A program made the position numbers and the translations under genes. From Phoronis australis (Eukaryota; Animalia; Phoronida), in NCBI GenBank assembly GCA_002633005.1, contig NMRA01000021.1, forward strand, positions 1,519,392-1,583,391: DNA of 64,000 nt. The letters run 5' to 3'. Under the pieces are notes generated by a model, which saw only the letters and a list, made by a program, of their open reading frames with translations, searched no databases and was not told the origin of the DNA. The number at the start of each line of letters is the position of its first letter. The stretch's first letter is position 1. Shown here piece after piece: positions 1-64,000 of the stretch.

Positions 1-88
1 TTGTCATCAGAATTACTCAGTGTTGCTGTGTGCCACGTAAGCCTACACGAGAGATACTTGAACGCATGTCCATTTCAATTCTGTGCAG

Positions 89-249
89 CTGAACTTGGTA
101 ACGGATCTGTAAAGGAGAAGAACACGGATCTCTACATGCAGCCGATAATGACAGTGCCGAACCCTCACGACCAAGAGCGCTACTCTGAGTACTCCCACAA
201 GTCCGGACATTCCCGAAGATCAGCGAATAGGGGCGACTTTTCTCTGTGA
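89..249 (+). CDS. Possible terminal coding exon of an upstream gene that starts outside the window
   Basis: Acceptor-like ttcaattctgtgcag ends at 88, followed by an open frame (ELGNGSVKEKNTDLYMQPIMTVPNPHDQERYSEYSHKSGHSRRSANRGDFSL*). The stretch is more GC-rich than its flanks. No family recognised. Confidence 0.3.
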
Positions 250-2469
250 TGTGACCAGTCGTTTAGCATCAGCACCGGATGAAGCTTGCTTAATTTGAAA
301 TATTTGTCAGACACTGGAGCGCCCTGCTTTCAAATTCAAGGTTCAAAACCAACAAACTGTATTCGAATCTCGCCTCAAAATCTATCAAACATCATCGCGA
401 ACTTTCACGCGATGTGATTGCCAACGGCGTTTGAGTAAAGTCTCGAGTACAGTTTAACAATCTCTGTTCAACGTTTTACTTCTCATTGTTTGCATTGTTT
501 CGATTTGAACTCAATGGGAACACGTGACTGATTTCGACGGTTCCGCTGGATTGGCAACCGGCGAAGGGATTCCGGCTTGCAGACCAATCGGATGTCTTAG
601 GCGCATGAACCTGCGGATGCGGCGAAGACAATCGAGTGCAGACATTATCAGAATCAGACTACTCTTTCTCCTCAAATTGGGGCCAGTGAATCGCCAATGT
701 TTAATTGAATTGCATTTAACTTAAGACAAGTTTGTACTTCAATAGCGTTTTGTTTATATGCAGTGAAATGAAACAAATATTGCCTGTTCCACTGCAACCG
801 TGAAATCAAATTGCTTTCAAGTTTTCAGATGCACAGTTATGACTAGTGCACAACATTTGGTTTTCTTGTCTTTTGAAAAATTTTGTGGAGTAATTCACAA
901 CATCTCTTCGGATTTAAAGATACTCTTTCCGTTGCATACGCCAAGTTAAACCACAGGATAAGTTTCATCAGTCGAACAACATTACTAAAATATAAACATT
1001 AAATAACGTTCAGCCTCGTTTGTGTTTGCATCATTGCACCTTTAACTGAAAAAACCGGGCGTGGCTTTCGCAGAAACCTCATCACGTATGGCGGCAGTTG
1101 AACGAGTAACCATAATATACGAGTCAACGGCCATAGGTGGTGGTGAGTCAGCAAAAAGTTAACTAAAATCTTCACTTTACGTTCAGTTGAATTTGAAGAT
1201 ATTTGGAGTTGTGTTGAATGTGCATCATTTGGACTTAAGCTTCGACTGGAGTAACTTGCGTTAAATAGAAACGGAATGAGTATCGTTAAGCAGTGCACAG
1301 TGTAACCCGAAAAACGAGAACTCGTAATTTCCGGTCATCGGTATGGAAATTCATTATAGTTTATTATTTTGGAATACACCGAAGGCGTTCTTTGAGTTTT
1401 TGTTTTATATTTGATGGAAGTGTTTGAACTATGATCACTAACGTAGCTATTTCATTAACAAAAATAGTCGGTGCTGAAAAGTTGACTGTAATGTGAAATC
1501 TATTTGCTGCATGTTACGTTCAAAATATTTCGATTTTTACGGATTGTAAAGTCTAGTGATTTGTATTCTATACGAGCGTAAAACTAAGTATGCGCGTTTT
1601 GTGTAAAACTATATATATACTGTTTTCATTGCTATTCATATAAAATATTTGAAGGAGTTTGAAACTGCTTTACGGAGGTTGACTTAACGATACACTTTAA
1701 CTCGTACCTATAAACAGTGGGTAGACACTAGTATAATGCTTTTAACCCTTAAGTGCCATATATGGATTTATACCACTACATCGCCTATCTGATCACGAAA
1801 ACCACGACATTTTATATCTCAAAGATAAATCTGAATATCTTGCTTCTGCTGATTTTTTATACTCGGGATTATTTTGTACATTGTGCGTTTTTTATAGGCT
1901 CTAAATTCTAAAGCCCTCTCTACACACTGATTTTTCGTACATGTGACCTTGTATACGACTCTCGTGTCGGATCATGTGGATATGTTTTCCGGTTTGACCA
2001 TTTGACTGAAACTCGTGTGCGAAGTCGTACACGAATATCGGAGTGTGCCAACAATTTGCTGAAAGTCGTTTTTGAAAGGTCTGAAATGTAGACAGGGATT
2101 TAGTTTGTGTACACGAACATGGGCATGCAGGTCCTAGGAAGAATAGGTTGCCACCACACCTCTTTTTATTACTGACTTCACCCATGTAGAAATGTATACA
2201 TTGGCGAAATTTAAAATTAATATGTTTAGTTACTGAAACAGAACTATTGCTTTGGATTGCAAACATCCTTGTAGGAACTCGTACAATAGATTCACCAAAC
2301 GAAGTGTAAAATATCTGCTTTTGTGTGTGTTTGTGTATGTAATTCACAAAATATTGTCAAAATTGAATTGTTTAACAATATATGATTCCAAGAAATGACT
2401 TGTTGGGTACTGGGTTTGGCTTGGGTTAGTTTACGAGTTGACTTGATGCACTTCGAGATTAAGAAGAAA

Positions 2470-3055
2470 TCTCGCTGGTTCCCTGCGTGCCGCTAGGTGG
2501 GGCGGTAGCCCGCAGGTATCACTTAATTTTCCTCGGTAAATTTTTTTACACCGGCGTTTCTGATTGGCTAGTCAAATTCTCAACAGGCAGCGCTTTACGC
2601 AAACAAACTGGTATGACTGATGGACTGAAGTGTAAATGGGGTCTGTTGTGCAGACAAATCGGGTGATTAAAATTTATGTTCAGGAAATGTGAAGCCTAGA
2701 AATTTTAATTGCGCCTTTTCGAGATGCATCTTTCTACTGTCGATGACTTTTGTTTACGATAGTGTCCTGTATTCATATAGTATGAATAACACACCGGTTA
2801 AATGGGCCAGATATGTGTTTATTGTACATGTATTTGCTTCAAGTACGCGGCTATTAAACATCACTGCAGAAACGAAATAGTTTCTGCGACGCCACTTGCA
2901 TGACAAGGCTAAAAATCGTTCCCAGCCCGCCATTTTTTCACGTTGTTGTGAAGCTAACCAAGGACTTCCGAGGTTACATCGACCAATGCTAAAGCGCGTG
3001 CCACTGCGTGATACCTGCGTGCTGGCTCTGCTAAGCACGCGGGGAACCAGCGAGA
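2470..3055. mobile_element. MITE-like element with ~21-bp terminal inverted repeats
   Basis: tctcgctggttccctgcgtgc at 2470 and gcacgcggggaaccagcgaga ending at 3055 are reverse complements with 1 mismatch. No coding capacity between them. Confidence 0.55.
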
Positions 3056-3204
3056 AGAACAAATAACCGTCATGGCAACTTAAGGCTTCGAGGATATATT
3101 TTTGTTTAAGCATGTATTTTGAAGATAGTTCCACCAGCGCAAGATACCACATTTAATAAGAAAATCAAATAAAATTAAATTATCGCATCAAAATTTACTT
3201 CGCT

Positions 3205-6200
3205 TCAAGGCAACCTTTGAGGAATCACATGACTCATGTGCGATGTCGTCTGCCATGAGAGTTTGCCACCAGTGGGCGAGGTTGCGGTGATAGTTTTAGG
3301 TATAGTCGCCAGCGCTGGATATTTAGGAAAATTCCACATGTTCTGTAGCCAAGTTGCTGGATACGACCACATTCCGTATGATCCAACACCTGATGTGGAG
3401 ATACTAAGGCATTTAGACAAGTCTCCTTCGGGTGGAGATTTCAGCTGAGAGTCGCTCTCGTTATCTCCTTGTTCTTTTGTTTCGTCTTCGGAACAGACAT
3501 CTTCTTCGACATTTTTGAAAACTTTTGAACTTGTTCCTTCAGGGCTGTCGTCGGATGTGGATGACACTTTATTGGCTAGTAAGGAAAAATACAAATTTAA
3601 TCGTAATATGTGAAGCTCGGTATGAACCCGCAAAAACGGGAAGGACATACGTACCGTTGACCATGGGTTCGATGGATCACCACCGGGGGGGGATCCGTAT
3701 CATGAAAGAAATTTTAAGGCTTGTGACAGGAATTTGGTTTTACACTCCCACTTCCCAACTGCTGAAGAAAAATATCCGCAAAGTAATTATGAGCGCAGCC
3801 ACAGTCTAGAAATAATTTATGAAAAATTCTCCCTAGCAGTTGTGAGTATATTATCAGAGACTGCACATTTGCTCAAGTGAGATTTAATTATTTTTAGAAA
3901 TAGCTGTATGGAGGGTAAGACCCAATTTCTGTCTTAAGGATTCCGGATGTGGACATTTTCAGAAATGCCAAAGCAACTGCGATGGTTACAACATGAGTTT
4001 TTGTTGACTTAAATTATTTTTATATAAAATACATTTAAATGTGAAGTCGTAAGGAATATAGTTTTAGCGTTTAGAATTCCGGGTCAGATCTGTGATTTTC
4101 TGCGTTGTGCCTGTGTGGGTTTTCTTCATGGGAACGGAAGTGAAGTAGGCTTACTGCCATGGAGCCCGGACAAGAAACGGGGTAGGAATGTCATTTTAGA
4201 TGGCTGAACAGCAATTGCAGGTAAGTGAAGTGAAAAACAGACGTTACAAACTGAACATTTGGCAACTTTTAAAGGTGTTTGTTTATTTTCATTAGCAAAA
4301 ACATAGAACTAGCCTCACTGAAACCACGTATAATTAACAGCTCTGAACATATTTGCCGCGTTTTCCACAAACAATTTAAAAGTTCAGAGACGGATATTCC
4401 ACCGTAGCAGCCATTTCGATAATACACCGCCAGAATTTCTAGACTGGCTGGCGTTAAAATTCATTTCGTAAAATTTTAACCAACATAATGCAAGTTTACT
4501 TACTGTCAGAATGTTGACGCTTTCTTCCTTTATCACTAGATAAAATGGCTTCTATAGAATGTGACGGCATCTGCTGTCCGTGTTTTGTGACTTTTTTAGT
4601 GTCTTCCAGAATTCCTTTAGTGTCCAATAGCTGAGTCGAGCAGTTGTGTTTTGAAGTCATTGGCACTGTTGGTACTTTAATGACAGGAGGCATCACACCA
4701 TTTCCGTGGAAACCAGTTCCCCATGTGGTGAATGGCGTTGCAGCGACTGTTGTCGGCAGAGCCATATCTATAACGCCACCTATTGGTACCATTGGTGACT
4801 GGGATGTGCTGACACCTGGTGGCAATCTCTCGTGTAACCATGGAAAGGCATTCCAGGGAAATAGCGTCGGCTGTTCTGGTTGATCAACGTTTTGCTTCTT
4901 GACTTGCGATAGTTGCCCCTGTTGGTGTGAAAGATATTGGTGAAAGTGGGTACACTCTGTTTGAACACATTATTGGATCGTCACTAAAATCAAAACTTTA
5001 GTATAGCCTAGTGCCCGTGAAGTGAAATCCACCGGCTGGCTACTGCACTTCAGGCACTACAACATCTTTGCTTTTGAAACAGTACAAATGCATAGACATA
5101 ATATTAAAAGCAAGATCCTTTAAGCAAACCGTATTTGGAAGTGTTTATTTCAAGACAATGGGAACTTCATTCGGAATTCTGAATATTTTATCCTAGAAGT
5201 GAAAACAAATGCTGCCACAAAACCGTTTCCGTCAAAATAGAACACTTGTGATTTAGACCATGAACCTCACTAAATTTGTCGGTCTCAACGTTCTCTCTTT
5301 GAGTGGAATGATTTCTGGACTCCGACCCGGACATAATGACACGCCGTGACAAGACAACTCAGTGTACAGACCATGGTCTCAAGCTATAACGAGATACCAG
5401 TTCTTTAGAAGATAAGATATAACCTTTACTTTGATAAAGAAACAATTTGAGACCGGCCAATTTCATAGTGGACCAAAGGATGGTGTTAGTTGTGAAGGAA
5501 AGTCTGTTTGTACTATCTTAATCTTTGACTTATATAGAAATAGTGGGTTCTTTCAATGTTACCTTTACTTTGTTTTTACCGCCACCAATTGCCCCGGGGC
5601 GAATAGAACCTGTCTCGTAAAACCTGGTGAGGATTTTGCTGACACAGCCGTGTGATACAAGAAGTTGCCGCGAGATGTCGCACGGTCGTACTCCCAGCAG
5701 CGCGAGCTCGACGATTCTTCGCCGAATGTGATCCGGTAATGGCCGACCATTCACGAATACGCCACCGAGTTGATTCACACCTGTTTGTCCTGAAATAGAA
5801 TATTCAGGATGAGTCAGTTCACCGCATTATCTGGCTTTTGTGACACTATATAAATCAGGACTATGAATAAGCACACTAAACTTCTCCACCGCCTATGCCA
5901 GTCACCAGGATGCGAGACCGTCTCGTTCACCAGATGGCTCACCAAGGACCAAGAACAGGCAAAAACAGGTCGTGGAAATCGAAGGATATTTCTAGAAAGC
6001 GACAATTTACGAGTAATGGAGGCAGAAGAAATGAAGTCCAATCATCAAAAGCAGGAATGGTCACCTGGCATTAGTACCGTTTGATTTCCCATATTAGATA
6101 TTTTAGTAACCGAGAAAATACAAAATGAAGATGTGTGTGACACGTGTTTTGATTTACGTCCATGCGCTATTTGAACTGGTTGTCTACAGGGCGATAGCAA

Positions 6201-8811
6201 AAGTTAGGCCTAATGCACAGAATTATGACAAGCTTGCACTGAACAACTTGCTCTTTCCCTCAATACCACTTTTCCAACAAAAACTACTCCAAACGCGCCA
6301 AATAGACAAGTAAGCTACTAACTGTTAACTTTCTCCACTTTCAGCTATGAAAGTGTTCAATGACACGTGACTTCTGGGCTTGGACATAACTGCCAGTGCA
6401 ACATTGCTTTTGTGAGACTCTGCACAGTCGCACACAAAGTGAACTGCCGTGACGATTGCGACCGAGTCATTTTGTAATCAGAAGCAATTATAGCGAACTG
6501 CCAGTTCTATCCAAGTCCCAAATTCTCACTAACGTACGTGTAAGCAAGGAGCAAGCCGAGAACGATTTTCATAACTATAAATGGTTTAACCAAAAAGTTG
6601 TATTATATTAATAAGAGGGTTTGTAAGAGATTTAAATAATTCAGACATGTTAAACGCGCAGTAAAGTAGGCATTCATTGGCTTTGGTTTTAATTTCAACA
6701 TATAATTGTACGGTGCTAATTTACAGTTACATAAGGGAAACAATTAACCGTGCGACTAACATTAATGAATCAAGACAGTGACGAATCTAGTTCGTCGGTT
6801 GGACACCTAGCTTTTGCATGCCCCATAAATACGAATGCGCGTACTAAAAATTTAGGAGCCGAAGCCCAGGCTTTCTCTGGAACTTGTCATCGAACTTACT
6901 GTAGTAATTATGCTTTTTGTACTTCTATGATGTCGTGCAAACTGAAAGAATATTTCTTTGATCTTTGTTATTCTTACTCAAGCTGCAAATAATTGTTCAC
7001 GTGACCTCAAGGAGTCAAGTTACAAATTTGAGATCAAACTTGGAATTGTAGATTTAATGTTGGACAGGTCAACTGCGAACTTGGCCAGTGTGCTCATTTA
7101 TGTAAATCGCAGTGAAGTCCAGCGCAAAACGTAAAGACCCTTACGAACTATTACTGGAATTGTACAGAAAATAACAAACTAAATTGAATATTTCCATACA
7201 TGCTAACTATGTGTATTTATTCAAGTTATACAACACAAGAACATGGGCGGCGCAGCACTGAAATAAGTGGGGGCCATAGCCCTCAGTCCCTATCGGGTGC
7301 GCTGCCCATGCCCTGCTGCGCCGCCCGCCATGACGAAGCGAAACGATATTTTAAACCAACGTGTGTGCATTTAGTGTAAACAGCTATGCATCAAATTGAT
7401 ACCATAACAAACTAGGTTACGTTGGGTATAAAAGAAACACTGAAATTTTACATTAAAGGGAAATTCTCGACGAAAAATGTAATTTTACAGAAATTAGCCG
7501 TTGAGCCTAATCCACGCGCTCAATAGAAGAGCATTTTAAGCTTATTTAAATTATAGACACCGGCCTTGATTTCAGTGACTGTCTGTCGGAAAACGCCGCA
7601 AGAACTGGCTATTTCTAATAAAATCTCAAAAAGACAACGGATCTTGTTGTTTTATAGCTCTGGTCAAAGGTAATAACTTCAAGACGTCAATCTCACCCAA
7701 CTACAATGCGTGTTTCGGCAATAAAACCGATATCGTCCCTTGAAAACATGACAAATAAAATTCCCTTATTCACGATTTGTCACCATTTCAATGCATAACA
7801 TGACCGACGACCCAATTATCTGACCACTGGCGTTTTCATGAATGTATAAATCATTATAGTTTCATAATGTTGCTTCCGGGATCAATGAAGGCTTGAATTA
7901 CGTAGAGACAAGAATCTCGCGAAAACACAAGAATACATAAGACTTCTCGAGATATCGTCATAATCAGTACAGAGATATTCTTACGTCTTCAAACTCCTAT
8001 CCATGGGCGGCGCACTATAGCGGGGGGGGGGGCGGGGGCTGGTCGGCTGAGAGGGTTATAGCCCCCCACTTTTTTTCAGTGCTGCGCCGCACATTGAATA
8101 TCCAGGTTTAAGACGAGATAATTACCAGGTCACAGTCTTCGTCACGAAGCCGCTAGTTATTTGAACTGCCGTACTTTCTGTCAAAGCATTTTACATTTTA
8201 CCGTTATAAAATTGGTATCACCTTGCTTCGTACTTAATTTAAAAGTAGTCCCTGGGCTGGGGAGGAACTGACAGCTGAGTTCGTTATTTTTTCGGACCAA
8301 GCTCAGGGATTATGTTTAAATTGAGCATGGAGCGGGGCAACGCCAATTTTATGAGCTTGGTTTGAAAAAGTAACGAGTTCTGTCCAAGCTGAGGACTCGG
8401 GCCTGTTTTGACTGAGGGACAATTTGTGACGAATTTCATAACGATAAGTGTTTTTCGACAGAAAAGGTAGTTGATCTTCTAACACATATAGCGTGTTCTT
8501 AGCATTTGTTTGAATTGAATTCGTTACACTTAAAAATCGCCAGGAATTGTCCCTTTCCTAAGGCGAAGTGAGACTAACTCGCCGTGGGCTTGGTTTGAAG
8601 CCAAATAACCACCCTTTTATTGTTCATGACTAGAAATCATTACTTATCTAAGTAAGGATCAAGACGAGGTCGAGTATAAATCAGTAAATATCCAAAATTC
8701 AAAAGTTTTTGATAGAAGGCGTATTTTCGTGACTTCAAATATTTTACACTTCTGTATTTGCTAATAAAAATTTCCATGAGTGAATGCCGAAATCTTACCT
8801 GTATGCGGCAT
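3205..8811 (-). CDS. poxn: Paired-box transcription factor, Pox-neuro (Poxn/PaxA) class; 4 coding exons, ~341 aa
   Basis: Exons: 8811-8799 (ATG CCG CAT ACA G|gtaag, MPHT-G); 5789-5563 ([75 protein letters not shown]); 4918-4504 (contains octapeptide-like HSIEAILS); 3575-3205 (ends in stop). All introns are GT-AG with compatible phases (1,0,1), total 1026 nt. MPHTGQxGVNQLGG and [22 protein letters not shown] match Poxn as I recall it. Confidence 0.88.
5563..5789 (-). CDS. poxn: Paired-domain (PAI subdomain) exon of the Poxn-type gene
   Basis: Canonical paired-box N-terminal half. Acceptor ttctatttcag; two in-frame donors, after 5569 (AAA|gtaaag) and after 5563 (AAG|gtaaca). Confidence 0.95.
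7242..7332. mobile_element. Short GC-rich MITE (CATGGGCGGCGCAG-type ends), copy 1
   Basis: Starts catgggcggcgcagca and ends tgctgcgccgcccgccatg. Its left ~48 bp is the approximate reverse complement of the right end of the copy at 8002-8096. Confidence 0.55.
8002..8096. mobile_element. Short GC-rich MITE, copy 2 (inverted relative to copy 1)
   Basis: Starts catgggcggcgca and ends gccccccactttttttcagtgctgcgccgcacattg. Confidence 0.55.
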
Positions 8812-10872
8812 CTTCCTTCACTACTCCGTCTTTATTGTACCTGAAATAAACAGAGAATGTCTTGTGTCTTACTAAAACTTCGTACTCGTGGGAAATATAA
8901 TCTTGTCACGCTGAATATGACCGACACGGGTCCGTAAATTGCAACTAATTCTTGCTAACTCTATTCAAGTAGCAATTCGAGTTCCCTCAATACTATGCAT
9001 GACGTTCCTAAGGCCATATTCAGAAACTGTGATCGGACAGACCAGGCTGTGGGCTGTTTAAATTGTTTTGATGTCATTGTTTTCACACCTTCAAAGCCTC
9101 TCCACTTTGTGTGAACGTATCCTAACGGGGCGGTTGTTGGCGAAGGCTCTTTTAAGCGGAGCCGTGAAGCGAGAAATCAGATTGCATTCACAGAGAGAAT
9201 CGTTTAGTAACGCACTGCGGTCCAAAACACGTTTTCTATTGTGGACAACCTGTTCGCATTGTGTTAGCCTACATGCCTACAGATATATCCTCACTGAAGT
9301 TCCACCGACTGATTCAAGCCGAGTACGCATGAATTTAAAAATCGTGATTTGCCATGTAGCACGTTCTTTCGTCGGAAACGGTGCACTGCCTTTGTAAATT
9401 AAAAACGACTTGCCATGACTGCTTGCCAGTAGGCGAACAAAATCTGTTTCTGTGATCAGCCTCAGACCGCGTAATCTAGCCGGTTATTCTCACGTCGCAG
9501 CCACACGCTTTGCTGCGGGCTAAGCTAAATCTATCTCAGTACATCACTGAGTATTTTTAGTGTAATTATTTGACTGGGAGAGACACAGAACGTATGGAAA
9601 AAATGACAATTGCGGGTCTGTAATGAATTCACAAAAACACAACGGATTTTAGTGTCTTATAACTCCTGCCAAAGTTAAATATAACTTCGGAAAAGTTTAT
9701 CTCGTTCAACAGTAACGGTACCCATAACATACGTTTTTAGGTAAAAGGATAACATCCCGGCGAAGTGCCCCTTCAGCGTTATTTCGCCTTGTATTAACCT
9801 GTGCAAAAATATACTAGCCAGTTATCGCTCATGAAGCATCTGGTTTTCGCTTAACGTTTTCATTATTTCTGACACCAATGTTTTCTTGTTATGCCTCTGA
9901 ATGATTGGGTTTATTGTTGAAACATTTGATAACTAATTTACAATTACAAACACAAATACCGAAACCAAAAACATAAAACCAACTTTAATTGGAATTGATT
10001 TCAAATTTTCAGCGACAAGACACGGTATTCTTTACATGGGCTTAGTGTCACCTGGTTTTATAAGATCAATTTTCCAAAATGATTACGCATTGTATTTCGT
10101 ATTTGTTTTAAATCACAATTAATGCCTGTATGATACCATCATTTCGGGCAGCCTACACAACACCCGGAAAACAACCCCCAGCTTTTCTCAAACTAAATCC
10201 ATCACTGTTTCCACGTCTGTCCTATTTGTCGTGATGTAAACATCCCAGCGGTACACGAATTTCGTAAACAACTAGCTTTGAATGTTTACTTCTGCACTCA
10301 TCCGAAAGACAGCCTGCGATTCCCGCCAATTTCCGTTACGTGTACGCCTCTAATTTGCAACAGTGACGACTGAGGTGTCAAAAGGCACACGAACCCTTGA
10401 AATTCGACACACTGGAGCTTTGCTTGTACTATGATTTGCCAGGCAAAACGCGAGTCCTCTTTTACGTGGCTATAAGACCGTGATCAATCATACGACTATT
10501 GCAATGCCGACTTTGAGTAGAATGCCGAAATGCGCACCCACATGTATTTTACAATCTGTACTGAAGTCACCTTGTTTTAATATCACCGACGACTTCTCAC
10601 TTAACTGAATGCGTGAGTCGTTCAACGACGCAATGAGTAAATTTTTTAAGGTATGCTTGTGCAAAAACGCATTTTATCAGGTGGGATCAAAATTCAATCA
10701 AAGCCGCAAACAGCGTTTGATTGTTCAGCTCATCTAACAGTAATTCAGTCGACCATGAGGTAAGATGTCATTTAGGCAGTCGGCCTATACCTTGGCCTCT
10801 GGGGAGATATTCGCTAAGATCATTGGCCAGCGGAGTTACGTTATGGCTCAACTAATCATGTGACCACTATTA

Positions 10873-11160
10873 NNNNNNNNNNNNNNNNNNNNNNNNNNNN
10901 NNNNNNNNNNNNNNNNNNNNNNNNNNNNNNNNNNNNNNNNNNNNNNNNNNNNNNNNNNNNNNNNNNNNNNNNNNNNNNNNNNNNNNNNNNNNNNNNNNNN
11001 NNNNNNNNNNNNNNNNNNNNNNNNNNNNNNNNNNNNNNNNNNNNNNNNNNNNNNNNNNNNNNNNNNNNNNNNNNNNNNNNNNNNNNNNNNNNNNNNNNNN
11101 NNNNNNNNNNNNNNNNNNNNNNNNNNNNNNNNNNNNNNNNNNNNNNNNNNNNNNNNNNNN
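10873..11160. other. Assembly gap (N run)
   Basis: 288 consecutive n. Confidence 1.

Positions 11161-11194
<34 letters not shown>
11161..11194. repeat. (AT)n microsatellite next to the gap
   Basis: 17 perfect AT units. Confidence 0.95.
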
Positions 11195-11196
<2 letters not shown>

Positions 11197-14100
11197 ACAA
11201 AAAGTGACACTACACGTGTACATGTAACTTTAATCCCATGTTAAAATGACCTTACAGTACATCGGAGTCAAGATCCCAAGTACCCTGAGCAGGAAATACA
11301 CCCCGGATTAAAATTAGACATGTGGTCCTATAGTTACGGAATTAACGAAGATAAGGAAAATCGTTGGTCTTCCTAACCCTTATACGTGCTTTTTATTCTT
11401 GTGCTGTGAAAATATGTCTTGAAATAATGGGCGTCCTATTATTAATGATTCATGCCATTCGATCTTAAATGCATGTACGTGTACAGTGTAATACACTTTG
11501 AGGTGTGCGAATAGTCGTAAACTTTACGGTACTTCTATTTTTTATCTTGTTAGTCAACTCCTCAAGAGCAACTCCTTGCCATAACCATCTTAAAATACAA
11601 TACACCTCTAATTAATTAAATTAGGCTCACACACAAACTGTAATTATTTATTCACTACATGTAGTTATCTCATCTCTTAAACCTTTTTGCATCCAATCCA
11701 TTTCTCCCCACTTTTAAATTTTCCCAGAACAACCGGTGTCTAATCAAGGCTCAAATCCTCCAGGTATATACACATGTATTTACAGTTATTCAAATACGCC
11801 TAAATACCATAGAATGTTTTCTTCAGCTTATGTCGTCGCAATTTCCTGTCCGTCCAGCGTATCAATATAATTGGATCTATGCATAATTGCAGTGTATGGC
11901 ATATAAGCGATTGTTGCGACTTGACAATACGGGGAAATCCTTTGAAGGCAGTGTTCTTGGGCAACTGTGAATTTATTTGTAAGATCGTTGATTCACCTCT
12001 GTCCTCACGAGACTAGTATATATCTAAGGCGGGTGGAATGAGGAACGGTTTCTAACTGATTTAAGCTACACTTTCAGACCATTGTTTCTAGTTCATTGTC
12101 GTAGATATATTTTTTTTAAATTCCAGCGACATTTTCAATGAGGAATCGTATTTTAATTAACTTCCTTATTTTGTTAGCAAAATTCTCATTTTCGTAAGCG
12201 TACAAAATGGCTTCAGACATGAAAAATGATTAAAAAATGCATTCTGACAAATCTATTATCAACATAAATAGTTAACTACCAGTGCGAATTGAAGACAATG
12301 CGACGGAAATAAACAAAATGTAATAATATGTAGAGTGAACTTGCAACAGAATAAAAATTTAGAGAAGGTACATAAATTATCTAACGATACAATTTTTATG
12401 AAGCAATTTCAAGGTTATTCCTTTATGGACATACAAAACGTGTCCTTTTGCTGCTTAACAGAAAAGAAAATACCAAGCTTACCTTCAGAATTTTGTCTTT
12501 GAGGCGTTGTGATAGTCGTCTACGTAATTTGAAACAAGCGTAAAGGGAAGCGTAAAATTCAACGCACGTTCCGCACGTGCCTATGTCAGGCTTGCACCAG
12601 AAACTGTTAGTCACGGTCGCGCGTGTCCCGTTTTCTACTCCTGTCCAGAACTCAGCGGGGCACCTGGCTTGTTGCTACGCGAACGTCTTAGCCAATCAGC
12701 ACAGTCATAAAGGATAATGCGACTTGAATCGGAAATCTTATGAATGTAATAGCGAATTGGCAAGCTCCTTCGAACGATGGAATTTAAAATAATTCTGATT
12801 GGTTCCTGAACTGCACGCGAAGGACATGAAATAAAACAAATAACACGCGTTGTCATGGTTTTTGATTTGAAAAATTTAAACCTCTTACGCGCGTTTCAAG
12901 GGAGATTTTCAACGAAATAAATGGTTGTACAGAAATTAGCAGTAGCACTAACCCACTAACTCAGCAGTTGTTGCCGACCGAACGCGCTACTACCGTTGAG
13001 CCAAATCCCACGCGTTAAATAGCACGGTACGTTAAGCGTATTTGAACGGTAAAAAGCTTGCCTTGATTTCAGAATGTCTGACGGACAATGGCGTGAATCT
13101 GCGATTTGTAATACAATCGCTACAACGACGAATTTTATAATTTTATAACTCTGACAAATCCCATTCAACTAGAATCCCCAAATTGCGTTTTTGGCTGCAA
13201 AAGACGATGATAATTTCATTTAACTTACGAATATCTACACGAAAAGCCGCTTCAACGAAAAACTGATACATGAAGACGATTCTTGTAAAGGTTTTCACAT
13301 ACCCATTTCGATTGAACACAAATTCAATATCAAGCATCAATCATGAGTCAATGTTTCCACATAAAGTGTCGGTGATTGAGCTTATGAGAGGTGAGTGATT
13401 TTTCACGCGTAAAACCGTTTAAACTTGCTTCAATTGTTTCGCAAACTTGGAGACTAGAGGTTCTAGAAGTGCACACAATCTCACTTTAAAAGATTGAACA
13501 CGACCCCTTGTTGCAAATCTGTGAGGGTAAACGTTTTCAAATTTTGTGAATTGTTAAACTACTGAATGATGTAAATCGTGTCCACGACAGTAAACTCGTG
13601 CCAGTCAAAAGAAATTAACTGCTGATTCGGAATTTCTATTTTTCCTTTATCGTTGTAATTGCCAAATGACTGAAATCACCTGCCTGAGTGAAACTAATTG
13701 GTCATTTTCAATTTAAAACCAGCATTGAGCATCGCTTGCCTATCAACTTTCACGGGTTAGCGATTTCCATCGACCACGGTTTAGACAGTAATTAGACATC
13801 CTTCACTTCGTGTTGATGTAAATGAAACTATGATTGTTTTCTTACTTTCAGTAATACACAATTATGTTTTAACCAAAGCTATTGGAAGACTTTTGCTACA
13901 TCAAAATGATTCTCTACAAGGTTTCTTTTGCGTACTTACACATGCTGGATACTTTTTATGCAGTTCCGTCAAGAAAAGGGTTTATTTTTCATTGTCAGAT
14001 GTTGGGTAAGTTGGTTGTTACGTCATATCCTTTTCAAGTCTCTTAGATGAAGCACTGACGAATTTTCAAGAATCAAAAGGAACTACGTGCGAGTCTTTTA

Positions 14101-15268
14101 ATTTTCGTTTTTTGTTCTAATTTGATCTGAAGACCGTTGATGGAATGGTATGACCACAGACGGAGGAAAAAGGCGTTGAATGAATAATTTTCATGGTTCA
14201 GCTCGTCAATCTGACAAACGCAATGTTGTTTATAAATTAGCATAATGAAATTAATGTATACAGTGTGCAATAGGGCATGATATTTTTAAATAATGCGCAA
14301 AATTTCTATAATAAGAGTAAAATTGACATGTCTCATATCGCTGATAACGCCATTGATACCACATAGCCTGTTTCGGCTCCTTCAAATGGGCGTTTGTAAG
14401 TCTTGGCTTATACAACGTGTAAACGTGTATTTTCTCCACTTTCGATTGAAATATACCGATCTACTTTATGCTTCTACGTAATTAAAGAGAAATAGTCAGT
14501 CTTAGGGTCGAAAAACGGATTGGAATTAATGTTGAATGGAAGAGACTTGTTGAAGTTATTAGCTGTAATCACAGCTATTAAGCAACAAAATCCTTTGTGT
14601 TTTTGTGATTTATATTGCAAGTCGCCACTTCCCACCATTGGTTGAAGGGACCCTAGTTTAAAAGTGCCGCCCACCCCTCACTGATAGATCTTGACAATCT
14701 TTTTAATTATTGATACCCTGGAGAATCTGTTTATTTTCTATCATTTCCTAAAATCATTGTCAGGTGGAAGCTATAGTACACACCTTTAAAACCGGTATAG
14801 CACTTACTTCATGTTACGTATCTTTTCGAAAAAAATGAACAAAAACATTGTACTTGTCGGCCATATTGTTTCCTAATTTGGTGAGAATGTACCGCGTGGC
14901 TGACGTAATATTCTTCATAATGTGTAAGTTAACCGATGACTTAGAAGAAGGAATGGTAATCGTTTAACACAGTGGAGGAATGTATGTGTGTAACCAGGAA
15001 TAAACGATAAGCAACGCTTGAGAGCAGATTTTGTTTATCTTATGAAAATTTTAGTAGCATAGGACTTTCAATCTCCGTTTCAAAACACCATGCAACATCA
15101 CACACGCACGAAAAGACAACATTAACTTTATCAAGTTCACCACTTTGTAGTTGATTTACAAAACATCGATTTCAAAGAAACTGTTCTAGACTTAATGGTG
15201 CACGAAGCCAATTACTGTTTATTCATATTTATTCATAACCTGTCCTAATATAAGCCTACCCAAAAGTA

Positions 15269-15363
15269 CGCCCATGGGCGTATTTCGGATAATTTTCCAA
15301 AATCTCGCCCATGGGCGTATTTCGGATAATTTTCCAAAATCTCGCCCATGGGCGTATTTTCGG
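15269..15363. repeat. 37-bp tandem repeat (~2.6 copies) with a palindromic core
   Basis: Unit cgcccatgggcgtatttcggataattttccaaaatct starts at 15269, 15306 and 15343. The core cgcccatgggcg is palindromic. Confidence 0.9.
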
Positions 15364-17085
15364 TAACCACTTGAATGTTTTGAAAATTCTATGGATTGTT
15401 CTAAAATACGTATGCAAAGAGAGGTTATTCTTAAAACTGGAAATTACAAATATTAATTCGCCTCACTTCTCTTTTCACTAATTTCTAAAACACTCCATTT
15501 GTAATTTTTTTGATGTGAGAATTTTGTAAGAGTCATTGCTATATTTCAAAACAAAAATTACAGTCTAAAAAGTAAAAAATCTGTGAAAAAATGAAAATCT
15601 GTGGAAGTTTTTAATTGGTTTTGAATAACACATAATCACAATGTTTTATAAAAAGACAGAAGGCGGCTCAATGCTCGATTGGCATCGCGCGTACGCAGGT
15701 CCATTGCGCAAAGCACCTGATTTGAAATTTATTGATATGTAAAAATGTATACATATTGCCAATAGTATGCAAGGGGCAACAGTTGAATGGCCTACAAAAT
15801 AATTGCTATAGAGCATTTCAAAAAGAAATATTATTATCGCTAAATTCATTAAGGTTATCATTCATCCGTCTAGTAATTTCTAATTTCTGTCAAACCTTAA
15901 CACTTCGTTTTCATGGGCAATGTTCGCTCGCAGACAAAAGCAGCTGCCGCGGTTTGATCGATCAAGAATCTTAGTAATCCCCTTCAACGTAACGACGTGT
16001 ATCGTAACACTTACCCGTACATTTATCGTTGACTTCATTTTGTTCGACCAACTGGCGTTCTAATTTAAGTTACCAATTTTCAATTAAAATAAAAATGCAT
16101 TTACAATTCCTGTTATATTTGCACTTAGTCCCGAAATGCTATCAACGAATACAAGCCAGTATGGGTAAAAAGAGATATCATTAATGGGCGCCTTCATACG
16201 AGTCTCTTTTACACATTTCCCTGATTTTTCTCGGTCTATTTAATGAACACAAAATTATGAGCTTCAGAGCCATACACGCTTGTCGAATTTGCTCAGGATT
16301 TTTTCGGAATCTCAAGTTTATCGCATGCGCACAAATATTGTGAGATTGTGAGCTTTGGTAACTAACATAAACACTTGCGAAAATATTCTGGTAAAAAATC
16401 CGCAAACAAAACTTGCATGATCGAGCCTCATTACGGAAAACGAATCTTAAGGTCAAGGCCATCAGGGCTCGGAAATTCCTGTACTCGAAACACGACTCGA
16501 AGATTGTCAATGGCATGACATGGCCTCGAGTACACTTACGAATTCATACTTGAATCATGTCGCGTGATTGGTCTGTGAGCCTGAATCAAGTCTGAGTTTC
16601 TTAGATAAGACCCCAGGCCTTAAGACATCATAATCGCGGGGTCACTACAGTAGAACCTCCGAATCGTCAAATTAATTGTACGATCATCAAATCATTTTTA
16701 AGGTTCATATAAAAGCGTTGTGATTGGCACAGTTTGTGTTGCACGTGACATTCTGTTCGTACGTATGATGTTATTCGGTGAAATTCGTGAGCGTGATTGT
16801 CTAGTACCCTTGAAGAAGGGTACAAAAACTAAGCGAAACGTTCACTTCAGTTGAGGTTAGTCTGTACATGTATTAGAAAAAATACATTAAGCTTTTCGTA
16901 AATGTTTGATAAGTTAAACCATGCATCTGTGCTCTTATTTCGTCATTTAGAAGAGTACAAGCAATTAATGAAATGCCTCTTGTTGTTATAATTTTTGTAA
17001 ATACCACAGTAATTAGTTTACAAGCTAAAATATGTCGTCAGCATAACACGTGACCCCCTTCCACTGTGATACGCTTTTCGAACAG

Positions 17086-17146
17086 CAATTTGATACCCGG
17101 GGTGAAGGTCGACAACTCGATACCCGGGGTGACGGTCGACCACTCC
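17086..17146. repeat. 27-bp tandem duplication
   Basis: gatacccggggtga(a/c)ggtcgac(a/c)actc occurs twice in tandem. Confidence 0.8.
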
Positions 17147-20100
17147 ATTGTTTGTTCTCGTTCATACATGTACGCCTATGATGTGTTTTCTATCATTTTG
17201 CAGCTCGTTGCGCTATTTTCTATTAAATGTCTCGAACTCGATCCGTGCCGGAAGCGAGTCAAGGTGTTCTGAGGGCCGGCGGAAACCGTGCGTCGAGTGA
17301 CGTGATCTTCTAATAGGATTTAATAATTAAGGCATGAACATGTAACTGAGACGAGTGGCTGTTGCGAGGACATTAACTGTTCGGAGAATAATAACGGGGC
17401 GTTGTGATAAAAACATGACAGTTGAGCTCCGTTCCACGTATTTTGTCAGCAAGACGTTTAAAGAAAGAAAAATGTCCGCATTGGCAAGCCTGCAAGCGCG
17501 CGACTGCTGTGCAGAATGGGACTTGGAAAAGGGTTATGCATTAGTGTGCGTGTGTCTGTATCCATTCCTTTGATGAAAAGCGTTTTTACATTATAGAAAT
17601 AATACGTGAACTTTTGAATTTTTCATACTTTTACAGTAACCAGGCGACGTGTGCTTGAAACTTATCAATTAAAGTTTTGCCAGCTTTAAAACAGTCAGAC
17701 TATTTTAGGCGGACACGAAGTTGATGATATATATCAAGGTGCTTAGGACTGGTTCGCAATGTTGGCTCCAAGACGTGTTTTCTCAGTAAGGACAAGTACG
17801 TGCCTTTCGTAATTTTGAGATGTCTTTTATGGAAACTTTTATGGAAAAAATAATTTGTAGCACAAACCAAATGAAACGACACTAAACTCACTTTTTCCAA
17901 GTAATGTGCTCTCAGTATGATATTTTTTCCAAAATTCCTTTTAAAAAGCTACACGTGTGACGTTTATTTCAGTCAAGGCCTTTCGGAGAGTTTACGGCTT
18001 CTCAATCTCATGTCTCTTCATCTATCCTTTTGTATTGTATTGCTTTACTTTGTATCGTGCTTCCTTGTTTTGTGTTACATTCCATTTGAGTTTTAAAACA
18101 CTAACACTTTTTCCCAATGAGGACTTTCTTGAAATGCAACTAGTCCTCATTTTGAAAGTAACACAAAATAAAGCAATAATCTGATATAACGTGCCCGTAT
18201 TTTGAGAACCAGTTTGATGCCACTTATTCAGTGGAGAAAACTGGTTCTCATAATTCGGGCACGTTATATCGGACTATTACCCAAAATAATAAAAACAAAA
18301 GTCCACGACGACTAGAGTTAAATCTACACGTTGGGCTGTAACATACAGAGTTTACGATTGGCGTAGATCGCATGGTGCAGGACAATAAAGGGGAGTAACG
18401 CCTATGAAATGTGATGAGTAACTTGGCGACATGCTGAAAATATGCTTTGAAATTAACAGCCCACCAGTCTAGTTTAGTGATCAAACCTAGTAACATGATT
18501 TGCCTGGTTTAGCAACGTGGAAATTACTAGATTGATTAGAAAATATGACAACTGTCATAATATATTCTTCCTCAGAATATTAAGATCGAAAGGGAAAATC
18601 AACGTGTTTAATGCAATTTGGGTCCTTTTGTTTTGTCAATCCCCGTGAAGGATCGATGAGTTAACACATGATAGCAAAAATTACATGTTATTTCAAATGG
18701 AATTTAGACATAATTATAGGATACCTCAAGAGTGATACATCACCGTGCGAAATCTGAAAGCTAATCACGAAAGCGATATTTAATCAAGTTAGAAAGGACG
18801 GCCTTGAATTGCAGCCGGTGCAAGCTACTTAAATACTGGCTTGTAGTAAAGTGTGACGTTTAGTTTTTGATAGGCAGGGAAATGATAGGTCAACAGTCTT
18901 ATTTAAATACTTGCATGTCGAGCACACAGATTTCCGTTGAAGTGGATGTTAACGATGGATATTTATGTTGTATACTAATTCAAATGAACCGTTGAGATGT
19001 CATGTCTGTGAACTTTGGAAGGAGCACATATCAACAGTCATTTGAAGTGTGCGCTAAATTTGCAATTGCTACAGCAGAGGTGGTGAATTTTGTGTCTAGG
19101 AGAAACCTGCATTCTCAAGAAGAGATGACAAATGATCTCATTTCTTATATTCTGAGATTCATGAAAATTTTACCAAGATAAAAAATAAATTCCAAATGCT
19201 CAGAAACGATACGAGAATTCAAATATTGTTTGAAAATCCCTTTGAGGAATATTCATGCGCCCAGTGTGTACATGTGTGCATATTTAAATTTGAAATTCCA
19301 TTGCATTTCGGACACCCAGTGCATATACCAATAAACCATCACATTCAGATATAATCAATTACGTTCAGATAAAAACATTTCGGCTAACAATACTTGCTAA
19401 CAATTATATTTTCTTTATCAAACCTACAAAACATTTCTAAAGTATTCACTGTTGTTTGCATATCGCCATTCTAGTAATTTATATTCAATTGATTTTACTC
19501 TACAATTAAAATTGAGTATCGTTTTTTAGACTTATGGTACTGTAAATAATCGAGAAATTACCCCTTGCACTCTGTAAGGCTGGTGTGCTTAGACCAATAA
19601 ATATTAGAAATAGTGCTATTACACCCCCCTCTGAAACATGTGTCTGTGTAATGCTGTTTTCATCAGACTACTTTTACCCTTTACATAATTCTTTCAGTTC
19701 TGTGGCTGGATTAACTAATGTTAAATAAAACAGATTTCGAGTTCTGAAAGGTCGTTTTCGTCTGTGCCAGGGCCGGCATTAGCGAAGTTGTTCTCAGTCG
19801 TACCATCGCAAGGTCACGCGCCATGAGATGATTGCTGGTCTGTGCTATCGAAGTTATTCAACAGTCAAACAATATTTTTCTGCAGATAACTTCTGAGGTT
19901 TTGTACAACTCACCCCGCATTACCCAAAACGTCTGTTGAGGATTTTTCAACTGCACGAAGGAAATATTATCATGACTGTTCGTATAATACTCCGTGTTGT
20001 AACACATCGTAATTTTATGCTGCTTGAATCACGATTTAAACGTAGTAAAAAGGAGTGTTAATTTCTTGACACTCATTTTGTTCTAGTTTTTTTCGTTCTG

Positions 20101-23100
20101 TAGCAATTACACAATAGGTATAATAAAATCGTTCAATTGTATTTTGAAATGTATGTGTGATTTTATTACAAAGTACCTATATCCGGCATTTTTATGAAAT
20201 TAAACAAGCATTTCCGATATTTAAAAGAAGTCAGTTCTTTGAGTTAATTTGATCTGGGAATTTTTCAGGTGTGCAGGTCTTGAGTTCCCTTAATCAGTAG
20301 GTACTTTAAAAAGAATAGGCACTTCGCAGAATTTTAATTGTTTTAAATATACGTTACTTAGTAACTGAATATGAAACAAATGACAGGATTGATTGTTTTA
20401 TCCGAGTTGTTCATTTTTAGGGATAGTGTAGAGTGCTAGAAGAATAAATTCGATTTAATTAAACTATCAAGATTTTGTTGTGTCCTCAAAAAATACGATT
20501 GATGAATTATTTTTAACAATTTATTTTACGCCGTCATTATTAAAATAATATAATATCAATATTTCAAAAAAAGAAATATTACATAACCATCTCTTGTAAT
20601 TACAGCTCACAGTTTATTAAAGGCATGAGCGGAGCAGCAAGCGTCGACCGAAAGTACAACCATCCAAGCGTCTGAATATAGGTTCAACTAATTTCATTTT
20701 TCAGGGGAGATCATTGAAACCCTGGAATAAGGCGAGTATCCCCTTTAAATTTCCACTACATGCGGCACGGAGCCTCTTCACAGATGAGCAGCGTTTTGGG
20801 GGATTTAAAAACTGACAAACATTTATCTTCCTAAACGTAAAATACTTTTTTTTTCTGATTTAGACTGCTTACTGTTATAAAATTGATCTTTAATTGTCTG
20901 TCAAATTGGAGGTGATTTGAAGTCTTCAAAATAACTGACAGTTTAGTTTGTAATTGTTTGAGATCAAACTCTACATAAGTTAAATTGTCACGGCGTGTCG
21001 TTTTACGTAGCGAGCATGCTCTCAAAGAATAACGAACAGTTATTGCAAGACCAAAAGTCACTTCTCAACTTAGTAAGAAAAAAGTCGATCTCAGTTTTGT
21101 AGCGACAAGCGGTCTAAATCACAAGTTCCCCTCTGAATTAACTGAGGGCTTATAGGCACTTTAATAGAATATCGAAATGATTTCGATGCTATATTCGTTT
21201 TGCATTTTCTTACGTGGACATCATAGCTAGTTGCGCTTACCAAATAAGATAAAGACCAATTACGTTGCATCTAATCGGAAGCGGCGACTATCAGTTGATA
21301 CTGAAAGAACATCCGATCTAAAACGTTTAGCACATTGCTTTTGACAGTTCAAAGAGCGAACGCTACCACGTTTAAACTAATTATATAACAGTTCTTATGA
21401 GGGTAATTCTTTGGACGGGTATGGACAAGGTGTTCAACGGAGGGGACACGTCGTAATTTATGAATCGCTGAACTCTTCGTTTTGATTGGTTGTTTGTTGT
21501 AACCGAATGGTTTTAATGTTATGCAGATCCTAGGAAAATGCCCCCATCTCAGAAATGGCTCGTCGGATTCATATGAAACGTTCAGGTGCTATGTCTTATG
21601 CACTATCATTCTTCAAAATATTATCGGGAATTGTTTTTATGATGTTGTATTTCTGCATACAAAGGTTATCACAAAGTAGAAATTTCACGACTTTTATGAA
21701 TAAACTAAAACAATCTGCATAAACGGAAATGACGTGGTAATTTAGAAACTATTAAATCGTTTCATTATCTTGACATTAATACCAAATGAAATTTGGACAT
21801 GTTACCTGTATTTCTACTGGATGTTACTAAGAACACTTGGAAACGAGAACCAATCAAAGGCAGGTTTGTAAAAAAACTTGAAAACTTTTGTAGATTCTTG
21901 GATAAATACACACACTTGCCGATAATGTAATTTAATACTGTGGCTTAAAGCAGCAGTGTATTTTTACCAAAATTCATCCGCTTCACTCGACACTTTGTTT
22001 ATTGACGTAAGTATGTAGCACAGGGTTTAACTGCATGATTACGAAATGTGAAAAGTGGTTTGTCGTCGTGAGTGGCGCTGAATGTTATTAAGAACTTCGA
22101 TAACGTGTTCGATTTTGGCGCACTCAATCGTTCTACATATCCTCTCAAATACTGGGACATGTTCGATTGGTTTTCTCTAACATATCACGGAGAGAGAGAG
22201 ACGGTGGGCGTTTTGCTTCTACAAGAAGCTAAATGCCGTTGGTATAATCCGCGTTTTTCCACAGCGGCATTTGCTCTCTCCATGCAACGTCATCGCGTTC
22301 TTATCCTTTGTTTGAATTGACATCGGTTACAAGAAATCGCTTTGCTTTCCTCTGGCGGTCATATACACATGTAGTCTCAATGACTGGATGTAGTAACACG
22401 TGGTAACGACCAGCTAACGTGGGCGTGGTCTTAAGGAATAACTACTAATCAGTTCTTCTCAAGCTTAGAAACCATTCCTTATTTGTTTTATTTATAACCC
22501 TAAATTGTCTAAATCAAAACTTGTTTTGGAGTGCAAATGCTGGTTTGTTGTCCCCTTTTATATGTCATAATCGTAGAGAAAAGCGGTTTTACTGGGGCCA
22601 GCCCTGAGCGCGAGTCTAGAAATTTCGCGGTGGCAGCCAAATGCTCTGTTGGTCGCGTAGCTCGTCAGCATTTCAGCGAATGCCAGGCAGACAATGGTGA
22701 GAATTGGCGATTTGCAACAAAATCACAAAAAACGGGTTTTCCTGGTTTATATCTCTGGTCAACGCGAATGACTTAAAAAATCCATCCTATCCACCGATAA
22801 TCCCTAAAATGCGTTTTTGGTCGTAAAACAATAATGTCCCGATTTAACTTGTGTACACGTATGATAACTCTGAGTAAATTATCAATTTAACAATAACATG
22901 ATCGTACAATATATTATGTCATCATTTTCAAAAACTGTAACATCTTCATGGTTGGGCTCATTCAAACGATCTGCAATCGCGACCTACGATCAGCAACGCA
23001 CATTAGTTATAAAACTAGTGTAGCTTGATTGCTTTTCCATGACAAGAAGCCAGCCGTTTCCGTTCCGTCCATTGGGCTTGTAGGTCGTGCACTCACGCAA

Positions 23101-26100
23101 CGGTAACAACGGGGACGGTTGTGGGATTAGATTTCCTCTCGGAATATCAAAGCAAAGATGAAAAAGATGGCTTCAATACACTGCAAAGGTGTCTCACTGG
23201 CATGTACAATTAAACGCGTTATTTTATTACAAACCGGTGAACAATGGGCGGCAATGTTTAATGCTGACAAATGGGCAACCCGATAGCAAACCGGTGTGGA
23301 AAGCGGTTCCTATACAACACAGAATGAAAGCAGCTCACGGCGAATTATTATACAGTATGGCTCGATATTTTTCGTTGATCCCGTAAACAACTTTGGGAGT
23401 AGAAAGTCGTTATTTTCACGCTAGCTGGTTATTCGCGTGCGGTGACAATTTCAATTGTTTACACATGGACAAGGGGAGGCGCTAGGTTTCGACCTGGAGC
23501 AAGTTTCCGTCACAATATTTAGATTTCGGTTGAATGAGTCCGAAGTCTGAATCACAGCTTAACGAAACACACGTGTGGTGAAAAAGTGTGTATAACGCGC
23601 TGTTAATTAAAACATAATAATTAAGTGATATATCAATTGAATAAAAACACCACACGCGTCGCAAATTGGTCTCATTTCCGACTGGTGACGTGTTATGCGA
23701 TGTTTTGTAGAAAATCATTCGTCTTCCTCCGCTTTTAATGTTTATCTAGTTTTCAAAGAACTTCGGGCAATTCGTTGTCGTTTCACACACAGTACTGTCT
23801 CCGCACCTGATATGGCATTGTGACTAGTGGCGGATTTATCGATAGGGGGCTCATCATTTCAGCCTCTTCACGGGAACACTGACGACTATAGGATGTCACG
23901 AGAAGGCGACTTCAACTGAAAAAACTAACGTTCGTGAAAGCCGTTAAAGTGGAGGTGACGATTTGCGCCAATGTTGTAGCAATGTCTGTCACACAGGTTA
24001 TTTACTGAACTCCGCCCATTGTGTACATGTACGCCATTCTGTCATTTATTTTGTAACTAGCATCTACGTCGTCCAGGGATGGTCTTCTAACGGTGTTAGC
24101 TTTATACGTTCTTAACCATACTCAAACTGGACAACCGAATTTTCAGGCGCTATGAGCCTTTATCCAACAAAAACACATTGCAATTTAAGCCATTTACCGA
24201 CATTGTTTTAAAAAATTTCCTTAATGAAATTAAAGGTGATTAATTAGCTCGAGAAACAATGACAGTTCGTTTGACATGTAGACGAGAACAGGCTCCATAT
24301 GGTGGGCTTGGACTACGAGATTTGTTTCATGCACTAAGCATGGCCTTATGATACATGTATAAGGACTGAAACTGCCCGTTCACCCAAGTCCAGAAATCTT
24401 GTAGGTCTAAGCAGCTGGCCGTTGTTTACTCAGAAAGTTTTCCAATGTGGTCCTACGTGAGTTTCGGTTTATATTTTCTAAAGAGGTATGTACCACAGAC
24501 AATTAAAAAAAACGAGTTACACTTATTCGCCGATACTGCATAGTGAAACTGCATTAAAAAGAAAACGGCCAGAGAACCAATCATAGTTAAATTGACGTCA
24601 CGCTGTATCGAATACAGAACATGAACGATTTGCCAACTCTTCGTACATATACGCCAAAATGCCTGAAGAAAAGATTTTTTATGAATGGATGGTGGATAAC
24701 AACTTATAAAGATTTCAATACAACGGTCAAACGAACTTTACGCTGGCATGCACTTAGCCAGTCCGTAGCGTGACAGTGCCATTAACTGTACAACGATTAT
24801 CTCATCACTAACCCTCAACTACGCCATACATCTGAAAATTTAACGAACCCATTGTTATTGGCACTACTGCTTACGTTTCGCGAAAAGAATTTTAATGTTA
24901 AACCCCTACTGCAGTCATAGATGTTGTTTCTCGGTGACGGATTTGGGGGAGACCTGGGTCACTTCTGCAGTCACGACAAAAAACGTAGACACGTCGTTTA
25001 GGGGGGTTTTAGCGGGCACATTTGTGATTGCTTCCCATATTTTACCCGGCCTTCTAAAGCACGTCGATGTTTTGAAAACGATCGTCAGAACTGCATATCA
25101 ATTTTTAAGTTCGATTTTTTTACTTAGTGACGCAGCACATCATGAAATACTCCTATTATAGTGATATCCGTCAATAGACAACATAAATTCGATGTTGTAG
25201 ACAGGTGAAATGAGAGAAAAGAATGCCTTTAAAAGTATTCAATGGGAACAAATTCACCACAAGAGCACTTTACATGTAAACAATATTTAATCACAAAAGG
25301 TCTGTTTGGATATTTTACTATTGTAAGAAACGACTTAACACACGCTCAGTGATCATACCCGACGATTTGACAAGTGAGAAAAATATAAAAAGCAAAACAG
25401 AAGAATTAGTTTCAATAAAAAAGAAAGATCTTGTCTGTATCATATCATGCATCACTAATCGCTGATAGTAAAAACTCATGCATAAAAATCCGACTTTTGT
25501 CACAAAGTAGAAACAATTTACCTCGCCGCAAAGACAGCAAACAAACCTATTCATGGTCACCAATCGTGACTGATTTATCACAATGGTGTGCTATAGATGT
25601 ACAAATTTGTCTGTTTTGATTTGAAAATTGTTTGAAAACAAATGACGAACTCGCTCACAATAGCCAGCAGTCATAGCGATAGATACAACGTGCACTGGTG
25701 AAGAACTTCAAAGTAGCTGGATTACTGACGCCGATCCCAGCTGTCAGGGTCGAACACATGGGGTCGCAAAACGCTTTATGAACCGGCCAATCAGCGTTTA
25801 CTTTAAAATAAAAAACAGTTGCCAAGTCAGTACTATCTCATGCTGGATCGCCACTCAACTGCGACGACAGTGGGATTTGAACAAAACGGCTGGTAGAAGA
25901 TGAAATTAATTTTCGGAACTTGAAGTTTGCCGCTCAAGGTGTGCATTCACATTCAGTGCTTTTGTCATTGTTCCGTTTGAAAAGAAAACGGTTGGCGGAT
26001 GGATTTATTTAAATCGGGAGCTGCAGCATGAATATTCTTGATCACATAAATTGCTTAGAGCGGTCCATAGCATGAAAATCGTCTTGCATATAATCAGAAG

Positions 26101-26629
26101 TGAAGCCCACAGCAGTCGTGATACATCTAGAAAGAAAGGAATCAGTTATACCGGTGTGTTTTGATGATTTGCGTTGATTCTTTTTCATTGGTTCGAATGA
26201 ATAACTTGATTTACACCTTCCAAGCTCTAAAGTAAAACCTGCCAAGCGAAACCACAACGGTTGATCGAGAAAATGCCTAAACTCCGACGAAAAATAAAAA
26301 AGTGATGAATTTTGAACGAGGCGTTCTTGAATGACTGCTTATGTTCATAAGAATTTGAAAAAAATCATTTAAGGCTTTCTAAAAATGCCAAAAAAGACTT
26401 TGAAATCTGAAAATGTGAATTGTTTATTTCTAATTTAATTTTAAATTTTTAGTGTCATATTTCGTTTCATTTTTTAAAAAGGAGCGAGAAAGTCTTACTC
26501 CCCAAAAATAGCATAAAACGCGACATTTCGAAAAAGCTTTGTGGCACAAAATGTAAGAGGACAAACAGTACATGAAGAATATCTGGCATAATTGTTGTCC
26601 TTACTATATCTGACGGTTTATAAAACGTA

Positions 26630-26701
26630 TGCGTCAGCCGGGAATCGAACCCAGATCAACTGCTTGGAAGGCAACTATGCTAACCATTACACCACTGACG
26701 C
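26630..26701 (-). tRNA. trnG-UCC: tRNA-Gly (anticodon TCC), copy 1
   Basis: GCGTCAGTGGTGTAATGGTTAGCATAGTTGCCTTCCAAGCAGTTGATCTGGGTTCGATTCCCGGCTGACGCA: 72 nt, acceptor stem GCGTCAG/CTGACGC, A and B boxes, downstream TTTT Pol III terminator. Confidence 0.95.
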
Positions 26702-26945
26702 CTTTGTGTCGGCGTTTAACTTCCCGTTCACATCATCAAACGAGGTAGACACATCACTGCCGTCGCGTATTTTCGTGGCTTGTTATTGCATATACGTTTA
26801 ACGATGACAAGTAACCCTGATCCCAACTTCAAATTCTTGGATTAATTACCGCAATTTAAGCCGCCATTGCGTTCAATTTAAAATCAAAAAACAGAAAAAA
26901 CGAAACGAAAATCTTGTTGTGGGTGTTATTGCACTTACCAAATCT

Positions 26946-27095
26946 GCTTCATGTGGACGTATAACAGAATTAAATCACACCGGATTTTCTTCAGGTGAAC
27001 TTATAGTAGAATTAAGTCGCATTCGACTTTGTCATGTGAACTTATAATTGAATTAAAGCACATATTTTGCTTCATGTGAACGTATAATGACATCA
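26946..27095. repeat. ~42-bp degenerate minisatellite (~4 units)
   Basis: Repeated cttcatgtgaac(t/g)tataatagaattaa-type unit. A paralogous array lies at 29137-29362. Confidence 0.75.
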
Positions 27096-27335
27096 AGGTA
27101 CGCGGTAAACCTCTGAGTAAATCTAAGGATGAGGCAATGGCTTCAGATATTCGATGTTGACGTTTTCAGTCAACTGCTGAAAGGCGCAACAAAGAACAAC
27201 TAAACGGAAAAATATTTACACAAGATACACCCGAGTGCCCAATATATTCTACACGAAGCAATTGTGGTACATGGGCATAAATGAGAGGATTTGTGGTATT
27301 TTTACTTTTAGTTGAAGCTACCATACCGCGAGTGA

Positions 27336-27473
27336 GTTCAGTAACGCTAGGACCTACGCTAAGGCCCAGCTAAAATCTAGCTAAAGTCACGTGTTCTCAT
27401 TTAAAATACACGGCCATATCTCACGTAATCTCACGAAGTCTTGCTTTTTAGCGAGGTCCTAGTGTTACTGAAC
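27336..27473. mobile_element. 138-bp MITE, copy A
   Basis: Inverted ends gttcagtaacgctaggacct and aggtcctagtgttactgaac. A similar copy lies at 29503-29640. Confidence 0.75.
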
Positions 27474-27633
27474 GGGAGGCAGCATTCTGATCAACCGGTG
27501 CTGATTGTTGAAGCTTATCCGAAATTAGATTCCAGGCGAATGCATCTTGTATACGTCACACCCAAGAGTGATAATCCGGCCACAATTCACTCATCATCCT
27601 TTTATTTCATCATCTGACGGTTTATAAAACGTA

Positions 27634-27705
27634 TGCGTCAGCCGGGAATCGAACCCAGATCAACTGCTTGGAAGGCAACTATGCTAACCATTACACCACT
27701 AACGC
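27634..27705 (-). tRNA. trnG-UCC: tRNA-Gly (TCC), copy 2
   Basis: Same as copy 1 except 5' GCGTTAG (G-U pair in the acceptor stem). Shares the 3' flank and TTTT terminator of copy 1. Confidence 0.92.
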
Positions 27706-28850
27706 AATCCTGGTTACCAGGTTTAACTTCACGTTCACAACAATGTGGATTTGTGCCACTGGTTGCAGATACGGTGTATTTCCTCCCGTGCGGGAGTAAT
27801 TCTCCCGCAATAGAATGGGTGCATGAGTAGGATTGTGCCGCCAGCTTGGGTGAGTACATGTATTTTGGCCCTGTCATGTATTGTCTCGAGTGGGTCCGAC
27901 GGTTTGGCTTGAGGCATCGTCTCGGTTAGACGTATCTGACATACTTTCGGGTATTACACTGTATACCAGGTGGGTAAAACTAATGAGTGAAATCGTTGCT
28001 TCAGTGTTTTTGACCGAAACTTTGTCAGTAAAAAATAAATCTTCGGGGAAACCAACTACAAACCCAGTTGCAAACGTCGCGAATGATGCCAGACACTTTT
28101 CCGACTGATCAAGCACTCCGTGTTACGTCATCCTCGTATCAAGACATACTAAATACAAAATCTTGTACTTCTTAGGTACTGTTGGGTTTATCCTATAGGA
28201 CTCAGTAAACAGTTTACTTGCTACTAGGACTATCTTTACAGCCCAAACGTCTATGTAAAAGACCCGGCGTTCAAGGACAAGGAATTAGCTTCAAAACAAT
28301 AGAATATTGATAAATTCATGCGGGTTGAAACAGAAATTTCGTACCTGCATGTCATTGTGTGGACTTATCTATGTTAGAATTTATGTAAGCCTACATGTAC
28401 CAAAAGAGAGAGTGAAAAAAATGAATCATGTGAAACAGTAGACGTCGAGATGTTTACATTTACTGACTAAAATGTGTTTCACAAAGAATGGATTCATGCC
28501 ATTCAGTTTAATGAAACACGCTGCGTTGGAAAACAAGAACAAAACTTTGAATTCCCACCTTATCGTCATTGTCTGTATTGTTCAGTTCAATCACTGAGTC
28601 TCTGATCCGCCATCACTACAATTTTCTATGGTAACGAGTTTCCGTGCCATCCAAAACGAAAGGTTTAGTGTGTTAGCTACTTGTACAACAACGGTACCTT
28701 GCTTAATTATAAGTTTACCTTTTCTGACGGTTTCTAAAAGGTATGCGTCAGCCAGTACTGAGGGAACACAATGCATGGACGGTGCATATATCGGCCACAC
28801 TTCGACCATTAATAATTGTCTTCATCGCCTGGTCCATCTCCCAAAAATTC

Positions 28851-28922
28851 TGCGTCAGCCGGGAATCGAACCCAGATCAACTGCTTGGAAGGCAACTATG
28901 CTAACCATTACACCACTGACGC
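28851..28922 (-). tRNA. trnG-UCC: tRNA-Gly (TCC), copy 3
   Basis: Identical to copy 1. TTTTT terminator just downstream (plus-strand aaaaa at 28843-28847). Confidence 0.95.
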
Positions 28923-29136
28923 CGTTGTTAACTTCCGTATACATTATCAAACTAGGTGGGTATGATCGTTTAGTAGCTTGTAATTGCACGTGCGTTAGAC
29001 GATGACAAGAAACCCGGACCAGAACTCCGAAATTTCGAATTAATTACCCCAACCTGTGCGTTCAACTTGAAATAAAATAAAGAAACGAATGAAAGAAAAA
29101 AAACCTGTTGTGGGTGTTACTGGGCTTACCGAATTT

Positions 29137-29362
29137 GCTTCATGTGAACGTGCAGTATAATTAAGACACTCCAGATTATCTTCATGCGAACGTATAATAG
29201 AATTAAGGCCCACCAGATTTTCTTCATATGAACGTATAAAGCACATCATATCTTCTTCATGTGAACTAATAGTAGAATTAAGTCACACCAGATTTTGTCA
29301 TGTGAACTTATAATAGAATTAAAGTACACCAGATTTGCTTCATGTGAACATATAATAGAATC
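29137..29362. repeat. ~42-bp degenerate minisatellite (~6 units)
   Basis: Repeated cttcatgtgaacttataatagaattaagtcacaccagatttt-like unit. Confidence 0.75.
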
Positions 29363-29502
29363 AAGGGAGTGAATCTGACATGTTTTCATTTAATAACTGC
29401 ATCGACAACTTCCTGATGTGCATGCACGTACGGTAATTTTCATTTAATTTTTAATGCTACTAAACAAGTTTTACTTTCTGACCAACTGATATTCAGGCGT
29501 GC

Positions 29503-29640
29503 GTTCAGTAACGCTAGGACCTACGCTAGGACCTAGCTAAAACCTAGCCAACGTCACCTGCTCTCATTTAAAATACACGGCAATATCTCACGTAATCTCG
29601 CAAAGTCTTGCTTTTTAGCGAGGTTCTAGTGTTATTGAAC
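29503..29640. mobile_element. 138-bp MITE, copy B
   Basis: Ends gttcagtaacgctaggacct and aggttctagtgttattgaac. Paralog of 27336-27473. Confidence 0.75.
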
Positions 29641-29777
29641 GGTAGCCAGGTTGATTGGACCGATAGAACCAGGGGAATGCGCTACTGAGGAAACACAATG
29701 CATGGACGGTGCATACATCGGCCACACTTCGCCCATTAATAAGTTTCTTCATCGCCTGGTCCATCTCCTAAAAACTA

Positions 29778-29849
29778 TGCGTCAGCCGGGAATCGAACAC
29801 AGATCAACTGCTTGGAAGGCAACTATGCTAGCCATTACACCACTGACGC
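29778..29849 (-). tRNA. trnG-UCC: tRNA-Gly (TCC), copy 4, variant and possibly degenerating
   Basis: Two substitutions relative to copy 1: T-stem CTGTG/CCCGG (T:C mismatch) and D-loop GGCTA instead of GGTTA. Confidence 0.8.
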
Positions 29850-32800
29850 TGTTAAGATTCCAACGCACAGTGCACGCTCGACAAAATACCCACACGCAGT
29901 TGCGTTTGCATGTACACATGTATATGTACAATATAAGCGACTTTTCTGTACAGAGTGAGTAAATGCAGTGACATTTTTTTCACATGCGGAATGATGAAAC
30001 GTCATTTCACTCATTAAAATTTGTGAGCTACGTTTCAAGGCATTGTGCTCTATTTCTCAAATTTTACCAAATATCCATTTCCGAGCCTCGTTTGTCACTG
30101 CAGGAACTGAAACCGAGGCGTCAACAGCCGAGTCATCATTTGCATCGTTGCTAGGCGACATGAAAATGGCCGACGCAGAAGGTGTGATCAAGACAGCGTG
30201 AAATAAAAAAACAGGGCTATCTCACGAGTGTACGTGAGGAAAGGTGAAGGAGCCAACTTTTAAGCCGCGTGGACGTGCATACCACTTTGTGATCGTAATG
30301 GTCTCCGTGATCTTTTGTGATCGTAAAGCTTATGAGAACCATCTTACGGTATATCATATTTTCACATGCATTCCCACTAACCAACGCTTCCAAGGTGTGT
30401 GTGTACGAAAAGTAACGAGTATACTAAAACCAGGGCAAATTGTCTATTCCAGTTGTATTTTGATTTAATAGCGTCCGCCGGTCTTAATAATGGTAAGGTT
30501 GTTAGTGTCAGATTTTTCAGATAAAAGTCACCATATTGTCAACGATGAGAAATCTTGTTTGCGTTGGATCAGCCAGTGTTCTCGACTTCCCATTTCCATG
30601 ACGACAAAAGCTAAATACCTCAGCGTCAAGCATTGACTCGGTTCCTCTCCCCTGAACAAGAACGTTTTGCAGACGCGGGGAAAATAATTTTGGTTGGCCC
30701 CTAAAGATATTCTTTCGCCAAAAACAAAGGATGAGCTTCGTTAGTCGACAGAATGACTATTCTAAACATTGCATATATTTCATCCCTGTTTGTGTTTGAT
30801 TTATTTCGCTATTTTTTCTATATATTTTTCAAAAGCGTGGGTGTTTTCCACGGAAACCTCATTGCATAGCACGACAGTTGTGTGAGTACCCGTATCGCGT
30901 GAGTCAGCTGTCACTCACTAAGGCGGCTATTTTATGTGATGGTGCACCATTAAAATAAGTACTCAAATAAAAATTATATTAAATTCGGTTAAATTTGAAA
31001 ATATTTGGAATTGTGTTGAATGAGTGTTATTGGAGAATAAAGGGCAAACTATCTTTAAAACAATTCCAGGCGAAAGTACCATCTCGCAACGTTTAGCACA
31101 GAGTAATTCACTTTTCACTGTGATGAAATTTCCATGACAAAAATTTGGTCAAGTATGAACAAACTATAGGTGTAAGCTCAATAAAGTATATGTCAGCTAA
31201 AGTAGAAAGTCTGTAAACTTCCAGTGATTTTTAACTTCATGTGAGCCTCCTTCTAATTGGGTCACGTGGCCACGTCTTGAGTGAAATTAAGTACAAGAGA
31301 AAGGTGCATTCGTAGCTAAGCAACGGTAACAATAACACGACCAAATGTCGTGTGATACAATGTATGAACGTTTCATTTGGAATCTCAAAACGTTTTCAAG
31401 TTTTTTTAATTCAATGCCTCATTTCATGTGATTTTTGATTTTTACAGAAAAATCAGAAAAATCCTATTTTTAGATAACCCTTCATACAAAAGCAGAACGT
31501 TTTAACTACGAGCAGAGTTTTGGAGATCAGTAGGCAAAGCAAGTTCAAGTGAATTCAATCAGCCATTCGAGAAACAATATTCCTAATTTAACCAAAATGG
31601 ATTTTTTTTCTACACATAAAATTATGGTGCGGAAAATGTTACTTTAATATAACGTATTTCCTAAAAGTGCATGCCTATACAAGAAAAGCATTTACGACTC
31701 ATTGTCTGCGGAGGGTCCGAGGGCGTTTGATGGCTGCACAATGCCTTCGAAATTCGATGGTACTTGAAAAGGACCAATGGTTGATGGTAAGATTTATTGA
31801 TAATCGGCTGCAACAACTAAACAGTAATTTATTCGGAAACCAAGCTAATCTAAAACAACGGGGCTTTAATGAACGTTTCCTAAACGATTAGTTCTAACGT
31901 GGAAATTAGATGCAACGATACCTAATTACTAAGATGGCTGCCGTAACGCGCCTAATAAAGGCTAAGCGACGGTGACAACCGTGTGACAATTGAATCAAAC
32001 CCGGCAGGTAAACGAGATTGAATTACAGGTAAGCTGCAGGTGTCTCGGTCTGTGCGCTACAACGTAGAAGCGGCAGCTATAAATGGGAACGGTGGGGGTA
32101 AATGAAAATGACTACTATACTGTGTCACTGATGGAACCAGTCGGCGGTTATTCAAAACGTGGCCGCTTCCAAAAATAATAGGGGCAAAGCGACTAAAGCG
32201 CTCACAACTTGCTACGTTATATTGGAAGTTTTGGCTAATTGAGATGTGACAAAAAGTCTAGATATGTGCTGCTGGGTACACGTGTCAAATTTTTAACAGC
32301 GCGAATAATAATTCCAAATTTCACACGATTTGAGCTACAACCTGTACACGAAAGCAGCATTTGTCATAACATGACCAGAGGAAATTGGCGGGAATTCCGC
32401 GTGAGTGTGATATTTGCCTCAAACGGTCTCTCGCGTTTATCCTGGTCTGACCGCCGTCATGTGTTTAACTGAACAGAAATCCCATCCTCATTGTATATGC
32501 ATATAGCGCAAAGTACCAGCGGTCCCCATGACATTTCTCTTATTTCAGGAATCTGCGGATGTCTTCACCATGACTACGGCAGCTGTCAGTTGGACACAGA
32601 GGCGTTTGTCACAATGAGACTCACCCACCTCAATTTTTGTCAACAAGGCAATTGAGCCAAGGGGATTGCATCGGATTGTGAATCGTAAGAGCGGTGAACT
32701 ACACTACTGAAGCAAGGGAGCGCTTTTATCGTGACCCGTGTAACTAGTGATTTACCGTCGACAAACTAGCGTTTATCCGATTTCAACAGGTCATCGTGAG

Positions 32801-34414
32801 CAAGTGATTTTATATTTTAGGCTGCGGTACCGTAAAATTGAGATATCTATATTACAGGAACCATAAAACTTGCGGGTCGGGGCTACCGCACCGCGACAGG
32901 GTGGGGAACTGGCGGTAACCAGAAGGCTGAAAAACTGCGATTCGTGAAATTTGAATAATTCCTGCGTCTGGAACCGTGAAATCATCCGTTCATTTCCCTG
33001 AGAAAAATGAAAAGTATTGTCCCTCTGAGCTCACCAAGTGCGTACTGGTCAAACCTTACTGTTTCTGAATTGAAAGAGACAAATGTTGATGTAGCACTAA
33101 AGCATTCACTGTAAGCAAATACTCATGCACACGAACAGCGCCCTCTGCGAGCAATATGGACATCTAAGTTGAGATCATCGCTGATTGGTACGTGACTAAA
33201 TAACCCAACCGGAGCTATAAAGGTGTACAGTGTACGTGTTTGGTTCTGTAAGCTTTCCTATACGGAAACGCCAGTGAACAAAAAATTGATTTATTTCACG
33301 AAGTAACTGAATCCTGACAAACTGTAAAAACTGAGACAACAAAACAAAAACAATAGTAAATTATCACTGAAAATTAATACATTATCACAGCAATAGCATG
33401 CAGACTGTTAAGTTCACACAAATACAATCTAAGAAATGGTTTACGAATTGCACCCTAATAATTTCCTGATTGTAATATCTTAAAACCGTTACAATAGTTC
33501 CACGGTTCTAATAACGAAAACACCCACTCAGCCAATATAAAAAGTTACACGGCTCCACTTTCTTTCCTCTGACAAGCTAATACACACTGCGATGACTTCC
33601 GTTATGAGGCGATGTTGCCCAGTTCTTACTGGGCAAATCACTTTGCAAGTCGCCTAGGCCATAGATGTCGCTGTTCTTGAACAAACTGACCAACACAGAC
33701 TGCAGTGTAGCAAACCAGGTAAAACCTAGCCAATCTTAATAGAGACGTGAGTTGCTGTATAATGAAACACAAAAGTCGTGCCGTAGACAGATACTATGGG
33801 CCTAATAGGTTATATGGACTTCATTACTGAGACCAACATTTCTCTCAATTGGTCCAAATAACCTGGCATAGCCCAGAGGATCGGTTCGTACTTGTATAGT
33901 CTTGTTTTTTTCCAAACATCCGGGATGTGTACAAAACATAAAATTTGCCTAGCTCATCTTCACTCAGAATTAATAGCCCCTGATTTGTGAGTTTAGATGG
34001 AATGCCTAATTACAGAGATGTTGAAAATGTTTAGATTAAATGCATATAACATTTTTGATCAGAAACAATTCTGTGCTATCTTCCAATCAAATCTATGAAA
34101 ACAAGAGCATTTATATTTTGGCATCTTTGAAACGTATTTCCCAAAGATTAGCTGGGGGTGCTTGATGCTTTTATTTTATTAAATCACATCTTCCCACCAG
34201 GTGGTACAGTGTGCAGGGCATCGACCTGTTTTGTGTATCAATTCACAACACCATCAATCTTACACATTGGATAATTAGACAAGAATACATTCATAAAGTT
34301 ATGCAATTTCTGAATTTAATGGAGAAATAATGTAAAGATGCATAATTACCAGCTTAAATCAAGATTTTAGACAAGTTTCTGGTGTCTTTTATGACACCAC
34401 TGGTTCTTTTCAAT

Positions 34415-34658
34415 CAAAGCAACTACACATGGCTATCACAAAGCAACTACACATGGCTATCACAAAGCAACTACACATGGCTATCACAAAGGAACTACAC
34501 ATGGCTATCACAAAGCAACTACACATGGCTATCACAAAGCAACTACACATGGCTATCACAAAGCAACTACACATGGCTATCACAAAGCAACTACACATGG
34601 CTATCACAAAGCAACTACACATGGCTATCACAAAGCAACTACACATGGCTATCACAAA
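34415..34658. repeat. 24-bp minisatellite, ~10 near-perfect copies
   Basis: Unit caaagcaactacacatggctatca, with one copy reading aggaac. No spacers between units. Confidence 0.97.
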
Positions 34659-36420
34659 ACGTGAATAATATAAACCTCAAAATGACAACAACACGAACAA
34701 TTACATTATAAGAATACCATCACTAATGATAAAATAATCAGAATTACTTCACAAAACAAATAAAGTTCAGAATAATTACAAAATATATTATTATGTATAT
34801 TTCTCAACAAAGTGATCATTAACAACATGCCAAAGACTAAAAACGAGTAAATGATATCTAATGCATTCTCAAATAAAATAAGATTTCCTAAAAATCATTT
34901 CAATTAAAAGTAGATGCAATTGATACATGTTGTAATGATTATTTGAATTTGTAATTAACATTCAAAAACTCACATGCCATGGGGTGGCATTCATCCCATG
35001 GGACATTTGATCCTCACCTAGGACTTTCCACTGTCCCATGTGAGTTTTTTCAAATGAGCCATGCCACAATCAAAATGGCACATGTCATAATTGAAATGTG
35101 TTAAACTGTGACAAGGGTGTTTTATTCCTGTGACTTTCTATTCAACAACTGATTTTAATTAAAAGTTTGGGATTTTAATGAGCAATTGGACTGCTTTTAA
35201 GCACACGGTCAAATTGTTACAATATTTGTCATTCCATTATTTGTCTTTGTCAAGTCATGATGATGGAGTTATGCTAGGGCTGATGTGTTCAATTTGTTCA
35301 CTTTAGACAGTAAACGAACAATTCACACACTGTCACAATGTCAAAACTGTCCCCTCACAAATTTCTAAAAATATTCTAGGAGACATGAAATCATAGTGAA
35401 TCCTTCCTTCTCACCAAGACTGCCCATTTGTCTACATATGCCAGTCATGCTCATCAACAGTGTATCTCTTTTTACACCATCAATAGTTTGTTAACACTTC
35501 ACTAGCTACATAACGTAGAGCACTGTACCTCAGCAAACAAAATGCTATACTCATCCATTCTGATCCAAGGATACCAAGTTATAATAAAGCAATTGGTTCT
35601 ACACCACGTCACTGTAGGCGATGAGTGAATAATAAATCACAACCTTTCGATGACACACCGCACCAGTCACACTCATCTCATATTTTTTTCTGTTCTTTTT
35701 CAAAACAGCCATGTCACACAGTTGCAAAGTTTCGAAAATTATTCCACATGTCGAATCATAACCACAATCTTTCATTTTCACCAAGACTGCCCATTTGTCT
35801 ACATTTGCCACAGTTTTACATGCACTACATCGTCCATTCTTTTAACTGAATTGACTGGCAACATACTAAGTGATGTCTTGGTTGGCAAAAGTCTTATTCC
35901 CTATCACTTAACACTATATTGTAGGGCTATATCCCAAATGTATATTTGGATGTACAAACAGAAATTGGTGCCCAATGCAAACCACATTTGTTATGTCCAT
36001 TTCCCATTGGTGATAACCCGACTCAAACAAGAGATAGAAATATTTTGGTTCTCAGGAAGCCATATATCCACCTAAACCATCTAGCCAGCTGTATTATAGA
36101 GACCTCAAAAACTGGCACCATCCATTACTGCCATTCATCCGCACCCATGTGCAGGGGTTAGGTGTATACTCTTCAAAATATCTAATACGCAACGTTGAAT
36201 GAAATGACCATACAAAAACTCTGAACATATTGTAAATACAATGAATACTATATATTAATTAATATAAAAGCAGAAATAAATACACCAGTGCTAAACAAAG
36301 TAGACTGAAACAAACTCAGTGCAAGGTTGTTGGAAGTGAGGGGGAGTGGGGCTAATGCTGCGCAGTGGCAGATTCATAGTGACCTTTTTCACGTGCGTTC
36401 ATTCCTCAGACCTTGCCAAT

Positions 36421-36598
36421 AATTGACCTATCGCCAGGATTTTGAGTGACGGCTTAACTCACCAATCAGAATGCAGCATTTTTGACACACTTTCGTTTCC
36501 AAGCCGCCATTTTACCCGACACACAACACATTGACAGCTAAAACATATTGTTTGTTTGTCGACATTTCTCAAGGGGACAGAGCTTGCGATAGGTCAGT
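36421..36598. mobile_element. MITE-like element with short terminal inverted repeats
   Basis: attgacctatcgccag at the left end and cttgcgataggtcagt at the right end are near reverse complements. Confidence 0.5.
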
Positions 36599-37086
36599 AT
36601 GGTGCTTACCTTCCAACACACTTTTGTAGTCTCTATTTCTTCTTGGTTATACAATGCTATACGACTCTCCTGGGGAACATTCTATCAAAGATCGTTAACT
36701 CAGTCACAGGAAACTCTTTACATTGAACTAACACGTTCTGCACATTTAGACAGCACACCGTGGCATTTGCGACTGTCTTAGATACGACTGGGATTACGAC
36801 CACAGATAAAACAGGTAGGGAATTCTTCACCAATTTCAGCACACAAATGAAATTTGGACAAATGAAATTTTGTTTTGTCAAAACTTTCTAGGGAGCATAA
36901 TCAAAATTTAGTCCATTGTTAGCTAGGTTAGCACTGTGTAGATCATGTCGCTAAACAATATTTGGCAATTGAAGCTCCCATAATTTACAGCCAGTTAATC
37001 ACCCTTAATGACAGTTATGGCAATTGCTTATGTGCGAAACAAGGAGAGAATTCCTGCACCCTGGTGCTGGTATATTAAAATCATTT

Positions 37087-40000
37087 TCAATAAGACATTT
37101 TAAATTTTAGAAGATATCTCATTCTACACTGGCTCTCTTTGTAGACAAGGTATTCACTTTGTCCAAAGCTACTCCCAGAAAACTCTGTCTGCTGTATGGC
37201 CTTACCCTGGGGCACAACAATGGGTTTACCATCCAGCTTGATAGATGTGTCCAGAGAGGGATCTGTTGAAATAGAAAGAATATTGTGTCATCACCTGTCA
37301 TTTTAGGCTTGGACGGTGTAACTGGTGGCGAAGCCTCTTAAAATTTTGCGAACAATTGTAAATCATCCGTGTCCTTCACACAAAAATTGGCCTTTTGAAA
37401 TTGACAAGCAAGGCCAGTATAAGTATGTCTTTGTGAACCCTTTGTCCCAGTTGGCCTGTGTAAGTCAATACAAGAACAGAATTAAAGTCCTGGCTCAGTT
37501 TCAATACACCCACTGGATGACATGCTGCAAACGATGGTACTTCTCCTTCACCCAGGAAAAATAACTTGTAAATAAGAGGTAGAGATGTCACTGTTAAGTC
37601 TTATGTACATAATTCAAATTTCACATCAGGTAATTTAAAGTTACGTAGGAACTTATCAAAAAGTTTGTGCATTTAGCCAAATATCCAATATAAATCTGCA
37701 GAATTTAAGTCAGAGAATATGTATTTTCTGAAAGCAGTTTGATTTTTTTATGTACACCAAACTACAACCACTTGGATCTCATGACCATGTCTTTTTAGCG
37801 GAACTGAGCAAAAACATTCACAGCCAAATAATGACATCAGTGACACGACCAACTTTCATTTTCTAGAAATGTCCAAGATAAAATTTAACAAACGCTGCAG
37901 AGGTTTCTAAATTAACACCTTGTCTTTGTTTCATACAATGTTTGATTTTTCACACAAATTAGAAAAATCCTAATCTGATGGCTTCTCATGAAAAAGTGGA
38001 ACATTTAAAAAAAAAATTCTTACACTTTGAAGAACAGTGCATAAAGCACGTCTCATATGAATCCAACCAGTTATTTCTAAGTCAGATATGATGTTCCAAA
38101 TGCAGCCAGATTTAGTCCTTTTTCTAGGGTCTTACATAAAGTTTAAAACAAAATACTATCTTCAATGCAACAAAGCAGCTGATTGGTTCGTCAAACTCGG
38201 AGGTAAAATTTGAACAACTTCCAGCCACTACTACATAACGCTTACTCAAGACTCATCAATCTACATCCAAATTAATGTGCTTCTTCAAAAAATCTTTTGC
38301 TCCAGTATTTGAGATACATGAACATGCAACACAAGCAGTATATATCATCATACACCTATCATTAAGTCAATCTTATCTATGTCTTAGGAACATTCTTTAT
38401 ACGTTTTTGTTTATTTAATAAGAATAGTTAATATTACAGAGAATGTATGGACACATGATGTGGCCAACAGGTGGCGTGCAGACCAGACATAAACATTTTT
38501 GCGATAAACTTCAAGTGACTAACAGCACATACCGGGTTCCGTCCTTCCCCTGGCGATGATGCTATCAAAGCCTTGTGGTGCCCTCTTCAGGCTGGAGTCG
38601 TCGCGTGTGATGTGGTGTTCCTTGCCCAGGGCTACCTCGTTCAGGAACATGATTCCTGTCTTCTGTTTACCATGACCGGCTGGCCGGACTGTACACAAGA
38701 AAACGTAACAATTAAAAAGAGTGAGCCGCAACACGTTTTTTCAAAATTTCCTTAAAAAGTCAATAACAAGTACTGAATAAATCAAGAGAACAATAACTGC
38801 CTGTTATCAAAAAATAGTTCCTTACACAATATATAAATGATATGTAAACTTGAGAAGAATATTTATTTGAACTTTGGAAAAGCAGTCCTAAAACATTTGA
38901 CTGTGAAACAGGTCAGAAATGATCCTTACTTAGTACATAGAAATCCAAATGCATTTTCTGCTGGCTTGCTTCGTTTTAGTTTAAAAGCACAACTTGACAT
39001 ACTGCTGTTCGGCTAAACTGAACCACCAAAAGAAATTCTAATAATGTCCCAGAACAGACAGTTTGTTGTCCCTTGGAAAAAGGGTCGTTAGGCTGCTTGT
39101 CATGTCAGGTTTATTACAGCCACTGAGGCAGTATGGAAATTCCAGTCGTTTTATTAGAACCAGTTCCGGAAGCAAAAAAAATATATGGCAAGTCTTCAAG
39201 TGTCCACCCTAATAAATGTGTCAGAAGAGAAAGTGACTTTGAAATTACAAATAAGGTCCAACAGGGCTGCTGAGACGGTCTGACCTGTCAAAACATGGTG
39301 AATTATCTTAAATGTCAAGAACATGAAAATACTCCTGTTTATATGATGTTCTGGGCAAAAGGGTCACAGTCAGGAGACTAAGGTGACTCCCGAAGCCAAC
39401 ACACGGTGTTACGTAATATGTATACAGATTAGACTGATGTGAACAACAAGCATAACACAATCTTCAAGAACCAAACAAAATCTCAACGTTCATGGACCAA
39501 AGCCAGTCAAATGTTCACGTACCATACATAGCAGACTTCATGTTCTCCGAGGCAAAGTAGATACCCTGTCCCACGCGTCCACCACTATGCGGCATGATTC
39601 GCAGACCACTTTTCAAAATGGCCGCCACGACAGCAACATTAGTTCCATGCCACAGCAGTTTCCTGTTTGCCAGCTTGTCATGCACCCGGAATCGTTCATT
39701 CTAAAAATGAAAACACAATAAGTATGCAGTAGAACGCAGTCATCTCAGTTAATTGCAAGACAAATGTAATCAGGCAAACTATCGCGATGGCCACTTCTGT
39801 TAGCAACAAAAATTACAGGTTGCAACAATCAGGGCAGCAAAAATCTAGTTACAGAATGGTTTGGCTACCATAGTAACATTCCTGCTAATTCCCCCTCTTC
39901 CTCAATCCCAAGACAAGACTACTCTGACCATGAATTCAGCTTCTGCCCAGCCATCATGACAGAGAATTCTGGGTAATTTTGTCTGAATACTTTTGGCCTG

Positions 40001-43000
40001 TACTGGTCACAGACCAGGGAGAGGGAAGATCTGTGCAGTTATCATCAGGCATTCATAAAATGGCTGCCACTAAATGGTCTTCATAAACCGCTTCAAAATT
40101 TTGGAAAGTTAAAATTTAAGTCTTCAACAACATTATCTACACGTTTCTTAGAAATTCATACTTTAAGCTGCTAATTTAGATTTGTAATAAACTAACAGGA
40201 AATGTGGAAACAAACCCAGAAATTTGGAGTAGCAAAACAACAGACTTAAGGCTATCTAGGACCTTAATATGTGACCTCAACTTTAAGACAAATTATCGAA
40301 AAAGCTAAATATGCTTTGTCAACCATTGAAAGTATATTTTCTGAAAGAAGATTAGATTCTAAAAAATAAATATGCATCTTACTACTGTGTCTTTCTCATT
40401 GTCACGTGTCCAGTAAGTCAAATTTTCATGTGCAACAATGGTAAATTCATAGCAAAATAACCCCCCACTGATTTTACTAAAACTTTTTGAGTGAAAACTT
40501 TACGTTATGTCTCAAAACGCTGTGAGGAATTTTTGATAATTCACTTAGTTTGGTTTTGCGTCAAATTAATTTGCAAAACACAAGGCATTTTTGTAAAAAA
40601 ACAGCAGTCTTATTCGTATATCCACGAGGTCATTTATTAAGTCCTAAACAAACTTAGAAACTTAGCGCAGGAGAGTCTCTTGCATCTGTAGTACATGACA
40701 ACCACAATTCACCTCTCCTTTCCTGTCAATAGTCCAGACATCGTCCAGCTCCATTTTGAAGTATCCCCCAGCTTTTGTGGATTCAAAGTACTTCTCTATC
40801 ACCTGAAAATGAATATCAAATTTTTCAAAGGCCATGAAATGAATTGTACAAACCTCCTCCGTATTATTTTATTCTAATAACAAAATCATCCACTCCAAGT
40901 ATGACATTTCGAAAACATTTAAAAAATTTAAGTCAGAATGACTCAAAAATAGCAGGGTCTTTTCAAAAGTCGGTGGACGGTGTTAAAACAAGCACCCAGG
41001 GGGCACTTAATGAACTCAAAAGCAGGGGCGTTGGGCGTTAAAATAAGCAGCGAGCATTCACATGACAAAATATGGCAATACATTATGTTAATAAATCTAT
41101 ATTTAGAGAGGACAGAACCTGAAACTCCTTTTCCTTTTTGGCCATCAGTCGAAGGTCACAGTTCAAAAGTTCATAGTTCACATCCAGAGGATGAGGGACC
41201 TCTGCTTTTTCCTCTGCCACCTTTTCAGCACTCTTCTCCATACTCTGAGCTAATTCAATATCAGCAAGAACCTGCCATTGAAACATGCCAACTCATTAGG
41301 TCACCACTTGTGACGACACGATAGCAAAGACATTACACTTTGTGAGAAGCTTTTCACTCACTTGCGAGGAAGGAAATGTATTCACTACAAGTCGACGAGA
41401 ATTTTTATTATGCTGTTGCCAAGGCAGTGGCAGATCTACATTTTCAGTAAGGGGGGTTTAGGATTCGAGCAAATCCGAAGCGCGTAGCGCCAAGCGCAAG
41501 GAAGGTTGGGAGAGGTTTTACTCCTCCCGTGTAAGATTTTTTTGTGGTTTTTAGTAGCTAATTTCATTTTTCTGGCAAAATTTTTTTCAATTTTTATTTT
41601 TGGTCCTTTCAAGAGGGGGGGTTTGAACCCTCTGAACCCCCCCTGTAGATCCGTCTCTGAAAGCCAAAACAATATTTTTTTTTATAATTCAGGGCAATCA
41701 GACTTTTTCTTCACAGCTGGCTCGTCTTAATGATTTGTATCTTACAAACAACGCAATTCTTATATTACAAAAGATTTATCTCCATAGCCAAGCCCATTTG
41801 TAGGATAGAGTCTGGCTTCTCAATGCAAGTCGTAATGTTTAAAGTAGTGCCCCGTGTCTGAGTGTTATAGACCTCATCACCGGCTTCTCTATGCAAAACA
41901 TAATGTTTAAACTAGCGCCCCCTGTTTGAGTGTAAGAGGCCTCGTCATTAGAACAGAAGCAAAGGAGTTACTGTGTATGAACATAATTACTCAAAATGAG
42001 AAATTGCATTCACGACAAAACTATACCATGAATAGAACAATCATTTCTTACATACCATATCTGGGACACATCAAGTGACCTACAGGTAATTATAGATCAT
42101 GTAATGTGACAAATATATGGTGAGTAGTTACGTACACTGTATCAATGCGGTAATTGCACAATTATAAAATCATTAATATGTTAGTTACATTGAGCAGGCC
42201 AATATAGCTGCTATATTCAAAAGGGAAATAACGTTTCACACAAGGCCAGTACCGGAAGTTTAAATTCCAATTTCATTTTGCGATCCTAACAAATGAGATA
42301 GCATTTCTTGTTTTCTACAGTAACAGGGTTGTGTGAAGATGTCACAGTTGTTTTTGGCTAAAAATTTGAAGTTGGCCTTTTTCGAGAAGTTAATTTCAAT
42401 ATCCTGGAAGTTAATGAGAAAGAAATATTGCACGCCCTCAACATATAATAATCTGTTATTTGACACTAGACATACCAATAACATATCCATCTTCTGACGG
42501 ACAGTCTCGGCTGTCTGGATTGTTGGGGGTCTCTGTCGTCCAAAGTCATGCGGAATAAGTGTGTAAAAATTTGATGACAACTGTTGAAGCTTTGCTGCGT
42601 TGACTTTTTTGGAATTCAGACTTTTCTCGATTTCTTCCAAAACCTCGAAGCCCTTAGCAATCTGAGTCTTGCTCAATTTACCCAGTGGCATCTTCTTTAC
42701 ATCTGGAATGATAATAATAATAATAATAATAATAACAATAATAATAATAATAAATATCTTTATTTTGAACAGAATGTCCTCCATGACTTGAGAGAATGAG
42801 GTGCAAATGGAATTAAAAACTAATTGCTCTGCATCAATATAAAATTTGTCATTTTAAAATAGTGCTATTAAGTAATACATTAGAAAAGTAAACAAAAATT
42901 TATTCAGTAACATAAAAGGGCCCTTGAGGAGGCAGTGTGGCCTAGTGTGATAGGCGCCCGTTTTCTTCACTCGAGGTCGTGGGTTCAAGTCCCACTAGTC

Positions 43001-46000
43001 TACACTGTTAGACCCTTGAGTCAGGTTTCTAGCTTCTTAGCTCGGTTTAACTACATATTACTAACTAAAGCATAAAAATGGTTCCAGGTGATGCATGCAA
43101 TGGGCCCACATGAGGGGCCAGCGCACGTCTGGTTCATGTACCAGACCGTCTGCAACTATTTTTTATAAAAGGGACGTTCACTCAGAATGAGAATATTAAC
43201 TAATTGGAGGTTCTTTTATCAGAAACAAATTTATGAACACCGGCGCCACCTAAAGGCAGAAAGCTGTTTGTTTGAACTCCCAAAATTATCACATCATGCA
43301 GCGCGTAACGAGACATAGCAACGTCACTTCACAACAACACAAAAGTCGGCTATGACAGTGAAAACTGGGCCAAAATGCTCTCTTGGAAAATTCACCAAAA
43401 CACTTAAAAAAACAGGCATAATCAGAGCAACGCATGGTAACAGTTTGGAAATTCGCATTGGCTAAAAACAGGCAGGTGTCAACCATATCCACCTACACAG
43501 TTTTGCCTATGCGGACTTTGCCTCACAAAATCACATGTTGTCCCTGTTAAATACAAAAAGCTTTCTCACGCTTTCTTGGCTTAACTCCAACTATTGTACA
43601 TTATAATTTTTGTGATAAACATTAAAAAATACAAAAGCCAAAAAGACAAAAATTATCAATAAGTTGTACAGCGATGAAAAACGACAGAAACTAAAGTAGA
43701 CAGTTAAGAAATATAAAACAGCACCATTTTTGAGAGTTCTGAGCCTGGAACAGCTCAATAAGCCAGTGGCCACATCAATTGCTTTCAATGACATAACTTT
43801 AGGACTGTCTTTTATCAGAGCTGTCTAGATAACCTGGGCCACTGTGAAAGTGGGTCAGGTTATCAACTAGATGATTGTGGATTGTTATATTGACCTTTGA
43901 CCTCAGTCCTGTATTTGCACTGTTTTCCCCAATGCAGTCTTTGTTTTGCTGTTACTCAGATATTGGTTGAGTTTGCTGTTCACCTCTCGTTATAATTTCC
44001 ACAATAATCTAATGGATCTTTCCCATACACGAAACTCCGCCACTATCAAAAGCTTCGATGTTATTTTGGTTAATCACAAAGTTAAGCGTAACCATTCCAG
44101 CTTTGGAATACGTATTCAGCTAGTAGGCTCTCGAGAAAATCAAGAGGGTGATAGGTAATGATCATTAATTTAGTAATTCAGTAAAGTTATTGTAATGTGG
44201 CACTAATATGACCTTCACCTTTTCCATGTATGGATGGCAAATTTTTTAAAATAAACAACCCAGCAAGTACACAGTCAGTCAGATAAATTGAAACGGAATA
44301 CTCGGCGGTTAATTTACACAGTCAGTCAACTTTGATTATTTTATAATTAGTATCGTTTACAACATAACCAAGCAGTATCAAATGCTAGTTTATGAAATAA
44401 AGCATGCATTAATTAAAAATGAAAATATAAAGACGAGTGATCAACTCAAAACTCACCTATCTCAAAATTCTGCATAGCCTCCTTAAACATATCCTGATCA
44501 AATATCAGTTTAATTAAGGCTTGTGTGGTCTTATCCAGTTTGCAGGGCAGGACCTTTTTGTCACTGGTCACCTTGGCTCCAGAATCAACGACATCTGTGG
44601 CCTGCAATTGAAATCGTTAACAATAAAACCGTTGAAAACAAATTTCAAACATGTGTCCAAATTTAAGTGACGTGGTTTGAATCCACACCTAACTGCTCCA
44701 TGTTCCTGTTGGCGACATTTTAGATAGATTCCAGCATGCACAATAAAAAATCAGAAAAAATAACTAATGTAATTTCTTGTCCTAACAACAGGGTGAAGCA
44801 CCATCCATCAAGACTTGAGAACAAAAAGTAAATTACTAACAATTTAGCAATAAGTCTTGCTCAAAGCAGACTTAGCCCTCATTATGAGCAAACACTATTT
44901 TGTCGCATTACTTTAACAGGACAGTCTGGGATGACACAACGACTCCCGAATCTTGAGCTATTTACCCACAATGTCGCAACATCCATCAAACAGTTATATG
45001 GCCTCTCTTCCGTGATACTGGAGTTTATTTGTTGGTGCCCTGATTCTTTCAAAAATTTCTCAACATAATTATAGTTATATTCGACCTTCCAGCAGTTTTA
45101 CTGCTGGGTTGCATGCTGCAACTCCAATGACATAAAGTTGGATAAACTGGGACTCTTCCATGAGCATGCGTTACGAAACTCAATCTCTCTCTGAAAGGGC
45201 TTGGGACGACAGACGTCAAAAAAGAAGAAAATTTTCCAGGTGATGTATTGTTCCGCAAAGAAGTAGGATTGTGTGATAGAAATACTTGTTGTGTTGCACT
45301 AAACTGAAATAAACCTTTTGCATGAATTACATCAAAACAATGATAGAAAAAAGAGGAAAAAGAGAAAATTTTTAAGAAATCAAAAGAGGAAATCGAAACC
45401 AATTAAAGAGGAAATCCTCTTGAAAGAGGAAAATTTGTTTAAACATCTCACCTTCTTATGAACAAGAATCTTCATCACAGTATGAAATGAATTGAGTATT
45501 TTGATCAGCTAAGAAATCTTATGATTGACAGCGGTTAGTGGGAAATAAAACGTTCAAGCAAAATAATTCTCTCACAATTTAAAGTTTCTGCAGATTTCAT
45601 GCACACTTTTCGTCACAGACGGCATGGCATAATTGGGACCGCATTGTCTCACTGAAAATGATACGGAATCTCATCTGTTGCATGGCAAACAGCAAAGGTG
45701 TGAAAATGCAGAAAACGTTGGAAGTGAAAAAAAGAAAGAAAGAAAATCGTCTGACCAACCTCATCATCCTCGCCTCCGTCCATCTCTAGAAGGACGTACT
45801 TCCCAGCCACAGGTTTGAAGTCATCTCGTTTGTCCCAATCATTCTTCGTCTTGTCCTTAAATTTTTTCTTGAAGTCCGATATTGCCAAGTCCTCACTGAC
45901 AGGGCCATTCAATGAGTTAGCACCCTTTTCACCCTGTTGTTAGAAGATAAATAGATGTAACTATAATAATTACACGCGCACACTGAATAAAGCATGTCTT

Positions 46001-48199
46001 TCAACTTGGTACTACAGGATGTTATTTTGAGTAGAATTTCCACTGTCAATAGGGACAATACACTACGTTCATCACTAAAAAGTCAAACATTTCGAATGTC
46101 AACTTTTTTAAACAAAACACGTCTTTTGACGACTCTTATTTCTAAAAGTGAGAGCCAAAATTGTTCTTCACAATAATCCAGCCAACACAGGAAAACAGTC
46201 TGCACAGGTACATATCAAAATGTATTGTGAGGAAAGAGACAAGAAATCAAAACAGTTGGAGCTCACATTATTATATTGTGTTTCTATTCAAGTAGCACTC
46301 AGCCTGATTCAACCGTATATGCCGAAACGTTGACTTACACAATGTCTTTGTTTATGTATGCGCTGATTTTAAAGTTCGCACTCATATTTTGATCAAAAAC
46401 AAATGAATTCAATAATAAACTAAAATCCAACAAGCCTCACCACTCTACCCCACCGGTTCCAAGCGTAGAATCCACCACTCGCCTGCAACACCTGTATGAT
46501 GTAGTACTTGTTGTTGTTGTTTCCAATGTTAGTCTGGTTCAACATGCAGTCAAAGTCTTTGTACACCTGTGTATAATTAGAAACAGGTCTATGAATCGTA
46601 CAGGTATTGATCATATCCACATCAATATGTACGAAATACGCAAACTGTTTTGCTGTTACTTCCTGAAAGCCAGAAACACATTATGTAGATAACTTCGCTA
46701 AATACTCAATCTTCTTACCATTTGGACATCACCTGACACAACTTTCATGCATTTTTCTCTACGGTTTCCAAGAAGCACACAGTTAAGCAGAAAAGGGCAT
46801 TCTTAACCCATTACACCAGTCAATCAGAGTTCCCAATGCCTGACATATTCTTTTTCTATTACACCTTAGTAAACTTAGCTTAGTAAACTAGTGTACAGTA
46901 ATACGCTTAAATGGCCATGGTGAATTTCATAAATTCAGTGTTCTCCACAACCTACTTTGACTCATCGCAGTACCAAGTTTGAATTCCATCCAGACGAGTT
47001 TGGCTTACAGCACTTGCATTGAGTTTGAAAACCTAAGCTTTGGGAGATTAGCCAAATCTTCAGCAAACTGGGACATTTTGGACTCTAGGCACCCCAATGC
47101 GTATATACTTAGAATTAACTGCGCAGATTATATTTAGCAGAGACACAAACTGCCAAACAGATTCATGGCTTTTGCAATTATTCCCGTTGAGTTTGAATTT
47201 ATTTTCCGTCATTAAATCACTTTTTTGTAGTATTCCATTTTCACAAATGAAGGAAATTTGCTCAGTAGACCCAACGGATTTTCGAGAAAAAAATTTCAGT
47301 AACTATGAAAGCGAAGCAATACTTTAATGTTGTTTAGAAAACGAAAAATTAACAATCCTATTCTTTACTTAATAACTAATTGTTTTTGAATTAAAACTTT
47401 CACTCAGTTCTGTTATAAAAAACGAACAAAATATTTTGGTAAAGCATTGAAGGACATTTTGTCTCATCTCAAAAGTTACATGCATCCCAGCATTACAAAT
47501 ATCCCCAAACAAAAGTAGGTTTCAAGATCAGAAAAGAACTGTCAGAGTCAATTGTGAAACATTCTCATGATTTTTGTTTCACCTTGCAGGTCTTAAATCA
47601 ATTATGAACCCAACAACAAAACAGAAGTGTACAAATTGATGAAGACAAATGGCAGTGGTACAGGATATAGGCTGCACTTGATTGTCTCCATCAATGACAG
47701 CAGGTTAACTGACTAAGATATTGAATTGGTTATCGATGACGACTTCCGCCTTATAAACCAATCCGGTGGAACTTGTAAAGTGAATCAATAGTAGCCACCA
47801 TTAACAGCATAAAAAGACTCTACAGAGGTTATTACAACTTGCGATATTTTATTGAAAAAAAATCTCATGAATGATCCCATGTGGATACAAAAACCATCTA
47901 CCCACAAAATCAAGAATACTTTTCCATGTATTGAGTGAATGGATCGGATAATACACTGAGGAAACTGCAATGCGGTATTACTTTGTTACATATGAGCTGA
48001 AAGAGTGTAACAGCATATAATCTCTTACCGAAGCGCCTGCCACAGGGAAATATGAATCTACTTTAAAGGTCTTCTTCTTTCCTTTGTCTGCCTCTTTCAA
48101 CTTTGTCACCGTGTCAACAGGTGTCACTACCTCTTGTTTTGCTTTTTTGCCACCAGCACCCTTTGAGCCTGCTGTGGTAGACTTGCGCTTAGGAGGCAT
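37087..48199 (-). CDS. PARP3: Protein ADP-ribosyltransferase PARP3 (WGR, regulatory and catalytic domains); 10 coding exons, 531 aa
   Basis: Exons: 48199-48029, 46566-46441, 45933-45760, 44601-44457, 42702-42476, 41271-41119, 40802-40713, 39700-39523, 38688-38533, 37262-37087. All GT-AG with consistent phases, 1596 nt. Motifs: DCMLNQTNIGNNNNKYYIIQ...WNRWGRVGE (WGR); KKMPLGKLSKTQIAKGFEVL...FYTLIPHDFGRQRPP (regulatory); LLWHGTNVAVVAAILKSGLRIMPHSGGRVGQGIYFASE and QSEYLVYKESQCRMRYLL (catalytic). No zinc fingers or BRCT, and the LRIMPHSGGRVG loop indicates PARP3. Confidence 0.96.
41425..41659. mobile_element. Non-autonomous DNA transposon (hAT-like MITE) in a PARP3 intron
   Basis: Ends cagtggcagatctac and gtagatccgtctctg are imperfect TIRs. 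Internal GGGGGGTTT tracts are typical of such elements. Confidence 0.6.
42710..42752. repeat. (TAA)n microsatellite at the PARP3 exon 5 splice acceptor
   Basis: About 14 taa units, 7 nt from the exon boundary at 42702. Confidence 0.95.
42926..43164 (+). mobile_element. tRNA-derived SINE
   Basis: tRNA-like head with A box (tggcctagtg) and B box (ggttcaagtccc at 42982), and a T-rich tail. Flanked by an imperfect direct repeat, ataaaagggccctt (42912) and ataaaagggacgtt (43165), consistent with a TSD. Confidence 0.7.
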
Positions 48200-48427
48200 T
48201 GTATTGCTAAAACTGATGAAATATTACAATAAGGTACGTGTTGATCCCCAGCTGAGCTAACAATTCATTGTCAAATTCTAGCCAAGGTTCTTGATCCACA
48301 AATACAACACACAACACAATGCTGTGGAGAGATGGTGCTCTCACATCACTTAGGATTAAAACATCGTGCTATCAATCCAGTGTGCATCACAAAAAAACTG
48401 ATTTTGACTTATACAATGTGTCGTTAC

Positions 48428-48650
48428 AAAATTTGTCTCAAATTTTTCCTCAGACAAACTGGAGGTGATTTCAGAGCATTGAAGGAACTTACAGTTTGTT
48501 ATTGCTTGAGACCAGGCTCCACAAAATGGCATGTCGCAGCACGCCATTTTATACACTGAGCCTGGTCTCAACAAATAACAAACTGTCCGATCTTTGCAAA
48601 ACAAGAAATCATTTGCCATATGATTCAGGAAAAAGTTGAGACAAATTTTA
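48428..48650. repeat. Foldback inverted repeat (old MITE-like hairpin) just upstream of the PARP3 start codon
   Basis: Inner arms acagtttgttattgcttgagaccaggctc (48491) and gagcctggtctcaacaaataacaaactgt (to 48586). Outer arms aaatttgtctcaaatttttcct and aggaaaaagttgagacaaattt. Confidence 0.7.
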
Positions 48651-50831
48651 AAGCAGTGAGTGGTTCAAGTTGCGAGTTCTTTTCTTGGAGAGACTGGGAG
48701 ATTATAGCTGCCTTGTGTTATTGAAATGAATGATGAGGTTAAAACCAAACACTTATCGTAATAAGGTAACCAATGATAGAGAGACCATGCTTTTCTGGAA
48801 ATGAACAGAATAGATCGTTCGCAAGATAAGAGGATTCATTTTCGTTCCCCTTTAATTGATGTCCTGAGGTTTGTAAGAACTCGAGCTGGCTTTCCATGTG
48901 CAGAGCTGAAGACTATTATTTGTCACACTTTTCTATGGAACTAAGTTTTATTTTTACTTATGTTGGGGTTTTAATTAGGAAAAAAAATTTACGGTAAATA
49001 TAATCTAAAAAAATGACCGAGACTGATTCTGACCACCAATCAAATGATGATTATTAAGCAGGCAGATATTCAAGTCATTCTTCACTTTTTCTGAAGGTGG
49101 CACTGAATTCTTTTTCCAGTCTTGACAAACAATGAACGTGATGTGCAAACAGTGTTTAAGAACACCAAATTACCGGTATTTATTTCTCAGCCAGTAAGCA
49201 AAACCCGATGGAATTTCACCCAGCACATCGTACTTTTCACCCCCTATCTCCCTACACTGGCCTTCATCGTACAAGATCACAGATGCAGTATAGTACAGTG
49301 AGTCTATCCGTAGCCTTCACTCGCGTGAGGGGAATGGTGGCTGTGCCTTCTGAGGGTTGAGGTGAAGATTAGAGAGCTCTATTAATTCTAACCAAGGAGG
49401 TCACTGCACCTCATGTGCAGTGCCTCAAGCAGTCAAAACTAATGTTTTAATAGAATCATATAGTGATTTTAAGCTTCAGGGGAATGTTTTAATCATTGGA
49501 GAGAAATTTTGGGACCTGGTGAACAGAATTTCACGATTTTTTACATTTTTCAGAGTGGCTGTGGTCAATATCTGTTGCTGCTCGGGTAAATTCCAGGACA
49601 CAATGCTGATTGATAAGCTTCCAAGCACCCATGGCGTGACAGTGCACCCACAATCGACAGCGCACCCATGATCGACATCGCACCACAATTACCTAGAAAT
49701 TTCAAATCGCCCTACAGCTGTCTGGGATGGTTTACTAGTACCTCGTCACTTTGTCGTGAAACTTGTATTCAGATGCAAAGCTAACAACCGCAGGGTTGCA
49801 TGAAAAATCTGGGAGTTAACGCACACTCACTTTGCCGTTACAGCCATTTAAGCATAAAATAATTCAATAAACATCTGATTCATTTTCTTGGATCAATCTC
49901 CAACTTTTGTAACTGAATAAAGTCTGTAGTCGACTTGAAATCAGTAAGCTCTTTACACGTGTACGCGTCATTTACCTAACTTTTTGCAGCATCTCTCGGG
50001 AGATGATGACAGATTCACTGAAGCTCATTTTGCTCAGAAATCAGGTTCACTGACCAGTGTTAAAATACTAAAAAAAATATAAGGAAGGGGAACCAATTCT
50101 GATAACTTGTTGTACGTGACATGTACGCAACCTTGTCGAAGAAGAATAGCTGATTGAAAAATCATCAAAAGGTGAAATTGGTAATACAAGATAGTGATGA
50201 AGCTCTATTTCATGGCGTTGAAAGTTGGCATATAAGATTTGCTCCATAACTTCAGCAGCAGAATGCATAACAACAATCTTTTAGCACCATGCAGTAACTA
50301 AATTGTTTACTCAACAAGGAAGAGTTACTTTAAACAAGGTTAATTTTTGTGTCTGATGTTATTTGGACATTTTTTATCCACATCGGTACAGCTTTGCACC
50401 TAGCAAGGCAACTTATTTTGATCTGTTAGAATAGAACATGCCTCCCCATCAGGAAGGTAATTACAAGCATGCACCATTTCACAGCGGCACAGATCTATAC
50501 GACACAGATTCGCTATCTCGCCACAAAGTGATGTGCGTAATTACCTGCTAACGCTTGACCTTTGAGTTCCACGGAGGTCAAACAATGAATGACCCAATAC
50601 CCAATAGCAACCAACTACGCCTACTGCAATTGCCACAAGGCACAATTGGGATGAAATTGCGAACCTCGCCAGATTTCTGGTGCACCTGTGTCACTGTGTA
50701 ATGGAGTACCCGGTCTTTAGGCCTACTTATATGGTGAATACTATTACAACAAGTATGCTCCAACACTCCAACAGATCAAAATAAGCTACCATGAAAACAA
50801 GCCTCCAAGGGCAAGGTTACAAATTTACGAA

Positions 50832-52052
50832 GTACAATCGACTAGTACAACAAGCAGTCATCATCGAATCATCGAATCAAGGCAGTTCAGTTGTGAAGTG
50901 TCAGTATAATTCAGAAACTTAAAGAAGTTGAGTATTTACCGCACTCTTATCAACTAGTAGATGATAAAACAAGGCATTCAACCAGCGCTCAACATCCAAT
51001 ACAATGATCGATTTCCTAACCTTGCTCTCAACTAAGTCTTTGCCGAGCCTAAACTTGATTGACCGGTATGTTTTGCTAGAAACAGGAAGTTGTAAGAGAA
51101 CAATTAAATTCGACGATGTCGTTTCCTAAACTTATTATCTATATTCTGAAGTAAAATACTTACCATAAAGCAAAATAAAAGTAAAATTTCACTTGTGACT
51201 ATGAAAACGAAAGTTTTTAAAGATCTGGTCGTCGAAAAATATCTTTTTACCTATTATACTCTTTAGCGTTTGGAGAACACAAAAAGCAGTAAACAATGAA
51301 AAATGATTGGAAGTGTTCGCTGTAGTTTTCATCAAAATTTTGTTAAAAGGCTCACTTTTGTTCGTTTTTTGTGTGATGTTACGAAACTACGTAGAGGCCG
51401 TCAAATGCCTGCTGGAAAAATTGCTCTTTACGAAAACCCGTTACCTGAAGAAGGTCAGTGACAGTGAAATCTAGCCAGCCAGGCACCTCCGCTTTTAAAC
51501 TTGGAAATAATCATCAGATAATGACCATCGTCTGTGCTGGCGCAAGTGGCACAGACAATGGAGATCTTATAGGAGCTTCATACACCGGAAGCTTTTCGGC
51601 GAATTATGCCTCGCACTGACTAAAACATCAAAGTCACATTGTTATAAATTTGTTTTGTGCATAGATGGACACCTTAGCTAGGAGGTCGTCGATGTAGTCG
51701 GATATAATGGACCCTAACTTACTTATTCCAAATAAATCCACTAAATGTGGGTCTGAATGAATGATTTTGATATCGTTGCATTCCTCAGACATCTGGCTAT
51801 CCATTCATTTCCACCTCACGACCCTCAATTACTCCGTTCCATAACTACGCTATTCCAAACTCTGTCCACTTTAGCCATGCGCATTGTGAAATTGACAGCC
51901 ATTTCAGGGAACTTACTATATCTAGTGCCATCTATCGGCGATCTGCTACTACACATGCTGTTCCTTTTCATCAGTCAATGTCATTGGTCGATTTTGTCAA
52001 TTATTAATGTCATCGTTCGGGTCTCATGGACGACGATAACATGACGATGACA
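50832..52052. repeat. ~1.2-kb direct duplication, copy A
   Basis: Near-identical to 52520-53746. For example, ORFs 51757-52044 and 53451-53738 give almost the same translation. Confidence 0.95.
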
Positions 52053-52379
52053 TTATCATACTTTAACTTTGGCCCAAGGTTCATTGACACGGTCAAAACA
52101 CTCTACAACAAATCTTGTCTCTGTGTTCTCCAACATGGATTTTTCTCTGAATTTTTTGAAATGGGGAGAGGCTGTCGTCAAGGAGACCCCATTTCTCCTT
52201 ACCTTTTTTATTATGTGTAGAATTATTGGGTAATTTAATTCGTCGGGATGGTGGCATCACTGGTGTCAGGATAGGTGTTTCTGAGTTTAAATTGATCCAG
52301 TACGCTGACGACACTTGTTTGATTTTGGACGGTTCTGAGTTATCTCTAAGATCATCTTTGAATTTAATTGACCAATTTG
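52053..52379 (+). mobile_element. Non-LTR retrotransposon (L1/Tx1-like) reverse transcriptase fragment, frameshifted
   Basis: Translates LSYFNFGPRFIDTVKTLY...GFFSEFFEMGRGCRQGDPISPYLF, then a frameshift, then LGNLIRRDGGITGVRIGVSEFKLIQYADDTCLIL. Contains the RQGDPxSP and YADD motifs. Confidence 0.9.
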
Positions 52380-52519
52380 NGTTTGAATCAACGAATACTA
52401 TATATTTGTGAGAGTTAAATCAAGTCCTATTCAGATCATAACTTTGAAGTGGAATAATTGGGTGAGTAAGACAACAAGCCGGTTTTATGCTTAGGCGGAC
52501 GACTATAGGGTTTCGGAGT

Positions 52520-53746
52520 GTACAATCCACTACACTACAATACAAGCAGTCATCGACAGTTCAGTTGTGAAGTGTCAGTATAATTCAAAAACTTAAAGAA
52601 GTTGAGCATTTACCGTACTCTTATCAACTAGTAGATGTTAAAACAAGGCATTCAACCAGCGCTCAACATCCAATACAATGATCGATTTCCTAACCTTGCT
52701 CTCAACCTCAGTCTTTGCCGAGCCTAAACTTGATTGACCGGTATGTTTTGCTAGAAACAGGAAGTTGTAATAGAACAATTATATTCGACGATGTCGTTTC
52801 CTAAACTTATTATCTATATTCTGAAGTAAAATACTTACCATAAAGCAAAATAAAAGTAAAATTTCACTTGTGACAATGAAAACGAAAGTTTTTAAAGATC
52901 TGGTCGTCGAAAAATATCTTTTTACCTATTATACTCTTTAACGTTTGGAGAACACAAAAAGCAGTAAACAATGAAAAATGATTGGAACTGTTCGCTGTAG
53001 TTTTCATCAAAATTTTGTTAAAAGGCTCACTTTTGTTCGTTTTTTGTGTGATGTTACGAAACTACGTAGAGGCCGTCAAATGCCTGCTGGAAAAATTGCT
53101 CTTTACGAAAACCCGTTACCTGAAGAAGGTCAGTGACAGTGAAATCTAGCCAGTCAGGCACCTTCGGCTTCGGCTTCGCTTTTAAAAATTAAATTTGGAA
53201 CTAGATAATGACCATCGTCTGTGCTGGCGCAAGTAGCACAGACAATGGAGATCTTATAGGAGCTTCATACGCCGGAAGCTTTTGGGCGAATTATGCCTCG
53301 CACTGACTAAAACATCAAAGTCACATTGTTATAAAATAAATTTGTTTTGTGCATAGATGGACACCTTGGCTTAGCTAGGAGGTCGTCGATGTAGTCAGAT
53401 ATGGACCCTAACTTACTTATTCCAAATAAATCCACTAAATGTGGGTCTGAATGAATGATTTTGATATCGTTGCATTCCTCAGACATCTGGCTATCCATTC
53501 ATTTCCACCTCACGACCCTCAATTACTCTGTTCTATAACTACGCTATTCCAAACTCTGTCCACTTTAGCCACGCGCATTGTGAAATCGGCAGCCATTTCA
53601 GGGAACTTACTACATCTAGCGCCATCTATCGGTGATCTACTCCTACACGCGCTGTTCCTTTTCATCAGTCAATGTCATTGGTCGATTTTGTCAATTATTA
53701 ATGTCATCGTACGCGTCTCATGGACGACGATAACATGACGATGACA
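52520..53746. repeat. ~1.2-kb direct duplication, copy B
   Basis: Near-identical to 50832-52052 with scattered SNPs and small indels. Confidence 0.95.
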
Positions 53747-53839
53747 GATAAGATGGCGAGAGTGAGGATGACGAGAGCAGACATAACAATGATTAATAAC
53801 GATGACGTTAATAATTGACAAAATCGACCAATGACATTG
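53670..53839. repeat. ~170-bp inverted repeat / MITE-like hairpin with 41-bp arms
   Basis: caatgtcattggtcgattttgtcaattattaatgtcatcgt pairs with acgatgacgttaataattgacaaaatcgaccaatgacattg (1 mismatch). Confidence 0.85.
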
Positions 53840-54428
53840 TTGGAAAAAATGTTGGCTTTCAGCGCCATGAAATATTGTGTCACATATTGGCCAGATTCTT
53901 TTTTCGACGATTCTTCAATTAATCAAGGAAGAGAGAACTTTTTAGTTTTTAATGATATTAACTTTGTAACTTTGTTGCAAAGCTGTACAAATATATCTTC
54001 GTAATTGTCTGGTTAAAATCTTGCACTAAATTGTGTCATTACATTTGTTCACTCTCGAAAATTATTTTAACTGTGAGCAGTAGTTTTTAGTGTGATTGAA
54101 GCAATTTCAATGTAAAAGTAAAAAATGTGCAAATTGTATAAGTCAGCTGACCAGAATAAGTAATGCCATTATTATAACAACAACAATATGGCTATGGAGG
54201 TTTTTAGCAATATATTTTATTTAACTTTGTAAATTAAAGGGTCAAAGAAGAAAATTAATTATTGACATGAAAGTCTAATTTTGTTCCATTTTGTTCCTTT
54301 TTGTAGGTATATTTTCAGCTAAATGTTATTGTTGGAGATTAGTTTGTTTGCAAGGCAATTTCAATTCAAAGGAGGGAATGCTATGACATTGCCTTGGATC
54401 TTGATTGGCTTATGTTTTTAACTCCAGA

Positions 54429-57400
54429 ATGTGGTTAAAAAGTGAAATGAAATGCAGACTGCTGGACCAACCAAATTCATGTATGACATGTACTCACGTT
54501 TTTTCAGATGTATTCTACCATAATCGTAATTTTATTATGATTTCAACACCTGCTCTGGCACCGATCGTAGATTTGGGTCAACGTTTATCCTCAACTTCTC
54601 TCAAAAAATTCAATTTAGTTTTCTTCGTATTTCAATTTTCTACTCAGTCAATCATTTGCCAAGCTTTGTTGTCATATGTTTACATGTTTACCGCGTTAGC
54701 GTAACAAATTTTTACATGAACGATGTGCTCTTTATGCGTATAACATTACTCTTAGTATGCGTATAACTTTACACTGTTTTCACGTATTCACTCAAAAGTA
54801 TACATTTCTCACACAGGATGCTTGCGTTAATGCAACCCCTGATTTTTTGCTCTTTAATTTGAGCAGACGTTAACCTGGATGAGTATGGTTTGCTTTAGTC
54901 TGAGGTTCTGCTCCATGTGCAGGGATATTCCTGGACTGCACCTTTGTGCCATTAAGGCATAAAATATATAGAGACGGAAGTACATTGCAGCAGTGTGCCT
55001 TCCAGACCCATCTTTTAAAACACAACACTCTTCAAAAAATGCAAGATTCTCGTCAACTTTTTGCCAGTCGAGTAATATGTGATTCTTGTCTTAATCGCCC
55101 TTGGTGTTTCTGTTTCATATGTTACCACTTCAATTGCACTAAGTCTGCTGGGCATAACTTTTTGAAAAAAGGCACACGATTATGATCAGGTGTGACCAAA
55201 GGGCACAGGTTCAAACCTGGCCATGAATATCCCTGCAACTGACACTGCCTGCTGATTATAAGTGGTCCATGTACTTCATAGAAGTTTTAAGTTATCAGCA
55301 TAAAATATGTGTAATCATAGGTGCCAGAACTGTGTTATTTTAATTTTCAAACTTTGCTTACTTTCGTTCAAGGACTTTAGCACATCTATTCTTGATTTCC
55401 AGTTGAATACCTAAGAAAGAAATTTCCTCAACCCCAGCAGCTAGTTGATGAGGTCCTATCCTCAGTGGTGGCTGTGGACCCCACTGTCGTCCCACAGAAG
55501 ACCACTGTACCACTGATGCCATTTACACCTTGGGAAACATGGAAGGTAAGGAACTGCTGCATTCCTCTGGAATAATGCCTGATGTTGTCGGTTGTAACCC
55601 AAGTTGGTGATTTGGGTTTAGAACCAGAAAGTTGAATTTTGGGAGACAAAATGAGCATTCATGAAAATATGGGGCTCTACGCCCAATATAGTGTAGACTG
55701 TAAAATTTCACTAGGGGAGGTGGAGGGGAGAGGTTGGAACCATCCAAACATGACTATTTAGAGGTATTAATTTTGAAAAGTAGAGCTTTCTGTTAAGAGT
55801 TTGCCAAAAGCTATAAATGCTTTTATACAGGTCAGCTTACACTCCAAGTGGCCCGTAAAGTTCAAGGTCGCTGGAAAGAGCAGTCGGGTTGAGCTGGCAG
55901 AAGAGAATGCGTACCTGTTGGCCTGTGCTATGCTGTCTGTGAGTCGTGATAAATATTTAGTGCATATATACTTACACGTAATTAGGAAGATTCGTTTGTG
56001 GCACAGATGCATTGTGAACCCCTATCTCTAGCTATGACTGACATGTGCAGTGCTATGATTGAAATGGAATTTTCTCTAACAATTATTTCTTCAGTGCAAT
56101 AAATTGTGGAAAGATTTAGACACTTAATGCGCATTTAAGTCCACACAGGGCTGATTAGGTAAAGCAAACTTCAAATAAGAATAAATTGATATGGTAGCAG
56201 CCCTTCTTTAACATAGACTTCATTGAAAACACGACTATAAACTTTTTGTTTGAAAGCTTGATACAGGGTTGAAAAAAACACCTTTTCAGGTGGGCAGCTA
56301 TGTAGCAAAACAACGAGAGACATAAACAGTCAAATTAAAACACTTACTAACTGCTATGTTTCAAGACTGCACGTCTCATCATCAGGCAATAAGTAGAATG
56401 AACACATTATGAAGCAAAGTAAACTGTGAAATACATGTGACAGCGGGAAGAGGGGCATACAAGCAGAATTTGAATGCAACACACGATAGGAAGCCCGCAA
56501 CCCTATTGGAACAGAGCCTGTGTGCAGTACACACCTGCAAGCTGCTCATTCAACAGGTTTTTCGTGACTGATTAATAGCTATGTTATGTCTCTCGGTGTT
56601 TTGCTACATAGCTGCACACCTAAAGAAAGGAGATTGCTTTGACACTGCGAATGACTCTGTATAAAGCTTTCAAACGAGATTAGTCGTGTTTTCGTTGAAG
56701 AATTCTGTGAAATAAATGTACTGCATTCAGTCCAGGGTTATATCATGAGTTGTGTAATTATGAAAGTTAACTCGCCATATTAAAACACCACGTGAAGACT
56801 TCCACCCCAAAACCTGAACCGAAACAAGAATTCTCAAAGATAGCGCTGCCCACTTTGATTCGGAAGTTTTAAGCAGGTATTCCCATAAAATGTTCATGCA
56901 AAATTGAGACCCACTATGAACGAAAGTTGAACCTGGAGATTTTTGCATTTTGCAATTTTTGCGACTGCTTTCAACTGTAGGCTTAGGTTGAGGCGCTGGT
57001 GTCGTGAACATACAGTGTATTAGGCATCAACATTCATTTGTAAATTATGCGAAATTCAGCCAACAGACAACCACTTTGAATCAAACAATTAAAAATCAAT
57101 GCAATTCATTTTTGGATCCTCACCAAGAAGCACCTGTTCTTGCCAAGCCCAAAATTCGCTGCTGTGAAGTTATCATATTATTTAGGACCTTGGACTTGTT
57201 GACAGCAATGGCCAACCACTGGATTACAAGGAAACATTTTACGAGCTGCTAGAGAATGTGTCCCACAAGGCATTTACAATGCAGAAGATCAACGTGACGA
57301 GTACTCGCTATACAGGTTTGTATAACATAGTGTTGTTGAACTGAAAGGTGGATTCAAGGGGTCCGGGCCTCACGGTGGACATGCCGCTAAAAGCTGCCGA

Positions 57401-59975
57401 CAGGCTGCTTTCAAGAACTACTCAAACATTTTCCTGCAAGTTCATGGTTGCCCCCTAATGACATTGTAGACTTGTCAATGCATTAAACTTTTTAGTGCAA
57501 TGTACACATATAATTGAAAAATATTACCTCCCCCATACATATAAAGCAATGGTCCTATTTGGACAGATTAAGCATATTTGCTTGCGGTAATATCCAGAGC
57601 ATTCAAATTGTACCTTAGGTGAAGCCGTTAAACCAATCATGAACATTTAAAAGGAACATTTTTGAAAAGTTGGGTGAGTTTACCTGACAATCCATTTGGT
57701 TAACGACCTGGGAATTGTATTGATGGATGTAACATTGGTAGTATTAATTAAAAAGTCAAACAGGGTGTGGATAAAGTGCTGGTTGTGACGCAAGAAAATT
57801 GCAAGCTTTTTGGGTCATGGAGCTCTGATATTCACAAAGATATGGTGCTTCAAAGAGGGATTCTATAACCAAACTTGGGTATAATATTTTTAAAAATTAA
57901 GGATGTGCGTTTAGCCGAATGTGGGCATTAACCGGCAGAAGATTACAATGAAACAAGGCTTGGAATTTTCCGCGGAAACACGGATTTCTGCTTTTTTCAA
58001 ATGTTCCGTCCGCGTATTTTGTTATATTTCCGCGTAAAAAAATTGGATTTGATATAAAATTTCTGCGGCAAATTCCTTTCTTACCGTGGCGTTGCCGACG
58101 ACTTTCACCTCAAAAAGCGGAAGTTGCACTTTATGTTTCGGAGGAATGTAAATTGTTAACATTGCTGGGGCATCTGAGATAGCGTGGTGGATTTTTCAAT
58201 GGCGTCTCGTGTGATTGTAAACCGCGGTGACAAATACTACGACTCTGCAGCCAAAATTGTGTGGAGATGGGAGTTGACGGACGAGCTAAAAAGACGCAGA
58301 CGCACGCTTCTGGAGGTGGTACCGTTTTTTTTTAGTCCCCCCGATTTTTGTTGGCAAAAGGTCCACATCGACTATGTCGAGGCTGGGAAGTGCGCATGTT
58401 TTGGGCCGTAAAAATTTCCGCGTTTTTCGTCATTGGTCATTCCAAGCCCTGATGAAATTAGGCCTACATTGTAAATTTGTGCCTATCACATTTTTTGACT
58501 TGAATGTTTCAACTGCTACTACCAGCTTCTTCACATAATATAAGGTCTGAAAAATCTCAAAAGTTTTTATCTTTCAGCTATTCAGAATCCATAGGCAATA
58601 AAACAACATTCTCAGCCAGGACCATCAAAATTTTTTTGTTAAGCTGTGTTCACTTACACTGGACAACTGGGATAATTGTATTAACGATGAGCAGGGTGGA
58701 CAAAGAACTGCTTTCACTGACCTTGCGTATTGATTTCAAAAGGCTTATTGTCTGGGTTGTATAATAATGGTTCGTAAAATTCTAAGCCAGAGTAATCATC
58801 ACTATGCAGACTAGTTAACCCCTCCTAACCCAACGTGGTAAATAGTTACCAAGAAATTGGGTTCATTCGTCCGATAATTTTTAATTTTTTAGTTTTTGTG
58901 TAAATCCTTTGTTGAATTTAATGTCGATGTATTACGGTCTGTGTGTCATTTTGCAGGCATCAATGGTTGTCTATGGAAGACGGTGATTGACTGTACTTGG
59001 CCATGTGACATTCAAGAAGTGGCTTATGGGAAAACTCAGGAGGAAAGTGAACGCAACGCCACCATGCACATCTGTGTCAAATTAAAGGTTACTGTTACTG
59101 TTCATTTTCTCCATGCTTGTATTTTCTCTAAGAGTTAATTTTTTCAGTCAGTGCGAACTATGTAGGACCCTACAAAAATGCAGTCAAGTCACCCTTATAT
59201 TGTGCAAGTTGCAGCTTGCAGCAGCAGAGCTTTCAACTGTTACTTGCAAGAAAAACATTAAACATTTTCAATTCTTGTGATCTGTTGTTGTTGGTTATGT
59301 AGGTAACTGAGTCTCTTCTCTCTGTTACAGTCTCTCAAGATCCTTGATAAAAGAAATCGGATCTGTAACCCAGTGGTGATGAGGCTATCCAACTTAACCC
59401 TAGAGTCAGATATTGATAATATCCAATGTGACTATGAGTTTTACGTTGACGCCTCTGTGAAAGGCTTTGGAGGATACCTTCTGACAATGAAAACTGAACT
59501 GCATGAAAATCCTATTTTGTGGATAAAAGAACCATGGCCTGATAATGTTCTCCATTCCTACACCAGGCCGTTCATTCCGACGACTTTCCTCGAGTTTTAC
59601 AGCATTGTGGCTACTGTGTACACATGGAAACGAAAATTTATGAATAAGAACGTCTTATGCTGGTGTGACAATCAAACTGCCGTCGACATTGTGAACAAGG
59701 GTCTATTCATGTCAGCGCCAGCGAAGCGGAACAAGTATTTCAAACTCTTCCAGTTACTCAGAGATACGTGCGTCAAGTCTAACATCACGCTTGTTGCAAG
59801 GCACGTGAGCAGAATTGAAAATGTTGCAGCAGACTCTTTAAGCAGATTCGACGTGGAGGCGTTCCGTGCAATGTACCCTAATTCTATGAATAAGGCAACA
59901 AAGACTAAGAAGCTGCTGTTCTTGTCACGGTTAATTCCAAAATCACCAAATGATGACACTGGTAAAGATTTATAA
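54429..59975 (+). CDS. Putative chimeric protein: two DHX30-like dsRNA-binding domains plus a DIRS/Ngaro-type RNase H domain; 6 exons, ~402 aa
   Basis: Exons: 54429-54480 (least certain), 55403-55545, 55831-55938, 57186-57315, 58957-59087, 59331-59975. All GT-AG with matching phases (1,0,0,1,0), 1209 nt, no internal stops. Translation includes EYLRKKFPQPQQLVDEVL...WKVSLHSKWPVKFKVAGKSSRVELAEENAYLLACAMLSDLGLVDSNGQPL and WKTVIDCTWPCDIQEVAYGKTQEESERNATMHICVKLKSLKILDKRN, then FYVDASVKGFGG...FLEFYSIV...CWCDNQTAVDIVNKG...ARHVSRIENVAADSLSR. Confidence 0.8.
56218..56700. mobile_element. ~480-bp element with long (~110-bp) imperfect inverted repeats, intronic
   Basis: Left arm cttcattgaaaacacgacta...tttgaaagctt...cagctatgtagcaaaacaacgagagacataa mirrors right arm ttatgtctctcggtgttttgctacatagctg...aagctttcaaa...tagtcgtgttttcgttgaag. 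Confidence 0.8.
57954..58451. mobile_element. Non-autonomous DNA transposon (hAT-like TIR) with a 6-bp flanking direct repeat
   Basis: Ends caaggcttggaat and attccaagccctg. ATGAAA lies immediately on both sides (57948-57953 and 58452-58457). Confidence 0.7.
59331..59975 (+). CDS. Terminal exon encoding a DIRS1/Ngaro-type RNase H domain
   Basis: Uninterrupted 214-aa frame behind a strong acceptor (tctcttctctctgttacag). D-E-D-D residues in VDAS, FLEFY, CDN and ADSLSR. Confidence 0.9.
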   Translation, partial: SLKILDKRNRICNPVVMRLSNLTLESDIDNIQCDYEFYVDASVKGFGGYLLTMKTELHENPILWIKEPWPDNVLHSYTRPFIPTTFLEFYSIVATVYTWKRKFMNKNVLCWCDNQTAVDIVNKGLFMSAPAKRNKYFKLFQLLRDTCVKSNITLVARHVSRIENVAADSLSRFDVEAFRAMYPNSMNKATKTKKLLFLSRLIPKSPNDDTGKDL

Positions 59976-59976
59976 C

Positions 59977-59982
59977 AATAAA
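59977..59982 (+). promoter_or_regulatory. Candidate polyadenylation signal
   Basis: AATAAA just after the stop codon at 59975, followed by a T/GT-rich tract. Confidence 0.45.
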
Positions 59983-61964
59983 GTACTAAACTAAGATTTT
60001 GTTGTAGAATGTCGTTCCTGTTACATTTTGAGTAGCACCAATTCAGTTGAATGACTTACCAAGCACTTTGTAGACAATCATGTTTTTCCGAGATGATTTT
60101 AGAGTTATAAACCGTGCAATGACTCACAATGCTCATAAAATAAAAATCGAAACATTTCTTTTTAAAAATACACTTGTCTGTATTGTCTCACTTCTTTTTC
60201 AGTGTTCTCAAATCTCACTGGTCGTATTACAATTGAATCCGACTTTCAGTGGTTATTTGCTTAAATATTTCATTTCCGTTTTTCCTCATCTCATGTTTGT
60301 CTCGTCATTCAAACTGTGCACCTAAGTTTGAATGAGGCCATTTGGTATTCAGAAACACCCTCACCCAATGCACAGGTTTCCCACGAGTCATTGACATTGT
60401 TAAACTGAGTTGTGATTCGTTGATTGGTAGCCAATCCTATTCTGGTATTTTTCATATTTTGGAATTTTCTCTGTATTGTACCTGTAACTATCCTGTCATC
60501 CATTCCTTGAATAAAGCTGGACAATGGTGGATGCTTTGCTGTCAAAACATGTCGCTATATTTTACACCCAGTAGATGTCTTTATTTAAACTTTACTTGTG
60601 TTTGTCAGCCTGAGTGCGAGATCATTCACCTACACTGTATTAAATGGTTTGAAATGCTGCACAGGTTCCAGTATGGCACATCTGCCTAACTTCGATATCG
60701 TGTTTCCTTTAAACTTCCCCGAAATATGATCACATCTCACACACAAAGCTTCAAACTACAAATGATAATTCAGACTGGTATCCTTTCAATTGGAGGTTGT
60801 ATTATACTTTCTAGTCTTTCAGGGAGTTGTTATTCGTCAATAAATTGCTACCTAGACCAACTACAGTGACAGTTCACGTCCTCACTGCCTTGAAACGCAA
60901 TTAAAATCCTACAAAGCTGAAATGTACATGGCCAATTAGGGAGGATGTTACTTTGCATCGACAACTTCAGTTCGATGTACTACATTGCTTCCATAGCTCC
61001 AAAATGACCTGCAGATTAAATCTACGATAAATGCATGGTCTCGAGTAATAACGAACTGTCATTTTTTTGTTAGGGCGAAACTTCAGACTTCGACTCCAAC
61101 TTCGGATTAAGTTGAAAAAAGATAAAATTTAGTGGATAACATCAAATGTTATTTTGTAATTTGACAGTGTATTTATTGTGCTAAGCCAGCATCTAGAATT
61201 GTGAACGGACAAATTTCAAAGATTTACTCAAATGTTGCTCATACAATTGAGGTCGTGTATATAAAAACACAGCTTCTTGAGTTGCAATTCCGCAGTAGTT
61301 TTCAAGGTAAAATGGGCCACTTTGGAAATCGCACTTCGCACTTTCTCGAAGCTGCGACAACTTGCCTCCAGTGTCGATTAGTTTCATATAGGGGCAAGGC
61401 AAAGAGGTAACGTAACATTGGATCCTAATCTTCGACTAAAATGCTTTTTAATCACAACAAAGTTTTAATTAAACTTACTCTGACAAGACGTTAGTCCAAG
61501 TACTGTGGCAGGGTCTAATGGAGTTCTGTCGAAGTCCAGTTTAGTTTGAAAACTACTGTACGTACGAATAGGTACAAAAGCGCGAATGTGGTTACCAAAT
61601 ATTGGTGTAGATTGTGGCTATCAAATGTTACCTCTGTGTTAATTATAAACATAAATAACGACACAATAATGTTTATGTTATGTTGCATTTCAATATTTCT
61701 ATATTATACAAGGAAGCAGTCCTGCGCATGTAAGACTTGCCATCATGTTTATTACTTTGTAAAAGCGTAGATCATGCATAGCACAGGCACAGGAGTTTCA
61801 AGATGACTCGTAACCATAAGAAACACATTATTTTATTATAGTGAATTTTGTGATTGATGATCGAGGAGCAGATAAACTCAAGGTTCTGAAACAGCATGAA
61901 ACAGAAAGACAATAGGATAGAGTAAAATACATATTAGTTTGTGTGTAAAGATAACATTAGTTAA

Positions 61965-63473
61965 AACTAGAAAGAGTACTGTCAATGCGTGACAACTATG
62001 GACTCTGCGCGTGTGTATTAAACGAATTGTTATTGGAAGCTACTGAAAGCAACCCGTTAACACATTTGAAAAGGAATTCTTTAAAGTTGTAGGAAAAATA
62101 ACATGCAAATATTTTGATGACCTTTCCACTAATTGACCTCTTTCGGTGCATTATGAGCCTGGATGAGGGAATAATTGTAAATTCCATTAAAAGTGAGGTT
62201 AATGCTAAGAATCACAGATGTTTTACTTTAAGCACTTTATAATACAACATGAATGAATTGGTCAAACTTTCAGAAGAAAAATGCACCTAATGACCCCATG
62301 GGGGCACCAAATGACCTGATACAAAAACTCAATCACATTTACTAACCAGATATGTAATTCTGAGTCTCTAGCTCAAAATTTTAGTTTGCACTCAATGACC
62401 TTTGACCTATTTTCTCTGATTGAATGACTCTATTGCTTAGTAAAGTAGGGTATTTCATTGGCATGTAGGTTTACACCAATGTGAAGGAATTGAAAAGAAT
62501 TCCTTGAAAAATGTAGAAGAAATAAAATTTTCAAAAGTAGATGACCTTTGCACTAATTCACCCTATCCAGTGCATTACAAGCCCTTTTAGTAGAACTATT
62601 GCAAAGTCCGTGAAAAGTATATTTAATGTTGAAAATCACAGTTGTCTAACGGTTGGCACATCAGACTACTTGGTGAATGAAAAGGACAAATTTTCAGAAG
62701 CAAAATGTACCTAATGACCCCATGGTTGTACTAAATAACCTAAAACATCGTATTTCAAATTGAATTAGATGTAACAATCAGACTTGTGAATTTGAAGTGT
62801 CTCGCTCAAAATTTTAGTTTGCACTCAATGACCTTTGACCTATTTTTCAGATTGGTTAGGCCTATTGCGTGGTAAAGTAGGGTGTTCATTGGCATGTTGA
62901 ATTACTTAAGTATCCTGAAATTGAAAATAATTCCTTGAAAAACGTGAGATATAACACTTTGAATGTTAGATGACCTTTGCACTGATTGACCCTATCAGAA
63001 TACTTGGTGAATGAAACGGTCAAATTTTAAGAAGAAAGATGCACCTAATGACCCCATGTTTGCACTAAATGACTTGAAACTTTGGATTCCAAATTGAATA
63101 ACCTGTGCCAATCAGACCTGTGAATTTGAAGTGTCTAGCTCAAAATTTTAGTTTGCACCTATTGACCTTTGACCTGTTTAACCTGATTGGATGACCCAAA
63201 TACAAAGTAATTTTTTAAATTGCCTTATTGACTTATACCTGTGTACCGAATTTGAAAAGAGTAGCTTTTAAAATAAAGAAGGAGTAGCATTTTGAAAATT
63301 ACATGACCTTTGCACAAAATTACCTCTTCCGGTGCATTATGGAATATGATTATATAACGAATCGAAATTCGTGTACTGTCAAAACTCATATGCTGTATTT
63401 CAAGACTGTACCTACACCCAATTTGGAGTTATTGGGCCTCAAAGTTGGTCGGAAGAAGAATAAGAAGAATAAG
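61965..63473. repeat. ~1.5-kb non-coding repeat element with internal ~425-bp subrepeats rich in TGACCTTTGACCT
   Basis: Starts aactagaaagagtactgtcaatgcgtgacaactatggactctgcgcgtg. Subrepeats start near 62115, 62541, 62969 and 63303. Ends in a (gaagaataa)n tract. Confidence 0.8.
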
Positions 63474-64000
63474 AACTAGAAAGATTATTGTCACGGCGTG
63501 ACAATAACGGACTCTGCGCGTGCGTATTACTGGAATTATTATGGGAAGTTACTGACAGCAACCCGTTTACAAATACGAAAAGGAGTTCTTTAAAATTGTA
63601 GGAGAAATTACATTTTAATTTTTTGATGACCTTTCAACTAATTGACCTCTTCCGGTGCATTATGAGACCCGACGAGGGAGTAATTGTTAACTCGATTAAA
63701 AATGTGGTTAATGCTAAAAATCACTGACGTTTTACTTTAAGCACTTCAGAATACAAGACGAATGAATTGGTCAAACTTTCAGAAGAAAAATGCACCTAAT
63801 GACCTCATGGGTGCACAAAATGAACTGAAAATTTAGAATTCAAACTCAACCGCATTTACTAAACAGATTCGTAATTTTGAAGTCTCTAGCTCAAAATTTT
63901 AGTTTGCACTCAATGACCTTTTACCTATTTCTTCTGATTGGTTAGGCCTATTTTGAAGAAAAGTAGGGTATTCAATTGGCATGTTGACTTACACCAGTGT
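63474..64000. repeat. Second head-to-tail copy of the same element, truncated by the window end
   Basis: Starts aactagaaagattattgtcacggcgtgacaataacggactctgcgcgtg and is colinear with 61965 onward. Confidence 0.85.

Follow-up and report, generated by a model that had tools for sequence, protein, structure and literature searches.

A stretch of 64,000 nucleotides of the Phoronis australis genome (contig NMRA01000021.1, positions 1,519,392 to 1,583,391; hereafter, the window, in whose coordinates all positions are given) contains, according to a first-pass annotation made from the sequence alone, a spliced gene that fuses two domains for binding double-stranded RNA (dsRBDs), similar to those of the helicase DHX30, to an RNase H of retrotransposon type. 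The locus raises the question of whether the RNase H exon is transposon debris or part of a domesticated host gene and, in the latter case, where the product resides and which nucleic acid it cuts.

Structure and expression of the gene

Reads from four public runs were mapped on positions 54000-60400 and then on a second region further upstream; X2, X3, and X4 are raw reads from one study, and X1, from a second study, consists of contigs whose RNA origin is presumed. All four joints singled out for RNA-seq verification in the first-pass annotation are crossed by reads, namely, 55545/55831 (92, 83, and 9 reads in X2, X3, and X4, respectively), 55938/57186 (92, 118, and 10), 57315/58957 (90, 79, and 10, together with an X1 contig), and 59087/59331, where the RNase H exon is attached to the dsRBD exons (77, 72, and 2, again with an X1 contig). 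Because the first mates map to the minus strand at all four joints in X2-X4, the transcript is most likely a plus-strand RNA. Given that the read counts are similar at all joints, the RNase H exon appears to be a regular last exon; among the joints listed for the RNA reads of X1-X4, none leaves it, and RNA depth is steady across the spliced exons. At the read level of the other joints, exon 5 leads into the RNase H exon and not into DEAH helicase exons. The gene is expressed and spliced, with six exons of which the RNase H exon is the last.

The 5' end of the initial model was in error. Its exon 1 (54429..54480, plus strand) is unused, with zero depth in all four runs; the reads instead join 51453 to 55403 (43, 34, and 4 reads in X2, X3, and X4) or, from a near-identical copy of the same exon, 53128 to 55403 (48, 34, and 1 reads). 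Copy A of exon 1 (51291..51453, plus strand) is delimited by the read joints and by molecule ends clustering at 51291 (n = 7), and codes for residues 1-50. It carries the main ATG at 51303, which opens a reading frame of 435 aa, a second in-frame ATG at 51405, and a short, out-of-frame upstream ORF starting with the ATG at 51296. The second copy (52966..53128, plus strand; ATG at 52978), placed by its read joint and by blastn, is located inside a 1.2-kb tandem duplication (50883-52052 and 52557-53746, 94.6% identity in blastn). A single N stands at 52380, between the two copies, and we infer that the duplication with its two versions of exon 1 is probably an assembly or haplotype effect.

The remainder of the six-exon model stood, with a frame free of stops (402 aa as originally assembled), four GT-AG introns with matching phases, and AATAAA at 59977. 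On the plus strand, exon 2 (55403..55545, read joints) encodes the first half of dsRBD1 (helix 1 and strand 1), and exon 3 (55831..55938) the second half, its 3' end being an intron position found family-wide. Exon 4 (57186..57315, read joints and profile matches) encodes the linker and the first half of dsRBD2, and exon 5 (58957..59087, read joints) the second half. The coding part of exon 6 (59331..59975) comprises the RNase H domain, intron-free and of the tyrosine-recombinase (YR) retrotransposon type. On the same strand, AATAAA occupies 59977..59982, and beyond about 59991 RNA depth drops steeply. Another AATAAA is present at 60139, and low RNA depth persists past the first. All seven near-fixed exonic differences in the RNA reads are synonymous and one further, minor difference is non-synonymous, a tally of the 8 exonic rows among 40 listed of 373 differences that does not amount to a dN/dS.

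A minus-strand gene is arranged head-to-head with the RNase H gene, the two starts being a few hundred bases apart. Its 5'-most exon seen (50940..51100, upper end approximate) is defined by CT..AC read joints, and the joints 48212/50940, 48212/51021, 46564/48027, 45932/46440, and 44600/45759 carry its exons at least as far as 44600, towards an exon that encodes a PARP regulatory domain (42263-42853; PARP_reg, E = 3e-27). The link between the two, across 43000, is a candidate continuity, and the name PARP3 for this neighbour is that of the first-pass annotation. That annotation had also noticed no reverse transcriptase (RT), gag, or tyrosine recombinase nearby, in agreement with our searches of the window with 13 transposon pol proteins as queries, which detected no RT or other YR-retrotransposon domain and matched only the RNase H exon. 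Exon 6 lies outside a complete mobile element, given that the pol queries matched no RT in the window and that, among the repeat pairs listed, none flanks it.

A mollusc-annelid family and the source of its RNase H domain

The RNase H exon matches a 401-aa Lamellibrachia protein with 43% identity, and the N-terminal half of that protein matches window exons 2-5 (33%, E = 1e-25). Compared with family member P0001, exons 2-3 show 38% identity (blastp, E = 6e-16) and exons 4-5 show 30% (E = 3e-8). A HMMER search against 1.84 billion representatives yielded 575 matches, the best 150 of which were examined. Look-ups and the profile search together identified named family members in at least 22 species, of which 14 are gastropods, 6 are bivalves, and 2 are annelids; every named member comes from a mollusc or an annelid, and many further matches carry no species name. 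The same dsRBD-dsRBD-RNase H layout occurs in snails, clams, and tubeworms. It is shared by all 16 family proteins that were scanned with Pfam, in none of which an RT or a helicase core was detected, and the window gene and its transcript have no helicase core, either; RT is present in 10 of the 11 long lower-ranked matches. Judging from genomic fragments of relatives, intron positions are common to family members: 15 of the 16 dsRBD1 fragments run into Val (a GT read-through) where exon 3 ends, and the RNase H part occupies a single exon. No relative turned up when metagenome and viral contigs were scanned by pattern (0/593 and 0/242 stretches), and the best ESM Atlas scores (0.81 and 0.76) are leads only.

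The nearest sequence relatives of the RNase H domain are RT-linked retrotransposon pol proteins, as would be expected if the exon were a chance transposon fragment or if the whole were a mobile element with captured dsRBDs. The phylogeny proposed in the first-pass annotation speaks to this reading. A careful tree was built from 105 RNase H domains (41 from the family and 64 from transposons; 149 columns), leaving out 21 near-duplicates and the long rows P0092, P0026, and P0086; although its bootstrap was incompletely settled, the 41 family domains make up one side of a 100/99 branch, apart from the 64 transposon domains. In this tree, the family branches roughly follow host groups, and the window domain is nearest to Lamellibrachia. 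A quick tree of 108 rows that includes P0092, P0026, and P0086 gives the family a support of 85, and a family-built profile scores family domains at 125.7 bits or more and transposon domains at 105.2 bits or less. We give next to no credence to the fragment or mobile-element reading in view of the splicing at steady depth, a fusion and a set of introns common to molluscs and annelids, the single clade that follows the hosts, and the lack of an RT in the 16 members or the window and of any relative in the viral and metagenome contigs scanned. Transposon debris is refuted by the family, barring many dispersed copies with terminal repeats.

The best reading of these sequence comparisons is that the gene is an ancient domesticated transposon-derived nuclease gene. 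The domestication proposed initially is borne out by the mollusc-annelid family, the invariant catalytic tetrad, the shared introns, and the single clade. Of the proposed capture of an RNase H by a partial DHX30 duplicate, the DHX30-like dsRBDs and the YR-type RNase H hold; the local event does not, the fusion being ancient and family-wide.

The assignment of the RNase H to the DIRS1/Ngaro type may be narrowed. The YR-retrotransposon type stands, and the donor element looks Ngaro-like rather than DIRS1-like, because the sequence stops within 40 residues after the RNase H in 61 of the 66 transposon domains, as expected in the absence of a methyltransferase; these relatives are unnamed, some are possibly incomplete, and the tree contains no curated Ngaro sequence. 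The DIRS1 pol continues into a methyltransferase, and Ngaro elements lack this domain, according to excerpts of PMC3266345 and PMC9210276.

Predicted properties of the two halves

The AlphaFold model of P0001 (pLDDT 87, 59 alignment rows), a structure prediction of the kind the first-pass annotation had called for, contains two alpha-beta-beta-beta-alpha domains with the dsRBD fold (residues 25-96 and 109-184) followed by an RNase H fold. Fold searches with this model retrieved the tandem-dsRBD proteins TRBP, Loqs, and MLE as well as RNases H1, and the profiles of dsRBD1 and dsRBD2 cross-match. The sole significant PDB sequence match is 2DB2, a dsRBD of KIAA0890, which we take to be DHX30 (E = 4e-5 with P0001 and 2.5e-9 with the family profile, the latter in line with the initial description of the dsRBDs as DHX30-like); its fold also matches dsRBD1 (TM 0.66 on the target). 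As evidence that DHX30 is the source of the dsRBDs, this is one PDB match that covers dsRBD1 only. Exon 3 alone finds 2DB2 as its best PDB match with weak support (E = 0.17), and PDB matches to Sir2 and cyclin were dismissed as chance-level. Pfam dsrm was found in 0 of 16 family members; on single window exons, Pfam detected no dsRBD and RT_RNaseH only weakly (E = 0.046). Full-length DHX30 is absent from the best 150 of the 575 HMMER matches.

The first-pass annotation had cast the dsRBDs as a duplex-binding module, and the residues involved weaken this idea. Type A dsRBDs carry a KKxAK-type basic motif at helix 2 (excerpt of bioRxiv 10.1101/466763). At the two dsRBD1 sites aligned to the Lys-Lys of DHX30, Lys or Arg occurs in 1 and 9 of 25 members, respectively, and at the KKxAK-equivalent sites of dsRBD2, in 0-2 of 25. 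Because the RNA-binding lysines are mostly lost, duplex binding by the family dsRBDs appears doubtful, and they may be docking domains; degenerate type B dsRBDs bind proteins (excerpt of PMC5716075). Degenerate dsRBDs typical of this protein-binding type would also suit a reading in which the RNase H domain is a metal- and nucleic-acid-binding scaffold or clamp and not mainly a turnover nuclease. A homodimer prediction for P0001 gave no verdict (score 0.00).

The initial claim that all four catalytic acids are kept is confirmed: D261 (59448), E309 (59592), D334 (59667), and D389 (59832) occur, together with N385, in every one of the 25 full-length members and of the 42 RNase H domains from the family. 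The AlphaFold model of window exon 6 has an RNase H fold (pLDDT 85.7), and RNases H or RT-RNase H chains make up all of its top 18 fold matches (Z of at least 8). Sulfolobus RNase HI (Z 12.4, rmsd 2.4, 122 residues, 18% identity) is among the best two. By sequence, exon 6 has no PDB match at E up to 10, and NCBIfam gave only sub-threshold RNase HI matches, in one of five proteins. The conserved columns common to family and transposon RNases H include the tetrad and three Trp residues. Specific to the family are R382 (41 of 42 family domains versus 0 of 66 transposon domains), K321 (41 family domains versus 4 transposon domains), and a basic C-terminal tail (K412, K414, and K415). Sequence and model together suggest that the RNase H domain likely cleaves RNA. 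Scaffold-type RNase H domains usually lose the catalytic acids. That the four acids and the adjoining Asn are invariant in the face of a domain identity of about 40% makes a scaffold or clamp very improbable.

Predicted location, substrate, and relation to known systems

The corrected 5' exon adds a leader that is Arg-rich and acid-poor, with 8 Lys/Arg and 1 Asp/Glu in its first 34 residues. Over the first 30 residues of the 20 members with a leader, Arg accounts for 8.8% versus 4.2% in the body and Asp plus Glu for 4.1% versus 10.5%, and N-termini with at most two acids and a net charge of at least +2 occur in 20 of 25 members versus 107 of 374 internal windows, these being counts over related and so not independent members. 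In four of the five failing N-termini, the leader is no longer than 20 residues, probably because the gene models are cut. Among members, the leader sequences are barely alike (median 18%). Mitochondrial presequences are Arg-rich, acid-poor, and poorly conserved in sequence. A presequence cleavage motif, in a pattern chosen post hoc, occurs in 10 of 20 leaders versus 5.5 by shuffling. The hydrophobic moment of the window leader is unremarkable, with 35% of the protein's own internal windows scoring as high, and was discarded as a presequence sign for not being distinctive. The protein is, on composition, probably mitochondrial. Human DHX30 has a mitochondrial isoform whose targeting signal is encoded in an alternative first exon (excerpt of PMC8430983), comparable to the predicted leader in the separate first exon of the window gene.

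Because the leader is presequence-like, we favour mitochondria over nuclear R-loops or antiviral defence. The first-pass annotation had suggested a hybrid nuclease with R-loops, retroelement intermediates, or viral nucleic acids as possible targets, which would be a nuclear or cytosolic enzyme. The upstream ORF of the window gene and its second in-frame ATG, situated past the leader at 51405, fit that suggestion, RNase H1 producing mitochondrial and nuclear forms by such an arrangement (excerpt of PMC6433063), and so do a nuclear R-loop role of DHX30 (excerpt of bioRxiv 10.64898/2026.10.25.761626) and the basic tail, which could act as a nuclear signal. However, several full leaders lack the second Met (those of Patella, Gigantopelta, Haliotis, Dreissena, P0008, P0009, and P0026), and a conserved second start codon was accordingly rejected; the presequence-like composition is common to the family; and the long vertical inheritance, with no visible expansion among the matches, is unlike that of fast-moving defence genes. 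A nuclear or cytosolic enzyme is, in our judgement, rather improbable.

We tentatively propose, as a quite possible mechanism, that the protein is a mitochondrial two-metal nuclease that cuts the RNA of RNA:DNA hybrids, its dsRBDs serving for docking and its new basic residues as a grip on the duplex. Before the split of molluscs and annelids, a partial DHX30-type copy, consisting of the leader and two dsRBDs, would have become joined by splicing to the RNase H end, free of introns, of a retrotransposon pol. The leader would import the protein into mitochondria, the dsRBDs would dock it on mitochondrial RNA-protein assemblies, and K321, R382, and the basic tail of the nuclease would hold the duplex, while two metal ions in the D-E-D-D tetrad would cut the RNA, as in the two-metal mechanism of RNase H (excerpt of PMC9719913). 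The targets might be mtDNA replication primers or R-loops. A second mitochondrial hybrid nuclease needs a reason, because animals already import RNase H1 into mitochondria (excerpt of PMC6433063).

No such redundancy arises if the substrate is RNA alone, that is, if an enzyme of the same origin and mitochondrial site cuts duplex or structured mitochondrial RNA in DHX30 RNA granules, with rRNA maturation, processing of polycistronic transcripts, or removal of antisense duplexes as its task. The N-terminal half would come from a family of helicases of mitoribosome assembly and RNA granules (excerpt of PMC8430983), the RNase H surface is changed in a family-specific manner (R382, K321, and the basic tail), and Sulfolobus RNase HI, a top fold match, cuts dsRNA in vitro; the latter is, however, the only RNase H reported to cut dsRNA in the excerpt of PMC9719913, a fold match at 18% identity says nothing on specificity, and most of the lysines with which dsRBDs bind dsRNA have disappeared. 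An RNA-only substrate, the main rival to the hybrid-cutting mechanism that we prefer, seems unlikely to us, if by no means far-fetched.

The gene resembles RNase H1 in plan and is not RNase H1, DHX30, or a mobile element. Like RNASEH1, it has a leader, an N-terminal accessory module, and then an RNase H with D-E-D-D; the catalytic domain of human RNase H1 is a fold match (Z 10.7, rmsd 3.4, 126 residues), and the upstream ORF with two in-frame ATGs recurs in the window gene. Unlike in RNASEH1, the accessory module consists of two canonical dsRBD folds and is not a hybrid-binding domain. The hybrid-binding domain of RNase H1 has a fold other than that of a dsRBD, and Pfam found no match to it in 16 family members. 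The catalytic domain shares 15-16% identity with RNase H1 structures, and the sequences closest to it are those of retrotransposons, a comparison of lineages that rests on sequence matches, the tree holding no cellular RNase H1. With DHX30, the family shares N-terminal tandem dsRBDs, the first matching 2DB2, but the 2DB2 Lys-Lys is mostly lost, and a helicase core is lacking in the gene, the transcript, and the 16 scanned members. The conserved columns with the tetrad and three Trp residues link the domain to the pol RNase H of Ngaro-type elements (order DIRS), as may the ending shortly after RNase H of 61 of the 66 nearest domains, an Ngaro mark (PMC3266345, in excerpt). Unlike such an element, the window gene has no RT, gag, or tyrosine recombinase, is spliced to host exons, and belongs to one clade that follows its hosts and has its own R382, K321, and basic tail. 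In domesticated transposon genes such as crustacean Imagin and genes of Metaviridae origin, a transposon enzyme domain has reportedly been kept as a host gene for hundreds of millions of years (PMC12863088 and PMC3670739), whereas here the stand-alone RNase H of a YR retrotransposon is fused to host dsRBDs.

The first-pass annotation did not recognise this architecture as described, and we likewise found no description of a fusion of dsRBDs with a YR-type RNase H among the top-listed literature, where a mention in a supplementary table is possible; the dsRBD-RNase H architecture is described neither in the accessible part of the RNase H review PMC5603734 nor in Pfam or NCBIfam. Nor is this an annotated family: its members are unannotated or named only by a domain.

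On balance, we lean towards the view that a further mitochondrial RNase H, the second and of independent construction, is present in molluscs and annelids. In an ancestor, a DHX30 leader and dsRBDs would have been joined to an Ngaro RNase H, arriving anew at the layout of RNase H1 with parts of unrelated origin, and the enzyme may help to replicate the mitochondrial genomes of these animals, which are unusually variable, or to process their RNA. Molluscs and annelids diverged about half a billion years ago. If this view is correct, a tyrosine-recombinase retrotransposon would have supplied a stand-alone RNase H for domestication roughly half a billion years ago, a case so far undescribed, and the gene would have converged on the plan of RNase H1. 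Annotated as "hypothetical", "uncharacterized", or by a single domain such as "RT RNase H-like", proteins of this family are easily masked as transposon debris. The gene would then be a nuclear-encoded candidate for a part in the metabolism of mitochondrial DNA or RNA, in a large group of animals where the machinery of mitochondria has received little study.

A head-to-head gene pair with duplicated 5' ends

The dsRBD-RNase H gene, a spliced plus-strand gene with two dsRNA-binding domains and an RNase H exon, is arranged head-to-head with a minus-strand gene, probably of the PARP family (positions 42263-51100; PARP_reg, E 3e-27), the 5' exons of which are spliced, with RNA read joints indicating two alternative donors, at 50940 and 51021. 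Joint counts in the RNA reads are about ten-fold lower for the PARP-family gene than for the dsRBD-RNase H gene; possibly, the two genes have a bidirectional promoter in common. A 1.2-kb tandem duplication at 50883-53746 doubles both the promoter and the first exons of the two genes; its copies are 94.6% identical, and one N, at 52380, lies between them. Between the duplicated blocks lies a short reverse transcriptase fragment (52008-52419; RVT_1, E 0.051), which, from its motifs, we take to be LINE-type; this fragment has no relation to the RNase H exon.

Introns and repeats of the dsRBD-RNase H gene

The intron 55545/55831, located within the first dsRBD, is missing in all 16 genomic fragments of relatives and is lineage-specific by this comparison. 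Introns 3 and 4 each contain a high-copy repeat (56285-56624 and 57950-58453, respectively), the former resembling a MITE in its 41-bp inverted ends, and both repeats are heavily covered by RNA reads that originate elsewhere.

Other features of the window

Four minus-strand copies of tRNA-Gly(TCC) are found at 26630-29849, amid 42-bp and 171-bp repeats, and represent either a tRNA-derived repeat or a small tRNA cluster. An array of 24-bp units with open plus-strand frames occupies positions 34367-34702. Several minus-strand open frames of 110-160 aa at 1000-5000, three of which were scanned with no Pfam matches, may be exons of another gene.

Diverged members of the family

Among the mollusc and annelid homologs, the heterobranch-type gastropod members (P0022, P0027, P0031, P0033, P0036, P0038, and P0039) carry 170- to 250-residue leaders and Trp in place of H379, and their second dsRBD contains a long insert. 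Judging from the RNase H domain tree, where their support is 100/100, these proteins comprise a diverged subfamily. A full-length but very divergent member, P0026, has large inserts in the RNase H domain, with all four catalytic acids (D261, E309, D334, and D389 in the window protein) retained, and may represent the outer limit of the range covered by the family.
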